NCBI GenBank assembly: GCA_905178155.1
Contig: CAJINV010000014.1
Location: 2,265,923 to 2,329,922 of the forward strand
DNA from: Amoebophrya sp. A120
Lineage: Eukaryota; Protista; Dinoflagellata
Direction of reading: 5' to 3'
Length of the DNA: 64,000 bases
In this document: in pieces, positions 1 through 64,000 of the stretch
Numbering within the stretch: position 1 is the first letter of the stretch
How the letters are laid out: each line of letters opens with the position of its first letter
Position numbers and translations under genes: made by a program
The notes under the pieces: model-generated
What the model saw: the letters and a program-made list of their open reading frames with translations, nothing else
Told to the model about the DNA's origin: nothing
The model's database searches: none

Positions 1-2244
1 GGTAAAGCCAAACGGACCGACCGGCTCCCAAGCGCTGTCGGGCATGTAGAAGTCACCATCATCAATCTGATCTCCTTGTTCACCAGCAGCGGAAGGCGCC
101 ACAACAGCCGCTTCTGCGCAGGCGTCCTCGTGCTTGCGCATACGCGCGGCGAGCCATGCGTGCTCCTCGGCGGGGGGCCGGCAGGCGGGAAGCCGTGTCA
201 ACTTCTCGTATTTATCTTCGGCCGACGTCAAGGAGGATCGTTCGCAAAGCTGCCGACGGAGGGCGGGGGGGTGCGTTCCAAATTGTTCCCCAGCACTTCG
301 TGGCGAACTGGATTCCTCGATCCGAAACACTCTGTTGGCGCTTTTGCTTTTCGTATTGCTCCGCCACCATGGTCCGCGCCCGCTGTTCCTGGATCTGGAT
401 GTGCTTCTGCTGCTGCGGCTTCTCTTTTGCGACGAGAGGCTGCGTGTGCGTTTGTGCTTCGTCGATTTTTTGACAAAGAGGTCATCCACTCCGCCCGCTT
501 TTCGGAGACTTCTACCCGCACTGGCGCTCCGACTCCGACCTCCTCCCGCGGCCAGCGCGGGCCAATCGTTGTGCCGAATGCCGGGGTAGGGATGCGCGAC
601 GTCGAGGTCGTAGTAGGGAAACGGAGCTGCAGATCCAGTCGGGGAAATTTCCAGGCCCCGTAACTCAATCGTGAACCGGGACAGATCGCTATCAGAGAAG
701 GAGGCAGCTGAAGATGTTGATGTTCGATGGTGAGTTTCCGCATGATAACTCTCGCTCCCACGACCTCCCAACTGCGTGACTACCACCTCGGAGTATCGAG
801 CAAGCCAGAAAACCTCGGCGAGCTTGCGCGACTGAAGCTGCTGCGTGTCGGGCAACAATGACGCTGTTGAGATCTTCGGCCTCGACGCGAGTACCTCACT
901 CGCGGTTAGAATTTGAAGAGGGGGCACACTTCCAGCGAGAGTTGCAATTTCGCGGATCAGACGCTCTTTTAGTCTCGATTCAACTGCAGAGCCCAGGTGG
1001 TTGTTGAATATGAGAAAAACGCTGTTGCACCGATACTTTTCCGCTTGCGCACTCACCACAGAAGCGGCTCGCTTCCAAAAGTCTGTCGCCCGGTCAGTTT
1101 CATCTTCAAGCGGGGACGAGGTTGCAGCACCGGATAAAGAAGACGAGGACAGCATCGGACTACGACTAAAATCATCCAACTGCAAGCCGATAACTCGAGG
1201 GCCCCGACGCGATGCTTGGCGAAGGCCCTGCTCGTCCTCGCCAACAGTAAGTCCCGTTGCTGGAGGTGCCATGGACGCGCTCAATTCTTCCACTATCGCC
1301 GCTTGCAAATTTTGAATTTCCGTCTCCAGCAGCAGGTTCGGGACAAAAATGCTCTGGATGACTTCGCTGTAGAAGGCAAAAAACGAAGTATGCTTGGACG
1401 TGGTCAGCGTTGTGCTTTCAACATCGCAGATTTTCGAAATAAACGAGCTGCGAATCGGACGCACGAAGAAGGCCTCAAACTCCGCAAGGAAAAGCCCGGT
1501 TTTCCGAAACGCCGTCTCCAAGCGGTCCGTGGAAGTCGTCGTGGAAAAATCATGTTGATGTTGGCCCTGCTTCATCCGAGAAGTGTGCGCCAGCCTACGT
1601 ATTTGACCCCGGCAACTGTTCTGGACCGCGAGCGCCATTTGATGCAGCTTCAACCCGAGTGGCTGTAAAAAAAGTTCGCTCCTAGACAAGGATCTCTGTT
1701 GTAGTGAACCGCGTCGTGCTCGTTCTCCAAACGGATTTTCGCTTCTCGTTCTCCTCGAGTTGGATGTCGTCGAGTCGGCTCCGTCATTTTTTCCACTTGC
1801 ACGAGCTGTCTCATGTTGATCAACATCCAGCACCGTGTGCTCGTCGTCTTTGCTCCTGTGTCTTACCAAGTATGGCTGTAGTCCTTGCTTGATTTTGAAG
1901 TCCGGATCGTTAATCGCCTGGCCGTAGTACCCGGAAAAGTTGTGTTCTGCGATGGAAACCTCGGGGTCTAGTTCTTCCCACGCAAGCATCCGGCGGGACA
2001 GCGGCGAGTAGAGATTCTTCATCGTGACGCTATCCCTGTGATTTAGGATTCTCGCAACCCAGCCGCCAGGCGGCAGCGACGGAGCCCGTTCCTTGTAGTC
2101 GAGCAGGCTGCCCTCGACCACCAACACAAGAGGTCCCAGATAGACCGCGGCTGTCGTCAACGAAGCGAAAATCAGCTGTCGGAAGGGAACTGCGAGGAAG
2201 CAGTTGCCTCGGCTGCCTGTGTTCTTGTCTACTACTGCCGGCAT
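1..2244 (-). CDS. Large uncharacterised protein with N-terminal hydrophobic segment; 3' end runs off the window
   Basis: Manual translation gives an open frame from ATG at 2244 (MPAVVDKNTGSRGNCFLAVPFRQLIFASLTTAAVYLGPLVLVVEG...) to base 1, 748 codons with no stop. It is missing from the ORF track, presumably because the stop lies outside the window. Confidence 0.8.
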   Translation of the reverse strand, partial: MPAVVDKNTGSRGNCFLAVPFRQLIFASLTTAAVYLGPLVLVVEGSLLDYKERAPSLPPGGWVARILNHRDSVTMKNLYSPLSRRMLAWEELDPEVSIAEHNFSGYYGQAINDPDFKIKQGLQPYLVRHRSKDDEHTVLDVDQHETARASGKNDGADSTTSNSRRTRSENPFGERARRGSLQQRSLSRSELFLQPLGLKLHQMALAVQNSCRGQIRRLAHTSRMKQGQHQHDFSTTTSTDRLETAFRKTGLFLAEFEAFFVRPIRSSFISKICDVESTTLTTSKHTSFFAFYSEVIQSIFVPNLLLETEIQNLQAAIVEELSASMAPPATGLTVGEDEQGLRQASRRGPRVIGLQLDDFSRSPMLSSSSLSGAATSSPLEDETDRATDFWKRAASVVSAQAEKYRCNSVFLIFNNHLGSAVESRLKERLIREIATLAGSVPPLQILTASEVLASRPKISTASLLPDTQQLQSRKLAEVFWLARYSEVVVTQLGGRGSESYHAETHHRTSTSSAASFSDSDLSRFTIELRGLEISPTGSAAPFPYYDLDVAHPYPGIRHNDWPALAAGGGRSRSASAGRSLRKAGGVDDLFVKKSTKHKRTRSLSSQKRSRSSRSTSRSRNSGRGPWWRSNTKSKSANRVFRIEESSSPRSAGEQFGTHPPALRRQLCERSSLTSAEDKYEKLTRLPACRPPAEEHAWLAARMRKHEDACAEAAVVAPSAAGEQGDQIDDGDFYMPDSAWEPVGPFGFT

Positions 2245-3373
2245 TTTGCTTGTTCGTATTGCAACACTGGGCACCAGGTTTGCAAGAAAAATGTAAGTAA
2301 AGTTGGCGTTGTGGTTGTACTAGTAAGTTGAAGTTCGTAAAGAAATAAAGTGAGTACTTATTTTGTTTGCGCATGCTGCGCCACCAAAACCAATACAATG
2401 AATTGCAACAAATTTTGAAAGTGATGACGTTCTTGACTATACAGAATCGAGGATGACGATATTCAAGGCTAAAAAATAGACAAAATTTGAAGAACGAAGA
2501 GAATGCTTGAGCTCTTGCAACAAGACGTTGAAGTTGCTTTATCCTCACTATTTGCAGGCACCTTCATCATTCAAGGTAACAAGTAAGATGTCTGTGGTCA
2601 CCACAGTTGTGATCATCTCGGATCTATCTTCATGTCGCCTCTACTTGTGGCTCTAGCAACAACACGATTTCGATTTCCATGATCTTCATCGCTGGATCTT
2701 CTAGCAACAATGTGAACGTCATCAGCACGATTTGCATTGCATTGCAGGAGCATGGATGGAACTTTTTAGAAGGAGCGCCAGGCAGAGAGAACCGATAACA
2801 GACGGCGGTCTGACCGTGACATCGAGCCTTTACCTTTTATCAAGCCGACTGGTAGCGATAGGAACGAGATCGCTTGCGTCATGTATGATCCTTATCTCGG
2901 AAATTGAAATTTGGATCTCTCTTCCAACTTTGTTCTATCAGAAGCGATGGATATCTTCTTTCTGAAACATGCTCTATTCATCCAGTAGTAGCAAGAGCAA
3001 GACCGCCCTGACCGATTTAATCAAGAGACAAATGAATATGAAACAGAATTAGCTTCTTGTGATAGTCGTGATTTTCGAGAAAAATACTGCTCATAGCCAG
3101 CAGCTAAACCACAGCGCTCGCTTGTCCTTTATTTCTCCTTTCCAATAGAGACTCACCTCGTGACCACAAAGATCGAAAACCATTTTGATTTTTCCTCATT
3201 TGAAATGAAGCTCAGCAAAAAGTTTTCGGCGCCAACGTGAGAACCAAAAATGAGCGCATCAAAGTTCATTTTTCAACAAGCCAACTGCAGTGAAAGTTCT
3301 TGGAAAGAGCTGTAGCTGGCGCAGGGCATAACTCGCGGCCGCTGGCGCCGGCACGTCGACGATGTGCAAGAGA

Positions 3374-6300
3374 TCACACCTTCTGTTCCCGCAGCATCTT
3401 CAGCAATTCCTCCTCGATCTCCTTCACATTCTTATTTTCCTGCCCCACATTCTCCGCCTCGAGTTTGGCCACCGTCTTCTTGAAATCAGTGTCCGCCCGC
3501 TTTTGCCGGAAATCTGCCACCTCTTTCGCCACCTCGACGTCCCCGCCTCTCGATAGCTTGTCTGCTTCGATTTTTGCCGACGTGGTGCTGGTGCCATTCA
3601 CATCATCAGCTGCTACAACACCTTTACCGGTCGATTTCTTAAAGAAATCGTCTGCCCCCCGTAAAGCTGAGTACTTTTTGTACAGCGATAGGTAAAATTG
3701 CTCACTCTTCGCATTCTGCTCCATCGCGTCTGTTGTTGAAAACGAACCCGTAGTAGTTGCACCACCCCCTTGTGGTCGAGCCCCACTTTGACCACGCCCA
3801 CCACGGTCATCATCTGCCAAAGAACTAATTTCCGAGGGGTCTCCGGATAAAAACTTCCCGAGCCGCTCCTTTTTTCCGCCGAAGCAGTGGTTCAAAAGAA
3901 ATTGCTGTCGCAAATACTCAGCCGTAATTTTTCTACGCGGGAAGGCCTGGCCCCTGTGTGGAGATGAAGAGGCAGTGGCGGCGTGGTGTAGTTTCACCTG
4001 TCCTTGTTTTCCTGATCCCCCTTCGAATTGTTCACCTTTTATTCCCACAATCTCCCTCGGATCCCGGAAGCTTTCGGGTAGAATCAAAGCGGACGGGCCG
4101 TCTTTCTATCAACAGAAAAAAACCCTAACCCATCCACATCCATTTTTTGCATGACAAACACAGGATTTGATCTGATGTATGTTAATGCTTTGCATGACAA
4201 ATTGGATGCGGATGGGTGTTTTTTCCTGGATACTTTCGCCTGCAACCCAATTGCAGTCAGCCGCTTCCGAAACCGACGGCTGATATGGATTGCAAAAGTG
4301 TCTTGGTCTGGAAGAATGCAGGAGTTTTTGATGCAGATTTTGCGTGACCCATGAGGTCGGTGATGCATGCCCTAGCATCAGAGATTTTGCGAGGGCTTTC
4401 TGATGCTCATACTGCGTGAGAAATGCCCTCTCCGCGTAGCACAAATTGCACCTCTTTTGCTGTTCATGCAATACAGTTTTTATGTGGATTCCAAAAGTAG
4501 CATCACAAGTTGTATCCTTCCAGACCCAGACATTTTTACATTTGATAGCTGAGGGTCTCAAACGACTCGGACTGTTCGACCAGCAGTTTGTGCTCTTGGT
4601 TCAACCTCGCCTGGTTGTAGAGCTGCAGCACGTCCTTCTTGTAGTCGTACGAGGGCCTCGTGTCCGAGTCCGGGTTGGACCTGTGGTCATAGAGCGGCTC
4701 GGCGAAGACGGCGTTCATAATGTTAGATCGGAAGAGCGAGGAGATACTGCGGCTACTTGTTGTGCTGGATAATTGAGACGTAGACGCAGGCCGCGCGTCA
4801 GGTTTTGATCGGTCTGGAGCAGGGGGTGCGTCAACCTCCAGTTGCAGTGCTTGCTCAATGATGTCTTCATCTTCGTCGTCTAGATTTCGAGTGGGCGCAT
4901 CATCGCTTTCGTCTTCAACGTCAAGAAAGCCAGCGCCGGCTGTTTTGCGAGGTGGTAAGAAATTCCTGATTGGGCTGCTCCTGCTCTTCCGCGTCTCCAA
5001 TTCAAATTTTTCCATCCTGCCACTCATTCCGATTGCCCGCTTCAGCGATCCACCTAATTGTCGCTGCATTTTGGTCAGCCCGGTCAAGGAGCCAAGACCG
5101 TGGAGGGAGGTATTCGAGGTCGGGAATGTCGTAACGTTGTTGTAGATGTTGTTATTGAAAAACAGCGCGCTCTTCTGCAGGCTCTTCCGTGTACCGAAAA
5201 CGTTGTTACCCAGGGAGAGCAAATCGATATTGCTAGTGGCGCCTATCAGCTTCGGATCGGTAAGAGCGGCCAAGCGCTGCTCCAACATTTTTGCGTGGAC
5301 GGAGGCGGGGCCTATAACATCATGCGTCGTAGTTGATCTCGACGCTGTCGCGGTTTTCTTCTGCGGCTGCGCTCCCTCTGGACTGCTGGTCGCGTGTTCC
5401 CCCTCTCGGTTAAAGGTAAAGCTTTGGAGGTTTTTGTGATGTTGAAACAACGGCGATCGCTGCGGAAGCTCGTGATCACCACGTCGAAATTTCTTGGAAA
5501 CCGCACACTTCTTCTTGCTCCTTCTACTTGTTTCTGTGTCATCTTCGTCAATGACAGCACGACCACCTGTTGCATGTGCACTCGCCAAACTTTTTTGCAC
5601 GGCCAACAACAGCAATAGCCCGTGGTCCTCTGGTGCAACTCGGTTCGCGGCCCAGGGAAACAAGAAGTCGGCGAGCTGCGAATAGTCAGTGGCCCTCCGC
5701 CGGTGCGAGTCGTGCGCCTCGCCTCCGGCAGGGGAAGCGCCAGAAGAACTTCCTCCCCCGCGCCCTGTTGTCGCCTCCTTGTCCTCTTTCGGTTGATCTC
5801 TGTCTTCCAAACCCCTAAACACCGCCTCGACTCGTAGCAACCCTTGGTCTCGGGAAAGCAGCTTTAAGACGAACAGCATCGCGGCACAGACGGCCTCTTT
5901 CTCGCTTTCTGAAATCGGCTGCCCTGGCGCGTGTGCGTTCTTCTTCTCTCCGTCGTGTCCGCCTTTTACAGTCGCAGGGCTTCTAGTAGATGGCGCATGA
6001 AGCCGCGATCCAAGCTGCTTGCTAGCCTCCTCCTTTACCTCAAGAAATCGCAAGTCGAATACATCATCGAGAACATCACCAGCTGCGGCTGGAGGATCTT
6101 CTTGGTCGAGAGCCCCATCGCTCGATTTCAAGAAGATCCCGGGTGCTTGCAAGAACAGATCTCCGAGCGGGTAGGAGGTATGGCGACGCAGAGTGAAGGA
6201 GTCTGAGCCGGTAGTTTTTTCAAACCCGATTTTCTTCGTGGGAGATGCCGGAATTGAGGCCGGGTAGGGGTACTTGTTCTCGCCTTTGTTGCCGCTCGGT

Positions 6301-9300
6301 GAAGATGAAGCAGCTTGTTTTTTTTCAATCGTGTCGACCTCCTGCTCCTCGATAAAGATGACACTATCTTCTACTTCATCGTCGCCTTGAATGTCCTCTT
6401 CCAGCTCGATGCCATTTTTTTCGGGCGCGATGTCGACGATGTTGCGCGTTTCTGGATAAAACAGGAAGCGGCTGCTTTTCTTGTTCTTCCCTGACAGTTT
6501 ATTTCCCTCCTCTGCACCGACAGTTCCTTCTGTTTCCTCGTCTACAGGCGACGCAAGAAACGACTCCAATTTTCGGTACATGGCTTCCTTCCGCTTCTGG
6601 CCCGCTTTCGCAGCCACTTCCGACTGCAGCATTTCCCGTCGCTTCTTCTTCTCGGCTTCTCGGTCTACTTCGCTTTGCTTTGTGCGCAATTCGCGTTCCA
6701 GTCTCCTGTGTTCCTCTTTCGCTGCGTCGATTTTCTTGGTGAAGGCGTTGCTTTTTTCCTCAGCTGCAACAATACGCGAGCCTGCTGTTCTTGGGCGAGG
6801 GCTCTGGCTCACAGTATCTGCAACTTCGGTGTGGGAAAATCTACTGTGTTGGTTCAAGAAACGGCCATTGTACGCCACGGCCCTCCAGCGAAGAAGCTTC
6901 TGCTGCTTGCCGTGGTTTTGACGAAATCTTACTGCTGCAGCTGCTGCACGTCCCAAAGTTTCCCCCGAGAAAAAAGGAGTCCGCAAGCGAATCGGATTCG
7001 CGGAAGTCATCTGCTCTTCCCTAAGTATCGTGGGAAAGAACAAGTGCGCCTGTTCCGGTTCATACTTCGCAACATCCCGATCTGCTTTTTCCGGAAGAAA
7101 AACAACGGCGTACCGGTTCAGGAAGCGCCGTGCCCTCCGTAGCTTCGATTGGTAAGCGGCAAGAGAAAAATTAGCCGAGTTGCAAATCGCGTCCCAGTCA
7201 ATAAACGAAATTGTTGCACCACTTTTGGTTGTGTCAGAAGCTCCTGCTTCATCGGCAAAAGATGAACTTCCTTTGCCTACAGAGCTGCTGTGTAGTGATA
7301 CTGGACCTGGAGTAGAAGATGCAACAACATTTGCCGAGACCCGAACCGTTTCACAGATCAACTTGCTCAAACACGCGACTATTCCGCGTTCCAGTGCTGC
7401 TGTGATCTGCTTGGTATTAACCACTGGTAGAGGAGGTCTTGAAGATGTTCCTCTTCCTTTTCTCCCCGGCGTTGCCAGCATAAGCCCTCCACTCCTCGAC
7501 CACGCTGCATTCTCTTCACGCACAGGCGCAAGACGATCAGCATCCCTGCTGAACAAGGCAGAATCTTCGTCACAGGACTCTCCTCGCCCGGGCAGAACCT
7601 GGTCGAGTAGCCTAAAACAGGTGCAAAGCTGTGCGAAAGTAGAGCGGGAGCTCGACGTCCAAATTGATGCCCTGCTCTGCTGTAGGCCTTGTAGATGCTG
7701 CTGCTTTGCTGCTTCTTGTAGGCGCAGCCTCACTTTATCATCGCCCGCTGTCAACAGGGCTGCTCTGGCGGCGTTCACTAGGATTCGGGTGTAGCGGAGC
7801 TGGTGGTCGTGTGTGATGGTTGTGACAGATGAGCCACTAGCGGAATGTCCTTGAAGTAGAACCTGCCTGTTGTACCTCGTGCTACTAGGCGAAGAAGATT
7901 TTTCTACTCCGGCTCCTTTGCTGTTGCTTTTGGTTGCATCATCCAATCGCGCGTCCTGCGGCGCGTTGCCCCCGTCGCGGACCTCGAGGTCGAAATCCAA
8001 GAAGGAATTGACTTCTTCCAGCCAAGACTGCGGTGCTGCCCCTGGCATCTGAGGGGAGGCTGTTCCTAGTGCTGGTGATGATGATTCTTTACTGGCATGA
8101 CTTCGAGCAGAGAAAGTGGGGTCCCTGTAATACAGTTTTCTTGCTGTAGTTTGCGGTGGGTCAAATTTGACGCCAGTCCTTTCCCTGGTTGCGTTTTTAA
8201 GGCGTTTGATCACAATTTGATCAAAAGAAGAACTGCCCTCATCTTCTTGTCCAAGCAGGACAATGTCCTCGCTATCGCTTTTAACATCAGCACGATTTGT
8301 AGTTGTTCCCACCTGGTGCGGGTATGCTTGATCTGCTCTTGCACTGTCCACCTCCAATTCTCGAAAGTCCTGCTGGTCGGGAGAGTCCTCGAGCGCGGAA
8401 AACTGTAAAAGACTGCTGTCATCATCGCTGTCAACTCCCAGAATGGCTGCCCGAAGCTGCATGTCGGTCTTTCTATCGTGATCACTTCGCATATCTTGAC
8501 GCTTGTGCCTGAATTGTCCTTTTCGTAGCTGGTTTCGGCTCATCAATGAACCGACCCCATCTGTTGTGCCGGTGTAGCCTTTGCTGACTTCGTCTTGAAG
8601 ACTTCTACTGTGCGGCTTTTCATCCTGAAAAAGTTGCTGAAAGAGCAGACTTGCCTCAGCCAGGGTGGGAACTCGACCTGCCTCGCGCTCTTTGTCTTTG
8701 CTATCCTCCACACTTGCCCTGAGAAACTTCCTGACTTTGGCGGAGTGTAGTTCTAAATCATCTGGCTCCTCGTCGTGATCGTTCATGAAGATTTTGTCGA
8801 CGACGCCGTCTCCTGTATCGTCATCCTCCAAATAGCTTCGCCACCGCTGGCGCTTCCACACGGCAGGGGCTGAAACCACGGCCGTCGTTGGCTTTTTTGC
8901 TCCACGATCTACTTCTTGATCACTATCTTCTTCTTTCAAACCGATTCTCGAAATCGCCCGGAGCTGCTGCGCTATGTTGTCAGTTGAGTCTGTGTTTCTA
9001 GAGAATTCTTTCACAGGAGTGTTGGGCGGAGCGTGCGTTCCGGTGGACCAAGTCGTGCTTGTTCTCATCTGTATTGATGAAAGAGGTTCCTGGTGGTGGT
9101 CATCTGACAAGCTGCTATTCTTTTTCGTGTCGACACCACGAAGCAAATTCAAGGAGCTGCTGATATTCATCCGTAGAAGTTCGTGCTGTTCGTCAAGATC
9201 TTCGTCGCTTGTGAAAGCAGAGGAACTCCTCGTCCATTTTGTGGAGGAACTAGACGATGTCGAGCTCCTCAAATCTGCTTCGCCTTTCCCATAATAATCC

Positions 9301-12300
9301 GAAATTGCCTCGACGTCCTCGTCCAAATCCCGACCCACGCGGCCGTTTGGAGGAAGTGCCACGACTTTCCATTCCAAAGACCCGGTCTCGGTGTTGAAGA
9401 TCTTCCGCGCCAATAATTTTCCGTCTTTGTCGTACCAACTGACCGCGTTTCCATCAGCGTCCACATCAATTTCTTCCACTACTTTCGCGGCCGCGGATAG
9501 GAGCTCTTGATGCGTATAACTTTGGCGCCGATTTTTCGTGTTATTTTGACCACCGGGCGGGGAAAATTCGCTTCCGCGCTGCTTCGACGCCCTCGTTCCG
9601 CTTTTCCGCTTCTTATTTCGTCTTGGCGAGTTCGGGTGGGGTTTCCTGTAGTCGTATTTTCGTCCTCCGACTCCGAGTCCCCTTCTGTTGCTTCTGCGAG
9701 TTTTATTTGTCGCCGTTTTCTCAACCTGATCTTCATCTCCACCTTCAAGAACAGTCTCATCGCCGCCGTCTTTTCTCCCACATTCAGCTCCATTTGTGGC
9801 CGCAGAGCTTTTTGATGACTTTCCCGAGGACGACGAGGAAGAGGAAATCAGCATCTCGACCGGTTCGGTTTGCGCGTTCGCAAAATCGTGCATCAGCTCC
9901 CAGTATGCAATACAAAAGTATCGCACTCCTGGTGACGCTTTGCTTTTTCTTGCTAGGTGAAAGTGATAGTGAACGACACATGATACAATTTGCCATGCGA
10001 ATGCAGCTCAAAATAGAGAAATCTCTTATGCAGAAGTATTGCAATCAGTACGAGGAGTTGTGCGAGTGCGACATCATTTTCGCATAGGATACCCAGAGTG
10101 GCTTCTGGTTCAACTTCGCCACAAACTCCGCTTCATCTTCGCAGGAGCTGGAGGAGAGGTCAAGGTCAACACGAAGATCGTCTGTTTTTCTCGTGGTTCT
10201 TGTTCTAGCCCTTTTCCTTTTCTGTCCTTTGTCCGCAGTGTCGTTGTCAGCCGTGCTCCCTTTGCTGATCCGCACTTCTCCCGCTTGCGAATTACTCGCA
10301 GCAGCAAGACTCGCGCGGCCTGGGTCGTCTTGCGAAGGTTTTGCTCCACGCTCGGCAGCTAATCCAGTTTTGTTTTTGCCGGTGTCATCACGCTGCAGCT
10401 CAGCAGCATCGTCCTTCCCCCTATCCAGCTGTTTGAGCGCGTGACCCAAGCGAAACTCAATCGCGTTCATGGCCTCCTTTACTGTCGGGAATTGCTGCTC
10501 GTCTCTCGCGCGCGAGGAACGGTCATCGGGAGAAGAGACTAGCTGCAGATCTTGATCTAGATGATCTTCATCGTTTCTTCCAACTTCACGATCATCAGTT
10601 TGACCAGCAGAGTGGTCCTTTCGCATCCAAAACGGCGGCTCACGGTCCGACGGCTCCTCTTCCACGACGCACTCGCTTTTCTCGCCCTTCTGGTCGTCAA
10701 GCTGATAGACTTCTTCTTGTACTAGCCGAGGTCGGCTTTGCCCCTCTACCAGCCTTTGCCCCCGAACAGCCGACTTGCCACTTGTTGTTCGTGTTCCTGT
10801 CACTTCCAAATCCAGATGCAGTTCTTCCCCCGAAGACGTTGCTGAGCTGCTATCGTAGACCTCGTCCAGAGGTTGGTGGTGATCCTGGTGCTGGTTCACG
10901 ATGTCTGGGTGAAGTTTCTCCCCCTTCGAAGAGCGGCCCAAGACGAGACTGTGCGTGAAGGCCTCCAACGTAGACGGATTACTCGTGGGCGGGACTTTTT
11001 CATTTTCTCGCTTCGTAGTTTGACCATCCTTTACCGTTTCACTTTCTTCTAATATCAGCGCCGGTTGATGAGTATTTCGCTCTCGCTGATGTAGATGCTG
11101 TCCCACTTCAAAGTCAACGTCGTCGCTGCTAGAGGTCTCTGCTTGCGCGATCGGGCTGGTTCTTTTCGGAAACTGACCAAGGCCAGAGCCGGCGACAGGG
11201 GCGGGCGCTGTTTTGCCATCCTGTACCTGTTCCCCAGAAACGTCTGCTCTCTCCGGGAAGAAAAGCAGACTTAGAGAACTTGGAGGGCGGCGTGCAGCAG
11301 GACCTGCAGCCTTACCTGCTACATCACAGCTTCTTGCGAAGTCGAAGAAGTTCCTGTCCTTGTTGAACACAGCAGGTCCCTTCGCCCTACACTTGGTAGT
11401 ACTTTCCTCCAGCTTCCTGCGCCAGCTCCAGCTGTGCACCTTCGCGGCCGCGTCTACGGGAATCGCTGGTGGGACCGAAAGTTCTTCTGTGCCCATAGAA
11501 ATTCCGGTCCGCGTCCTCGGCTGCATTTGCCGACGTCCCTCTCGTCGTGCCGCTGCCTTTTCATCTTCGTGTGCTCTCTGCGCTTGCTGTGTTCCTTGCG
11601 CTTGGGCTTGCTTTCTCCACGAACCAAATCCGCTCGAGATAGTCTTTATTTTCGTTTTTGCTGTTGACGTCAGTCGGCTCTGGAAAAAACCTGCCTGCTG
11701 CAAGTTGCTCGAGCAGGATTTTTGGAAGTCATCTTGTTGCTCGTCCCTCTTCACTTGCAGGTCCACTGGCGAGGACCTGTGCGTTCCCTCCTTCAACGTT
11801 TTCGGCCCGGCGGGGGCGTTGGCTTTAGTAGATGTCGCCCCTCCAGCAGAGACGACCACTTTCGCCTTCGCCACAGAAACTCCGCCCGCCGTTGATTTCG
11901 CAGACAGCTTCGCTTGCACAGGTGCAGCTGCTCCCGGCGCAGCAGTAGACACTCCTAGAGAAACGCTCGCTTTCGGAGCAAACACTCCACCCCCGGCCGT
12001 GGATCTCGCAGATGGCAACTTCGATGCACCAGCTGCCCCGGAAACTCCCGAAGCACCCGACCGAGCGCTACTTGCGCCACTTCTCCCTGTGCCTAATCCG
12101 CTGGAAAACAAACTGGTCACTTTAAGCCCGATCTTCGGCACAATCGATGACGACTTCGCGCCGGCCTTTTTTCCGGAAGTTCCCTTCGACGGTTGTTTTC
12201 CCTTTGCGGATGTGTTTTTTCCAGAGAAAACACTTTTTGCTTTCGTCGGCGGTTTTGCTGCAGCTGCAAACTGGTTCGCAGGTCCTCTGGCGGGTGGTGG

Positions 12301-12711
12301 TGGCGGGTAGTTGGCTTTGACGTAGGTCGCAAGAAGCTCCTCGAGGTTGACTTTCGACAGCAGGTTCAACGAGGGCGTCGGTGCTTCTTGTTCTGCTTTC
12401 GCTCCTTGGAGGTCTGCAGTGCTACCTGGAGCCTTTAGTGGCTTCAGGAACTCTTCGTACACAGAGACGGGGACGTACAAATCTTCAATCGCTTTATTTG
12501 CAGGTGGGTTTATTTCCTCCGTCTTGGGGTCATCTTGACGATCGTCGTCTCCAACGTCCTCCGAGGCCAGACTCCCCGTGGGACTATCCAGGTAGAGGCG
12601 CCACTTGGCGATGCGGCGCGTGGCTGCGCTCTCCGTGTTTTCCCTGTCGATGTCATTGTCTTCGTCGATTCCGTAGTAGGATCGCAGGTCAGCGGGAAGC
12701 GGCCAGGGCAT
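3374..12711 (-). CDS. Very large low-complexity uncharacterised protein (~2914 aa), 4 exons separated by 3 introner-type introns
   Basis: Exons approx. 12711-10092, 9898-4548, 4278-4233, 4101-3374 sum to 8745 nt (2915 codons). Junctions read KPLW|ELMHD, ETLS|RRFRK, LQAK|DGPSALILP after removing each element plus one TSD copy. No domain recognised; the start codon is tentative. Confidence 0.8.
4107..4232. mobile_element. Introner-like element / non-canonical intron (126 bp), family A
   Basis: TATC...GGATA ends, perfect TSD CTTTC (4102-4106, 4233-4237), two internal GCATGACAAA. Similar along its length to 55393-55520. Confidence 0.9.
4284..4547. mobile_element. Introner-like element / non-canonical intron (264 bp), family B-type ends
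   Basis: About 30-bp imperfect TIR (TATGGATTGCAAAAGTGTCTTGGTCTGGAAG vs TATCAAATGTAAAAATGTCTGGGTCTGGAAG), perfect TSD GCTGA. Removal restores the frame. Confidence 0.9.
9904..10091. mobile_element. Introner-like element / non-canonical intron (188 bp)
   Basis: TATGCAATACAAAAGTATCGCACTC...GAGTGCGACATCATTTTCGCATAGGATA, perfect TSD CCCAG. Removal joins the 888-aa and 1796-aa ORFs in frame. Confidence 0.88.
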
Positions 12712-15700
12712 GGTTTGTTTTGATGGTCGTGGATGGTGAGGAAGAAGATGTAAAGATAGATAAAATTTGGCCGGGGTACAAGAACCACTTGGTGTGATGT
12801 TGAAACTTCAACTACACACTAGAACTAGAAGTCATGTTGAAGGCCGACAATATAATTACATATACAATGCGCTCGCAGTTACAGCAAAACCAAAAGCACA
12901 TCGACATCAGACACATCCATAATAGTTTTGTCCCTCGGTGCTCAATGAACAATTTTGACTTCATCTCTCCCTCTCGTCGCGACATCAAAGGCTCTCGTCT
13001 CTACGAGGAAGGTAAAGAACCTCAGGTCCTCGCTGCTTGCGACAAGCAGAAATAGCTACTAGACAAGAACCAACTATCTTCGGTGCCGGAATGTCAACTC
13101 ACACTTCCAATTTGAGAAGATCGAAGACGCGACTGGTTTTGAGAAAAAGAGACGATAGATGCGAAGCTGGAGAAACTGAGGCAACCAATCTTTCTGATGC
13201 TTGTTGCAGACGACTTCCATCCACGGCGACACAGAGTGAAGATCTGAGCAGAGGGCTCATCGTCATCGATTTTTACGATTTATCGATCTCGTTCCGGTGC
13301 ACGCACAAAAACGACGCGAACCACGATAAGGATAACAAAGACCGCACTGAAACCGAAGTCGGAAGCGCCATTATCAACATAAATTTGATTTCGCCCTTTC
13401 CTTTCTTTGTCATGGTACGGAATCAATGGAAATACAGGATGGGGCAGTAGAGCTTCAACATAGTAGCTGCGAACATACTCAAAGGAGCTTTTACGCCTTA
13501 CGTACAGGTCGTGCGTAACCAGCTCAAGGCAGCTGGTGTTGTGCCTCTCTTCTTAATTTTCATACTTTTTTTTTATTCATGCCTACATTTTTTGCAATGA
13601 TTTATTTGCTTCGAGTTGGAAAAAGCGTGTGAAGCTGAATGCAGAAGCAAAAATCCTTTCGAGAGAAATTGAATTTGAAACGAAAATAAGTGTTTACTTG
13701 TTTTGGTCAGCACAAGTTGTCGCTCCATCAGGTCAAGTCTCACGATGTTTCCAAATGTAGTTCCTCGTCCGGTCGCCGCTTGGGTCTTCTGCGAACCTGC
13801 GACGTGTTCGATCGCGATCGTCTGCGCGACGCTGCCCCGCTGGTCCTGGTCGTGCTCCGGTTCCTCGTCGTCGTCTATCGCGTCGCGCTCCGTCTACTGC
13901 TTGAAAATCCGGGTTCTTGTAGTCCGCCAGCTTGGGCAACCCCGCTGGAAGGACTGCTGAAATGAACCACCAGCGTTCACCATTTCCGTCGCTGTATCTT
14001 GTCTCGAACGCGCTCTCCGCCAGCTCGGGGTCGATCATCCAGCGACGCGAAAGGAGTCCTCACACTGCGCGAGGTTCTTGCCGCAACGGTGTACTGTCCC
14101 ACGCGCGATCGGTCACGGTCACGGGCTGTTTTGGGGCGGTTCGTCAAAAGATTATAGCGTTTTTTAGTTCGATGGAAGACCACGAACTAAATTGGTGTGC
14201 TGGAGATGAAGAAGCGAAAGATTTTCGAGGAGGCTTTGAGTAACACTTCGGCATAGAATTGCAGCACCAACATGGTTGCATCGAAAAATAAATGAGGCAA
14301 AGAACAATTAAGTAACAATAAGCCCAAGGGCTATTTACGATAAAAAAATACCCGTATCCTTACCTTCAGAAATCCGCTTCCATGCCGAAAGTTTCCTTCG
14401 ATGTTCGCCACGCTTCGGCGTCATTTGGCAGGAGGGCAGGGTGTTCCCAACTTCCGACAACAAGGCGTACAACTCGTCGTCCTGCGACCGTTTTTTCTCC
14501 GAAGAAGCGCTACCACCTAATTCCACCTAAAACTAGTCCTAAAATCCCTCGCGAGGTGGACCCAAAATCAAAGAACCCAGAGAAAAGATAGACAAGAAAA
14601 TAGGGACAGGAAAACAAGGAAAGGAAGTGTTTTCGAATCAGAAATCTGCGAATAAATCAAAATCAGAAACTTTCGGGCTCGTGATTACGTACACAGGAGA
14701 TTTGATTTGTATAATGATGCTGATTGTCAACATGCATATAAATTCAAGATCTAGATCTACTCAATAAGGGTACCATAGTCGTAGTCCTGCTTGACTGGTG
14801 CGTCGTCTACTTTTATGCCCGGCGAGGCTGCCTCGATTAATCTTTAGTTTAGTCCTATCTTCAAAAAGCCCCCGGCTTTGGAATTTACATGAGCACTGGT
14901 GCGGTCGCGGCATTGTCACGGGCGGACGCGTATTGCTTCTACTAGTTGTCGTGCAATGAGTACCTCTGCCCGTTCGCATGGCAAGCGAGCTCTCGTGCAT
15001 CATTTTTGAATTTTCGAGAGATGAAAAAAGAAAAACAGCGAAGATTCATTTTGAAAAAAAGTTTTGCAATGATTGTGCTTCTACTAAGCAGTTGAAGTTG
15101 TAGTAGAGCAAAATAGAAAAAAGGATAACATTCATAGAAAAAAACAAACGCACCGCCATGGAGATGCGCGGTACTTCTGCCTCCGAGAGAAAGTTGTAGA
15201 TGTGGACCACTTCGGCCGCCAATATGTTTCGTTCTTCGTAGCTGGAAGCCTGCATTCACGGTGGCAGGCAAAAACACCCCCACTCGAATTTTTGACGCGC
15301 CACGATCTGCCCGGCAAAGCAAAGCATAGAATTTTTACTTTAATCTTTGGAACTCGGTTCTTCTTCTTTGCAAATAATTCAATACTAAAAAATAAATCAC
15401 ACACCAAAAAGGCGCGAAATACCAATGACAATAGTTCTTACTCCGGGCGCATTTTAATGAAATGGCTGTCATGGCTAAAAAAATGAAAAACATCAAAAGG
15501 AAAAAGTTAATAAAAGCAAACGCCGATGCTCCGTAGCTGATGAGGCGCAATCCGCGATGAATTTTTCTTGTCGGAGAAGCAAGATGGTGGCTTTCCCGCC
15601 AAGCAGACCAGGAATGATTCGGAATGAGTACGTCCCTAAGCACCTTACTTCACCCTTTTACTTTATTTACCGCAACCGCCTTTTATTGGTTTTTCTTCAC

Positions 15701-15872
15701 AAAGAAGTTTCTTGTCCTACCGCGTAAAATTATCGTGTCAAGTTGTCGTTGTGACTTCAGGTTCTACTAACAAAACTGTTCGCATTCCATTCGTCATCTG
15801 ATAATTATACAAGCGTCAGTTTTTCTACTATTTCTCCCATCGAAGAAGTTGAAGTTCAGGATCAGGAAAGAG

Positions 15873-15992
15873 GGTACTCAAGCGGGAGGTAACAGGTGCT
15901 GGCAAAGCGAAAAGACCAGAATAAAAAGAGAATAATTTCTCAAAAAGTTCCGGTCCGATCACCGCCACTGCCCCTAAGCCGCGAGTGTTCTT
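15873..15992. repeat. Dispersed bipartite repeat, copy 1
   Basis: The 30-mer at 15873-15902 matches 22464-22493 at 26/30. The 22-mer CCCCTAAGCCGCGAGTGTTCTT at 15971-15992 is identical to 22656-22677. Confidence 0.75.
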
Positions 15993-18900
15993 CAAGTTTT
16001 ACTTTGCAGTTGCTTTTTTTAAATTCGAAATCGCAAATCGTAGGTATTCCGACACGATCGTTGGCTACTCAACCGCGGAATTGTTGTATCAACCAGACAT
16101 CACAAGTTTACCCTTCGAATTTACACGCCGCACACTGCTTCGTTCGGTCCATAATATTTGACCACTAAATGTCGGGCTAGATCCGATTCAAGCCATTTAG
16201 CTGGTGACAAATACTAAAGCCGCTAGCTCGTAGTTCTTGGGTTCGGTCCAACCGGAGGTTGTCCTATAGTTCACAATATCCCCTTACCTTTAACCATAGT
16301 CAATTTTTGATAAAACCAAATTTCTTGTCCACTTTATCAGCCGTTTATGGGCCCCCCATTTCGGACAGGAAGGGGTTGAAAAAAGAAAAAACCTTTCTAT
16401 CTTTTAAAAATCGTCCGTGAAAATAGCACTTTTAGCAAGATGAACCATCAAAGTTTGTTGTACCACTGGACTTGTGCAGTTTCACTACTTCCTTGCAATA
16501 GAAGATGTTGCCCGCAGCAAAATTCGAGACAGTCAATGACCTGCGTCAAATCCTCCTGCTATTTTCACGATTTTTGGTTTATTTTTTCAAGGAATGGAGA
16601 TAGTAGTTGGATGGCCGCGCCGCAGCATCTTCACCTGCTGTTTCCGACTGCTTTCGCCGATTTACTTCTTAGATGCTTGTCGTAAACTGGTGCGCAGGAG
16701 AGCTGCGACGGCCAAAAAAATTTCGCTGTAGAAGTACTGTAGGTGCAAATCTCTAATGCTGTCGTCATCAACTAGTGGAGCAGGAGGCATCATCAACATC
16801 TTCAGGCGTGACATTCAACTCTTCATCTTCTTCGCTGCCGTCTTATTACCGACCAGCCGAGGCTCTCGCAGCCGCAGCCGGTACAGCTTTAATTTTACTG
16901 CATCTCGTGAGAAAACAAGTAGCAGCTACGATCATGATTGCGAGGCTGAAAAATGAGCACTAGCGAAAAAGTGCGGTTTCTTAACAAGCCGTGTGCGAAA
17001 TTTTTTGTGTCGCCATAATTTGTTTTGAGGCTGGATGGAGGTGAACCACGTAAAACAAGCCGAAGTAGGACGGGGCAAAAGTTTGGAAAAATTACTGTTG
17101 CCGGTGTAGTTGTTGGTCGGTACGTGTTATGACGGTATGCTGATTCAGTTCTTACAGCAGTTTCATGCTCCTTCTTGTTGTCTGTCAGTAAACCGAGAAA
17201 CTTTCGACCCCTAGTTCTAGTTCGTACTTTACCAAAGGCACATCAAGAATTATTTTTTTCCTACAATTTTGGAGTTTTTCTCCTCGAATGGTAGGAACTT
17301 TTTCAAGACTTCTGAGGAAAAAAAAGAGCCCCGGCCGACAACTACATTTACACACAGAAAAAACAAACTTTCGATACGACGAGCTTGTGCTCAGGGTTGA
17401 AATATTGCCCGCCACGATGTGCGAGTGCAACATTAAACATCTCGTCATCCGAGAAAGCCTACCCCGTTTTGCAACTATGTACACCACAGAAAGTGCGAGA
17501 GGTGGCGGTGAATACAACTAGTTTCTAGACAAAGAAGAAGCTCAGCATACGATCTCTTCTATCTCATATGGCTGTCCTCTGAGCTAGTTCCTTACAACCT
17601 CTTTTTTCGACAACTCTACACATCTACTCTGCATCTCGCGCACTTTCTTAATACATGAAAGCTCATGGCAAGAAAGATGCCTCTGTTTTTCCAGTGCATG
17701 TTGATGCTCGCCGTAATCAGTGTACTTATTATTCACAGCACGCTCATAATTGCAAGAAAAAAAGCTGGTGATCATCCTGCACTCTAAGAGTGCTCGATAG
17801 GATCGCACTTTGTCCTTTCGCGGCGGCGGCGGCGGCGGGGCCATCTTCGAGCTACTTAAAAAGATCATCATGGTGGCACGACTTACGAGGAGGATACGAT
17901 GCCTACGCACCACCAACGAAAGAGCGGCGCTACTTCTACAGGTCTTCGCAAAAAATGCTGGCGCTAGTACGAGAGTAGCATTGCTCAGCGATAACCGAAA
18001 AAAGGGGCCCAAGAAGACGAGGGCAATGTGCGCGCATCTGCGTAAAACGAGAATGAGTTATACTAGTACGAGTGGTGCGAAAATCGCTACAGAGCTGCTG
18101 CAACGCGGCGCGTCGAAAAAAAGTAGAAATTTCTGAACAGTCCCCTAGCGATGTCCTTTTCTTTACATTAAATTTTTCTATGTACTTCTTCATAGCTCTA
18201 TTTCTAATCTAACACGACTATGTATTTCTAGTTCTAAGATTTTCCCATTTACCTTACGTCGTTCTGACTTTTCTTTTCATCTATTACTCGATGTGGGAAA
18301 TTCAAGTCCACGACATCTCTTTAGTCAACATCTTCATGCACAAGCACAAAGGTAACATCCAAGAGTGTAGTCCATCGTCATCAACATGCCCGCTGTCAGC
18401 ACAAAGAAGTTCAGAATCCAACAACATAGTTGCAAAAATATTCATTACTGTCACCCGGCAAAAGCAGCTCGCGCCGTCCCGGTCCAGCAAAGCCGCGGTG
18501 GTGTTCTTCAGATGTGGAAGTAGACAATGCGCTTGTAGAACCGGAAAAAATAATTCGCCACAACAGGAGGAGCAGGAGGAGGAGCTCGGAGGACCACTTG
18601 TGGCAACATGTACATGACGAAGAACAGTAGATGGAGGAATGAATTCCGGTAGTATCCGCGGCCCGACTGTAGCTGTTTCCTCGATCAGTAACACTTCCTC
18701 GTGGCGATTGCGATGACGACCGAACTCGTGGCGAGTATGAGTGTAGTCGTCGAGGAGCAGCGGCTGGTCCACGACCAGGACGTTGCGGAACGGCAAGCGG
18801 CAAGGAAATTGGAGTTCGAGTTGGTCGAGTTATTATTTACTTGCAGAGTTCTTATTCATTTTCTTCTACCTTTTTTGACAACATCATCTGTAGCAGCGGT

Positions 18901-21900
18901 ATCGGATTTCTTCGCAAACATTTTTACTGAATTTATCTTCGCCCCTTGCTGATCTTCGAATAGCGAGTCTGGGTCGACAGCAGGCGTGTTGTAACAGCAG
19001 CAGCAGCAGCATGGGGCGAGCGCAAGTCCGAGGCGCGCCAGCACGGGTGGAGCGACGCCCTTTCGACAGGTCGTAGGTGGCAACTCTGCAACGGGAGCCG
19101 TTCCCAACTCGTGCTACCCGGCGCGGCACACCTGTGCTGGCGACGGCGGTGCTAGAAGCGCCTGACCACGATGCGCACCACTCGGTTGCGGCGCGAGCGG
19201 ACTACTACCCCGGTCCCGGCGGCAGCAGTGGCTGTCGTACTAGTAGCTTTGGCGACGGCCCCAGTAGTAGGTGCCCGAAGAAATGCGCGGCCAGCCGGCG
19301 GCGAGTGGAGCAGTTTCAGAGGCTGAGCATGCGCACCAGCATGTGGATCACTGAGTGAGAATTTTCGCGGTGTTGGTCACCCTTGTTCCCCGTGGTCCCC
19401 GTCGTGAGATTTTCCGAAATCCCAGGTGGATGTAGATGAAGTAGCAGTAGATTTACTTGTACTAGCAAAACCCCGTTTGTTCTTGATGTTGTACACCTCG
19501 AGCAGTCAAAGTCACCCGCTGAAGATAGTCTAAACTTGCTACACCTCCTTCCTGTTGCACCAGCGTGATGATTGCGAAATCGTGGCCAATGGCTGCGCCA
19601 ATGAAATCAGGCTGGCAAAAGTGGCAAAAGGCAGCAATGTCGGAACAATTGCTCCTTGTTCAGAAACAAGTGGTTGTGATCAGAGTCAACTCGTGATCGA
19701 AAAACTGCTAATTAGGTAGACAGTCGGACGACACGTGGTCGCAGTTGTCCGGGATGTGGTTGTCCTGGAGCGATCAACACGACACGCGCTGATGACTCCT
19801 GCTGGCCCCGCGCGGTGGTCGTCGTCGACGACGCGAAAAAAAAACTCATGTAGCTGCTGTAAAGAGCTCCTGCAACTCCCACCGCAGTAGACTTCGTCCA
19901 GAGTTGGAGGATGCCGATGCGGAGTGGAAGATACATAAGAACTACTCGAATAAACTGTTGTGATCTGTGCGGTCCGCGGTTTTCGTCTTCGTTGTTCGAG
20001 CTTTAACTGACACTGAGTTCCTTCGACGTGCAGAGTTCTGACTTCTTCAATAGTTGTCCACCACTTCTAGTAGTACAGAAAGTCCACATGATGGAATAAT
20101 TCATCGTGCTTGCAGCTCCTTCTCGCTGAAGTTTCGCACGTTCACATTTTGGAGGTTGATGGGGTTGCATCTTCGTGCTGGGCTGGAGCAAGCGCTGGCG
20201 TCTGCGACGTGCAGGAGGAGCGCTGTAGTTCCCTCGCATGGCCTCGTTCGCCGGCCTCTACTTTTTTATTCGGGTGGTTGTAAGTTGCTGCACAACGCGC
20301 GCTGTGCGACATGATCGCGTGGCTACCAACCTAGTTCGTGGCTCAGTCGGCCCGGGAGCAGGCGTCCTGCTCTGGATTTCCGCAGGCGCGGCCTGCAGCT
20401 TGCGCTCGCGAGGTCGGCGCCTCAGTCGCCACAACAGGTACAACTAGTCTGGGCAGGAGCTGTCGCGCAGTGAACCCTGGCGCCGGAAGAAGAATTCGCC
20501 CTGTTGCTTCCACAAGTTGTCGGCCGCCAATAGCGACCCGATTTCTCGTTTCGCTGGATTTTTCCCTCCCGCGCCGGCATTTCTACCGTGTTCTCGATGA
20601 GTCGAAGATCTCAAAATCGTTGCTCAACAGAAAGTGATTGATGTAGGGAGTTGTAGGACCCTGGCGACGGCGGCACTTTCGGCCGAGATCGAAAAAAGCA
20701 GAAAGTTGTGCAACAAGAGCAGCGCGGCCCTGACGGCAGCTTCCCTTTTTTCCGGTCGATGAAGATGTGGAGACAGACGGTCGAAAAGCGGTAGCGGGAC
20801 AAAGACGCTGCCCGGGGAGCATGGGAGCAGGAGGGTCGCGACCAAGTATTTTTAGGTCCAACGGCAGCTCGCTGTATTCCGCGACGAGCGGTGGCTGTCG
20901 TAGCCCAAAAAGCCGCAGCGGAACCGTCCCCGTAGACGCGGCTGCGACAGTGGCAGAAGAAAGTCATCGTCCCTGCCGTCCCCTGGCGCGAGGGATGAAG
21001 GCAATCCACCTGGTGCTGCTCTGCCCCGATGGGAACCACGCGCAGGGCGGAGAGTAAAAAATAAAGCGGCCGGGGAGTCCGGAAGTGAAGAAGTTGCCCC
21101 GTGGTTTCGTTTATTTTGTTTTTTTCACAGTAGAGCAGATGTAAAAAATCATCTATCATGAAGAACCTTCGCAGCTTCCAAAAATCATGATGATGGAAAA
21201 AGAAGTCAAAGTTGCGAAAAAAATCGTTCAAAAAAGTCGCCGATTTTATTGACTTTTGTACCTCTACCGCCTCCACTGCACGAAAAGCATGCGGACGGCG
21301 GCGTGCACCAGGACGAGAAAGTTCTTGTCAATAAAGTACAACAAGTGGAGGTCAACGGGCTTTCAGAAAAACAGAACTGCGCTGCCACCGAAATCCACAC
21401 GACTTCGTTTCTCGTAGAGGTTTTCCCCCGTCCTACTTGTATCGGCAGAGGAACTGGAAAAAACTCAGCACCAAAAAAAGTTGCGACGTCGTCGTCGTCG
21501 TGGAGAAGTAACGCACTGGACGGCGATCGCACGGCGGCGCGCAGGCGAAGGCCCCGTCGGAAACTAGTGACAAACTTGGAGGTCTACAGGACCTTATGGC
21601 GACCCGACAGTGCAGCTCGTGCGTAAAAGTTCGCTGGAGATGAAAAAGTAGAAGCCGCGCTTTTACATTACCGGCTGTTTGTTCGTGGTGAGGATGGTCG
21701 TAAAAAAACTGCGATTTTAATCTTGTCGTGCCCCTAGAAGCAGAAGTTGAAGTTGTTTTTGCAACGCGGCCCACTGCGCCAATCTGAAAGACGCTCGCAG
21801 GTCTGTCGCCTCCGATAGTACTAGCGGGGTGGAAAAAAAAACTCGGTGTCAGAAGCGAAGGCAATTCTTTCTGTCTAGTACGCGCTACCCGGTTTCATCG

Positions 21901-22463
21901 TCGCGCTCTTCACGTCGCGTGGTAGAGGTAGTTCACTAAGTAATTTTGATGTGCGCGCGTCGTGTACTTCTAGCAGCTCGCTTTCGTTTCAGTAGTTTCA
22001 CTGATGATCAGTAGCAGCGCCTCATCACAACTGCGACTAAGTGTAGTTCTGTAGCACATACGGGCAGCAGCTCCTGGTGCTGCGCCACCTCTGGGGTGTG
22101 TAGTAGCTGAGGCGTGGGTGGTGTTCAAAGTGAATCACTTCTATCGGTGCGAAGGTATGATGTCGGTTTTTCTTCGTCGAGAGCGAAACTTCAATCGTGG
22201 TGGTGTAGTAGAAGTCCAAGTAGATTATACAACAGCTTGGTAGTAGATGTACAGCGTCAACAGTGATCTTCACTGTGAAGAGGACAACTGCTCGGTGTGT
22301 AGAAGTCGAAGTGGTAGGTTCAGTCGTTTCGTTGAAACCCCGCAATGGGCTGCTCGTAGATGATACTGAAGATACAGCAGTCTGACAGATGACGAAAACC
22401 GCAAACACAGGTAAAAAAACCGCGAACTAGAGACTGGTGTACGCAAAAAACCGGCTATAGTTA

Positions 22464-22677
22464 GGTACTCGAGCGGGAGGAAAGCGGTGCTGGGAACGCA
22501 GTAAAAAGATCCAAAGTCAAGTCGAAAAATCTTAAACAGTAACATCCTTCAGTCGATGATCGTCCAACCCGGAAAGGAGAAGGGGAACATCAACCAAAAG
22601 CGGAAACCGTAAAAACTTATCAACCCAATATAGAATCGAGAAACCGCGCCCACGCCCCCTAAGCCGCGAGTGTTCTT
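22464..22677. repeat. Dispersed bipartite repeat, copy 2
   Basis: Same two blocks in the same order and orientation as 15873-15992, with a longer spacer. Confidence 0.75.
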
Positions 22678-25600
22678 ATGCTGAAGAATGCATGAAGGTT
22701 CTGTAGCAGGTGTGGGATATTTCTTGCTCGTATAGTGATTACAACTTCATCTCCCCTTGATCTGTAGCGGTGGACTGGTCAGCCTCGAGAGGGCACACCA
22801 TTCGAGTGGCCACGTCTAGGCTGACTCGCGACCACCACTCGCACGACTGCGTCGGCTGCCCTGCACTTGATTCACATGTTCAGCCATAGAAAGGCATAGA
22901 AGCTCGCAGATCGATTTGCTGGCCGACCTTTTGCTCGTTTTCCGATCCTTTCGATGCTGCAGATGAGAGTCCGATCCTTTCGAGAGGTTGACCACCTCAA
23001 GTAGAGCGATTTGCTGCTCGATCGACTTCGATCAGAGGCCGCACTGTAGTAGATCGTGATGACCAGAGTACGAGTGCCACTTCTCGCAATGCTAGCTGTC
23101 TGCTTGTGCTGTGTACAACGCGGGAGCTTGCTGTAGTTCCGATACCGCTGTACCACAACTTCTCGACAGTAGTAGAGATGATGCGTGTAGTAGTTCAGGT
23201 CGAAATTATGCGACCGCTGCTACATCCGATAAGATGAACTGAAGAACCGAAGTCTTCGAATGACAAGAAGATGTTGACCACTTCATCTAGAATCGGGGAA
23301 AGAAAGAACGCAACTGAGTGAAGCGTGAAGATGATCGATCCTGTGGCCGCGTAGTGGTGGTCCGCCCGGCTGGTGGTCGAAATGAAGATCTGATTCAGAT
23401 TTGTGTAGGTGGTTTGGATGATGCTGACAACAGCAGGAAAATACGCCGTGGCTCGTTCGAGGTACGCCGATGAAATCTGCTGGACTCGCCGTGCGTGTGG
23501 TGCACGTGGTGCGCTGCAGCTCCTGCTTGTTTAACAAGCCGTAGTCCAACAAGGATTTCTCGATTGCATGTTGTCGTCCACGATCTGCAGGGGGAAGCGC
23601 GCCTGGTGGTCCGTCCACTTGCAGGAATCGCTAGGGCTTCCAGTCCACCTCACGTCGTGCTCATACTGGTCCTCGTCCGACGTCGTCGTTCCCACGTTCT
23701 AGCTCTGGTGCGTTGTCCTGTGATGTTGAAACTGCGTCAGATCCTGGTGCGACGAATCGAATCCGATCAAACTCTGGTGGTCTCGAACGCTGTGGAAGGT
23801 TGTCGATTTGGCAACAGCAATTTGTTCCAATGCATCCTGTTGACAGTAGCTGCTTACTTTGATGCAGCAGTGCATGTATCCACGAACTCCTTGTTTTCGG
23901 AGTGTAGTAAAACTTCTGTACCAACAAACGGCATGTCGTGAAGTGGATTTTCATCCGAGGTAAGTAGTCCTAGTCGTAGAACAACTCCGCGTTGCAACCG
24001 TTGACTTCCTCGTAGTTGTAGACAAGTTCCTGTTGCAGCAGGCGACCACAGTGGCCAGAATCTTGATGCTCCAACGCAACGCCGGGTGATTCAAAGCGTT
24101 TCCAGCTCCTCGTCAGCCAGTTAGCCAGCACTACCATCTCGACGACGGCAGTCAGCACACCTCGCAACCGGCGGTCCATCAGCATCTGCTGCCAGGAGTG
24201 GTCCGATTCCACCGTTGCCGAGCAACAAGTCGCGCGTCGCCGTAGAAGTTCTTGTGAACTAGCTGTGTTGACTCTGTGGTGAAGAGTTTTTTACAGCAGA
24301 GACAAGCTGCTCCGGACAGTCAACACCTCCAGCGAGGACGAAGTTGTACCAGGAGGCTTCTGCTTGCTCTTTATTCGGATTTTCTTGCATCAGCATGCGC
24401 AGTGAATGCAGTAATCCATTTGAACCTTATCATGCGTTGTTTCTTCAAAAAAGTTTATTTGAAAACTCTTCGTATTCATGCAATCATCCAGAGCGTGTCT
24501 GAAGATGATGAAATACGGTGCAAGTCGCGTTCGTCTTCGTGTGCGCGGTTCTCTGTCCCAGAATAATTTTCCAAATCCACCGTGTCCGGGTCGTCCATTC
24601 GTCGGTATGTTGTTCCATGCGGCTTCCGTAGTACTCGTGCCTTCCAAAAAATCCACCGCCCGTAATCCATCCGTCTCCTAATTCCACCGTTCGTTCGTCC
24701 GCCGGGTCCCATGATAATACTCCATCCGTATGGAGGTCTCCCTCTCCACCGCCCGCCGCCGTTTCTCGCAAGAAACAAGTTCTCGGTCCGTAGGTCCACG
24801 TTCCAGCGAGTCCGTCGTCCGTGGTATTGTCCAACCCGATTCATGTGCTCCTCCAGCTCCGGGTCGATTTCTTCGCGCACATCGTCCTGCAAGCTCCTTG
24901 TCGTTGTCCGCCGGGTCCTGGTCAATCCGTCCCTGGAGGTCCTGGTCCCCTCACATGGTCTTTCTGTCGGTGTAGTACTCGGGCTCCTGGGTATGGCTGC
25001 CGCTCCTTCCTCGTCCGCGGAAAGCAAAAAGGTTGCAGGTCTCGTAGTATTTTTTCTCACACGACAGCCGGAAGAAGTTCTTGTGTACAACACGAAATGA
25101 ATAACATGATTATGATGCATGAAGCTCGTCAATCGATGATAATCATTCGCGTCCGTCATCATGATCATTTGTCGCAACTACAGTGTATCTATTAGTTGTA
25201 CGCACGATGCTGGGTGCCTTTACACGTAGTTGAAAAAAAGTTCGAGGTCCAGCCTAGTCGTAATCAAGCACGTCCGCCCTCCGTCGTCCGTCAGCACGAC
25301 CAAATGGATGCATCCAAGACTTGCTTCCTCGTTGAAGATGTAGTCCGATAGTTGATAATTTTGTGGTCCGAAAGTAGTTGGTATGGTTCATCGAAAAAAA
25401 AAGTTGAAGATGGTGGAGATGGTGCAAGCGGCTCATGGTGTTCATTCTCATTGATGAATAGAAGCTCGTCCTCTTGTAGTCGCGGACGCGGTTATGCTAC
25501 AGCAGGCACGGGCAGTAGTTGTAGTTCACGCAGCACGCAAGCCACACGACATACTGGTAGTACTAGGCACGCTACAGACGATTTCCGTTCTACACGCGGT

Positions 25601-25888
25601 TTCGACTTTAACGTTGTTGCACGCGGTCTACAGGAAACTGATCTTGTTGTTCCAGCACGACTACTTCGTTCTCTGATCGCAGCTCGAGCTCGTTTCTAAC
25701 AGTTGTGCAGCCCTTGTTCACTCGTTCTTTTACGATTAGCTCGGATCTTCCGTTTTTATTCCACATCACGCTACTCCTACGGTTATTTCCAAGCCACCTA
25801 CGGAACGGCCATCGTGGTTCCAGGTGGCGGTTCCGAGCCACATAGGAGGTGCCTACCAACGTGTGACGGTGCAGCAGCGAAAGGTTGC

Positions 25889-26049
25889 TATCAAGCAAAA
25901 AAGTGTTAACGTTAACGGTTTTGAGGCATTGCTGTCATGCATGAGAAATTGCCGCTATCATGCATGCTATGCAATACAAATTTGGGCATCATTTCTCGTG
26001 CATTTCTGCATGCCAAATTCCGTTAACGTTAACACTTTTTGGTGTGATA
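25889..26049. mobile_element. Introner-like element (161 bp), host gene unresolved
   Basis: TIR TATCAAGCAAAAAAGTGTTAACGTTAACGG / CCGTTAACGTTAACACTTTTTGGTGTGATA, perfect TSD GTTGC. Confidence 0.88.
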
Positions 26050-26106
26050 GTTGCGCGCATTTTTGCATCGCCCACGCGGCCGCGGTACTAGCTGCACTCT
26101 GCTCGT

Positions 26107-26427
26107 TATCAAAGTGAAAAAAGCCCCCACCTCATATCGGAAACGGAAGATGCACGAATTTGTGATGCTGCATTTGAGTACACAAATCAACTTGTATTGC
26201 TAGAAGGCCAAGAGGCGAAGCTTCGGCCTAAATTGCAGGTAATCCGTCATGCTGTTTCCCACTTCCAGTTGCCTCCTGTCATCCTGGAGCTGCAAGGCTT
26301 TCCCACGCTAGACAGCACTACAGTCCGCATCTTTTGCCTTCTAGCATCACAAAGCTGATCTGTGACCACGAATCTGCATCACAGATTTCCGTTTTGATAT
26401 GGGGAGGGGGCATTTTTGATTGTAATA
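26107..26427. mobile_element. Introner-like element (321 bp), host gene unresolved
   Basis: About 40-bp imperfect TIR (TATCAAAGTGAAAAAAGCCCCCACCTCATATC vs TATTACAATCAAAAATGCCCCCTCCCCATATC), perfect TSD CTCGT, internal TTTGTGATGC and GCATCACAAA. Confidence 0.85.
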
Positions 26428-28574
26428 CTCGTCCAAGCGGTTTGGCTCGTCGTGGCAACGGATCCTCGCGTCCCACCGAGCAAACAGGTTGAGCTAGGTG
26501 ACGATGTAGTTGAAGGCGCGTAGACTGCAAATAAAATACTAATACACGATGACTAATATTGAAGCGAACTGAAACTAGATGATGCGAATTTATCTGGTAG
26601 TTGTGGATGATCCCCATAGTTTTTCTCTGCAATTTTCTGATTTTATTGCGATGTAGAAATTCTCTTGTATGATGTCGATGTGTAGTAATCCTCGACGACG
26701 ATGTGGCGGTAAGTGGAGCTGCAATTGTTGCGTTCCTGGTTTTGCATATGCGTTTTAACCCCAACACCGCCAGACGCTGCGCAAGAAGGCCGGCATGATA
26801 TTTCTCTCTCTTACCGACCATCCTACTGCTCACTCATAGACTGACACTGACATGACCGGACTCGTAAAACCTTCTTGCGCAGCCCGACGACACGAAAGTT
26901 AAAATCCATACTGCAAAAAGTCCTCCGGTGGAATGGTGATTCGTAATCGTATAGATGTTGTAGGTAGTTGCAAGCAAATGTGATCTTCGAGACGGGCAAA
27001 AAATTTTGCCGCTGAAGATATAGTTGTGGGAAGTATATCGAAGGCAAAAGAATATTCGTACATATCACGACAAATCAATTTGAAATGCCTACGATTTGTT
27101 ATGCCGAACAAAGCCCAAGCTGCGCGAGGTCGTCCACGAATGCATAGCAAATCCTGGCATTGCAAACTAATTGACTCAATGATAGACCATATTCCAAGTA
27201 CCTTATGCATAGGCGATAGTGAAGATGATGAAGATGATGATTTAGACTTTGATCATAGTAGATATTCTGCGTGCAGGGGGCAGCCGGTGCTGGCTCGGAA
27301 TGGTTTTCAGGAGCGCGGCTCGTAACGGGTGGAGTGGTTCGTCCGCCACACGTCACGTCCTCACTGGATCGAGAGCCGGCACAGCAGAACGTACTAGCAC
27401 AAGCCCAGATACAGGATCATGACTGCCAGTCCACAGTTTGCGGTGACGCTTATGGAAGGCAAGACGACACGGACCGTGAGATCAGTGCTTTGCGGTCAGT
27501 TGGCATGCGGAATAAAGGGTCAACAATTTTTAATATCAATGCGAATGATCATGCGAGGAATGGCGGGACGAAAATGGAAGATGGGAACGACAATCGTCCG
27601 CATGGCAACTGAATAAACCCGCAAAGATCACTGACGAGAGCGGACATTCGCAGGCCATAGTTTTGATGTTGTCGCGGCAGGGGCGGTAGGAAGAAATTAC
27701 TCACTTACTTGCAAAGCAACGCAGAAATACAAACTCAGTTCGTGCGGAAGGAAAAACTAAGTATGTTGTACTGGTGTAAATGACTGCAGAAAGATGAAGA
27801 TGTGATTATGACAAGCGTCTGGAGATGAAGAGGTCGTTTATTTTTTGTGTTGAATGCGAAAAGAAGATGAAGTAGATTGATCTAATTGTGCGAAGCTCGT
27901 GAATCTGCAATATGCCGCTGGAAGAACTGCAAGTTGAAGTTCTCGTCGATGAAAGTGGTGTGCTCGTCTCCGCAGCGGCCTTGATGAAAAAGAAGTTCGC
28001 GAATTTTCGTATACAGAGGACTTTTCCCAGATACTACTTGTTAGAACTGTGGGTGCTGCAAGCTCCATGAAGTACTTCTGCTCGTGTCGTGCAAGCTCGT
28101 GTAGCTACAACTGCTCGATGAATGTAGTTGGTCGGCTTTAACATCATGCTGCATCATCATCATGCTCTGGTGACCACTTCGGAAGAAAACAATCGTGATC
28201 GTGACAACTCCGAATAAAATGCAACTCCATGCTTCAGCTCTAGTGATGTCGAAGGAAATTACGTCGTGTTGATCATGTGCTGACACTTTTACGTCGTGCT
28301 CCTGGATGAAGGATTTACAGAAACCGGACGGAAATTGAAGAAAAACCCCTGGCAGATGATGTGATTTTTGAAGATGAAGATATTACGAAGATACCCGTTG
28401 TACCGCAGCAGGACTGGAAGGATGATGTTGAACTTGAAACCGGAACCGCAGGAAATACTGAAGCTCACGCTTGGTCGTGTCGGTATGGTTCTTGTTCTGC
28501 TCCAGGTCCTGGTCCTTTCACGACATGTAGTCCTGCACAATCTTCTGCTCTACAGCTGCTTCACCTCCTGTTCT

Positions 28575-29024
28575 TCACTTGAAATTGGTGTAAAACCCGC
28601 CGTAGGGACTCCTGCCAAAGCCCTGCTGCGACTTGGGATTCCGGAAGTCGCCGGTGTAACCCGCGGTCTTGACGTACAGCTTGGTGCTGTCGGTCCACTT
28701 GCTCTCCACCGGCTTGGTCTGGCAGATCTGCGGGCCGCACACGCTGGTTTTTTCGAGTTGGTAATTTTCATGCACAATTTTGTGAACGAAATACTCTTCC
28801 ACTTTGTCCATCGTCAGGCGGAATTCGTCCTGCGGCTTCAGCCAGAGCCCGATCTGCTCCTTCTCCCGCGCGTTCGCAAACTGCGTGTTAAAATCCCGCT
28901 TCGGGTTGAACTTCAGCTCTGTCCTGTGCTTCGGGATGGTCACGTCCTCCGCGAGAGTTGGGGGCTGGTAGCCGCGCTGCCGGTGCGGAGGGATCCGCAT
29001 CTTACGCTCGAGAACCGTTGACAT
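28575..29024 (-). CDS. 149-aa protein, possibly a flagellar microtubule-inner protein (CFAP276-like C-terminus)
   Basis: Clean ATG-to-stop ORF with strong GC3 bias. The C-terminal GFGRSPYGGFYT resembles my recollection of the CFAP276/C1orf194 tail. Coding status is well supported, the function call is weak. Confidence 0.65.
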   Translation of the reverse strand: MSTVLERKMRIPPHRQRGYQPPTLAEDVTIPKHRTELKFNPKRDFNTQFANAREKEQIGLWLKPQDEFRLTMDKVEEYFVHKIVHENYQLEKTSVCGPQICQTKPVESKWTDSTKLYVKTAGYTGDFRNPKSQQGFGRSPYGGFYTNFK

Positions 29025-30369
29025 GTTGATTTGTTGATCTGGCTCTTGATGTTCTGCTTTACTAGGTTTCTACTCTTACTTTTCTTGGAAAAGGACAACA
29101 AGATCAGCTCTAATAGCACGACTTCTGCTAACGGCCCTACTATTTTTGTTCTTCAAATGTGATTTGTGATGATACGTGAAAGCTTTACTTTATTAAAGGA
29201 TGGATGCGTAGCTCAAGATCAAGTCCTACACTTATCGCTCAAGAAAAACAAGAACAATACATGCAAGCACCGAAGATGAATTATGTCACTCAAACTCTGC
29301 TCAATCAAGCAAACAAACAAAAACTGAAGTAGCACCTGCAAAATATTAGTCTTCTACGGGGGTAGATATGCTTTGAACTATGGGGGACTACGGGGCTGCT
29401 GCTGTGATTGCATGAAAGAAACAATCAAATAGAAATACTTCTCTAGTAGCACTAGAACGTTACAGAAAAATCATGAGAATGAATGAGGACGAGGTAGGCC
29501 TGGACGTGACCTGTGCTGTGTCGAATAATACTACGGCATATTCATGCTGCACGTATTGAAAGAGTACTATATCTCGCTCATCTTCGACGGTGGACGAAAA
29601 AATTGCGCTCTTCTGGTCTTCGCTAGGGTGTACGTGCGTGTAAGTTTTTATATCTTCTCACCAGTACGTCGATAGCGATATCCGAGACTGTACATGTTTT
29701 TGTCGCGATTTCAGAAAAGTTCTTGTACGAACCGAGGTAATTCAAGCTTTTCTTGTCCTGCTCGTACTTCTCATCTCTAAGACCGACCTCCTTGTTTCTT
29801 TGACCTGTGTGTCCAGATGCGACCAGCCAAGAATTTCATCTCCAATTGTTGCAGTTCAAAAAAAAATTTGACAAAATTACCGAATGATCATAATAAATGC
29901 TGTATAGCTGTCTCTCTGTAGTGCTTGTGCTTCAACCTCATCTCGCTATACATAGATGTAGTTTCGAGGAAGTGGCCCATCGGCCTCATCTCTAGTTCAG
30001 AACAACAACCGCGTCAAACGAGCAGCTCCTCCATGAGGTCGTACTGACACTGCAACAGGCCTGAATGTAGCGCCTGTGCGAGGAGTGAGAGGACGAAAAG
30101 TAGAGAGAGCCTACAAATCTACTTCTACATGATAAAATTATCTTGGAACCCCTGCTTGAGTGAAACACAAAGACAGCTTCATTCGGATAAAATTGAAATT
30201 AATTCTGACGTATGAAGAGGAGAACAATGTCAGAGTCACTAACGCACGACGAGACTGCAAAACTAAAACTAAAGTAAAAATCCAAATTTTTCTATTTGAT
30301 CAATACGGTAGTGGCACAACACGCAGGAGTTGCTAAGGCTCGAGCGATCTAATTGTGTAGTGTTTTACT

Positions 30370-31964
30370 TTACTTTCTCAAAACTTTGAGAATATGCGAC
30401 TCGACCTCGTGCCCGGTCGCTGCGAGAAGATGGACATTGGCTTGAGGACCCAGGCTCGTAAGCGGATCTTCCTGATGTTTGTTCTTTGCAATCAACTCCT
30501 TCCAAGTCGTGTGCTCGAGGATCTCGAAACAGCACTGGTCTTCGTCGCTCCTGATCGCAGCCGTGGTCGTATTCTTGTGCTGTAGCTTGGTCGGGTCTGC
30601 ACCAGAGGACGGCCGCTGCACGACCGGGCTGGTCAGCAGCTGCTTCAGCCTCTGCACCTGAAACCCGCCATTGCTGCGCTCCTGCACGAGCAGGAAGGCA
30701 ATGCCGCCCGGTTTGGTCAGCCGTTTCTTCAGCACGGCGGCAAGCGGCTCCTCTTGGGACGGGAAATATAGACAGTCGGACGCAATCACGACGTCTGGGG
30801 ACGAAATTGTTCTTGTAGTACTAGAGATCGACTCTGACTCATCTGTGGTTCGTCCTGACGCGTCCGCAAACCGCGTTTCCAAGCGGTACGCGTTGGACCA
30901 ATGTCGCTGCTGCGTTCTTTGCACCTCGTGCTCTTCATCTTGCACGACATCGTCTTCCCAGAGGTGGTGGTAAAACTCGAAGTCGCAGTTTTTCTATCAA
31001 CGGGAAATACACTCGCGGGATCGCACTGTTGCAATAAGTGGTCGCCAATTTTGTATAATTGTGCACCATTTACAAAAGTTTTACTTACCGATAACGATAA
31101 GTACATGTCCAACATCCTAACGGCGTTGATGTGGATCGCTGGTGTAACTGCCTAGAGAGGCACTGGCACAACTTTTTTTGAAGATGATAATAAACACGAC
31201 GGCCACGCCTGCAACAGTGTGATTTACCGAGGAGCCGCTGATATACAACAGTTAGTGCCACGACCAGCACGGGATCTGCGCTCTGCTTCATCTTGTTCCT
31301 GGTCCATCTCCGGTTCCTCGTCCAAGAAGGCCACTTGCGCCGCCAATTTCGCCAAGGCCCGGTCGTCGCAATCCAGAAACATCACCTTGCTTGCACCGTG
31401 AGCCCCCGCGGCCAGCCCGGCGAGGCCGCACCCGCAGCCGATTTCCATGACCACTTTGCCTCTGACGTCCAGAAAACCGGTGGATATCAAGTACGCCGTC
31501 ATATAAGCCGACCGCCAAATCTTGGTCGCGATCGTGTCGCGCTCGTCGTTGTTGAGCAGCTCCAGCGTCTTGCCGCTAGCTGGGAAGTGAAAGCTGATAC
31601 AACCTTTGCGACTTGAGCTACAAGTTGTCACTTTCTTGATGCAGCCATCATCCTGCGTACTTGCTGCGCCCCGGCAGGAGTTGTTCTTGTTTTTTTCTGC
31701 TCCAATTCCAGCAGTAGTAGAATTATCGTGGTGATCCTCATCAAGATGAAGATCCTCGCCTGCACTTGTAGGAGTCGAGAAGAACGGTGTGGTGGAAGCC
31801 AGTGGACTTCTTCCCATCGAGCCTGACGTTGCACAGGTAGAAGTTGAAGATGCCATAGAGATAGGTGTACCAGCCGCTCGTCCTGTGGTGGCAAGCTCCT
31901 GGTCCTGCGAGGCAGCCGACGTATCGGAGAGCGCTGAAACAGGGTCGTGCTGCAATCGTCCCAT
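30370..31964 (-). CDS. SAM-dependent protein methyltransferase, Methyltransf_16 (METTL21-like) family; internal splice junction unresolved
   Basis: The 5' ORF has IWRSAY...VMEIGCGCGLAG...VMFLDCD (motif I and post-I). The 3' ORF has HHLWED and DVVIASDCLY (DxxY motif). The two parts are in different frames across about 30990-31250. Confidence 0.82.
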
Positions 31965-32121
31965 CGTTTCTGCTACTGCTGTGGAAGGTGGAAATGAATA
32001 GATATTGTTTTTAAGGTTCAGAATGAGAATTCCTTCGATCGGTACTAAAAGCTAATTACGCACAACGGCGAGTAGGAGTACAACATCTTCACTAATTGTT
32101 CTCAGTTTGTTCCCTGTCGTA

Positions 32122-32610
32122 TCAATTTGTACCTACACAGCCATTCTGCCCGGTTATAACTGGTAGATGTTGGCGTGTGCGATCGTCACCATCGCTGATA
32201 TTGATGCCAGTCTCGTCTCCATTGTCGTCGTCGCTGGTGGTATCTTCAAATAGATTCCAAATGATTTCGTTTTCCTCGTACAACTGGTACTGGAGTTGTA
32301 CTTTTTTTTCTTTACACAGAAAAGATCCCGTGACTTTTGACGGATTCGCCTCTTTATTCATATTTGCACGCGTTGTGCTGTCGGCTACTAGCTCTTCGTC
32401 TTCGCTCGTAGTTTTGGCTGTCGCGGTAGCAAGCATGTTGATCTTGGCCTTGCCCCCCGTCCTTCCGCACGCTTGTTTTCCTGGTGAACTTTGCTCTTGA
32501 TGCACCATCGTCGTTGCACCTCCGAACGGCGCTGGTCGTGCTTGTGGTCCTTGATTCATCGCGCAAGCGATGGCAACGGTGGACGAGTGGGCGGTGCTGC
32601 TGTTGCTCAT
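32122..32610 (-). CDS. Hypothetical protein (162 aa)
   Basis: ATG-initiated ORF co-oriented with neighbours and of similar composition; no recognisable domain. Confidence 0.4.
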   Translation of the reverse strand: MSNSSTAHSSTVAIACAMNQGPQARPAPFGGATTMVHQEQSSPGKQACGRTGGKAKINMLATATAKTTSEDEELVADSTTRANMNKEANPSKVTGSFLCKEKKVQLQYQLYEENEIIWNLFEDTTSDDDNGDETGINISDGDDRTRQHLPVITGQNGCVGTN

Positions 32611-33574
32611 TTGATGAGCCGCAGCTTACGGTACGAGCAGACAGAATAAAATTGCTCCTGAAACAGGCTCAATCAACAATCATCGCCTGCACCTAATGTT
32701 GTCGTGTCAGACTTACTCTTACAATAATTATGTGTACAGGAAGCTCGCCGCGGGAAAAAACTTTGGGCGGCGATTGCGGGTATAAAAAAATTAAAATGCT
32801 GTCCAACAAAACTGTTTTGACAGCGGGTTTGAAAAAAGAAGCAAGTAGTAGAGGAAGTCCCATTGTTCAAAAAATGTACAAACATTTCAGGCGACAAATA
32901 CTGACCAAGGATCCAGAACGACGTCGACCCAACTAACGTTGCGCGCTGCTGGTTGCGCGGACCTTCAGAGGTAGTTCGGGATCGCCTACTTACGGAGGTC
33001 GTCTCTCAACACATCTAAAGCAAGTCAGGCATCCTTGAGAAGATCCATTCGTACTAGCGCACCTGGATCATGATCCATTCAAATGCCTGAGAGAAGTGCC
33101 AAATCACAAGACGGCATAATGACGACGGACCTGAATTTCAAACCTAAAGTACACCAGGGACCGTATTGGAATAAACTTGTGGCCGCAACATACGCAACAT
33201 ATAACCCGCACGACCAGAAGATCGGAGTGATCATTTTTGTTCATCCATATGAGCTTGATCGTGGAGCACAGTTACAGTTATAATTTATCTGTTGCAAGAG
33301 CAAGAGCATTTCTTTTTTGTATCACTGTGGGCCGGACAGTCGTGCGCGTACTTTCTACGATCTTCTTGTTGCGATCAAGGTGATACACGCACAATCATGA
33401 TTCTGCGACGAGCAGGACGACAGCTCCATGATATATCATGATAGCACTAGCTCTAGGAATCGCCACGTTGAGCCTTTACTGGTTTTTGATTTGCGCAGAT
33501 GCAAACTGTCCTCTTCCCAAGAACAATGCATGATGACACCAAATAAAAAAAAAAAAGTATGCTGCTCCATGCTT

Positions 33575-36500
33575 CTACAGGTCTGGATTTGACGACTCCA
33601 TCAGGCCACTTGGCACGCTGCCCAGCATTGCATCACCTAGAATAAACTGCTGGTCCCCGAGGTTGTTGGAGTTGGTCGTGTCTGCTTCGCCCAATTTGTT
33701 GCGATACTGCGCCAACAGATCCGCGAACGAGGCCGACAAGCGATTCATCTCGATGGAAGAAGAGGTAGAAGAGGCAGATGATTCCGATCCACCTGCTGCC
33801 CCATTTCTGCTCGCACCGCTCGAAATAGATGTAGTTGCTCTACCGGGGGAAGAAGAGCTGCCAGCAGCCAAGCTGTTTCTCATTTCTTCCAGGTTTACAA
33901 AAGCGCTAGACGCTTCCTGCAGGGCCGTTTCCATCAGTAGCAACCGGCTGGAGTTGGAGGCGGTAGTGCTATTTGCCGTGGCCGTGCTCACCGCGGCCAG
34001 GGTGGGCGACAGGCCCTGCTGCAACGCACTGAAGGTAGAATTCAGCCCGGCTAGGGAAAGCAAGGAAGTACTTGCCACCGCGGTGGGGCTGCTCTGGGCA
34101 AATTCGGCGGACGTGGGCTCGTAATCCAGGGCCAACTGCGTCGCGGTTTTGGAATGAATGGGAAGATTTTTTGTTTTCTACACATTTATATTTTTTGATG
34201 AAAGACATAGTTAGACATCATCTGGAGAGACAAGCACGTAGGTAGACAAAAATCGATTTTCAAAAAAACGAACCTGCTCCGGCTGCGGCATCTCGAAGAC
34301 GAGCTTCTGTGCCCCGACTTCCTGCAGAGTGTAGAGCCATTTGAGCAGTAGCGTTTGCTTGGAATTGTTGTACTGCATGGTGTCTGCACCCGTCACAAAC
34401 GCATCTCCGAGCTGCTCCGTATCATACTGAATCAGAATCGCCTGGGCCACCTTCTGCAGCAGTGTCATCTCGGCATTGCGCAACGCTGCATGAAGCAGCC
34501 GATCGCGCTCGACCTAACGATCATTTGTCATTATACGTGATTCTTGTCATGTAGTGGTCAGTAGCCAACCCAATGATCATGCGATGTCGCCATAAATGCA
34601 AGTGAGTATCAATCTTGTTCGGTACTATCGCAATTTCATTCAACACAGTCACAGTCAGCTGTAGCTGTACTCAAGAATAAACACGACAGCAATTTATTTC
34701 CTTTATTTTTACCTTCGCCACTTCCACCTTCGTCAGAGCGTCTATTTCAGCCGTTTTGCGTATGCATGCGAAATTCTGACTATCACTTTTTCGCGACCGG
34801 CCTTCAAACTTCTAGAGCGACTGGTACAACTTTGATCATGCAGCAGATGCTCGATCGTGATGGATACTTTTCAACGACGAGTATGAGGCAGACGCAAACT
34901 ACCTTGCTCATGCATCGTGACATCAAAGAACTACTACATCGGGACGTCGAAACCTTGCAGGAGTGTAGAATATGGATGCTGTACGCCAGTCTACATACTG
35001 GTGCTCCTGTCCCTGTCGAATTTATTGGATTGCAAAGATCTCATGCGCATGCCAACTACGAGGAAGAACATCTCGACAGATAAAGAATTTCCGCATGGAT
35101 ATCTTTGGCGAAAATCGCGGCTTCTTTGGCCTGTCGTGCCAGTTCCGTGTCTTGGATGGCCGATTCCAGGCCCGTGGGCAGCTGCACCGCGACCAGCGAC
35201 ACCCGGTGCGTGGTGCAGTTCAGCGGCAGCAGAGAGGTCGTCACGCGCTGCTGCATCAACTGGCCGATGATCTCCCGTTTGGTGTAAAATTCCAACGCGT
35301 TGTGCTGGGACACCTCCGTGCGAATGGCCGCGGCAATGGACGCCTGCACCAGCCCCCGCCAGTTCTCGTCCCCGGTAGTTTCGAACAACCCAAACAGGGT
35401 CTCCTTCAGCTTATGGCGTTCTCAGCTGTTACACTCTCAACTGTTAAGTACATGGATTTGTGATGCTAAAACAACTGCAAGAATGGGAAACGTGAAAGGG
35501 AGGAGATTGCGCCTGTAGCATTACAAATTCCGCACAGATTTAGGCGCTGTTTGGCCCTAGGCAGATTTGTCGTGCGAAGCAGCTTGATCGCGTGGATGAT
35601 GTTGGTGCTTTTGCATGACAAATTCATGTAACAGTTGAGAATGTAACGTTTGAGAACCCCATACAGCTGGTCGCTCACTTGCGGAGCGTCGGACTTGTCG
35701 CCCAACGTGTTGTCGCGGCCGAGCCCCAGGGAGATGCCGGCAGCCGCTTCCACCTGGATGATCAAACCCTCGTACGACCGGCAGGGAAGGGTTTGCGCCT
35801 TGACCACAAAGTTTTTGCCCACCAAATCCGCGTCTTCGGCGGGCATTTGGCCCGCCAGACAGGGCGTGCAATCCTCGGCGCCGGTTTCGCACTCGTCTGC
35901 AAGGTCGCAATCTTCTTCCTCGGTGCCGCCTAGAACGTGTGGGAGGGAAAGCGAACGTGTTGGAGTTGCCAATCAATGCAGCAGCAAGAAAGGCCTCTGA
36001 AGAAGGCATTTTTCGCGCTTCATTACACTACAACTTTTGAACCTTACCTTTCGTAGAAAAAGCGCGGTGCTTGCCCACTTATCAAGATTATTACCTCCGT
36101 ATTCATTTTGGATGAAATAAAGCACAACACTTCCGCTTCCACTTCGATACAGGCCTGCTCTCGTCCATGAAGCTGAAAATCCTCGTATCAAACCAAAAAT
36201 GTGGCAACGACATTTTTTTGTCGTGGTCGTGGTTTCAGTATCACGACGAGGATATCGTCCACTGCTATAATTCTGCATGAGATGAAGCTGGTGCATCATG
36301 TCGTTCACGGCTAGCACCACAAATTCATCTGCAAAAAATGCCACCAGATTTTTGGCTGATACATTCGATTCGCGGGAAACTTCTTCCATTCGTGGCCGAG
36401 ACCTGTGATGAGGTGTAAACATAAAATGTGTTTGGCGCCATTTGTGTGGAATTTGCCATCGCCGATATAGCCAGCAAAAAGCATTTTCCCATTGGTGCAA

Positions 36501-36705
36501 TTATTCTTCTACCGAGAAAGTGTCTCCCTCCCTGCGCGACGCTGTCTTTGTAGATCTGCCTCGAATTCAGGTTGTACTCGATCCCCAGTTCTAGAGGTTC
36601 CAACACCGCAAAGGAGCAAGCGAACAGAATGATCGCAATGTTGAGCAAGCAGCAAAACCCGCCCGTCTTGATGGCGAAGAAGCACATCTCATCGTCGTCC
36701 ACCAT
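33575..36705 (-). CDS. SPFH / Band-7 domain membrane protein, about 8 exons
   Basis: N-terminal TM segment, then LEPLELGIEYN...GGRHFLG|LGHEWKKFPANRM|IFSF...CRSYEGLIIQVE...AIRTEVSQHNALEFYTKREIIG...VQLPTGLESAIQDTE and a coiled coil. GT-AG introns at 36403-36512, 34514-34712, 34136-34273. Introner introns at 36186, 35412, 34761. One uncertain junction near 35933-36149. Confidence 0.85.
34761..35101. mobile_element. Introner-like element / non-canonical intron (341 bp) with decayed TSD
   Basis: TIR TATGCATGCGAAATTCT vs TATCCATGCGGAAATTCT. Flanks on the coding strand are AAAGA and CGCAA, with only the last base shared. Removing element plus 5 nt gives IFAKE|TAEIDALTKVEVAK. Confidence 0.78.
35412..35663. 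mobile_element. Introner-like element / non-canonical intron (252 bp)
   Basis: About 35-bp TIR (TATGGCGTTCTCAGCTGTTACACTCTCAACTGTTA vs TATGGGGTTCTCAAACGTTACATTCTCAACTGTTA), perfect TSD CAGCT. Junction SDQL|KETLFGLF. Confidence 0.92.
35938..36149. mobile_element. Candidate degenerate introner intron (212 bp)
   Basis: Ends match 18/25 ungapped as an inverted repeat, with one terminus TGT instead of TAT and no TSD. Removing element plus 5 nt restores the SPFH frame. Confidence 0.45.
36186..36361. mobile_element. Introner-like element (176 bp) with canonical GT-AG boundaries
   Basis: TIR TATCAAACCAAAAATGTGG vs TATCAGCCAAAAATCTGG. Coding-strand flanks GAATG and CGAGG. Intron 36362-36182 reads GTATC...CGAG and restores FPANRM|IFSF. 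Confidence 0.85.
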
Positions 36706-37681
36706 GTTGGGCGGTTTTTGTGGAGCTGCTGGGCCTCCTCAAACCAACTCAAAGTCCTCGTGCTGATTGTACGAGAGTGCAAGAGTACGAGGTCCTGCTC
36801 GTGCTCGGAAGATTTCGCGGCTGTGAATGTCCTCCTGTCTTTATCCTTACACGTTATCGTTGATACGCGGCAAGAACCCGGACGAGTAGTGTGTGTGTGT
36901 GAGAAGGAAAGCGGCTCTGGATTAAAAAAATCCGACGGTTCTTGACGAAGCAGACCAACACCAACTATGGTGGGCAACAAGGTGCAACATAGACAAGTTG
37001 TAGTTGCATCGCAGTTGTGCACGATGCTGCGCGAAACAACGGAGAAGTATCTTGTTTGGTCTGCAGACTCACTCTTTCCCCTAGAAATTTTCCTGGCCTA
37101 GTTGTATCTCGAAGTAAGATGGTCGTGCTTCTTGTTTCGTACAAAAAGAGTTTTAGTTCGTTGAAAACAGCGTGAGGCTACAGCATAAAAGAAACCCAGC
37201 GCCGAATGGTTAATACAGAAACGGATGCTAGCGACGATGAATGAGGTGCTTCTACAACTTTTGTCTCTTATACCGTATTAATAGGTTGCCGAAGGTGCTG
37301 CGTCTGGGCCGCGCATGCTGTTTTCATTGCTAAACCTCCTGCCTATGTTTTTTTAGGCGAACAACGCAGAGCGAACTGGCAACTTCTGGTGCTGGTGACA
37401 AGTTGTGGAAACAGCGGACACTACCACCCAGACACAGAGACAGACTGACTGCATAGTCCAAAGCGATTCATTTTCATCTCATGAAATTAAATGCGAAACG
37501 GAAACGGTTGGAAGTTTGTCAATCATACAGATGCCTACGTGTCATCATCATCAACACGAATATTCATCGCAACAACGAACTCTTCCCACGAGCCGCTGCC
37601 GACATTGCGTTCATGAATGTGAGTTATAATTTTGTCAATGCCGGCTCCTACGTGCTACCAGTTACATTCACATCATCTGCC

Positions 37682-39485
37682 TCACCCCGCCGGCGTCGCG
37701 GTGGCCGCACTTGGTGCTTCGGGCATGATGTACTCCATGAGCCACTTTGGCGGAAAAGACTCGTACACCAGTCGCAAGAACCTCGTCAGCGTACCCGGGC
37801 CTGAATCGGGGAGCAACGGTTTCACGGGGTTTTCCAGCACAGGGTTGAGCCAGGTCGTTTTCTCACATAACGTCTCCGGGATCACGCTGAAAGATGTTCA
37901 CGTACACTTCTAAGGATGACAAACAGACTTTGAAGACAGACTTTGCCCTTCTCATGCATGGTCATGTTCATGCGCCATCATAACTGAACGATGAAGAAGA
38001 AGAACAAGCGAGGAAAAGTAAAAGCAGTGATGCGAATGTTTTACCCTCCCGACGCCTCTTCCACGTTTTCCAGCACGTAAGTCTTGGCTTCCTCCTCCGT
38101 CATCCCCCGCGACGCCACCAGACTGTCAATCGCGGCCTGCAGTTCCGGCTTGATTTCCTTCTTGTCGGTCCCGCTGACGCCGTTCAGCTGCTTGATAGTC
38201 ACCTCTATGGATGTGTCAGGATCGAAATCAACAAAATCGAAATAATTTGTGATGCATAAGATCGATACCAGTTGGAGCCTCAGTTTCCAAGTGGTGCATG
38301 ACAAATTTCGGGAGCACCAAAGTCCAGCCTGTCATGCTGTTTCGGCAAAGAAGACTGCTCCTGTCATGCTTCTCTGGAAGCGCATCGTCTTCCCTAAACA
38401 GGCTGGCAATCGGTCTCATTTGCCTGCTCCCCAATACAGGCCATATGTGCCCTACATTTTATGCATTACAAATTTTTCGACTCTGTCGATTTCGATCCTG
38501 ACACATCCATAACCTCCGCGTGGGAAATAAACTCCCCGTAGTCGTTCCCCACCGGCTGACAGGAATTCGCGCAGAACTCGTTTTATCAAATGTAAAAGTG
38601 TCTGGGTCTGAAAGATTGCGAGATTTGTCATGCTTGTCTAGGATGACCAAAAAGTTTGTGATGCGTGTCCAAGAAGAGACCCTTTTGCCTGTCATGCAAA
38701 AACGCAGTTTGTCATGCGAAAAACGCAACACAAAGAAGCGCAGATATTTCTCATGCTTGGCTGTGCATTACAGAGCATTTACAATTCCCAACGCAGCATT
38801 ACAAGTTTTCAGACCCAGACATTTTTACATTTGATACGTTTAACGTGATCTGCTTGGAAATGGGGAAGTTGATCCCCACCTGCAAGGCCAACGCCGGCTC
38901 GATGGTGCAGTACGGCCGTAGCGGGTCGGACACCTGGCAGCTCAGCGACTCCGCTTTGAACCGACACTCCATGCGCGTCTCGCCGTCAAAGGTCGGAATC
39001 GACTCACCGCGACAGCAATCGGCGCAGCGACAAAAGGGAAAAGAATTCAAGTCAACCGTTTCCATCAGGAAGGTTTTTGCCGCGACGTTTTGGATTGGTC
39101 GTGTGAGGAGTAATGGACTTAGAGAGGCGAGAAAACTACAAAAGGAGTAGGAGTAGCTTGATCGTGGATGTACAGCTCTTGTTTTCTGGTAGTTTTTATC
39201 CTGATGCTGATCTGATCGTCTCGCAAGACCCTGGGTTTTGCTCCGCACTCCTCGGACGTCTCCATTTTTGTGAAGCGTCGACTTCAGCAGGCGCCGATCG
39301 AAGCCGAAACTGCAAGAGGCACTGCAGGTCGCCGAGACATGCCGACGTGTTCTTCGCAACGCGCCTGCAGCTAGTACGCGTCCTCGTCTACTAATCGAGG
39401 TGCCTGCACATGTCGACGGCGAGCTCTTGGAGGACAACATGGTAACTATTGTTTTTGATGTTCGCTCAGTCCCTATCATGGTCAT
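37682..39485 (-). CDS. Cys-rich (CxCxxCC...FCxxxC) protein, probably secreted or membrane-targeted; 4 exons
   Basis: Reconstruction ...CRCADCC...QITLN|EFCANSCQPVG...HAEV|TIKQLNG...EASGG|VIPETLC. Two introners (38584, 38206) and a GT-AG intron at 37887-38044. Start and extreme 3' end uncertain. Confidence 0.75.
38206..38511. mobile_element. Introner-like element (306 bp), family C
   Basis: Perfect 24-bp TIR TATGGATGTGTCAGGATCGAAATC, perfect TSD ACCTC. Homologous to the reverse complement of 54510-54817. Confidence 0.93.
38584..38836. mobile_element. Introner-like element / non-canonical intron (253 bp), family B
   Basis: TIR TATCAAATGTAAAA(G/A)TGTCTGGGTCTGAAA, perfect TSD CGTTT. Homologous to the reverse complement of 52715-52962. 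Confidence 0.93.
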
Positions 39486-40078
39486 TTAGAAGGCCGTGGA
39501 TTCCGTGCAACAGCAAATTGGTTTGTCAAAGAAGCAGAATCTGATTCCTTTCCGGAACACGGAAAAGGAAACGACCCGCTAGAGCAAGTACCACAACATG
39601 CAACTAGAACTATCGCCATTTTGTGCCTGCCCATGAGTGGCAGAGTAGATGGTGCCAGAAACGTGTTCATTTCTCACTTAAATTCATGTGCTCTCGTCAC
39701 CTCGTCCTGCTCGTTCCTCTTCTTTACTTACTCTGTACTAGCATTCTTCTTTCTTACATCACTGCAGCCACGTTGCGCTGGCAATGGTAGCTCAAGAAAA
39801 CACATCATTCAACAGGTTCATTCTATATAGAGAAAGTGGTAGAGACAGTGGACAAGACCAGTGCTGCTCTGTTCGCTTTTCAATCTGCTCCTGCAACTAC
39901 AGCACGATACACAGCTTATTTCGTTCATCCGTGCGCACTGGCGCTACATCGTCCATGGAAAAGAAAACGCTTCTTTCTCCACCTTCTTTAAAAGGACACT
40001 TACATTACCAAGGTGCTTGGACTAGCACCCGTGCCCGCCTCAACATCTCCGTGAACTCGAAGTCTATTTCATCACGTC

Positions 40079-41202
40079 TCAACGCCGAAACCCAAACGCT
40101 TCCGCCGCGTACGTCACAGCATCGTTGTAGTCCGGTGCTTTCAGTCCCGTGTGCTGCAGTTCGTTAACCTCTTGCGCGTCCTCATTGTTGATGCACGTGG
40201 CCTGCGGGGTGGCTCCGCCGTTGCCGGGAGAAACTAAGAATGGAGGAAACGAGGTTATCATTTGAACATCAAAAGCTATGCACGTCACACGAACGCATCT
40301 TCGAATATGAGCAACATGAAGAGTTCATCAGTTTCTAGAAGACGAAAAGCAAGCTGAAGAAGCTTCTTGAACAAGCTAATCGAGCCGATGCTAGCAAAAA
40401 TCTTCGCTCGCAACGATTTCTAAGCATATACCACTGCCTCCCTCGATGTAGGCATTGTTCAACCGCGTCCGCTATCCTGAGTAAAAACGTCCCCACGCCA
40501 GAGTTGTAATGCAGATTTCGAAAGACAGGAAGACTTGTAATGCGCATACCCATGAGAGCCATTTCTACTCGTGTTTTGGAACTTGTGATGCTGTGAACAG
40601 GATGAGCAGATGAATCTGTGATGCGGCTGCACTTGCTAACCTGCACTACAGCACAGCAGAGCGCAACTTGTCATGCGTGACTCACAAAACTCCTAGGTTT
40701 GTGTTGCAAAATCCCCATCCTGACTCTGGCGTGGGTACGTTTTTACTCAGGATATCCGCTGCGCGTTCGACGTTCCGCCAGCGGCCGGCACGCTGCAGTA
40801 GCTGGCGCAGTACTGGTCGTAGTCCGTGGCCGTTGTGGTCGCCCAGGACCCCGCGCTCACTTCGGTGCAAGTGGCCTGTTGGCACTGACCGGTCGGCTCC
40901 CCGTCTTCGTTGTTCGCCTGGTCTAAAGTGGTCAAATTGATCCGGCGACAAGTCAACTTCCGGTGCACTTCGGTCACGATGCAGCACCCGCAACTGCACC
41001 CATCCTGCGCGATGTCGTAGATCTCATTGGCAAAAATGTTCCTCGTCTTCTGCAGTTTCTTCTGCGCTCTACTTGCCGCGCGGTGTAGGGAGAGGTGCTG
41101 CTGCAAATTGACAGCGGTCACAGCTACCGGGAAATGAGCAGCGAGGTGGGAAGATACCAGATGAACCAGAACCATCCGCCAGATGAGGCGAAAAGGAGAC
41201 AT
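40079..41202 (-). CDS. Secreted Cys-rich protein (CSCGCC...YCASYC), 3 exons
   Basis: Signal-peptide-like MSPFRLIWRMVLVHLVSSHLAAHFPVAVTA. Introner at 40473-40754 and GT-AG intron at 40234-40431. Junctions NAQR|TRLNNAYIEGGS|VSPGNGG are in frame. Confidence 0.78.
40473..40754. mobile_element. Introner-like element / non-canonical intron (282 bp)
   Basis: Near-perfect 32-bp TIR TATCCTGAGTAAAAACGT(C/A)CCCACGCCAGAGT, perfect TSD TCCGC, several internal TTGTNATGC. Confidence 0.93.
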
Positions 41203-42277
41203 GTTTCCCTCGCGACGGCGAAACCTTCCACCACCACAGGAGGTGGTGGAGAAGCGGAGACTATGTTCCTTCCACCTCCACCATAGATGGCGAGAGCGGT
41301 TCTGAGAACGCAATTACTTCATTTTTGTACACAAGGAGCACGACAACGTCAAGGACACGGACACGGCGAGAGTTCTAGAATTCGACAAGGACGACGGAGT
41401 AAGTACTTATTTGTGGAGGTGGTCTCGAACTCCAACACCAGCGAGCTCCAACAGAATGCAGAAGAAATCACTGACTCTCACTCGCTCTTCCAGGAAAGAA
41501 AGTGTAGTTGCTATGCCAATGCCCTCTCCCTCGAAGACCTATTGTCGCAACAGCGAAGCAAGGCAAGAGCAAGAACGCCGGGACGACAAACATAAAGACC
41601 CGAATTCATGAAGATTTAAAACAGCATGTCATGGTGCAGGAAGATTTAAACAGCATGTTGGTGTACGTAGTCAACGCTGCACCAGTGCCGCTGGCAAAAC
41701 AAAAATCTTGCTTTTCATCAAGATTTCTTCTTGGGTGTCTGTTGACTGCGCGATCGAATCCTTTTTACTTACTTCCAATCTCTTCTCTTCCACCGCCTCT
41801 TCTCCCTGGGGTAAGCGGACTATCGGAGCAAACAAATTCAAATTCCAGTACACAGGAATGCAGCACATGTGCCAGAATCGCAGCGCTCCGATTAAAAATC
41901 GTGTCCGAATTTTCCGTCAGATCCCATTTTTGTACAGTTCCTTTTTGTTCTTCCCGATCTAAATCATTGCTGTCACATATTCTACACTGGCGTGGAGACG
42001 CATCTTTTTGCTCTTTCATCGACCTCTTGTACTTCACACAATCGAATCACATATACTTTTTCCATAAATTCGTACGTCACACCATGGTCTCGGTCTGGCT
42101 CAAAAATCATACACGACAGGGACAGACTTTCAGGTTTCATACTGGATCTTACTTCGCAGAAATTTTCTGCAGATAACTGTAAGCAAGGGGACGCGACAAT
42201 GGTTTTGTACCCCGGCTAGCGGTCCCGGTCGCAGTGGATGAATTATCCCTTGAACTGGATGAATCCCAATCCATTGG

Positions 42278-45200
42278 TCATCCTGGCCCCCGCCCGACAA
42301 AGGACCCGAAAAAACTCAAATTGCCACTTGCACTTCTGCTAACGGGCGCTGCTGGTCCACTCCTCCCGACAGGATCTCGAGTCGGCGTGGAAGCTGCGGA
42401 GTAAGGTTGCGTGACGTCTGAGGCATCATCTTCTGTGGAGTTCGAGTTATGAACATCTGTCGTCGCGGTCGACTGCCTCCCGATCTGCTGTGCCGCAAGA
42501 ACAGAACTACTACCACAGGACGAAATGCTTCTCGCGCTCCGGGGGGTCGGGGTCGCGCTACTATCACAGCCGTGCAGTCTTTGCCACTCTTTCAAGTTAT
42601 TCCGCGCGGTTTTCCAAAATGCATGCGCAGGGCCGTCGAACAGTCCTTCGCCAGTCTGTTTCTTCGTCTTCAACACGTTCTGCTCAAACAGGTTCATCTC
42701 CCTCTTCAGCAGCGCCCTTGCACCAAATGCTTGCAGCGCACACGCAGCCTCAAATGCTCCGATCGCAATCGCGCGCACAAGAAGGCGGGGCTGCTGCTTC
42801 GCAGGTACTACGGATAGTTGCTGATATTGAGGTGTAGCTGCACCAAGGATTTGCTCTGTAGCGTTCCTAGCACCAGCCCCAGCACCGCCAAAGGAACCAG
42901 CCCGGCTTGCGGCTGACCGACGCTGTGATCGTCCAGACGAGCTGCCGACAGGAGACGGAGCCTCGGAAATAAACGAATCCATTCCCGTCCGTCCCCGCGG
43001 CGTATTACCAACGCCAATATCCTCGGCAGCTGCAGCTGCAGCTGTGTGGTCGGCCAAAATGCCGTGCCGATCAGCACTGTAGTCGATGACTGACGGCACT
43101 TGGCGCACCAGTTTCACAACCTGCTTGAAGTTATCGGCTGCGCTGTCGGGGGAAAAGCTGTGCGCACAACTGCGGTCCACTTGGGGGTCCAGATTCGCGA
43201 GATTGAGCAAGTGTCTAGCCATGTATTCCTTCGTCCCTTCGATCGCGTTTTTGATTTGCGCTTTGCGCTGCTCGATCAGCTCTCGGGCGAGAATACGCTC
43301 CGCTTCGACCGCATCGACAGCTCCTGCTGTGGACAGCTGCGACTGGCCGTGCTCTGTGCTGCGAGTACTAGAGTTACCAGTTGTGGCTGCCTCAACAGCT
43401 GTTGGTGCTGGCGTAGGTAGACTTGTACGCGCTTCCTCTGGGAGACCGGTCGCGAAAATCGCGACACCTTCACCAGAGGAGGAAGCGGCGCCGCTAGGAT
43501 ATTGATCACGGGCTGGCCGGTACTGATGTTGACCAACTGGTAGAGGTGCCAGGCTTAGAGATCCTGCTGATGGAAAAGCCGACTCGTCTGGGTCGGCCCT
43601 TTGATGTTGCGTTGTAGTTCTTTCTGTCATTGCACGACCGAGTTGCTGTGCAGAAGTAGTTGAGTTCCTCGAATCAAGTTGCTGATCAAAGTCAAGCGTA
43701 GACAACACCGCATCGAGTTTGTCTGCGCCCTCCAAATTCCACACATTTCTGAAGAGCAATTTGGTCTTCAGCTCCCGCACCCGTGCGTCTAGTCTGCCGT
43801 ATTTCGTCGCGCGGAGAGACCAGAGGAGGGAGCGGTCTGCTGCTGTTTCTTGGCCCGTTCCTCGTTGTGAAGAAGCAGAGACAAAGCTCTCATCCCAGGG
43901 AAAGTAACGCGCACTCAAATGGTGCTGATCTTCTCGAACGGGCAGGGAAGGCCACCCCACTTGTCCGTCCGGATCGATCGCGTCAGGTCCGCGCGGAAAG
44001 TAGGATAGCAGGTAGCCGAGTGGAGAGAAGGGAAAAAGCACTGGCTTCTCGAAAGAACGGTCCTGACGTTGCGCCGGATCTAGCCCGCGCAAAAGCCATC
44101 CTTGCTGCACTTCGGTTTCGCGCTCCTGCGACTTTTGCTTGTCAATGTGCGTTCGGACGCGCAGCAACGCGGGTTGCGTCTGCACCAACGTCCCGTCTGG
44201 CACGTCAAGCGGGGCCCAGAACTGCAAATTTTGAACCTCCGCGGTTTCACAGTGCAAAAGCGCACACTCAATCAATGGTAGCGGCTCCAAAGACCGTGCC
44301 TGGAGCTCTTGGAAGGTTCCCCTTCCGCTTGTTCCCCCGCTTGGTGATAATGTCGTGTCTGTGTCAAACCCTTCCACATAATCGTCGTGCACGGGCAGAG
44401 ATAACCTCGTCGCCCCCTGTCGTGGGTTGCTGGGAAAAGGATTCTTGTAACTCTCCCCTACTGCCTGGCAGAAAAGGCGTTTGCGGTAGGCAAGGTGGCG
44501 CTTTTGTTCCTCAAGCTCGAGGCTATCGTGTTCAAAAACAGCGTTTTTCGATCCACCTTTAGTCAGCGCTGCACCACGTGGACGTGAAGCCGGTGCGACG
44601 GACAATTCGCCGAGGCAAACTTGAAAAGCCAGCTTCTCCAGTTCGATGCGTCGTCTATATTGCGTGTCTAGACCCCGCTCGTCGGACAGCAAGATATCCA
44701 GATCCTCCTGCTCGAGCTTTTCCCGCAAAGTTTTCTTCCGCTCAGCCTCTCGCTGCGCTGCCTCCTCCGCTTCTTGCTGTTTTTGCAGGCGCTTCAATTC
44801 GGCTTGTTCCCGCTTTTTTCGGAGAAATGCCCATTTCGACGGGGGCGCAGCAGGAGAAGTTGCTGGGGCACTAGTAGCACCTCCCGACGAGGATGCCGAT
44901 TGAGATGACCCAGTTGCTCGGGCGCGAGCCCGTGAAGATGCCCACTTCGGCGCGGTAAAACTTCCATATTCTCTAGCGTTCCTGGCCGCTTCCCGCACTT
45001 TCTCCGGCTTCAGGAATTCTAGGCTCTCGTCGTGGTCCGTCCTTGGGCTTGCGCTTGGCAGCACAGTAGTTCCCTGCAGAGCAGTACTACCTCGCTCTCC
45101 CACAGCTCCGGTGTGTAGTTCTACGCTGGTCCTCTCCTCCTGATTCGTGCCAGTGGAAGTTGGCAATGGATTGCCTACGCCCAGGGACGTCCTCTCCACC

Positions 45201-47156
45201 GCTTCCCGAAGTGCATCAACTGTAGAAGAATTCTCGGTCAAAGAAGACGATGCCGCGCGACCACCTGGCCCTGGTGCCTCTTCTCCAGAAATAGCTCCAA
45301 CTACAGGAAGAGCTGCAGAAGACGAAGCGGAAGCAGACGGCAGCGGCCCATTGTTATCGGTGGAGGCTCGTGCAGGAACAAGGCCAGCTCCAGTTATAGA
45401 AGGAGAAATGGTGATCGCCGACAGTGATCATCTACCAAAGAAAAATCGCAGCACACCCTCGCGGAACGGGTTTGTTTTTTAACGGACCGAAAAAATGGCG
45501 CAGCTTTTCGCAGAGTGTGGCAGTGTTCACTGCGCACATTATGCGAGCAGTGCTGGAGATGGGAAAGGCCGACAATGGCCGGACGCTTCGGGGGCCCCAG
45601 GTGCTTAGTTTTCATGGTTGCTGGGCGCATGAAACCACTCTTCCCGTCTGGCCACGAGCGCCCACGCGTTTTGGTCGTCGAGCGCTCTTACCTCGGCCGG
45701 GGCGCGGCGCTTGAAGAGGGTCGGGGCCATAGCGTAGAGCCGGTTCGTTTGGACTGCCATCCCCCGCCTGGTTCGGGCCCGGCTCTGTGCCTCGACCTTG
45801 CCCGCCTGCCGCGAATGCGTCAAGGCATCGACGGGCCGGGGGCCCGGTTCACGCACTTAAATCCGATGACGGCTGGCTTTTGCGTGCCGCCAAGGGCAGC
45901 AAATACACGGAGCCGGCGGAGAAGCGGCTCCGATACGTAAGTACTAGCAACAAGCAACGGAGGCCATGCCGTCGGTTCTTAATTTGCACCGACGGCACGA
46001 CGCAGTTTGGTGAAGGGAAAGAACGCGGCGCGACTTTCGCGCCCCGGCTTCAACATGAAGACGGCGAGGCACCTTGCTGCACGGCCGCGGCAGCTCCTGC
46101 GGCGAGTCTCTCATAGTCGGCGCAGGCACGGACCGCGATAAACACTCGCTATGCCATCACGCAGGGCCCCGGCCTAGCGCCTGCCAAGAGAGAACAAAAG
46201 CAGCGCCGCCAAATATATATAAACTTCGCCCGGCGACGAAGCGCATGCCCCGCCCGGCGCAGCCGCGGAGCCGGCTCACCTGAGAAGGGCGCAGAACTCC
46301 CAAAGCAGCCACAGCGCTGCACCGCCTCGAGCCTGGCTGCCAGTTCCTGCACCGGCCTCGGGCCCCGAACTGTGAGCGGCTGCCCCACTTGTAATTTGCA
46401 GGCCCAGCCTGGAGCCAGGGCTTCCGGGCCTTCAAGGAACTGGCGCAGAGCATACTATAGCAAGGCGTTGCTTCTTCATCTTCTTCGACAACGTGCTGCA
46501 TTTCTCGCAAAGAAACGCGTTGTCGGAAATGAGTGTCGGAAGACGACAGAAAAACACTGATCTAAATGAGAGTCGAATCACTGATCATGAAGCAAAAAGA
46601 CCCTAGTTGAATGGTGATCATCAAATCAAAAAAATCGTTTGATGATCACCATTACCACGAGCTAACAAAGGTGATCATCAAATCAAAAAAGTCGTTTGAT
46701 ATTGGTGGAGGCTCGTGCAGGAGCAAGGCCAGCTCCAGTGCTAGTGCTCGCCCAGGTTGTACTTCTCCGACCTCCTGTGCCCGCGCCGGATCGCAAATCA
46801 AAATCGGTTTCCGCTGCAGGTGGAGACGCGTCCTGCAGTGCTAGTGAATGCGCGGCACTTCCACTGGCAACATCAGGTCGAAACGGTGAAGATGACCCGA
46901 GCGCGGAAGCACGTCTTGCACCACCAGTAGATGACTGCCCAGGAGTTCCGAACAGACTCTGGAAAGTAATTTTTGGCGAGGTTCTCGAGCTTGGAGCTGC
47001 GTTCCGTTCGTTTCCTCGGTCTGCGGCTAGGACGAACAGTCCAAGCGGGGCGCTGTGCTCGTCTGTCACGCCAAAGCTTGCAAAAATGCTGCAAATCTGA
47101 CGGACACACAACACAACCCACACGCAAGATCCAAATCTTACACGCGAGAAAACCAT
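42278..47156 (-). CDS. Large uncharacterised protein (~1180-1190 aa) interrupted by a 1.3-kb insertion
   Basis: The 987-aa ORF has no ATG before an upstream stop but stays open past 45394. ORF 47156-46683 ends in the same peptide (TGAGLxPARAST). Removing the insert joins them in frame. Confidence 0.7.
45395..46701. mobile_element. 1307-bp GC-rich insertion flanked by a 38-bp direct repeat
   Basis: 45357-45394 and 46702-46739 match at 36/38. The insert starts TAT and ends ATA but lacks a proper TIR. It has a subterminal 16-bp hairpin at 46610-46653 and a duplicated 31-mer at 46613 and 46670. Confidence 0.75.
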
Positions 47157-47540
47157 TCTGATTTCTTTTTTTGCGAACTATGTAGATATTATGATGTGCC
47201 TGATTTATTCGATCAGAAACCTTTCATTCGGTGTCGTTTCACTTTCACCAGGCTGCGGAAAAAAAAAGCCTGTCTTCACAAACATTAACTTAGTACACTT
47301 GCAATTCTACTACAACTACATCGCTCAAGGATAATAATCACAATACGAATACCCTTCAAAAGTACCCGCGATTTTTTTTTGTACACTCTACTTCTTGAAA
47401 CAGTTGGCAATATAATAATCGTAGTAATATTTGAAGCTGGAGATGCATTTGGATCGGGATCGGGAATGAAATTGAAAAGAAAAAGCGGATCGTAGAAAAA
47501 ATAAAATAATTAACTACTTCAAAGTAAAACACAAAAACTA

Positions 47541-47595
47541 CTCCAACAAAAATAAGGTCAGCATTACAGTAATGCTGACCTTATTTTTGTTGGAG
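47541..47595. repeat. Perfect palindrome, 27-bp arms, 1-nt loop
   Basis: CTCCAACAAAAATAAGGTCAGCATTAC-A-GTAATGCTGACCTTATTTTTGTTGGAG. Confidence 0.95.
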
Positions 47596-47655
47596 AAGAT
47601 CATACATGCAAGCAATGCTAGTAATTTACTAGCATTGCTTGCATGTATGATCTTC
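47595..47655. repeat. Perfect palindrome, 30-bp arms, 1-nt loop
   Basis: GAAGATCATACATGCAAGCAATGCTAGTAA-T-TTACTAGCATTGCTTGCATGTATGATCTTC. Confidence 0.95.
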
Positions 47656-48175
47656 ATCATCTGATATATCGAACGAACTGTGTACTTACCATCCACAGCC
47701 TCTCTTCCTCTTGCAGAGCTTTGCATTGTTTCACGCGTGGGATCCAACTAGTGACTGAAATAGCGCCACGCAAATTTACAATAAGGCTTTCCGTGGCATC
47801 CCTACGTGAAGAACAGTCAGTGAGCGTAAGCATGATCAATTTCCTGGCGCAATTGAAACAGGCGTCGACTTTTGCTTTTCTAATGTTTGCATAATTTTAT
47901 AGTTGAGTCGTGTCACCAGAATTTTGATTTTCAAACTGCTCATAGATGTTTTTTGATACACTTGCGCAAAAGGTCTTGGTGGGTGCTAGCGAATGACTCC
48001 GGTGCTATAACTTTGCTTGGTGCTACTGCGTGGTCTGCGTATTTTTCAACTCTTCAATTCAGTGAAAGCATTGTAGTACTAGGAGCCTCCAGCTACAAGA
48101 GTTTATTCGGAAGTTTTGTCTTGCGAGGAGAATCATCATGCTCGTTCTTCTATCTTCTTGTTCTTCTTCACTTTC

Positions 48176-50383
48176 TCACAGCGCATTTTCGTCGCTGGAA
48201 TCCTCGTCCTCGGTTCCAGATAGGTCGTCGTCGTCCGAATCTTCCTCCTCGTCCTCACTGTCACTGTTTTTACTGCTGCGCTTCTTCAAGCTGTTTTTAC
48301 TACTTCGCTTCGAGGTCCTCTTCGAATTTCGGGAGGTTTTGGTGTCGTCTTTTGTAGTTGTACCATCTCCTGCAGCTGCTGAACCAGACCCACCAAAAGC
48401 ATTGTCGCCTTGTCCCGACGGCGCTCCCCTCGGTGAAGCAGAACTACCGTCAGCACTTTTCTGGACGGACGTTGTGCCGATATCCGTCATGGAAATCCCT
48501 TGGTCCATCGTCATATCGAACTCTTCGGCGTCGCCTTCCGCATCTTGGTTCCCGATCAAGTTTCCCCGCTGTTGCAGCATCAACACCGAGCGGCCCGCTT
48601 TCCTTGTTTCGGACGGAAGGATGATTTTGTCCAGGAAAGAAAGTAAAGCTCCGAGCTGTTCGGTGTCGACGGTGGTTCTAGTCGCACCAGCTGCACCAGC
48701 AGCGGACAAGACTGATGCTTGTTGTTGCGTCCGACCAGCACGATCTTCTGCCACCTGCGGTGGCACTGGCATCGTCCGCGGCCCTACATCTGGCACCTTC
48801 AGGAACTGTGGCTCCTCCGCAGAAGGTTGTTCATCCCCCGGCGCACCGGTTGCCTGCGTTTTATTTTCCTCAAATTTCTTCCCACTTTGTTCTTTCACGC
48901 CGACGAGCAGCAACTTGAGCGAGCTGACGTGATTCTGTATCATCTTCAGATTTCCCACTTTCGCTAACTCCACAATGTCCTCTCGTACCTCCGCCAGCCG
49001 GTCTTGCAGTTCCGGGGCGTATAGATCCTTTTCGAAGGGGTACCTTTTCTTTTTCGTGGTGTTTTCATTTTCATCAACTCCGGGTCCTGCAGTAGATGAA
49101 GTATTTCCTTCTTTCGCTTCCTTCAGCGTTGTCACCACGTGCTGTAATTCCGAAAAGCGCTCCAAAAACTCCTCCACGTTCAAGTAGTGCAAATCTCGCT
49201 GCAGCCTGCGCAGAGCCACGTCCGTTTCGTCCATGAATTCCGATGCGTACTGTTCGGCGCTCCTCCCACGGAGCCGCAACCCGATTTTTCTCGACAAGTA
49301 AGCGCTCGCCCTGTTTAGCGCGGAGGAGTCGTCCAGTTGCTGAATCTGCTCGTCTTTTTGATTCTTCAACAAATAACTCTTCCGGGTTTCGTCCGCCTTT
49401 TTCTGCTGTTGAATAAACTTCTGGTCGATCACCTGCTTCAGAGACTGCTTCACGGTTTGTCGGGTAGATGGATCAACTACAGCTTGTGCATCGTCCAAAG
49501 TAGCTTCCTCTTCACCTGCATTACCCTCCTCCTGCTTCTCTGCGGCTGAGTCCCTCGTTGCGCCGGCAGGACCCTTGTTCTTCTTTCGTCCCGATGCAGT
49601 AGTTGTGGTAGTTTTCACGTGATCTAGAAGTCTCCTCAGTTCGTTCCTCGTCATGCGGCGATTCTTCAGCAATTCCAAGTCTTCCGCAGACGCCCCCTGG
49701 TCTCCCAGCATTTCCACTTGAGACAATCTACCATCGTCATCGAGAGGCGCGCCGGACCGTTCCGCGGCACTCATCCTCGCAGTTTTATTAACATTCCTCT
49801 TCGCCGCCGCTGCACTACTAGCCGCCGCTGCATTCTTTGCGAAGTTGGCATTCACGACCGAGGAAAACCTTAATCCCGTGATGGTAGAACCACCGGCGGC
49901 GGCACTTGAAGACCTCTCAGATGTTTTTGAAATGTTCGCCCTCATAAATTGCTCCTTTTTCTCGCGAATCTTTTCGTTCGCCAGGTTTATGAATTTCAGT
50001 TTTCTTTCCTCCCGGATTTTCGTCTGTTTCTTCAATCCGGATTCCAACGCAGTTTTGATCTTCTGTTTGTGGGAATCGGTGAAGCGAGTGTCGTTTTCCA
50101 AAATTTTCTCGAACTCGTGCGCGTTCTGCTCCTTTAGTGCGAGGGCAACTTGCTCCAACTTCGAGAACGTGAGGGAAGATGATGTTGTGGATGTCTCAGC
50201 ATCATCATTATCAGCTGCGCTTGCCGATTTCGCTTTCTTGTTTGTTTTTTTCTGAAGAGCCGCTGCGGCTGCTGCAGCCTCACTTGCGGTCTTTGCGGAC
50301 GCTTTATCAACCTCTTCGAGAACTTCGAAGATCTCGCCGGTGGTCAGCTTCTGCAGAATAATTTGCGTGATGTCGGTCTTCAT
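48176..50383 (-). CDS. Uncharacterised coiled-coil-rich protein with acidic C-terminus (735 aa)
   Basis: Long uninterrupted ATG-to-stop ORF with K/E/A-rich helical segments; no domain recognised. Confidence 0.8.
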   Translation of the reverse strand: MKTDITQIILQKLTTGEIFEVLEEVDKASAKTASEAAAAAAALQKKTNKKAKSASAADNDDAETSTTSSSLTFSKLEQVALALKEQNAHEFEKILENDTRFTDSHKQKIKTALESGLKKQTKIREERKLKFINLANEKIREKKEQFMRANISKTSERSSSAAAGGSTITGLRFSSVVNANFAKNAAAASSAAAAKRNVNKTARMSAAERSGAPLDDDGRLSQVEMLGDQGASAEDLELLKNRRMTRNELRRLLDHVKTTTTTASGRKKNKGPAGATRDSAAEKQEEGNAGEEEATLDDAQAVVDPSTRQTVKQSLKQVIDQKFIQQQKKADETRKSYLLKNQKDEQIQQLDDSSALNRASAYLSRKIGLRLRGRSAEQYASEFMDETDVALRRLQRDLHYLNVEEFLERFSELQHVVTTLKEAKEGNTSSTAGPGVDENENTTKKKRYPFEKDLYAPELQDRLAEVREDIVELAKVGNLKMIQNHVSSLKLLLVGVKEQSGKKFEENKTQATGAPGDEQPSAEEPQFLKVPDVGPRTMPVPPQVAEDRAGRTQQQASVLSAAGAAGATRTTVDTEQLGALLSFLDKIILPSETRKAGRSVLMLQQRGNLIGNQDAEGDAEEFDMTMDQGISMTDIGTTSVQKSADGSSASPRGAPSGQGDNAFGGSGSAAAGDGTTTKDDTKTSRNSKRTSKRSSKNSLKKRSSKNSDSEDEEEDSDDDDLSGTEDEDSSDENAL

Positions 50384-51842
50384 TTTCCAGTCTTAAAGGC
50401 TCGAGGCGAGCGAGGAGATGTTGGGGTCTGAAAGAAGTGGAGGAGACAAACACAACAATTTCTTAAGCTTCAACCTTACTTAATAAAGTTGATTTACAGA
50501 CCGGAACGGTAAATAAAGTATCTGGTGGTCATCTTACTTTTATGGGTTTTTTATTTTTTTTGGTTGGTAGACCTTCTATAGGAGTCGCCTGCGCGACTCA
50601 GGGGAAAGCACAAGGGTAGCTTGTTTCTTGTTTTCTGGAAGGGGTCAGCACAACTACAGTGAAAACAAAAACAAATGTCAAGCCAAATCTCGTTTATCGT
50701 ACGAAACAAATATTGCCAAGCGGGCGACCACGGACGGAGGACAACATCGGGGCCGTTGCACGAAAATCACCGAGTAGTGCAGTTCGAATGGGAATTTGCT
50801 ATGTGTCAACATAACATGGGAAAAACCGAATGTATTGAAAGCGGACGTCGCGCAGAGCAAATCCGAGTGTACGATTTTTCATGCTTGGGGAACGAGATGG
50901 ACGAAGACCGATGGTGGAAATTGATTCAACGCCTGTCGTTGACGATAAACCGAAATGAAATCTTAAAAAATCGCTTCTTGAACGAAATCCTGGCAGCACT
51001 CTAGTAGTCACCGAAAATAATTGACGATAAACACAAAGTACAAGACCAGTGCTAGCGCATCGCGTGGTGATTTTTTTGCTCCTACCGCATCTCATTTTTA
51101 ATTTGATAATGTGACTTTGCGTTTCCTGCTCTTTGCAGCGCCGCCATTGGATAGTTTTTCATCTGCCATCCTTCGAATCAGCAAAATGGAGTGCGCTTGA
51201 AGCGTCGGAAAATGAGAATTCTGCCAATAGACCACATTTTGATCCTGCGGCGATGAAGATCGAGTAAAGATGTTGAAGACAACTGCAACTGCTACATTCA
51301 CATTGACAATACCTACTAGTACGTCACTTGACGTAAAAATCTAACTGGCTAAACCAACAGATTACATACCAAGCACAGGCTCTGCTTGTTATGCTTGGAC
51401 TATTCATCTGCACAACCGCTTTGACTTTTGCAAAAGCTGTTGGATAAATATATTTTGATTTGGACTTCATCCAACTTCATCCACCTTCATCGTGTCGTTA
51501 CAATATTCTTTCTTCCTTTAACGTTAACCTTATTTACCTTTTCAAGAAAATAAACGCCACATCCTCTGCCTCAGCCTCTCGAAGAAGAAAATAAAGCAGC
51601 TTTGTTTTCTTCACAAACAAATCGTTTTCTACTGTATCAGGAGAGCCCTTCTGTGTCATAGTCATTCCAAAATGTCAAACCAAACTTGTGTTTTTTACCT
51701 TGATATTGATTTTTCTTTTTCATCCCATGATCCTGGTGATCCTCAACAGCATATTAATATAATCTTCTTTGTCTGTTACCATTTTCAATTTCACGACCCA
51801 AAGCTCGTCATTCCTTCTTCCGTTCTTGTTCCGTAGTTCTAC

Positions 51843-54800
51843 TCACGCCCCCATCACCAGCTGCGCTTTCGGGAAGATCCTCTCCACAAATCCCGCGTCC
51901 GCCTTCGACAGTTTCGAGTTTTTTTCGTCGTTGGACTTCAGCAACTTCTTCTGCAACTCCGCGTCACCGCTGGCCGCTGACAGCACCTGCGCGCAAAACC
52001 TGGCGACGTTGGACACCGAGTAGCAAATCGCGTTCGAGGAGCCAGGCGGGTTGGTCAGGCACGTGTGGTTAATGAGACCGTCCGGGGGGCAGGAGACTAC
52101 CGGGAACTTCGAGTGGAACGAAGCGGTTCCCGACAACGCGTCCGTACCTCCAGCGCAACCAACAATGATACAGGGCTGCTCCGAACGATTGTAGCTGAGA
52201 GAGGTTTTATTGCAGATGTTAAATGCTATCATGGAGTTCAACTTCATCTTGTAAAATAAAAATTGTATAGGCGAAATGCGTAGTGTCTACGTACATACTC
52301 TAGAACTAGAAAATTCAAACACGCAACACAACAAAACGAAGCACGGACTGAGTGAATAACATGAACATTTTCAGAAGGTGGAGCAGCTGCCGCTGCATAG
52401 AAGGCATTCATACATACTCATACTACCTTTTCAAAGCATCTTCCAACTTGCCCGGCTGTTTGTGCGCCGAGCAAATCCGGGTGTGCACCGCCTTGAGGCC
52501 CTGCTTCTTGCAGCTCTCCTCGATTTTCGCCAAATGGGGCGCGTCGGAATCCGATCCCGCCATGATCAGCACGACGCCGGTGCTCAACAGCTTCGCCGCC
52601 TGGAGGTTCTTGATGACCCGCTTGGCCGACGCGTTGCTGCTGCCGGTGATACTGGATGCGAACAAATCAAAGGGGAACTCCTTCCCAATGATCGTTTCGT
52701 AGACCTTGATGTACTATCAAATGCAAATATGTCTGACTTGTGATGCAAGTCAGTGAACAATAAGTGAACTGTCATGCGCAGCCAAGCATGACAAGTTTTT
52801 TCGTGCTTCTGTGATGCGCATTCCGCATGAGAAAGTGCGTTTTTGCATGACAGGCGAGAGAGGCTGTTCGTGGCCAGCACGCAATACAGAGTGCAGAGTC
52901 ATGCCAGACTAGCATGACAAAACCTTGCAATCTTCCAGACCCAGACATATCTGCAGTTGATATGTACCGGTAGCTGCACTCCACGATCTGGGCCGGGGAC
53001 AAACTGATTTCTATGACAGTGCACAACTCCCCCTCCCCGTCATTTGTCATGCAAAATACCAAATCCAGACTGTGTTTCTTAGCACTGTTTGCATGACAAA
53101 CTCCGGAAGCCCAAACAGCACTACACTCCTGTGGAAATAATTTGTCATGGAAAACCGGCATTCTTACTGACCCTTGTATTGCTTTTGCTGTTCATGCTAT
53201 ACAAATGAGGGGAAGGAGGAGTTGTGCACTGTCATAATTTCGTCCGCGGATTCATTCCCCGTGAACCCCATGTCGAGCAGGCAGTCGCGCACGTACTGTT
53301 TGCTGTATTCTTTGATTTTGTACTTGCTGAAAATCTCACTCGCCGGCATGGTCTTTCCCTTCACCGCTTCGTCGATCAATTTCCATTTCTTCTCGTACTC
53401 TTCAATGCCGCATATGCAACGGAAATTTCAATTTATTCATTCCGTGCACGTACTAATGCTATTTCATCCGCAACATGGCACCACTTTTATCTTTTTCGTA
53501 TGCAGCATACGAAAAAGATAAAAGTGGCATCGCATGCTTTAGGTTCGGAAAATTTGCATCTGCCGTGCATTTGTACGTGTGGGGTGAAATAAAATTGAAA
53601 TTTCTATTGCATACCGCACATCCGAGAGCTATCCGGCGTGTTCACTTCGTCAATCACATACAATTCGTTTGTCTCGTAGTCCAAACCGAATTCGTACTTC
53701 GTGTCGATCAGAATCAGCCCCTTTTCTTTCATCTTCTCGGATCTATCCTGTGCAAAAGTATCGTACTCGTACTAATTGCCATTATGCATGACAAATCTTG
53801 TCCTTAAGGTAAAACAGCATGACAAATTCCAGCTCTCACGCTGAGCAAATTTGTAATGCAATTTATACTAGTACGATACTTTTGCAACGCATAGGATCCG
53901 CGCTGGAACAATTTCATCGAGATGTCCTTCACTTTTGCGGCCAAATCCACTCCGATCAATTGTTCCACCTCGGCCATGGTCATGTTCTCGTCGTGCCCCA
54001 CCTCCGCCTTCGTGGTCGGCGTGAAGATCGGCTCGGCGAGTTTCTGGTAGCGGACCAGCCCGTCTGGAATCTTCAACCCGCAGAAGTCCCGATCCCCCTT
54101 CTCGTACGCCTTCGCCATGGAACCCCAGAGATAGCCGCGGACGATGCACTCCACCATCAGATTCTTCATTTTCTTCTGCACGACGACCGCCGGGTCGGGG
54201 GCGGGGGTGATGAGCGCGTTGGGGATGATGTCCTTGGTCGCGTCGAACGCCCATTCGGAGATCTTGTTCAACACGAACCCCTTAAAGGGGATCAAATTGG
54301 GCAGCACGTGGTCGATATCCTGTGCAAAAGTATCGTACTAGTATAAATTGCATGACAAATTCTGGCAAGAAGGAAAGTCAAATTTGTAATGCTGTTTTGC
54401 CCTAGGAAAAATATTTGTCATGCATATCTGCAATTAGTACGAGTACGATACTTTTGCACAGGATAGTCGAACGCAGAAACCCGGTCGTTGGTCACCATCA
54501 CCACGCTCTTATGGGGGTGTCAGGATTGAAATCGTCAAAAAATGGTTTGTCATGCACAAAATGCAATACAAAAAGTGACTCTATTGCAGAGGACGCACGG
54601 GAGGCAGATTATAGTCCTGGTAAGGGTCTTTCAAAAGTTGGACGGCTGACTAGCATGACAGAAGGTAGCTCTTTTGCCCTAAACTGCGTGACAGACTCGC
54701 TTCCAGGACCGGGAAAATTTGCCATGCACCGACTACAAACTGTGGGTCTAACTGGTATCCGTTTGATGCATGGCAAATCATTTCAACTTTGACGATTTCA

Positions 54801-56906
54801 AACCTGACACGTCCATAGTTCTCGTTCTGGAAGTAGATGTCCCGCACCTTTCCCTTCTTCGCCTCGCCCCACTCCGGGATAAACACCGCGTCCACTTCCG
54901 TTTTGTTCAGAAATTCGCTGTGGATCTTTTGCTTGTAGAGGGTTTCTTTATCCTTGATAGTACCATCGCCGTCTTTGTCGCTCGTCGTTTCCTTCGAGGT
55001 CGCGGCGGTGGAGGTGAAAAAATCGTTGTCCACCGCTTTCGTGCACGACACAGAGGGTTTCACATCCGAAACAGCAGTACTGCCCGTGGCGAACACCGGA
55101 CACAGGCGCGCATCCGCGTCTTCCAAGGACTTCACCTTTTTCGCGTTTTCGCTGCTCAAAAACTCCCCGATCTTCGGCTCCTTGCCGGAGAACATCTGCA
55201 GGCAAAACCGCGCGCAGTTTCCCGGCTTGCCGCAGAAGGCGTTGCTGCTGCCCGGCGGGTTGATCGTGCAGGTTTTGTTTTCCAGCCCGTCCGGGGGACA
55301 GGACACCACCGGCCAGATGGACAGGAAGGACGCGGTTCCGGACAAGGCGTCGGTACCGCCGGCACAGGCGATGATGCAGATCATCTGGTCGGTATCCAGG
55401 AAAAAACACCCATCGCCATCCCCATCCATGTTTTGCATGACAAACACTGGAGCTGATGCATGTTTTGCATGACAAATTGGATGGGGACGATGTGTTTCTG
55501 TTTTTTTTTTTTTGTGGATAGTCGGAGGTATTGTAGTACTTCAACACCTCGCCGAGCTTCTTCGGCTGCTTGTGCGCGGAACAAATCCGCACCTGCGTGG
55601 AGATGTTGTGCTTCGCGAACGATTTCGCGAACTCCTTCTGCAGTTTCTCGATGTGCGGCGCGTCCGAGTCGGACCCGGCAAAGATGCAGGCGAGGCCAGA
55701 CGAGAGGTACTTTTTCGCGACCAAATTCTGCAACAGCCGCTCCTTGGGCGACTTGTTGATCACCTGCGCCTTGTCCGGTAACGGGAACTTCTTGCCCGTG
55801 ATCTGCTCGCAGACGTCGATGTAGCGCTTCGCGCACTCCAGCACCTGCTCCGGCGTCAATTCGATCGCCTTGGTGGCGGTGGTAGGGTCGAATCCCATTT
55901 CCAACAGCGTGTCCCGGACGTACTGCTTCGAGAACTCCTTCACCTTCAACTTCGGATGTTCCTTCAGCAAGGCGGACACAGAGGGGTAGTCCTTGATCTT
56001 CGGTTCGATCAGCTTCCACTTCTCCTCGTACTCCGCAATGCTGCACAGACGGCTGCTGTCCGGCGTGTTCACTTCGTCGATCACGTGCAGCTTGCCGGTC
56101 TTGGGGCAAATCCCAAACTCGTACTTCGTGTCGATCAAAATCAGCCCCTGCTTCGCCATCGTCTCCTGGCCGCGCTTGAACAGCTTCATCGAGATGTCTT
56201 TGACCTGATGTAGTTTTTGCGCCATGTACTTCTAACAGCGACTTCTTGTTGATGCAGTTGTAGGTAGGACCACGTAGTCAGAGCCGACTTGTTATTTCTT
56301 TTTCGAAATTCCTAAACTCCTGCTTTATCATTTTACATCGTAGGATGACAAAATCTTGAGCATCGTGTGCTCCGTAGTTCCTACCTGCGCCGCCAAATCC
56401 TTCCCGATCAGCTCCTCCACTTCCGCCATGGTCATGTTCTCGTCGTGCCCCACCTCCGCCTTCGTGGTCGGCGTGAAGATCGGCTCGGCTAATTTCTGAT
56501 ACCGCACCAGCCCGTCCGGGATTTTCAACCCGCAGAAGTCCCGATCCCCCTTCTCGTACGCAGCCGCCATGGAACCCCAGAGATAGCCACGGACGATGCA
56601 CTCCACCATCAGATTTTTCATCTTCTTCTGCACGACGACCGCCGGGTCGGGCGAGGGGAGAACGAGGGCGTTGGGGATGATGTCCTTGGTCACCTCGAAC
56701 ATGTGCTCGGAAATGGTGTTCAGCACCTGGCCCTTGAACGGGATCAGATTCGGAAGGACAAAATCGAACGCGGACACACGGTCGTTGGTAACCATGACAA
56801 CGTCATCCTCCTGGAAATAAATGTCGCGGACCTTGCCTTTCTTCGGAAAACCCCACTCTGGCAACACCACGGCGTCGAGGCCGTAGTTTAGGAAAGACGC
56901 ATCCAT
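51843..56906 (-). CDS. PAICS: Tandemly duplicated SAICAR synthetase / AIR carboxylase fusion (PurC-PurE-PurC-PurE, ~1068 aa), 10 exons
   Basis: PurC motifs [66 protein letters not shown] and PurE motifs GSDSD, SAHK, PVVSCPP each occur twice. Exons approx. 56906-56385, 56204-55521, 55387-54818, 54504-54466, 54310-53894, 53738-53614, 53407-53237, 53006-52963, 52709-52427, 52194-51843 sum to 3207 nt. Two GT-AG introns (56205-56384, 52195-52426) and seven introners. Confidence 0.95.
52715..52962. mobile_element. Introner-like element / non-canonical intron (248 bp), family B
   Basis: TIR TATCAA(A/C)TGCA(A/G)ATATGTCTG, perfect TSD TGTAC. Junction CSYRY|IKVYET. Confidence 0.93.
53012..53236. mobile_element. 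Introner-like element / non-canonical intron (225 bp)
   Basis: TIR TATGACAGTGCACAACTCC with further similarity inwards, perfect TSD ATTTC. Junction SADEI|SLSPAQ. Confidence 0.93.
53413..53613. mobile_element. Introner-like element / non-canonical intron (201 bp)
   Basis: TIR TATGCAA(CG/TA)GAAATTTCAATTT, perfect TSD CCGCA. Junction DSSRMCG|IEEYE. Confidence 0.93.
53744..53893. mobile_element. Introner-like element / non-canonical intron (150 bp), family D
   Basis: TIR core TGCAAAAGTATCGTACT, perfect TSD GGATC. Junction FQRGS|[10 protein letters not shown]. Reverse-complement homolog of 54316-54465. Confidence 0.94.
54316..54465. mobile_element. Introner-like element / non-canonical intron (150 bp), family D
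   Basis: Perfect 24-bp TIR TATCCTGTGCAAAAGTATCGTACT, perfect TSD GTCGA. Junction VSAFD|HVLPNLIPF. Confidence 0.95.
54510..54817. mobile_element. Introner-like element / non-canonical intron (308 bp), family C
   Basis: About 30-bp TIR TATGG(GG/AC)GTGTCAGG(A/T)TTGAAATCGTCAAA, TSD GCTCT/GTTCT (4/5). Junction YFQNEN|VVMVTNDR. Confidence 0.92.
55393..55520. mobile_element. Introner-like element / non-canonical intron (128 bp), family A
   Basis: TATCCA...TGGATA ends, perfect TSD GTCGG. Junction YYNTSD|[11 protein letters not shown]. Confidence 0.93.
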
Positions 56907-57199
56907 CTTGATGATGTTTGCACTTTTGGCGCTCTTCGTTGTTCTACGACAGAGCAATGCAGATGCACAAACGCGCACAATGGTTTTGTGCAGCTGATGC
57001 GGATGATGGATCGCGTTTTGTGGAGCAAACTCGTCTGATGTCTCGTTCTCTCTACAACTTTAGTCCTCCAGCATACACTCCCTTCCTCATCTCTTGGCCC
57101 GGCTCATTCTTGAAGAACGAAGAAAAATTGTCCTATACACAGACACAGCTGCACATGCGCCAGAAACTATATCCAAATGACTGAAACACAAACAACCCA

Positions 57200-58560
57200 A
57201 CAACGCGAATGAAAGGGAAACACCTCGCCAACAAATGGGCCATCCGCAGTGCTCCAGAGGCGGCAGATTCTAGTGCCCATGACTATTCACATTGCCGGGT
57301 CTTCCCTTCGTGGCTGCTAAAATCAGGCGGGCTTGATTGTCGCCTCGCTGCGGCGACCAACCCACAACGAGCGCCCCCCTGGATGCACATCGGGGTAGGC
57401 TGCCGCCCCTGTGCCCACGGGCCACCGAGGCAGATTGACTCACGTCGGCCACGAATGACCCGAAACACACAACAGGCGCAATGAATCGGAACGATCGAAA
57501 CAAGAGGGGCCGGCGGTCGGTGCACGCCACCAAAGCAGCCGCCGCCTCGCAGACCGCCGCCCCTGCGTGCTCAGCTATGCCGCCGACCAACACTCCCGGA
57601 CTGGCCGGCGGGCCCCTTCCTCCCTGCCACACCTGCCGGCCCACGGGCCTCGAAACTTCGGGACGAACGAAGCCCAAGGCGGGGGGCGAGAGCGCCCCCG
57701 GCGTTCCGCTGCTTCTTTCCGGCAAAGCAGGCCGCGCCGTGCGTCGAATCAACGGAAGGCCCCCAACGCCCCGGGCAGCCCTGCCACCGAGGGAGGTGGG
57801 CCACGCCCAAAAAGGGCGGCGCATATCTGCGACGTGAATGATCGCGCGGCCCAGGCCGTGGGCCGACGTCTCGAGTAGGCGGCTGCTTGCGCGCACGCTG
57901 CGCTGCGGACACGCCGAAGCCATCGCATCCGCGAGCCCGAAGGCGCGACCTCGCAGAAAGTGCAGCTTCCGAGCCACCCAGCGGCCCGCCTTGGTCCGCG
58001 GGCATGGGGGGCGCAAGCGCCCCGCGTGTACCTCGGCGATTTTGGTCGGCCCAAAATGCGCCGGCGAAGGGCGCCGCAACGCCATAAACCCGCCGCGGGG
58101 GTATGAAGCACGCGGTCATGTGTCAACTGAGGACCCCCGGGGGCTGCGTACCCGCGCCGCGGGGCCATTGTAACAACTTGCCGGCGTGCATTGCCGGAAA
58201 GCGGCGGCGCTTCTCCTCGTCTATATCCAAGGGCGGGGCATTCCCTTCGCCCGATCATAGTCACCGCTTACCGAAACCAGCGCCACTGTTTTTTTTTCTT
58301 TCTGCGCAGGCATTGCGTGGAAACCGAAGACAGTCAGCAAAAACAAAAAGGGCGAGACACACGGCCAGCGGACTGCCGGCGCCGGGCTTTCGCTCCGCAA
58401 GCATGTCCGTGGCGGTGAGCGCGACAACGCCAGCCGGCGGCTAAATGCTGCGCGTAATGAAGTCGCCTCTCTTTTGCTTTGTCGGGAGGAGCGTCTCTTC
58501 GTCTCTGCTGATTATATGCGCTCGTCTTACACGGAAGCGGAACACCTTTCATTAGTCACG
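57200..58560. repeat. GC-rich non-coding island, probable repeat or insertion; boundaries approximate
   Basis: Visibly more GC-rich than its flanks, with only low-information overlapping ORFs. Composition resembles the interior of the 45395-46701 insertion. No termini identified. Confidence 0.35.
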
Positions 58561-59411
58561 AAATATCCTCGCGCTCTGCATCTTCGTCTTCACGAAGGAG
58601 CCTCGCCGCGAGGCTCTCTCATGATCTAGTAAGTAGCTCCGTTCTATCTTGAAGTGCCTCTTGCTCAGCCTCATTTTTCATTTTGGGAGGGGAATTGTAC
58701 ATCCTTCTTTGCACGGTGTGGGTCACTCACAAGTGAAAGTGATATAGAGTTAGAGACCTGCTCGGGAAGATCCTGCTACCACATCCCCAAGAACCTGATG
58801 AATGGGTATGATGAAAGGTAAGTAAATGCCTCAAAGCCCAAGGCACGATCAGAAAAATCGGCCTAGGTTGTAGTTGTTATGCCTGTCTTACCACATCTTG
58901 TGCGTCGAAGTAGAAAATGCGTAGAGAAAGATTGTACAATAATGGAGTTGTTAAATAGGGAGGAAAGGAATCGCCACTTCTATCGCAATTATACTCTTAC
59001 TCATGTTCTTCAAAATTTCTCCTTCTCGCTAGTTAGAATGTACTTCCATCATAAGTACGTCCATTGTACAAGCACCGCAGGGCGGGAGAGGGGAACCGTA
59101 CAACACTAGCACAGTCAAATCAAGTTAAAGCGTCTAACTCGTTGCCCTCGACGTGTCGCTTCAGAAAAATATAAAATATTAGAAGTTGTGCTGGGCCGCT
59201 CCTTGTAAATAATTCCTTCAGGGTCAGCTTCTGACGAAAAATGACAATGAGATGAATGCTGTCACAAATCGGGATAGAACTTCTTGGTCTCCACGGTCAC
59301 ATCGGAGGTCTACGGTCTCCACGGTCACAGTGCCCGTGAGAAATTGAGCAGCCTCTATTTCTTCATCTTCTAGGCCGGAACCCTATCTAGGTCCTCACTC
59401 GTCGTGCTTCC

Positions 59412-62400
59412 TCACTTCTCGCTATCGCTTGTTTCCGCTAATTGCAGCTCTGTCCCATCTTCCTCGACTATTACTTCCTTAGCGCCGTCATTGAGGAACG
59501 GCAGAACCCGCGCAGCACCTTCATCTCTCGCTTCTCTCGCATCTTCCTGTTGTGCTAGCCCGGGGACAACAGGAGACACAGGCTCCCCAACCACAGCCTG
59601 CTTTTTTTGGATGAACGCCGCTCGTCCTTGCGACACCTGCTTTTTGCCTTGCGGAGCCGCCCGGGGAGAGGAGCTCTGCATGAGATAGATGGGGAAGAAA
59701 ATCGACACACAGCTGAGAGCGAAAACGACAATGACAATCCACCAACTCCACTGGCACCAGGGGGAGCTCTTCTCCTCTTCGAAGGTGGCTAAAGGTCGTC
59801 CCCCTTGCTGTGCCTGTAGATCAGCTGCTGCCGCTTCAGCATCTCGTCCATCCCCCGCCGCGCCGTCGCAGGAGGTGTAGTTGTAAACTGTCTCATCATG
59901 AAGATCAGGATGAGCTACCGGCCTGTTGTCGCCATAATCTTTGGTCGTTCTCGCACTTCCTCCTGTCCGGCTCCCCGCCAACAGCGGGAAACCCTCGTCC
60001 TGATCCTGAGAAGTGGAGCTCTGTTGCAGGCTATCCGTATTACTGCGGATTAGTACCCCGCCGCCAAACGCGTTAAAATTTCTGTCCCCAGCACTTCTCG
60101 TGGATACCGGTCGCGGGACCCGCATGGAGTTCGAGTTGTCACTGTTCAGAGATGAATCCTTATCCTGCGCGAAGGTGTTGTGAGTGTTGGTCCTTGCAAA
60201 AAAATCGGCCGAGGACGAGTAGGAAGCTTGCTGCGCCGCAATCTGCGACATAGTCAAACCTCCCACAAAAGCTTGGTTTGCGTCAGCTCCTGCTGCTCCA
60301 CCACCTCCCCCTCCCTGACCCTGCTGCTGCTGCTGCCTCAGCGCTACTCTGTTGCCGCTTCTCAGCGTCGCGCGCTTCATGGTGCCATCGTTGAACATGT
60401 GCATTTTCTGGGCGTCCGTCATGTTATCGAAATCTTCGTAGAGGTTGAGCGACTGCTTGTCCCGTTGGGACATGTTCTTCACGAAATACCGATTCATATT
60501 CCGCCGCAACTCGCTCGGATTGTGTTTGAACTGCTGATTCCGCATGGTGTTCAGCTCCACGGTGTCAATGTTCGCAATCTTCGGCGTGGGCCGTTTGCCC
60601 GGCACGGGGATAAAGCTGCTGGCGGAGGAGGACGAGGTCGCCGCTGTGGTCGCAGCTGCTGGGAGGACTACTCTGCTGGTACTATTTTCGGCCGCAATTG
60701 CGGATGCACCTGCAGTGCCTGCGGGTGATGAAACAGCAGCTCCTACTGCTGCATTCTGCTGGGTTACGAAGACACCGCCAAGTCCGACGGGAGCTGCCGC
60801 GGACGAGGAAGCTTGTTCCGCAGCACCTGCGGCCCCAGCTGCACCCGCCCCGTTCAAAGCCGGCGGACCAGTGCTCACTTCCGCCGCTGCAGTTGTTGTG
60901 GTTTGCAGCCTGCTGGGCGTCGGCTTGAACATGACGGCTTGCCTGCTTCCCACGATGGGCCGCAGCGCCCCAATCTGTGCCGTGTCCTCGCTAAAATGGG
61001 AGGAGAACCGCATGAAGCGCAGGGATTCCTTCAATCGCTTCGCGGACCAGCGTTGATTGGGATCGCGCTGGAGGCACTTCTGCAGCAGAAAGTTCAAATG
61101 TTCGTACTGGATGAACTGTGCGTCTGTGTGGAACAAGGACGACTGCTGCTCGTTGATGTTACCTCCGAGTTTGTTTTTGTTCGCATGATCGCTGTTCATG
61201 GACGAGGAGCTTTCGGAACTTTGCAACTTCATCTGCTCTTCCATCCGCTCCGGCAAATCGCTGTTTTTGAACAACTGATCCAACGGGTCGTGCTGCTGCT
61301 TCGGGGTTTTGTTGCTGGAACTAGTTCCCGTAGTGTTGGTCGCGGGTGTGGTTGGCGGGTTCAGGAGATGATGGCCTGCTCCTCGTTCTACTTCTGATGA
61401 ATTATTCGTCGCGTCCCGATACAGTTGCTCGTTATCCAGTCCTGTTAACCCAGTGTGCACAACATTCCCCTTGTCGTCGAAAAACATAGGCCTTCCCGAT
61501 TTCGCATCACAGACGAGCCGCCCCGGGCGGATTTCCCCCTTGAAATTCCCGTGGAATCGTTCGACAAAGGGGTACTGGATTTCCATCCTGGGGTCGACTA
61601 TGGAAAACGCAACGCGGTGGGATTTTATATCCTCATGAGGGGTTTTGTTGTGGATCATTGCGTACAGAATGATCCCAAGAGACCAGATGTCCGCCTCGGG
61701 GCGAAGTTTCACCGTGCCGGCCGCGTTGTTTTCCATTTCCTCCGGTTGGAAAAAGTTCTCGGGAGACATGTACCTGATAAAGCCAATAGGTTTCTTGCTC
61801 TTGCAACTCTTGCTGTATCACAAAAGACAACAACCCAGGTAGAGACATTATTTTAACCGAAAGCATCACATCATCAATCAAAAGACAAGACAACTACGTG
61901 ATCCCTTATGTCTCTATACCTGACAGTCCCGATCTGTGCGTCCATGGTGATGTGACTTTTGTCCCCGTCCAGACTCCTCGCTAATCCGAAATCGGACAAC
62001 TTGATCTGCAATTCGTGATTACTTTCGTCCCTCGAAGATGTCGTGGTCTGGTTCGTCTGCGTTCTTGTGTGGTCAAGAACTTGTTCTTGTTGACTCTGAT
62101 CATGAGTGTGTCTTTGAAGATTGCTTGTTGTCGCTGTTCGTGTTCCTCGTCCTCCTCCTGTCTCTATCGCTCTATAACCCGGAGGAACATACTCGTCAAA
62201 ATCGTGCTCGCTATCGAGTTCCGAGATTGCGGAGAGGTTCGACGTCTGACGGCGCATCAACTCCCTCTCGTGCTTGGAGGGAGAGGGTGAAGACGCAGCA
62301 GGAGGAGTATCTGGCTGATAAGTATGATTAGCTCCACCTATCGGCGCGGTGGTGGAACCTTCTGGCCTGCTCCTCGCAGAGGAGCTGCTCGCACCGGACG

Positions 62401-63505
62401 AACGGCCTGTAGATTGTGCTGACATCGGTTCTTGCAGATTAATATGGTCCATTGCGGCCTCCCCTTCGCCACTGGGAGATAATCTATGCGGCTGCGGTGA
62501 TGCTGGCGCTGCGCCGGTATTTGTATTTCCGATAATTTTTCCGTCCCTGTCCCGGTCCCTCCCGCCCCCGTACATTACATATTTTTCGTACCTGTCATTC
62601 GCCACCATGAGATAGTTTTGCGGCTTCAAGTCGAAGTGCACGATCCCGTACTCGTGAATCAGAGCCACAGAATCCACCATCTGCGCCCAGCACCGGATCA
62701 CCTCCTCCAAAGGCATGCCGCCCCCGTACATCTTCGTGTCCAGCAAGCCCTTTTCGTTCTCCACGATGACCGGGCGGAGGAACGACGACTGGTAGGCCAG
62801 GAAGTCGCACTCCGCGTACTCTAACAGGATGAAAAGCTGCCCCTTGTCCGCGATCGCGTGCGAATCATGGCAGCGGATGACGTGTTTTCGCCCCTGGGGC
62901 GTGTCGCGGAATTTTTTCAGTAGGTTCACTTCCTCCTGAAAAATCGCCATGTGCATGGGGGTTTTCGCGGAAACCACTTTCAGTGCGTATTGCTTGTTGT
63001 CCCTTTTCACTTCATACACTTCCGCGGATCCGCCCTTGCCCATCAACTTCCCACACACAAAGCTGCCGTCGGACAGCTTCACGTTGGATAAGTCGTCGTT
63101 TATGGGCGGATAGTTTTGGTAGGAGCCGTTATGTACAACTACTCCATCGGGATGTTGTTGAACACGGGGGCTGCTTATCGCAGATTTGTTTTTTCTCTTG
63201 TTCAGCTGCTGGCTTTTCTGTAGCTGATGCCCTTTTGTCTCGGCAAACTCTCTCGCGCCACCTCCTCTACTACTACGTGCTACTGGCCCTCGTTGCTGGT
63301 TATCAACATGTTGTTGGCCGCTGGCGAATGCAGAAGGCATGATGTGCGGCGCTGTCGGCGGGGGGACGATATTCTGAATGTTGTTTCCAGAGGTTTTCCT
63401 TTCCTGGTGACCCCTTTGCTGACCGTCTTGTTGTCGCTGTTGATAAGGTTCCACAGCTGGTGGTGCCCGATTAGCGGACGACCGGGCACGCTGAAAACGG
63501 GACAT
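59412..63505 (-). CDS. Ser/Thr protein kinase, MPS1/TTK-like (~1315 aa), with large insertions and a C-terminal TM helix
   Basis: GKGGSAEVY, YALKVV, LEYAECD, WAQMVDSV, HFDLKPQN, DFGLA, QIGTVR|YMSPE, ADIWSLGIILY. GT-AG intron at 61774-61919; exons 1586+2362 = 3948 nt. The MPS1-like assignment rests on motif resemblance only. Confidence 0.9.
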
Positions 63506-63770
63506 TTTCTTTTTTTTCTGACCCGCCGTGGCAATACTTGTACTCGGCTGCTCGTTACACTATGTATCAGTATCTCTTCTTTTTTAAAACTTCATATCAT
63601 CATGCTCCTCAAAGAAATTCCATTTTGTTAAGTTTTTGTCTAGGAACATAGATATAAGCAAAAACAAAAATCATATATTCGACGATATTTCATCAGCTGT
63701 AGCATCAGCATGTACAAACACAAAGGCGACCAACAAGGCAGCAAGAAAATAGGAGTAGAAGCCTAGTAAG

Positions 63771-64000
63771 TTATGGTGCGTGGTCTGCTTCACATTTTTT
63801 ACCGCCCACAAAATCATTGATGCTCAACGTTGATCGACATTTCGTTATCCTTCGTGACATCCAATTTTGTATGAATTTGTGTTGCGGATCATCATTAGTA
63901 CGTAGAAGCACATCTTTACAATCCGGAGAGCTAGATGAATGTGAACCAGAGATCTCCGCATGAAGATTGTTCCTCGTAGTTGCCGACCTTCTTGTCAAGA
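63771..64000 (-). CDS. Possible 3' end of an upstream gene
   Basis: Frame is open from the window edge to a stop at 63771 and co-oriented with the cluster; no motif. Confidence 0.25.
   Translation of the reverse strand, partial: LTRRSATTRNNLHAEISGSHSSSSPDCKDVLLRTNDDPQHKFIQNWMSRRITKCRSTLSINDFVGGKKCEADHAP

Follow-up and report, generated by a model that had tools for sequence, protein, structure and literature searches.

Splice register of TAT...ATA introners in Amoebophrya sp. A120 and a possible hairpin ruler for their 3' splice site

Introners of the window and their host genes

The stretch of DNA analysed here (the window) covers 64,000 nt of Amoebophrya sp. A120, and all genes inspected in it lie on the minus strand. 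It harbors 21 tabulated introner elements, 20 of which display TAT...ATA ends and one TAT...ACA ends (35938-36149). Fifteen elements are bordered by a perfect 5-nt TSD and six by an imperfect one. A previous inspection of the bare sequence (the sequence-only reading) had counted three imperfect TSDs, at elements 36186-36361, 54510-54817, and 34761-35101. Their sequences are as it described, as are the end dinucleotides it listed for the remaining elements, and three further elements, 26747-26910, 30995-31243, and 35938-36149, join the imperfect set. The TIRs of all six match each other well above shuffled sequence (z 4.2-9.5), with z values of 5.7, 9.5, and 5.0 for those at 36186, 54510, and 34761. 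In a library of 327 elements, the one at 54510 has 26 matches; those at 36186, 34761, 30995, 35938, and 26747 have none, and would accordingly be singletons or old. Given their A120 host, TAT-starting TIRs, direct repeats of 3-5 nt at the borders, and removal from transcripts, the window elements are the TAT...ATA introners of Amoebophrya A120 published by Farhat et al. 2021 (PMC7789003), the available text of which lists TAT-starting inverted repeats, a run of A, 5-nt direct repeats, and non-canonical ends.

Two window exons match the A120 proteins P0001 and P0121 at 100%. P0121 (560 aa) is encoded by an SPFH/band-7 domain gene (33245-37099, minus strand) whose introns are canonical in three cases and of the introner type in four. 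Read as one base, the element, and four more bases (the 4+1 register, see below), the introner-type introns are the following, all on the minus strand. The intron at 36182-36362 consists of G, the introner 36361-36186 (176 nt), and CGAG, with GT..AG ends and TSD copies GAATG/CGAGG. The decayed introner intron at 35934-36150, GTAT...ACA-CGTT, contains element 35938-36149 (TSD GCCTG/CGTTC) and has GT..TT ends. Introner 35663-35412, with the perfect TSD AGCTG, gives an intron at 35408-35664 with GT..CT ends. The intron at 34757-35102 is made of A, the introner 35101-34761 (341 nt), and CGCA; its ends are AT..CA and its TSD copies, AAAGA/CGCAA, share one of five bases.

P0001 (52300-56900; 1068 aa) is composed of two tandem PurC-PurE units (SAICAR-synthetase/AIR-carboxylase), a doubling also found in A25. 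Six introners are located in the second unit of its gene; the first unit has one close to its end, and the first PurC domain has none. The second SAICAR-synthetase domain is interrupted by the intron at 54506-54818 (minus strand), formed by C, the introner 54817-54510 (308 nt), and AGAG, with CT..AG ends and TSD copies AGAAC/AGAGC. Two further minus-strand elements have imperfect TSDs. The intron at 30991-31255, in a gene for a Methyltransf_16 protein, spans the decayed introner 31243-30995 (TSD TTGTA/GAAAA, TIR z 4.8). Introner 26910-26747 (TIR z 7.7) predicts an intron at 26743-26911 with GT..CA ends; its TSD copies, TGCAG/TGCAA, differ at base 5 only.

Other features have been recorded along the window. 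A canonical intron at 31976-32132 possesses two acceptors 3 nt apart, skipping 154 and 157 nt. A 59-nt TAT...ATA hairpin at 16155-16213 (flanks TTTAG/TTATG, TIR z 3.6) lies beyond evident coding sequence; possibly an element with an internal deletion, it is kept out of the element counts. The AT-rich adjacent inverted repeats at 47538-47668, with 1-nt spacers, are dissimilar to introners. The elements at 38584-38836 and 40473-40754 belong to very high-copy families, with summed contig depths of ~500,000 and ~400,000 in run X5, in which single-copy DNA stands at ~45, and the TIR of the 38584 element is also present in run X8, a run otherwise devoid of window matches. An internal palindrome, TTTGTCATGCA/TGCATGACAAA, recurs in many families at a distance of ~45-60 nt from the element ends (e.g., 53042-53107 and 54380-54430); it contains ATGAC and is a candidate transposase or branch-site signal. 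Two matches from a viral scan of the window have been discarded as AT-rich chance.

Transcript junctions and the splice register

Contigs of four runs from a single sample (X1-X4) were aligned to positions 29950-37200 at 98% likeness. Five skipped GT-AG junctions and a poly-A stretch at the end of one contig are the grounds for treating them as transcripts; their RNA nature is a guess, and contigs, being assembled, lose minor isoforms. The five element junctions of this region are all skipped in all four runs, at identical positions. At 36180|36362 and 34755|35102, 181 and 346 nt are skipped, respectively, each with one ambiguous base. The upstream TSD copy is kept in the mRNA at both, hence their register is 4+1 or 5+0, and the translated mRNA reads R-M-I-F at the former and A-K-E-T at the latter, as does annotated P0121. 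At 35933|36151, 217 nt are skipped with one ambiguous base, which allows 4+1 or 3+2, and at 30990|31256, 265 nt are skipped, again with one ambiguous base, which places the 3' end at ATA+4 or +3. The fifth junction, 35406|35664, removes the element plus five bases (257 nt) and, owing to its perfect TSD, has five ambiguous bases and is compatible with any register. In runs X8 and X9, which carry the same species label, only element ends are matched, with zero junctions, and the joint table of run X5 (DNA-like) is flooded by copies from other loci.

The sole register common to these allowed sets is 4+1, N-TAT...ATA-NNNN|exon, which is very probably the splice register of A120 introners. Its basis is four informative junctions in two genes, with contigs from one sample, and 5+0 is excluded through two decayed elements only, one without ATA and one whose displaced donor gives an out-of-frame join. 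For all four informative junctions the TIR match is maximal at offset 4. The ends of element 35938 keep an ungapped TIR remnant of 18/25 at this offset, as against at most 11 at 13 other offsets (z 4.2-4.3), whereas a TIR remnant is absent from four of the five canonical introns (z -1.2 to 1.7), the remaining one reaching z 2.4.

The intron at 30991-31255 departs from this geometry at its 5' end, which has moved 11 nt upstream of the 4+1 donor, to CTAACT; the acceptor has not moved, and the shifted donor at 31255 again reads N-T-A. By breaking the reading frame, the 265-nt join would introduce an early stop and truncate the Methyltransf_16 protein. Both halves of the methyltransferase are found in one continuous ORF in the homologue P0246. 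An in-frame 254-nt form may also be made, as minor forms are dropped from contigs. The insertion is common to a related strain, since P0242, which comes from another source and is 91% identical, also reads into this element. The mis-splicing possibly reflects gene decay or a regulated unproductive form.

This displaced donor would also fit splice sites whose place in the TSD varies between elements, with no single register and an agreement on 4+1 by luck. Each junction taken singly permits two registers, and the Fig. 3 legend of PMC7789003 presents the intron border relative to the hairpin as variable and unknown. Four two-way constraints nevertheless converge on one register, the 3' end stayed at +4/+3 though the donor moved, and the nine predominant A120 motifs given in Table S4 of PMC7789003 all carry T at +2. 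Sliding sites are very unlikely on this evidence.

Under the 4+1 register, neither matching TSD copies nor GT/AG ends are required for removal. Exactly the element plus five bases is lost at three introns with three or four of the five TSD bases mismatched, from which it follows that TSD identity is dispensable. The AT-CA and GT-TT junctions observed do not require the GT/AG ends of canonical U2 introns. The GT-TT intron (35934-36150) ends in TT, and a CTAG four bases further on stays in the exon, unused; the AT-CA intron (34757-35102) ends in CA, and its join likewise ignores an in-frame AG located 15 nt downstream. An AG at 34741 is ruled out as the 3' site of the latter, since 346 and not 361 nt are skipped. 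Likewise, a 4-nt microexon within 36150-35934 is ruled out by contiguous contig coordinates, with CTAG unaccompanied by other letters.

The sequence-only reading had proposed the same register, with R-M-I-F at 36180-36366 and E-N-V-V at 54505-54822 as its predicted products. The register holds, as 4+1 alone is shared by the four RNA junctions, and R-M-I-F is found in both the RNA contigs and P0121. At 54506-54818, P0001, as given by the transcript-guided annotation, does read ENVV, the A25 orthologue has DDNVI, and the paralogous domain in the window has EDDVV. The annotation, the N of A25, and the D of the paralogue all appear to favor the upstream AAC, a weaker line of evidence than RNA junctions because the annotation pipeline may prefer AG. 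The argument by which the register had been reached is invalid. It started from TSD mismatches falling at positions 1-4 only, which is correct for the three elements then considered (chance of a shared base 5 in all three, p ~0.064) and incorrect overall, base 5 being identical in four of the six imperfect TSDs and different in two (26747-26910 and 35938-36149). In any register, each of the five TSD positions is represented once in the exon and once in the intron and can therefore accumulate mismatches, which leaves RNA junctions as the only means of fixing the register. The upstream base 5, which 4+1 assigns to the intron, does mutate. An invariant +2T, +3A, +4T had also been proposed, which fails at +4: among ten altered 5' TAT ends, the change is at +4 in eight, at +3 in one, and at +2 in one.

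AG at the 3' end and the fate of ageing introners

The GT..AG ends at 36362-36182 and the CT..AG ends at 54818-54506 noted by the sequence-only reading are present, and both AGs arise through TSD mismatches. They had been taken as a sign that ageing introners, spliced in the 4+1 register, drift towards AG and may turn into ordinary spliceosomal introns, a reading under which selection would bring in AG (and G at +1). In this register, one of the 21 window elements reads GT-AG, and AG is found at the intron 3' end in 2/6 imperfect versus 1/15 perfect TSDs (Fisher p 0.18); the probability of two or more in six, at a flank rate of 8.1%, is 0.08.

A larger sample comes from a metagenome assembly that is an inferred relative. 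A TIR pattern scan of metagenome contigs yielded at least 135 loci; those listed all belong to this one assembly and make up 527 kb once merged. Window families and the elements of this assembly share 70-95% identity, and the best protein match of an RPB1 exon from it is at 87%, with the A120 RPB1 not among the matches. A codon model trained on the window assigned a coding strand to 354 of 409 element candidates. After leaving out the 55 candidates whose strand call was absent or contradictory and a further 23 with 0-2 TSD matches, many of them internal repeats or cross pairs, 331 elements were kept, 270 with a perfect TSD and 61 with 3-4/5 matching bases, a set in which the oldest elements are under-sampled. 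Some elements (merged M008, M012, and others) display duplications of 7-8 nt, or shifted ones, instead of 5 nt.

In this assembly, AG occupies TSD positions 3-4 in 22/270 perfect TSDs, equal to the 8.1% of flanking sequence, and all 16 dinucleotides are found there. Neither this rate nor the 1/15 of the window amounts to the AG enrichment at the 3'-site TSD position typical of Aureococcus/Polarella introners, which co-opt one splice site from a TSD AG. Among the 61 imperfect TSDs, mismatches number 15, 21, 12, 12, and 18 at positions 1-5 (uniform, p 0.42). The downstream copy has AG in three of them and the upstream copy in seven, with one gain and five losses. The enrichment of AG in mismatched TSDs that the sequence-only reading had expected is therefore not seen (3/61 imperfect versus 22/270 perfect). 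The sole imperfect TSD of the related RPB1 gene sits within another intron, and counts were accordingly repeated on elements with open coding flanks, yielding AG in 2/40 imperfect (95% interval 0.6-17%) versus 16/181 perfect TSDs. The expected rise of AG with TIR decay is not borne out either in the related assembly, with no trend by TIR score (5/86, 12/126, 8/119) or by nearest-copy identity. A relaxed scan for very old elements (16/25 TIR matches) returned mostly false pairs and no AG peak at TSD positions 3-4, and was not used. In a codon-model test of the mismatches, the result at positions 1-4 has no power (18/40), and at position 5 the upstream copy scores better in 8/11, leaning against 4+1.

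Published A120 data are more favorable to drift. In the available text of PMC7789003, inverted and direct repeats are reported in 15% of canonical and 30% (or 68% introner-like) of non-canonical A120 introns. The implied GT-AG share of introner introns is 11-21%, versus 2.6-4.8% expected from the TSD composition of the related assembly, and CT-AG is ~2.4x over-represented relative to three non-AG motifs in Table S4 of PMC7789003. Thus, the published genome-wide counts possibly leave some AG excess. A weak hint of G gain at +1 comes from 12 single position-5 mismatches (7 vs 1, p 0.07) and from both window cases; it fades in wider sets (9:4 and 5:2). HISAT2 favors canonical splice ends. The junctions of PMC7789003 were mapped with this program, and the AG excess may stem from its preference; because of this origin, mapping bias, selection at insertion, and drift are indistinguishable in those counts. 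The most decayed RNA-defined intron, moreover, is GT-TT with a neighboring CTAG left unused. Taken with the single gain against five losses, this makes drift towards canonical AG unlikely, and A120 introner introns seem to persist as non-canonical introns.

A probable ruler from the terminal hairpin, and known systems

GT-AG ends are absent from more than 60% of A120 introns, and no U1 snRNA has been detected; how such introns are spliced is left open by PMC7789003 and a 2024 review, as far as their available text goes. At the four informative junctions, introners are removed as N + element + NNNN, and their 3' site is probably set by its distance from the foot of the terminal hairpin, not read from AG. 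In such a scheme, a MITE-like element would insert and create a 5-nt TSD, base 5 of which would become intron position +1. Either TIR would supply +2T and +3A, a partial donor, and pairing of the TIRs would draw the intron ends together. A tolerant U2-type spliceosome would then cut 4 nt beyond the stem. The GT-AG and CT-AG cases at 36186 and 54510 would mostly be chance, the outcome of TSD sequence and of neutral change in the intronic TSD copy.

The geometry is seen at the four junctions; that the stem serves as a ruler and a spliceosome does the cutting is our inference. In the related assembly, large families occur in both orientations (25:18, 17:11, 13:10, and 12:7) and the two element ends do not differ over 16 positions, which implies a splicing signal as symmetric as a TIR. 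The 5' TAT is changed at +2/+3 in 2/10 cases, versus 5/9 at the paired 3' positions (p 0.17), and 3' ATA changes are found at every position. The hairpin fold of the 36186 intron has z -4.9 relative to shuffles; the decayed intron at 35934-36150 keeps its terminal stem, with a whole fold like that of shuffles (z -0.96).

The lack of strand asymmetry at the element ends would equally suit a hairpin-reading machinery distinct from the spliceosome, of the kind suspected for euglenid nonconventional introns, the likeness of N-TA to a GT-A donor being incidental. Register and ruler would be the same and the catalyst alone would differ. The dispensable AG and the U1 snRNA not found in A120 according to PMC7789003 point in this direction, and YTRAC-like words show a modest excess only, near the 3' end. 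However, the available text of PMC7789003 reports nearly all spliceosomal proteins, U2AF, and the U2, U4, U5, and U6 snRNAs in A120, and +2T +3A agrees with canonical donors and is retained in the shifted donor. A non-spliceosomal catalyst is accordingly quite unlikely.

With the spliceosome as the preferred catalyst, we regard as evenly balanced whether A120 follows a second code for splicing, N-TA(T)...(A)TA-NNNN|exon, under which a spliceosome lacking U1 applies a fixed 4-nt ruler from the stem and has no need of AG, TSD pairing, or a given orientation. If so, any MITE insertion would be a working intron, so that tens of thousands of non-canonical introns would be explained without conversion to GT-AG. 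A 3' choice measured by structure and independent of AG would be unusual spliceosome behavior. In practice, the fixed register offers a simple rule for intron ends seemingly without signal, usable to correct gene models.

The splice register of these known elements is newly pinned here, along with a likely hairpin ruler for their 3' site. PMC7789003 leaves the A120 border variable or unknown in its available text, whereas mismatched TSDs pin it here to 4+1 and make TSD identity and AG dispensable. A literature search, together with the available parts of PMC7789003 (whose Figs S19-S25 may draw a border), PMC12130899, and PMC12005148, yielded no mention of a fixed register of A120 introners.

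The closest geometry is that of ILE class 12 (NNAGG) of Polarella glacialis (bioRxiv 10.1101/2020.10.14.339549), in which a 5-nt TSD is cut after base 4 at the 3' site and the donor is made of TSD base 5 and the first base of the element, as in 4+1. Class 12, however, depends on a TSD with AG and G and on a single orientation, as described in the available text; for Symbiodinium, the same text reports that boundaries convert with age, away from GA. Amoebophrya-type elements, in contrast, accept any TSD and both orientations. Fungal introner-like elements are reportedly GT-AG from birth and decay internally into regular introns. The drift tested in A120 differs from this in needing an AG gain, which was not seen.

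The nonconventional introns of Euglena follow the code N3CDG...CH'G N5-6|R, and their conversion to conventional introns has been proposed and found rare (PMC12501133; PMC4770533, in their available text). They share with A120 introners paired terminal motifs at a fixed distance from the splice sites and the absence of GT-AG, and differ by their motif and unrelated lineage; they also reportedly leave as circles. In place of a CAG/CTG pair with N3 and N5-6 spacers, the window pair is TAT/ATA, with A120 spacers of 1 and 4 nt. A120 introners thus work like Euglena nonconventional introns and are not members of them.

The MITE introns of Fritillaria borealis also combine TIRs and TSDs with a U2-type spliceosome and no 3' AG. 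In contrast to A120, their ends are mostly AG-AC or AG-AT and divergent U2AF paralogues are implicated (PMC11282704; PMC13326754, in their available text). The 3' dinucleotides of A120 look unconstrained. If the hairpin ruler is true, A120 would represent a third independent case, next to euglenids and Fritillaria.

Follow-up and report, generated by a model that had tools for sequence, protein, structure and literature searches.

The window analyzed here is a 64,000-nucleotide stretch of the Amoebophrya sp. A120 genome. It contains 15 elements defined by TAT...ATA inverted ends (the weak ones at 4107 and 55393 were admitted by eye and later passed the duplication test), which together amount to 3.37 kb, or 5% of the window. 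Exact 5-bp duplications flank 14 of the 15, the fifteenth matches at 4 of 5 bases, and no other duplication length among the 2 to 9 bp tested fits these elements. A sixteenth, decayed element (9904..10091) sits at the break between two long minus-strand ORFs. The elements, to which no strand is assigned, and their sites for the interior motif described below are as follows.

38206..38511: TAT...ATA element, family 6, 306 bp, TIR about 37 bp
38247 (+), 38296 (-), 38330 (+), 38362 (+; 32 bp past 38330), 38463 (-): motif sites of 38206..38511
38201..38205 (+) and 38512-38516: left and right copies of the 5-bp target-site duplication (TSD) ACCTC, flanking 38206..38511
38201-38511: skipped by putative RNA contigs (38206..38511 plus one duplication); one register reads GT-AG
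38584..38836: TAT...ATA element, family 2, 253 bp, TIR about 30 bp
38625, 38656, 38690, 38709 (+): motif sites of 38584..38836, spacings 31, 33 and 20
near 38765 and at 38796 (-): motif sites of 38584..38836, spacing 31; two of the element's sites are weaker variants
38579..38583 (+) and 38837-38841: left and right copies of the 5-bp duplication CGTTT, flanking 38584..38836
38579-38836: skipped by putative RNA contigs (38584..38836 plus one duplication); no GT-AG register
4107..4232: element, family 8, two strict sites
4284..4547: element, family 0, one strict site plus weaker variants
9904..10091: decayed element, end resembling family 1, duplication CCCAG, no strict site, one variant
25889..26049: element, family 11, one CTGTCATGC plus variants
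26107..26427: element, family 3, 32-bp spacing in three same-strand pairs, each with or entirely of variants
35412..35663: element, family 9, three strict sites, no 31-33 pair; skipped in putative RNA contigs
40473..40754: element, family 5, pairs at 31, 33 and 31; skipped in putative RNA contigs
52715..52962: element, family 2, six TGTVATGC sites
53012..53236: element, family 7, two strict sites
53413..53613: singleton element, motif-free, inside the SAICAR-synthetase ORF, stops in all three frames
53744..53893: element, family 1, three strict sites
54316..54465: element, family 1, same ORF as 53744 but in the opposite orientation
54510..54817: element, family 6, one strict site, duplication matching at 4 of 5 bases
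55393..55520: element, family 8, its two sites, 32 bp apart, in the sense orientation of the mRNA
54818-55387 and 55521-55999: joined directly in a putative RNA contig that lacks 55393..55520

In all five cases covered by putative RNA contigs (four of four in 35000-41500, plus 55393), the element was skipped together with one duplication; the evidence consists of contigs only, from one sample, in four runs guessed to be RNA. A GT-AG boundary could be read in one of these five checked elements (38206) and in no register of the remaining four. Folded as RNA, 38579-38836 and 40468-40754 each give a long hairpin whose closing stem is formed by the TIRs (z about -6.9); the motif occupies no constant place in these two folds. 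Removal of the seven elements at 52715-55520, two of which belong to one family and lie in opposite orientations, leaves a single 787-codon frame with SAICAR-synthetase domains. Stops were present in all three minus-strand frames of six of seven tested elements. DNA contigs (21,740 over 20 kb) piled up on the elements, which reflects genome-wide repetition, and 14 of the 15 have relatives at 72 to 92% identity in a second assembly, JACKZZ01. Being 109 to 346 bp long, non-coding and multicopy, with TIRs and a 5-bp TSD, the elements have the properties of MITEs (non-autonomous TIR elements). Their TAT plus A run, border repeats, removal from transcripts and genome-wide repetition are those of A120-type introners, and the window elements match the published introners of this strain.

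Three other features of the window were recorded. Positions 51800-57060 hold repeated SAICAR-synthetase units with an AIR-carboxylase-like part. A 1.3-kb multicopy insertion at 45351-46744 lies between 49-nt direct repeats (90% alike) and splits a minus-strand ORF region; its DNA depth is about six times that of the flanks, putative RNA contigs from other copies cover it, and its three internal ORFs gave no Pfam match. AT-rich non-coding DNA at 47538-47668 contains two near-perfect hairpins next to each other, one with 30-nt arms (97%) and one with 43-nt arms (86%); both have a loop of 1 nt.

The word TTGTNATGC has 36 matches in the window, compared with 2.42 ± 1.55 expected from 100 dinucleotide shuffles (maximum, 7), a frequency above background. 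Thirty-three of the matches fall inside the 15 elements, giving densities of 9.8 per kb within elements and 0.05 per kb elsewhere; the sequence-only reading, which had judged the motif by eye to be scarce in exons and intergenic DNA, was right on this point. Because all three matches outside the elements read TTGTTATGC, with T at the N position, the motif was refined to YTGTVATGC, where V is not T. The form TTGTVATGC then occurs 33 times inside elements and 0 times outside, and [TC]TGTVATGC occurs 44 times inside and twice outside. This 9-letter word recurs many times in the short transposon-derived introns, often as pairs separated by three turns of the DNA. The 12 positions that the sequence-only reading had listed as examples are all element starts; 11 of these elements carry two or more copies by strict count (54510 has one), and eight carry both orientations. 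That description holds for the elements listed, with exceptions among those it left out: 53413-53613 lacks a site, and in 25889-26049 the motif occurs only as the CTGTCATGC variant. Its statement that the TIRs share little beyond TAT did not hold, since the ends also have C/G at position 4 and an A-tract at positions 11 to 15 (A, 0.64 to 0.85, in a logo of 143 elements in which the TAT ends are a search condition and not a result).

The proposed contrast with other introns was also found. The putative RNA contigs in 35000-41500 skip five other introns of minus-strand genes, and none of the five has a strict site; a single weaker match was present in two of the five, scored with a weight matrix that was trained on the same elements, so that matrix counts within elements are no independent test. 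One canonical GT-AG intron (37887-38044) has a motif variant with a matrix score of 12.7 and further weak look-alikes. An Rfam search returned 0 matches. UGCAUG, the RBFOX motif, and TGCATGCA, an apicomplexan AP2 motif, were rejected as identities of the word, since its conserved core tolerates GCATCACA and GCATTACA, both of which lack those motifs.

A metagenome scan for two sites 30 to 32 bp apart yielded at least 62 loci in a single assembly, JACKZZ01. Among the matches listed, an enclosing repeat was present in 51 of 62 from JACKZZ01 and in 1 of 71 from other metagenome records. Prokaryote genomes gave at least 121 scattered matches, with a loose enclosing repeat in one among the matches listed. 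The paired-motif scan of viral contigs gave 10 matches, none in an element; two end-pattern scans of viral contigs gave 0 and 1 match, and the single match was rejected as chance because it lies within another ORF. In 156 kb of JACKZZ01, 132 elements were called and 128 were kept (three long compound elements and one dubious call were left out). Together with the 15 window elements, they form 13 multicopy families and nine singletons. Because the loci had been chosen by spacing, the 54 copies bearing the search pattern were set apart from the 74 without it (unselected copies). Called elements in this assembly contain 383 sites in 33.6 kb (11.4 per kb) vs 0.5 per kb outside any element match, and the outside sites lie, by eye, mostly in decayed copies. 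In locus L050 (505-1608), a family-6-like element has a GC-rich, internally repetitive stretch of about 800 bp nested near one of its ends; in locus L081 (2090-3262), an ORF for a Copia-type reverse transcriptase is separated by 1.3 kb from two family-3 elements. In a separate run (X9; RNA, covering no gene of the stretch and therefore uninformative on splicing), 75 reads carry a family-0/2 end followed by the motif. They match window positions 38584-38617 and share a single unique context, a hint that another strain carries the same family.

The motif is present in all 13 multicopy family consensuses. We compared the consensuses in pairs, keeping motif and spacing and shuffling the spacers. 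In 13 of the 78 pairs, homology of the interiors extended past the motif (z above 4), and these links connect all 13 families; 51 pairs have no such homology (z under 2). The sequence-only reading had called the families unrelated, which is not the case. Families 0, 1, 2, and 5 draw on the same few 10-nt end types, which occur at left and right ends alike, a pattern suggestive of recombination or conversion between copies. Within family 8, the two units are alike beyond the motif. The families look like one recombining superfamily; because they share ancestry, they are not independent replicates.

In all 11 families with at least four copies, motif columns are conserved at 0.90 to 0.97 vs 0.74 to 0.85 for other interior columns, a level about equal to or above that of the TIRs. 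With the pattern-selected copies removed, the values are 0.90 to 0.97 vs 0.64 to 0.84 in nine of nine families. The V position varies freely among A, C, and G and rarely becomes T (13 of 150 changes vs 1,615 of 5,251 in other columns, counted as alignment cells, which are neither events nor independent). Since this position is as changeable as the background in most families, alignment anchoring is not the cause of the conservation. Across 110 copies in seven families, variants shared between copies have a rate of 0.036 in motif columns vs 0.192 elsewhere, a five-fold depletion, and private variants have a rate of 0.020 vs 0.043, a two-fold depletion. The private rate of 0.020 is near the mismatch rate of the duplications (0.028, a lower bound). 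The halving of private changes in motif columns leaves room for selection after insertion.

The positional and spacing analysis that had been suggested with the motif revealed same-strand pairing at 31 to 33 bp and 10.5-bp phasing of convergent sites. The family-weighted number of same-strand pairs at 31 to 33 bp was 13.0 vs 1.65 ± 1.1 in the 15 window elements and 11.7 vs 2.5 in the 74 unselected copies (0 of 500 random placements in each case); in 16 unselected copies from 10 families absent from the window, the excess was not significant (2.1 vs 1.2; 77 of 500). A pair at 30 to 33 bp is present in 11 of 15 window elements and in 46 of 74 unselected copies, and no 31-33 pair occurs in the consensuses of families 7 and 9. 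The spacers within 31-33 bp pairs are unlike between families. For a period of 10.5 bp fixed beforehand, convergent pairs were phased (P = 0.0007), and inward sites showed a period of 10 to 10.5 relative to the element end (P = 0.006), the first inward site lying about 35 to 38 or 44 to 48 bp from that end. Neither the remaining same-strand distances (P = 0.38) nor the outward sites (P = 0.86) showed significant phasing; the same was true of divergent pairs (P = 0.17), which also had no enrichment at 15 to 18 bp. Three helical turns are the main signal, and the phasing is partial, short of a full lattice.

These sequence patterns make YTGTVATGC a candidate double-stranded DNA binding site, rather likely one for a single shared and probably integrase-type transposase. 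The sequence-only reading had proposed such a common site, and the conservation, the 31-33 bp pairing, the partial phasing, and the presence in 13 of 13 families speak for it indirectly; its premise of unrelated families does not stand. The 5-bp duplication and the TA ends indicate the integrase-related DDE group. A single DDE transposase of this type, supplied in trans, would mobilize all families. Its subunits would bind pairs of sites on one helix face, starting about 36 to 38 or 44 to 48 bp inside each end, and may help to bring the two element ends together. Cutting at the TAT ends and 5-bp staggered insertion would then produce the duplication. Multiplication would be confined to copies whose arrays are intact, with decay of the sites setting in after insertion. 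The transcript would lose the element and one duplication, probably guided by the terminal hairpin, and for splicing, this hairpin and the duplication would matter and the motif would not. Among the points against a transposase site are the limited pairing and phasing and the common ancestry of the families described above. The sites also occupy the whole interior and not the ends alone; a Pfam scan of 90 ORFs contained no transposase or integrase; and, in the available text of Farhat et al. (PMC7789003, section 16), no transposase was reported in A120 and general mobilization by a transposase was rejected.

That absence of a reported transposase (PMC7789003) would suit a host protein, such as a transcription, chromatin, or DNA-bending factor, bound to the motif on DNA in place of the transposase itself; the elements might exploit this factor as a transposition cofactor or to escape silencing. 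We consider this unlikely. The geometry and conservation fit any protein that binds double-stranded DNA, host IHF sites in Tn7-like ends provide a precedent (PMC10201428), and rare pairs occur in apparent canonical introns. Against it, strict TTGTVATGC does not occur anywhere in the 60.6 kb of the window outside the elements, which includes intergenic stretches; sites of a host factor would be expected there.

It is quite unlikely that the motif marks the introns for removal, whether through an RNA element or through a mark on the DNA recognized in the course of transcription. Such a mark would offset the non-canonical ends (four of the five checked elements without a GT-AG register) and the reported lack of U1, which was not detected in Amoebophrya (PMC7789003, available text). 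Host strand could be assigned with confidence in 63 of 143 copies, in which 102 sites are sense and 85 antisense (P = 0.24), with 13 sense-only and 10 antisense-only copies; this lack of strand bias speaks against an RNA mark and is compatible with a mark at the DNA level. Elements with sites in a single orientation are skipped whichever strand carries them: in 40473..40754, every site lies on one strand, antisense to the mRNA, and 55393 has sense sites only. A strong site is absent in three of 143 copies, all singletons inside predicted reading frames, so motif-free elements interrupt reading frames (for 53413, removal is deduced from the frame). Site density per 100 bp is the same in confident coding contexts (1.75) and other contexts (1.82; P = 0.74), and sites are lost in decayed candidates (n = 23; 1.15 vs 1.79 per 100 bp; 0 to 3 false calls in shuffled windows). 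The absence of strand bias, the loss of sites in decayed copies, and the motif-free copies that interrupt frames are the pattern predicted by selection at transposition. Between the two functions that the sequence-only reading had offered, transposase binding therefore fits better than a splicing mark.

Motif pairs 32 bp apart also occur in apparent GT-AG introns without TIRs (L086, 5545-5650, a pair not among the pattern-selected cases; similar pairs in L107 and L014). These introns are possibly old elements that turned canonical. Together with the halved private changes, the pairs argue against selection at transposition only, and both observations favor a removal mark. One protein might do both jobs, mobilizing the elements and then staying bound to mark them for removal in either orientation, but we regard this as improbable. 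If true, the dual-role protein would stand in for the missing U1 as a DNA-encoded, transposase-derived signal for intron definition, with the pairs in GT-AG introns that lack TIRs as its domesticated version.

Very improbable is a motif that has no current function and owes its spread to common descent, to recombination between families, and to internal duplication of a unit of 31-33 bp: the interfamily homology, the common end types, and the similar units of family 8 show that descent explains part of the sharing, as the sequence-only reading had allowed, but not the selective retention, since descent alone gives no five-fold conservation over adjacent columns, leaves the T-avoiding position and the spacing kept between divergent spacers unaccounted for, and is at odds with the 51 family pairs lacking homology beyond the motif.

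The available text of the paper describing Amoebophrya-type introners treated the families as separate (PMC7789003). The shared motif, with its conservation and spacing, and the constant 5-bp duplication together would place one mobilizing system behind many families. The motif offers a pull-down bait and a signature for finding the autonomous element, and the number of sites, set against retention or copy number, is a measurable variable that separates transposition from splicing. Introner elements of A120 are already known. What appears undescribed is the uniformity of their 5-bp duplication, together with an interior motif that is common to the families, selected, and spaced. A literature search that covered few subscription papers revealed no published report of the motif or its spacing, and searches with the motif words returned unrelated papers only.

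The hAT transposons have an 8-bp TSD, and CACTA/EnSpm transposons have CACTA termini and a 2-3 bp TSD; in hAT and CACTA elements, subterminal repeats of a short motif lie in both orientations inside the TIRs. The likeness to these elements drawn by the sequence-only reading is one of analogy only. Membership in either group was rejected because of the 5-bp TSD and the TAT...ATA termini, and the window arrays, unlike subterminal repeats, span the whole interior with a fixed pair spacing. Tn7-like transposons have a 5-bp TSD. Their ends carry several TnsB sites each, with a spacing that follows the helical pitch (PMC10201428, available text). The window arrays are like them in having helically spaced multiple sites, a resemblance in working only: Tn7-like elements are bacterial and have TG..CA ends with the first site about 8 bp from the end, whereas in the window elements, which are introns, the first site lies 35 to 55 bp in.

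Among integrase-related DDE transposons, IS3EU/GingerRoot, Ginger2, and IS481EU show little target sequence preference in the descriptions available, which make no mention of phased interior arrays. IS3EU/GingerRoot has TA..TA ends, as in the window elements, but a 6-bp TSD vs 5 bp here. The TNT..AYA ends of IS481EU fit; its TSD is about 4, 15, or 25 bp, and that of the window elements is a fixed 5 bp (lengths 2 to 9 tested). Ginger2 fits by its 4-5 bp TSD in one available account (PMC10045372; 6 in PMC6839031) and differs by its TG..CA termini from the TA..TA of the window elements. No named superfamily passes all tests.

The closest known elements are from A120 itself. In the available dataset of Gozashti et al. 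2025 (PMC12130899), family 38 has a 5-bp TSD, TA/TA termini, and TIRs, all shared with the window elements, and is filed as Ginger with a Copia-like ORF; most other A120 rows read "TIR DNA, Unknown," and a hAT row also gives the 8-bp TSD. Family 38 is 808 bp long with Copia/Gypsy-like ORF remnants, whereas the window families are 109 to 346 bp and non-coding. The introners of Farhat et al. 2021 (PMC7789003) are described in its available text as non-canonical repeated introns of about 240 nt, many of them without relation to one another, with inverted repeats consisting of TAT, seven weakly conserved bases, and an A run and with short direct repeats of 3 to 5 nt at the exon borders. The article and supplement text make no mention of an interior motif, and the supplement figures, which are images, may include logos of the interior. 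The window elements have the same TAT/A-run ends, border repeats, and non-canonical repeated-intron character, and they differ from that description in a duplication of 5 bp throughout and in families that share an interior motif and segments.

Follow-up and report, generated by a model that had tools for sequence, protein, structure and literature searches.

A 1.3-kb repeat-family insert between copies of a 38-bp coding duplication in Amoebophrya sp. A120 appears to be removed in the manner of an introner, leaving an 11-residue tandem repeat

The window, by which we mean the whole analysed stretch of 64,000 nucleotides, carries on its minus strand a gene with two coding exons, one of 151 codons starting at 47156 and one of 1036 codons ending at 42278. 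With the codon divided between them, the exons account for all 1188 amino acids (151+1+1036) of P0001, an annotated protein of Amoebophrya sp. A120. The terminal part of the first exon is the upstream copy of a 38-bp repeat, and the other copy lies on the far side of a long insert (Table 1). Protein homology searches with P0001 returned only P0001 itself, and no Pfam family was found in it. Upstream of the gene, at 47538-47655, there are two adjoining near-perfect palindromes with arms of 30 nt and 43 nt, which in Rfam gave sub-threshold miRNA matches only; a similar palindrome is present at 53481-53527, inside an introner.

Table 1. Features of the insert locus and one control introner (window coordinates)
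Feature	Position	Strand	Basis or remark
Second coding exon, 2 nt + 1036 codons + stop	42278..45390	-	ORF; P0001 match; X3 and X4 contigs
Target 6-mer just before the left copy	45351..45356	+	5/6 match to the last 6 nt of the insert (46696-46701); candidate microhomology
Left (gene-downstream) copy of the 38-bp duplication	45357..45394		the 4 nt adjoining the insert are intronic
Non-canonical intron, 1312 nt, AT..TG in gene sense (1 nt + insert + 4 nt)	45391..46702	-	X3 joint; P0001
Non-coding repeat-family element, 1307 bp, TAT..ATA, without matched TIR	45395..46701		further copies in X1, X2, X3, X4, X8 and L001
Left end, TATAG terminus and two TGATC motifs	45395..45432	+	probable family terminus
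Right-end module: five TGATC, 57-bp tandem unit, 16-bp perfect hairpin (46610-46653)	46546..46701		ends TTTGATA; looks locus-specific
Right (gene-upstream) copy of the 38-bp coding duplication	46702..46739		repeat comparison
First coding exon, 151 codons + 1 nt	46703..47156	-	ORF; N-terminus of annotated P0001; X3 contigs up to 47202
Control introner, imperfect 5-bp TSD	54510..54817	-	annotated protein permits only cuts at +4 or +5

Direct-repeat comparison reproduced the coordinates and the identity given in an earlier note on this DNA. The two 38-mers are identical at 36 of 38 positions, differing at 45358/46703 and 45378/46723, and the chance of such a repeat arising anywhere in 64 kb is about 7e-10 (about 1 in 10^9 windows). 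The insert between them is 1307 bp long with a GC content of 0.58, starts with TAT and ends with ATA. The two removals that had been proposed, of the insert plus 38 nt and of the insert plus 5 nt, were both computed to keep the reading frame. BLAST lengthens the duplication by 6 nt leftward to 41/44, because the six bases before the left copy match the last six of the insert at five positions. The duplication may thus be 39 bp long, and the final A of the ATA would then be target-derived. Judging by the duplication in the DNA alone, the 38-mer was probably present once in the ancestral gene. When paralogs and introner copies are excluded, no other long, closely spaced direct repeats flanking a TAY..RTA stretch were found in the 64-kb window.

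Contigs of X1 and X2, which belong to one sample that is possibly the source of the assembly, were read as DNA from their even depth over introns and spacers, their kind not being on record. Unbroken single-copy contigs of both cover 40730-45423 and 46671-47370, and X2 also covers 46546-47509. Both insert junctions are crossed at single-copy depth, the left one by contigs that enter the insert by 29 nt, under the 31-letter bar, and the right one by contigs that enter it by 31 nt (X1) and by 156 nt (X2, with three differing letters). A mis-assembly was rejected on the basis of these junction contigs. No empty allele was found in X8, where the element is represented by a single 205-nt piece, besides which there are two chance matches of 18-19 nt. 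At positions 46592 and 46649 the letter of the window is absent from every X1 and X2 contig, and the assembly or bubble removal may differ there. In an X2 contig the hairpin pair 46614/46649 is swapped from G-C to C-G, a compensatory change.

One X3 contig (depth 5.6) joins 45390 directly to 46703 and skips 1312 nt, that is, the insert and five further nucleotides; the joint has 77 letters on its short side and no ambiguous letters. X3, the contigs of which cover the gene up to 47202 and nothing of 47225-48300, is taken to be RNA by guess. Of all the cuts tried, the only one that reproduces P0001 removes five flanking nucleotides in total, with four of them after the 3' end of the insert (-1/+4). 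The joint, as probable RNA, and the annotated protein thus agree on the outcome that the earlier note had put forward as one of two, removal of the insert plus five with an 11-residue tandem repeat kept, although the annotation and X3 may share reads and are therefore not independent support. In P0001 the repeat reads TGAGLAPARASTRAGLVPARAST. The earlier note had also reckoned with the case that no transcript links the exon at 47156 to the downstream ORF; the X3 contig links them. An unspliced message would meet a stop after 157 codons. The 15 of 157 joints listed for X1, X2 and X4 bear neither way on replication of the 45390-46703 joint or on its absence from DNA; the X4 pieces listed stop at 45264 and resume at 46980. 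Three raw RNA runs (X9-X11) placed no reads here.

Several other accounts of the joint were rejected. Removal of the insert plus 38 nt agrees with neither the X3 contig nor P0001. Excision at the DNA level is at odds with the DNA-like contigs, which are continuous across both splice points (45390 and 46703), with the reservation that rare forms are lost from contigs. A pre-existing 33-nt repeat combined with a normal 5-bp target-site duplication (TSD) would need three changes in the 5-mers, the downstream one of which is moreover an exact continuation of the duplication. A rule that G always closes the intron was too weak to use: all ten oriented TSDs contain a G, but its position varies.

The repeat-bearing segment of P0001 is of low complexity, with 62% of its residues being S, T, A, G or P. 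Since the host protein is without a homolog and the repeat falls in such a segment, a large functional effect of the 11 extra residues is unlikely.

Other elements in the window served as controls. Of 19 further TAT..ATA candidates two (46216-47503 and 54425-56501) were set aside, being long pairings by chance that overlap other features. The remaining 17 are 126-321 bp long, and their 5-bp target duplications are perfect in 15 and match at 4/5 in two. The insert is longer than any of these and richer in GC (0.58 vs 0.35-0.50). Its lack of a matched terminal inverted repeat (TIR), claimed from the letters, holds up in the anchored end-to-end comparison, where it scores 22 against 27-66 in 17/17 controls. 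Unrelated ends do as well (up to 23 and 29), whereas shuffled sequences mostly score lower, 26/1000 of them reaching 22. The ends are complementary at 7 of the first 10 and 8 of the first 20 positions. The predicted end-pairing duplex is -9.3 kcal/mol, vs -22 to -53 for 16 of the 17 neighbours and -9.7 for the last (55393-55520). Folding the whole intron gave a predicted subterminal helix with a 7-nt offset and pair probabilities of 0.4-0.7, so that some pairing is possible. As for the introner end motif of TAT, seven nucleotides and an A run, both ends of the insert start with TAT; the left one has AAA at 12-14, and the right one is without an A run.

The neighbouring gene at about 51846-56900 on the minus strand encodes P0002, likewise labelled Amoebophrya sp. 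A120, a protein of 1068 aa with two tandem SAICAR synthetase domains and an annotated AIR carboxylase domain; an A25 protein of 1093 aa carries the same SAICAR synthetase/AIR carboxylase annotation. The gene holds seven introners, six of them in its second half, and all seven must be removed as element plus five to yield the annotated protein. They include the introner at 55393-55520, one end of which has decayed to a T run and which is still removed as element plus five. Four introners (4107-4232, 4284-4547, 9904-10091 and 53744-53893) have two ends that differ from each other at positions 4-10, and some ends equal those of other elements: the right end of 4284 is that of 38584, and the right end of 4107 equals the left end of 55393 over 20 nt. 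An exchange of ends between introner families may be common. Three introners in 38206-40754 reach summed contig depths of 10^4-10^5 in X1 and X2; in contigs of these two the end of one introner family is followed by the start of another at a distance of a few dozen bases, evidence of very dense introner insertion elsewhere in the genome.

At the insert, the cut totals five nucleotides where there is neither a terminal stem nor a matching repeat, the border 5-mers of the 1312-nt intron agreeing at only 2/5 positions. This points to a ruler set by the sequences of the ends, and not by pairing of a hairpin or of the repeats. The exact cut (-1/+4) can be read because the flanks differ here; at ordinary introners it is hidden by identical 5-bp repeats. 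Splicing without a stem is not unique to the insert, since a neighbouring introner whose ends pair just as weakly is removed normally.

As far as the contigs tell, the insert represents a single repeat family that does not code for protein and has both near-identical and older copies. This reading follows from the depth of its interior contigs (2-4.5 times single copy), from their variant indels and from the copies in L001, a metagenome contig that is 98.9% identical to the insert over 45395-46462. L001 carries a second copy, 87.5% identical to the insert and head to head with the first, the two standing around a short centre (L001:1-2119), which could be a nested inverted insertion or an element with long TIRs. 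Its arms are 84-86% alike inside and 100% alike over the outer 170 bp, toward the 46462 side; a fold-back amplification artefact was rejected, as the arms differ by about 13%. A coding element was also rejected: a Pfam scan of four ORFs in the insert gave no family at the cut-off, and five of nine internal indels between the window and the diverged L001 arm are not multiples of three. Rfam gave 12 matches at E up to 1, none of them at the gathering score. Pattern scans found the right end of the insert nowhere in metagenome contigs and the left end once, and gave no hits in viral contigs or prokaryote genomes. The family is contiguous over 45395-46462 in L001 and over 45418-46575 in an X3 contig, which speaks against reading the hybrid proposed in the earlier note as one of two unrelated introners; the note's alternative of a different, larger element fits the multi-copy 1.3-kb family seen in the X contigs and L001. 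Copies of the family in RNA-like contigs are deeper than the host gene. The right-end module at 46546-46700 has an X3 depth of about 50-66, vs 5 for the host gene, and occurs in other contexts including a palindromic one; it could be a hairpin RNA present in abundance, or else a repeat in its own right. The family may already be classified in figures S19-S25 of PMC7789003 or in Dataset S2 of PMC12130899.

The two ends of the insert are not alike. The motif TGATC occurs seven times: two copies lie in the leftmost 35 nt and five in the rightmost 145 nt, and the intervening 1.1 kb has none. On the left, the similarity to L001 and to an X4 contig ends exactly at 45395. L001 has a G before TATAG, and the X1 and X2 contigs both end at 45423, which, with 31-mers, implies a further genomic context with a T before TATAG. 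The TATAG end therefore looks like a probable recurrent family boundary. The right terminus reads GTCGTTTGATA. The X1 contig starts at 46671 and that of X2 is unbroken over 46546-47509, from which it seems that the last 31 nt do not recur at another locus beside a different flank, and an X3 contig runs on past TTTGAT as a palindrome instead of ending there. Judged from these contig boundaries only, the family end is probably intact on the left and probably not on the right. A second complete copy bearing both of its flanks was not encountered. The suspicion that the TAT and ATA ends are coincidental is thus probably wrong for the TAT, a recurrent boundary, and may well be right for the ATA, which looks locus-specific.

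We favour, with a probability of about 0.45, a one-ended insertion that was completed by microhomology repair. The transposase that moves the TAT..ATA introners of this genome would have linked the TATAG end to one strand of the target at 45394/45395, and the freed 3' end of the target would have copied on leftward over 38-39 bases. The other end of the element, broken in a terminal hairpin unit after TTTGAT, would then have annealed at a 5/6 match that lies 39-44 nt away, immediately in front of the duplication, and the 38-39-base segment would have been doubled by fill-in. The repaired junction by chance would read as a normal introner end (TATCAAA in gene sense), and through this resemblance the splicing machinery would cut at its usual offsets. 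The allele would have survived because 38-5 = 33 is a multiple of three; the reading frame is a survival filter and no clue to the mechanism. We infer these enzymatic steps behind the observed structure and spliced outcome.

The recurrent TATAG boundary, the locus-specific right end and the microhomology are consistent with this one-ended insertion. A match of 5/6 to the target is equalled at 714 of 63900 window positions (about 1% by chance) and at 20 of 2900 in the gene; the best among the 34 control junctions is 3/6, and the left insert junction scores 0. The match was found post hoc and on one of two sides, which raises the chance to about 2%. Furthermore, TATCAAA is a common normal introner start here (5/34 ends), which would fit a natural right end, and no transposase was found by Pfam in the four insert ORFs. 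For the A120 strain, the accessible text of PMC12130899 reports introner families that are integrase-like and others that are unclassified, making an IS3/IS481-like mover plausible as a candidate only. A precedent exists in aberrant retroviral integrations, which, as far as the available part of PMC5041404 describes them, have one normal end, one often truncated end that host enzymes join, and an enlarged target duplication on the aberrant side. Those duplications often measure hundreds to thousands of bp, and the present case differs in being a natural, non-coding protist element that was rescued as an intron. The possibility of a long-stagger or repair event, raised in the earlier note, is upheld as a class of origin.

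If L001 is a single element with long TIRs, the right end would be natural and TATAG an internal break, and the stop of similarity at 45395 in L001 and X4 would be equally expected. The insert would then be half of a long inverted-repeat (Foldback-like) element with natural termini of the 46701 type and with TATAG as a broken, repair-joined end, which is still a one-ended event with the ends swapped. The head-to-head arms of L001, perfectly alike over their outer 170 bp, fit this, as do the indels of the diverged arm, which recur in X1, X2 and X8, and a right end that starts TATC like 18/34 control ends, vs none of 34 starting TATA. We nevertheless consider it very unlikely: TGATC stands directly behind TATAG and likewise at the opposite end, the points where contigs stop imply that more than one context precedes TATAG, no contig shows the right terminus with other flanks, and the left junction is without microhomology.

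A transposition with a long stagger would have used natural, asymmetric ends and cut the target strands 38 bp apart, that is, five plus three helical turns. In the accessible text of PMC10045372, the termini of IS481EU elements are TNT..AYA, a pattern that covers TAT..ATA, and their TSDs, even those of a single family, measure about 4, 15 and 25 bp; IS1202 elements have TSDs of 5-6, 15-17 and 24-29 bp. Thirty-eight would extend a series of 5, 16 and 27, and removal of element plus five would hide the middle classes in exons, since 16 and 27 shift the frame and 38 does not. The TGATC motifs and a weak subterminal match at both insert ends also agree with it. Against it, the available portion of PMC10045372 gives no class near 38 bp, and its wide ranges fit many lengths; the IS481EU families have TIRs and are reported there from parabasalids only; no TAY..RTA stretch with a genuine flank of 14-37 bp occurs in the window; and the microhomology and the locus-specific right end are left unexplained. 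We rate a long stagger as rather unlikely. We regard as less likely again the more general proposition that the introner enzyme cuts in helical-turn steps (5, 16, 27 and 38 bp) and that splicing always removes element plus five, measured from the TAT/ATA ends, with no need for paired TIRs or for direct repeats that match.

As to the wider likeness with these transposons, IS481EU, IS1202 and IS3EU/GingerRoot share TA..TA or TNT..AYA termini and have, within what is accessible of PMC10045372, long TSD classes one helical turn apart; the TNT..AYA match of the insert to IS481EU is weak, being only 3+3 letters. Unlike IS481EU and IS1202 the insert has no TIR and no transposase match in the four ORFs scanned, and no 38-bp class is reported for them in that part of the source. 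The IS3EU/GingerRoot termini fit too, but their TSD is 6 bp, vs 38 at the insert and 5 in its 17 neighbours; the normal neighbours thus have a TSD of 5 bp and not the 6 or 4 of the transposons in PMC10045372.

Alternatively, the insert may be a hybrid of two events 33 bp apart, in which either the ends of sister copies took part (P-element type), with insertion beside the donor site, or alleles with related elements 33 bp apart recombined, leaving a duplication of 33+5 bp. The geometry fits exactly, and several window introners are mismatched at end positions 4-10 and match the ends of other elements. Alternative transposition giving flanking duplications is documented in the accessible text of PMC3744419, where P-element hybrid insertion and Ac reversed-ends transposition likewise leave an element with direct duplications of the neighbouring DNA on its two sides; in those products the termini stay intact, and for Ac the duplications span 8 kb to 5.3 Mb, unlike the 38 bp and the probably truncated end seen here. 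The two mismatches in 38 are slightly above expectation for an element that has diverged by 0.2-0.7% from related copies (P about 0.01-0.10), as two alleles might give, but unremarkable at 1.5% divergence (P 0.32); they do not separate the origins (P 0.01-0.32 by age). Under a hybrid origin both ends should be natural and intact and microhomology should be absent; either two insertions or an empty target would have been required within 33 bp, and any crossover is confined to the last 125 bp because the interior is one family to at least 46575. We judge it unlikely, to much the same degree as a long stagger.

Target-primed reverse transcription is the least probable origin, and by a long way improbable. 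TATAG would be the fixed 3' end, the other side 5'-truncated at the microhomology, and the TSD 38-39 bp. This gives the same geometry, LINEs (Dualen, R9) can leave long and variable TSDs according to the accessible part of PMC9977147, and the depth of the family copies in RNA-like contigs would agree. The insert has neither a poly-A nor a simple-repeat tail, the four ORFs scanned have no reverse transcriptase match and Rfam gave nothing at the gathering score, and the TAT terminus with motifs at both ends points to a DNA element.

The known introners of A120 are described in the available text of PMC7789003 as starting with TAT and having inverted repeats of 8-20 nt and direct repeats of 3-5 nt. 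The insert shares with them the organism label, the TAT start, non-canonical boundaries, membership of a repeated family and the removal of five flanking nucleotides. It differs in having no terminal inverted repeat of 8-20 nt, in boundary 5-mers that agree at 2/5 positions, in a duplication of 38 bp vs 3-8, and in that its splicing does not restore the original protein; with 1312 nt the intron also exceeds the 1-kb clustering limit of that study. It behaves like an A120 introner but fails two defining features, the terminal inverted repeat and the short matching direct repeat, and we do not count it as a regular member. Introner-like elements of dinoflagellates, in the accessible text of 10.1101/2020.10.14.339549, likewise recruit splice sites at fixed places within or beside the TSD, using several registers, but they have GT/GC/GA..AG sites and TSDs of 4-8 nt, and no long retained duplication is reported in that text. 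Among the papers listed in searches of the accessible, mostly open-access literature, judged by title or abstract, and in PMC11282704 and 10.1101/2020.10.14.339549, we found no described case of an introner leaving a retained in-frame duplication.

According to the accessible part of PMC7789003, the non-canonical introns that Amoebophrya splices out number in the tens of thousands, and U1 is apparently not involved. The present locus is a natural test of whether introner splicing measures from the ends of the element. It is also one example of an introner-type insertion that lengthens a protein, the transposon-derived intron adding 11 residues instead of staying silent; both points, on the splicing ruler and on protein lengthening, concern one locus only. 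If the stagger were quantised, exons would keep their frame only with the 5- and 38-bp classes, and introner insertion would be a systematic maker of 11-residue tandem repeats in a fast-evolving proteome.

What the first reader, a model, noticed from the sequence alone, without database searches (positions are those of the whole stretch)
53744..54465. Same-family introners sit in opposite orientations, twice within one transcript
Seen: 53744-53893 aligns along its length to the reverse complement of 54316-54465. Both are exactly 150 bp and lie about 420 bp apart in the same gene. Likewise 38206-38511 vs 54510-54817 and 38584-38836 vs 52715-52962 are inverted relative to each other, although all hosts are minus-strand. 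Inference: excision is orientation-independent, so a fixed directional branch point, polypyrimidine tract or ribozyme core inside the element is unlikely to be required. The symmetric TIR stem is the likely signal.
Basis: partly seen in the sequence, partly recalled or inferred. Interest (0 to 1): 0.8.

Follow-up and report, generated by a model that had tools for sequence, protein, structure and literature searches.

The report
Introns that splice either way round
Small jumping-DNA copies sit inside the genes of a marine parasite (Amoebophrya A120) equally often forwards and backwards, and they are missing from the likely-RNA assemblies either way round, cut at one fixed position relative to their mirror-image ends; this gives a testable rule for a splicing process whose machinery is still unknown.

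Summary
All three pairs align in opposite orientation, and interiors alone give z 20-48 against 2-5.5 on the same strand. The host protein is identical to an Amoebophrya sp. A120 SAICAR-synthetase/AIR-carboxylase protein. The elements are the published A120 introners: TAT...ATA inverted ends with a 5-bp target duplication.

Not found in the texts read:
(1) No orientation bias. In the 150-bp family, 34 copies face one way and 37 the other relative to the host gene.
(2) Likely-RNA contigs lack the element plus one duplication copy, in both orientations. DNA contigs keep the element.
(3) One cut register fits 13 of 13 junctions: 1 nt before TAT and 4 nt after ATA, with no GT/AG. All nine commonest published A120 non-canonical sites start N-T, as this predicts.
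(4) At equilibrium the two inverted 150-bp copies should pair with each other and skip an in-frame exon, yet each is removed separately. Pairing is therefore likely local and co-transcriptional.

An interior directional signal is unlikely, but the symmetric ends can carry directional signals, and spliceosomal introners that work in both orientations are known. The machinery is untested.

The parts
53744..53893 (.). 150-bp TIR element (TAT...ATA), 5-bp target duplication GGATC. Intron on the minus strand at the inferred register is 53740-53894.
   Evidence: Exact P0001.
54316..54465 (.). Second 150-bp copy of the same family in the opposite orientation, duplication GTCGA. Inferred intron 54312-54466.
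   Evidence: X3 and X6 contigs bridge 54310 to 54818 with 39 letters, as predicted.
53744..54465 (.). Composite formed by the outer ends of the two inverted copies (20/20 TIR match, no shared duplication). It is predicted to be the most stable fold, but it is not the unit removed in the listed contigs.
54510..54817 (.). 308-bp element, duplication GCTCT/GTTCT with one mismatch, which limits the cut to register (0,5) or (1,4). Opposite to 38206-38511.
38206..38511 (.). 306-bp element, duplication ACCTC, in a minus-strand gene
   Evidence: joint 38200|38512 in X4 and X6
38584..38836 (.). 253-bp element, duplication CGTTT. Opposite to 52715-52962.
   Evidence: joint 38578|38837 in X4 and X6
52715..52962 (.). 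248-bp element, duplication TGTAC
   Evidence: 45 letters predicted and observed across this and the next element
53012..53236 (.). 225-bp element of another family, duplication ATTTC
53413..53613 (.). 201-bp element, duplication CCGCA. Spanned unbroken by a DNA contig at single-copy depth.
   Evidence: X1 record 3, 53207-53768, depth 39.7, against 41.6-45.8 for the other window contigs listed
55393..55520 (.). 128-bp element, duplication GTCGG
   Evidence: X3 and X6 contigs join 55387 to 55521
51843..56906 (-). Host gene: 1068-aa protein with two SAICAR-synthetase/AIR-carboxylase units; seven TIR introns and two GT-AG introns (52195-52426, 56205-56384)
   Evidence: Pfam PF01259 and PF00731; 100% identity to a protein named Amoebophrya sp. 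A120 by its source; exact spliced match
27036..27211 (.). Older element with fully diverged duplication; junction unambiguous: 1 nt + TAT...ATA + 4 nt. Partly retained in X4.
27451..27659 (.). Older element with diverged duplication and decayed TIR; junction unambiguous (1,4)
26747..26910 (.). Element whose duplication differs at position 5; excludes register (0,5)
34761..35101 (.). Older element; allows (0,5) or (1,4)
35938..36149 (.). Degenerate element ending ACA; allows (1,4) or (2,3)
25889..26049 (.). 161-bp element, duplication GTTGC, downstream of a minus-strand ORF (likely 3' UTR)
26107..26427 (.). 321-bp element, duplication CTCGT, same transcript
35412..35663 (.). 252-bp element, duplication CAGCT
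40473..40754 (.). 282-bp element, duplication TCCGC
4107..4232 (.). 126-bp element, duplication CTTTC; same family and orientation as 55393-55520
   Evidence: no reads laid here
4284..4547 (.). 264-bp element, duplication GCTGA
   Evidence: no reads laid here
9904..10091 (.). 188-bp element, duplication CCCAG
   Evidence: no reads laid here

Best explanation
These are miniature inverted-repeat transposon copies (TAT...ATA ends, 5-bp target duplication) that sit in either orientation inside genes and are missing from likely-RNA contigs together with exactly five flanking bases; they are likely cut from the pre-mRNA 1 nt before the first TAT and 4 nt after the last ATA, most likely by a modified, U1-less U2-type spliceosome guided by a locally folded hairpin of the two ends. 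Steps: (1) A DDE transposase inserts the element without regard to strand (inferred from TIR + 5-bp duplication; the lack of bias is shown). (2) As the gene is transcribed, the first arm pairs with the nearest matching arm (inferred). (3) The 5' cut leaves N-U-A-U at the intron start. U+2 and A+3 are the canonical 5' splice-site positions, here without G+1 (register shown for the window; recognition inferred). (4) The 3' cut is measured 4 nt from the stem base and needs no AG (register shown; ruler inferred). (5) Since 1+4 = 5, the pre-insertion sequence is restored at any target site, and since both arms read TAT(C/G) inwards, either orientation works.
For: RNA-level removal: X3/X4/X6 contigs lack 18 of 18 TIR elements in the two stretches laid (16 window-type and older copies). 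They also lack GT-AG introns, which supports their being RNA. A DNA contig spans 53413-53613 unbroken at single-copy depth. Orientation: 190 distinct elements in 115 loci of one assembly and none in 27 unrelated loci. The strand model was right on 14 of 14 confident window calls, and 38 of 39 neighbours agreed. The 150-bp family is 34:37 among 71 of 109 host-called copies (p 0.81, 95% CI 0.36-0.60), and nine smaller families are all mixed. Frame restored in 62 of 62 testable copies. Farhat Table S4 lists nine predominant A120 non-canonical sites, all N-T..., and nine A25 sites, all TT..., where the IR starts TTA. So both strains put U at +2 and A at +3, and 5 of 6 canonical introns in the window start GTA. 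There is no selection for GT or AG: 3 of 124 copies read GT..AG. Both orientations fold an end-to-end stem. U1 was not detected in A25/A120 while U2, U4, U6 and nearly all spliceosomal proteins were; an Amoebophrya with canonical introns keeps U1. Fritillaria removes TIR-derived non-GT/AG introns with its U2 spliceosome.
Against: Nothing here tests the catalyst. TAT may be invariant only because the transposase needs it, and my catalogue required TAT(C/G) at both ends. There is no excess of G at intron +5 (66 G: 73 C at 5' ends, 69: 71 at 3' ends). A long stem ending 4 nt from the 3' cut leaves no obvious single-stranded branch site; YTRAY occurs in the last 60 nt of only 6 of 34 and 2 of 37 copies. 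TIR positions 4-7 are often unpaired (48-86 of 140 Watson-Crick), and G.U is not favoured over A.C once position 21 is left out (47 vs 40, permutation p 0.5), so selection on an RNA stem is not shown. Old copies with weak stems (z -2.6; +1.2 for the whole element) are still removed. The runs are only guessed to be RNA, are contigs, come from one study, and may underlie the window's own annotation. The 34:37 count has no RNA support and rests on a coding model. All informative junctions have minus-strand hosts.
Confidence: 0.55

Rival explanations
1. Same RNA-level, end-defined removal, but by a spliceosome-independent machine like the unknown one for euglenid nonconventional introns, or an endonuclease plus ligase. 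It would cut on both sides of the stem base with a 1/4 stagger and release a linear or circular intron.
For: No conserved terminal dinucleotide. Short motif, stem and fixed spacers parallel the Euglena code N3CDG...CH'GN5-6|R, where circular products are reported. No branch-site consensus in either orientation. Interiors are interchangeable in direction.
Against: U+2/A+3 is shared by A25 and A120 although their TIRs differ. The spliceosome is present and U1 is reported missing, which suggests the spliceosome itself changed. The Fritillaria precedent is spliceosomal.
Confidence: 0.3
2. The two ends are brought together by a protein that binds the terminal or sub-terminal sequence (TAT-N4-TGCAAAA, GCATGACA repeats), for example a transposase-derived factor on the DNA or the nascent RNA. 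The hairpin is then a by-product of the TIR.
For: Equilibrium folding predicts cross-pairing of the two 150-bp copies (p about 0.999), which is not what is removed. No general G.U excess. Copies with decayed stems are still spliced.
Against: The interior GCATGACA-type motif is absent from 5 of 5 older spliced copies, so it is not needed. Co-transcriptional folding explains the local choice without a protein. The weak-stem intron 27032-27212 is partly retained (contig depth 343 vs 778 spliced in X4).
Confidence: 0.1
3. The elements are excised from DNA in some life stage, like ciliate internal eliminated sequences, and the mRNA simply reflects edited DNA.
For: TIR + target duplication with scar-free removal and no strand bias is what DNA excision would also give. 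DNA was laid from one run of one sample only.
Against: The DNA contig spans an element unbroken at single-copy depth. A retained-intron contig stands beside the spliced one in the same run. The cut is asymmetric in one direction: (4,1) is excluded in 5 of 6 informative junctions, and the published sense-strand sites start N-T. A symmetric DNA reaction would not follow transcription.
Confidence: 0.05

Closest known systems
Amoebophrya A120 introner elements (Farhat et al. 2021, PMC7789003; read: abstract, sections 10, 11, 12, 16, 19, passages, supplement passages with Tables S4, S5, S7, S8; figures not seen)
   Same: These are those elements: IR starting TAT and ending in a run of A, direct repeats of 3-5 nt (5 bp in the Fig. 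S19 legend), non-canonical ends, RNA-seq support, proposed hairpin. The host protein is identical to an A120 protein.
   Different: The text read does not treat element orientation. It calls splice sites variable relative to the hairpin and the border unknown (Fig. 3 legend). Here there is one register (1,4), no orientation bias, and evidence for local pairing.
Polarella glacialis and Aureococcus introners that work in both orientations (Roy et al. preprint 10.1101/2020.10.14.339549, passages; Huff et al. 2016 not held, known only through that preprint)
   Same: TIR/TSD elements that form introns in either orientation and restore the mRNA.
   Different: Those use GT/GC/GA and AG taken from the element or the duplication, need particular target sequences, and, for the classes where it is stated, show an orientation bias. 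Here any 5-mer works, 3 of 124 read GT..AG, and the split is even.
Euglenid nonconventional introns (Nomura et al. 2025, PMC12501133, abstract and passages; Guminska et al. 2018, PMC6221363, passages; review PMC11282704 section 6)
   Same: MITE-like origin, terminal inverted repeats, direct repeats at the junctions, fixed spacers between the paired motif and the cuts, no GT-AG. The closest functional analogue.
   Different: The motif is CDG...CH'G with spacers 3 and 5-6 and a purine at the exon start; here it is TAT...ATA with spacers 1 and 4 and no strong requirement seen at the first exon base. Unrelated lineage.
Fritillaria borealis non-canonical introns (review PMC11282704 section 6; preprint 10.1101/2025.08.15.670264, passages; Henriet et al. 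2019 not read)
   Same: MITE-derived introns with TIR and TSD, removed by a changed U2 spliceosome.
   Different: They have preferred ends (AG-AC, AG-AT). Here only +2 (T) is fixed among the four terminal bases.
Ginger/TDD-type DNA transposons, as a lead for the mobiliser (PMC2836005 passages; PMC12130899 passages)
   Same: TIRs; TDD-4/5 make 5-bp duplications; an A120 introner family with TIRs and an LTR-related ORF is reported.
   Different: Ginger termini are TGTNR, not TAT, and most make 4-bp duplications. That A120 family is said to lack Ginger termini. No transposase was sought here.

Membership tests
Amoebophrya A120 introner elements | IR begins TAT, about seven variable bases, then three or more A | tested here: met
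   Terminal profile of 140 elements: TAT, variable 4-7, TGC, A at 11-14 in 123-134 of 140 (TAT itself was a search criterion)
Amoebophrya A120 introner elements | 3-5 nt direct repeat over the exon/intron border | tested here: met
   5-bp repeats at 16 window elements, 15 perfect; 190 more
Amoebophrya A120 introner elements | Repeated in families; removed from RNA; non-GT-AG | tested here: met
   Families; removal in likely-RNA contigs; registers
Amoebophrya A120 introner elements | Host organism A120 | tested here: met
   100% identity to a protein named Amoebophrya sp. A120 by its source
Canonical-site introners (Aureococcus/Polarella type) | GT/GC/GA 5' site and AG 3' site from the element or the TSD | tested here: not met
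   3 of 124 GT..AG at the register used; AG at -2,-1 in 12 of 124. Unambiguous junctions read CT..CT and CT..CG.
U2-type spliceosomal introns | Branch point and lariat intermediate; snRNP dependence | not testable with these tools
   Only contigs were available. The YTRAY scan was weak in both orientations.
Euglenid nonconventional introns | N3CDG ... CH'GN5-6|R code | tested here: not met
   Ends are N-TAT ... ATA-N4
Euglenid nonconventional introns | Paired ends with fixed spacers to the cuts | tested here: met
   Stems fold in both orientations; fixed (1,4) register
Euglenid nonconventional introns | Release as full-length circular RNA | not testable with these tools
   No raw reads of this organism were laid; X9 gave 0 reads
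Ciliate-type internal eliminated sequences | Joined form exists as DNA | tested here: inconclusive
   The one DNA run laid keeps the elements, but contigs drop rare forms, the joints table was cut, and other stages were not seen
Ginger transposons | TGTNR termini | tested here: not met
   Termini are TAT(C/G) against TGTNR
Ginger transposons | Integrase-like DDE transposase in an autonomous partner | not tested
   No genome held; no autonomous copy sought

The most novel reading that the evidence does not exclude
Amoebophrya A120 has a general transposon-neutralising splicing code, N|N-TAT...ATA-NNNN|N, run by a machine that needs no G+1, no AG, no branch point and no interior signal. It reads only the two paired ends as they emerge from the polymerase and measures 1 and 4 nt, matched to the 5-bp duplication of the invading transposons. 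Any copy, at any target and in either orientation, is then removed without a scar by a chemistry distinct from lariat splicing.
Probability: 0.3. Interest if true: 0.9.

Novelty: new variant of a known kind. Interest (0 to 1): 0.62.

Why it matters
More than 60% of introns in Amoebophrya A25/A120 are non-canonical, U1 snRNA was not found, and the published work leaves both the borders and the mechanism open. A fixed cut rule (1 nt before TAT, 4 nt after ATA) tells annotators where the real borders are and tells experimenters which bases to change. The even split of orientations removes interior signals from the candidate list. The inverted pair in one transcript is a natural test of local versus most-stable pairing. 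If the rule holds, it explains how tens of thousands of insertions were tolerated: the spacing of the cuts matches the length of the target duplication. The elements themselves are already published, and introners that work in both orientations are known elsewhere, which limits the score.

Tried and rejected
- TA as the target duplication (Tc1/mariner or ciliate TA-IES style): leaving one TA breaks the frame; element + 5 nt restores it.
- Depletion of 3n lengths: 1 of 16 in the window, but 40:44:56 in 140 elements. Rejected.
- Selection for G at +1, AG at the 3' end or G at +5: none.
- G.U over A.C as a sign of RNA-stem selection: 78 vs 50 in TIRs against 219 vs 239 in interiors; 70 vs 46 with permutation p 0.03, but 47 vs 40 (p 0.5) without position 21. 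Not general, and post hoc.
- Using the 25 duplication mismatches of the assembly copies to find the register: uninformative without RNA.
- Orientation classes as separate subfamilies: the nearest neighbour is of the other class in 39 of 66 copies. Rejected.
It is baited on one family; 66 of 190 elements had no strand call and 62 of 124 were untestable for frame.
- No RNA holder is listed on record. Raw-read run X9 laid 0 reads, which is no test.
- Huff et al. 2016 was not held.
- Look-ups of earlier findings by sequence, by place and by the first word set were empty.
Full report
1. Observation. The two 150-bp segments align at 83% (126/151) in opposite orientation and at 64%, with many gaps, on the same strand. 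The other two pairs behave the same way. The ends are self-complementary, so I compared interiors only (35 nt trimmed from each end). Opposite-strand scores were 20-48 standard deviations above shuffles and same-strand scores 2-5.5.

2. Anatomy. A scan for TA...TA segments with inverted ends and flanking repeats gave 24 hits in the window against 1-4 in five shuffles. Sixteen are separate elements of 126-321 bp that begin TAT, end ATA and sit between 5-bp direct repeats (15 perfect, one 4/5); the others are nested or composite pairings, or likely chance. Leaving one TA does not restore the reading frame; removing the element plus five bases does. The host at 51843-56906 on the minus strand encodes two SAICAR-synthetase/AIR-carboxylase units. 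Its exon query is 100% identical to a 1068-aa protein named Amoebophrya sp. A120 by its source, and the spliced model reproduces that protein exactly. It aligns to the A25 orthologue without gaps at five of the six insertion sites displayed, with a one-residue gap near the sixth. The duplicated upstream unit of the same gene lacks these elements and is collinear in the five stretches compared. A motif of the type TGTCATGC/GCATGACA lies in 136 of 140 catalogued elements, and 46 of its 57 window matches fall inside them. I infer it is a transposase-binding repeat, since 5 of 5 older spliced copies lack it.

3. Removal is from RNA. Eleven runs were listed, none on record as an RNA holder. Contigs of X3, X4 and X6, guessed to be RNA, skip GT-AG introns, which supports the guess. 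They also skip all seven elements of the host gene and the eleven TIR elements between 25.4 and 41.4 kb, each with five extra bases. For 52715, 53012, 53413, 53744, 54316 and 54510 the joints were not listed and removal rests on contig lengths, where predicted and observed lengths agree exactly (234, 45 and 39 nt). In X1, one contig spans 53413-53613 unbroken at depth 39.7, against 41.6-45.8 for the other window contigs listed. Limits: these are contigs, the likely-RNA runs come from one study, one DNA run was laid, and the data may underlie the annotation.

4. Orientation at scale. No genome is held. Of these, 115 come from one assembly (JACKZZ01 contigs) and hold 190 distinct elements; the 27 other loci hold none. 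A coding model trained on window genes called the right strand for 14 of 14 window elements with a clear margin and agreed for 38 of 39 neighbouring pairs; 66 of 190 elements got no call. Interior alignments gave ten families with no inconsistent orientation edge. The 150-bp family has 109 members, 71 with a host strand: 34 one way and 37 the other (p 0.81; 31:28 on element-level calls only). The nine smaller families read 6:8, 4:7, 2:5, 2:2, 2:2, 1:3, 2:1, 2:2 and 2:1. Where both flanks gave a clear frame, the frames agreed after removal in 62 of 62 cases, 17 and 20 of them in the two orientations of the big family (62 were untestable, and the strand call favours such agreement). These copies have no RNA check.

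5. Where the cut falls. Perfect duplications hide the junction, but six elements have diverged copies. Their joints allow: (1,4) only, twice; (0,5) or (1,4), twice; (1,4) or (2,3); and (1,4) to (5,0). The numbers are bases before TAT and after ATA on the sense strand. Register (1,4) is the only one common to the 13 junctions tested. Three of the six, including the two unambiguous ones, lie downstream of a minus-strand ORF (29024-28578) that has a 63% homologue. They appear to be in a 3' untranslated region, so frame selection would not have set their register; the strand there is inferred, since contigs do not show it. Independent support comes from Table S4 of Farhat et al.: the nine predominant A120 non-canonical sites are GT-AC, CT-AG, AT-AG, GT-CG, GT-AA, CT-AC, AT-AT, AT-AC and TT-AG, all with T second. 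The nine A25 sites all start TT, and the A25 repeat starts TTA. Both strains therefore have U at +2 and A at +3, as do 5 of 6 canonical introns in the window. The target 5-mer shows no selection towards G at +1 or AG at the end.

6. Is the stem the signal? Both orientations fold an end-to-end stem in the young copies (z -3 to -15). Three results qualify the simple reading. First, positions 4-7 of the arms often do not pair. Second, wobble pairs are not generally favoured over A.C mismatches. Third, on the full transcript the two inverted 150-bp copies are predicted to pair with each other (probability about 0.999; -335 against -271 kcal/mol with pairing limited to 200 nt). That would define a 727-nt intron and skip 417 nt in frame. 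The listed contigs keep that exon and lose each copy on its own (rare skipping cannot be excluded). If pairing matters, it is likely local and co-transcriptional: the copy transcribed first has a 20/20 arm match of its own. One weak-stem intron is partly retained (343 vs 778 in X4), a single point in favour of the stem.

7. Mechanism. Shown: structure, both orientations, loss of element + 5 nt in likely-RNA contigs, and the register in the window. Inferred: insertion by a DDE transposase; local pairing of the arms; a 5' cut before N-UAU and a 3' cut 4 nt past the stem. I favour a modified U2-type spliceosome (0.55), because U+2/A+3 is kept in two strains with different repeats, U1 is reported missing while U2, U4, U6 and most proteins remain, and Fritillaria offers a precedent. 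That U+2 and A+3 are contacted in the spliceosome's active site is recalled, not from a call. Rivals are a Euglena-like or endonuclease/ligase route (0.3), protein bridging of the ends (0.1) and DNA excision (0.05).

8. An interior directional core is unlikely. A directional signal is not excluded, because each arm offers TAT(C/G) at a 5' end and (C/G)ATA at a 3' end whichever way the element lies, and introners that work both ways with ordinary sites are reported in Polarella and Aureococcus.

9. Novelty. The elements are the A120 introners of Farhat et al. 2021. In the sections and supplement passages I read, orientation refers to genes, and the splice position is called variable or unknown. 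Figures 3, 4 and S19-S25 were not visible and may show part of the register. Gozashti et al. 2022 and 2025 (passages; section 7 of the 2022 paper) mention opposite-orientation insertion only as a method point, or A120 families without it. Searches found no paper on orientation or a fixed register in Amoebophrya. The library lacks most subscription papers, among them Huff 2016; I did not read Henriet 2019 or the final Roy 2023. Other papers seen as passages: PMC11453091, PMC12005148, PMC2836005. Verdict: a known element class with unreported, testable rules; interest 0.62.

Noticed in passing
150-bp family, TIR position 21 (window 53764/53873 and 54336/54445; loci L002-L142): A T-to-C variant (read inwards) lies almost only on the arm that is the intron's 3' arm in the transcript. 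The left-arm variant alone is in 15 copies of one orientation vs 2 of the other; the right-arm variant alone in 8 vs 1. This gives U.G 23 times and C.A 3 times. It was picked post hoc; selection on pairing, a needed U near +22 and a strand-specific mutation are all open.
   Followed up: partly
window 25400-29312: A transcript with very high contig depth in X4 (about 1200) carries a 149-aa minus-strand ORF (29024-28578, 63% to an unnamed EukProt protein) followed by about 3 kb without a clear ORF that holds five TIR introns.
   Followed up: partly
window 27032-27212: This intron is partly retained in X4 (contig depth 343 unspliced vs 778 spliced); its stem is weak.
   Followed up: partly
window 51843-56906: The purine-synthesis gene is an internal tandem duplication (two SAICAR-synthetase/AIR-carboxylase units, 1068 aa), also seen in A25 (1093 aa), while most listed relatives are about 500 aa. 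Six of its seven introners sit in the second unit.
   Followed up: partly
window 53481-53527: A 23-bp perfect palindrome arm pair inside element 53413-53613.
   Followed up: no
window 47536-47668 and 46610-46685: Clusters of overlapping near-perfect palindromes that are not TAT...ATA elements.
   Followed up: no
window 45351-45394 and 46696-46739: A 44-bp direct repeat at 93% identity.
   Followed up: no
window about 3.4-12.7 kb, minus strand: An open frame of 2946 codons after removal of three elements; the protein was not identified.
   Followed up: no
window 4113-4221 and 55397-55497: A same-family pair in the same orientation (78% identity).
   Followed up: partly
all catalogued elements, TIR positions 4-7: These four bases vary widely and differ between the two arms of one family (TATCCTG vs TATGCAT/TATGAAC), between an invariant TAT and a conserved TGCAAAA, like a spacer between a cleavage site and a binding site.
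   Followed up: partly
L067, L074, L075, L077: Up to eight elements within 3.6 kb, separated by exons as short as about 40-60 nt.
   Followed up: no
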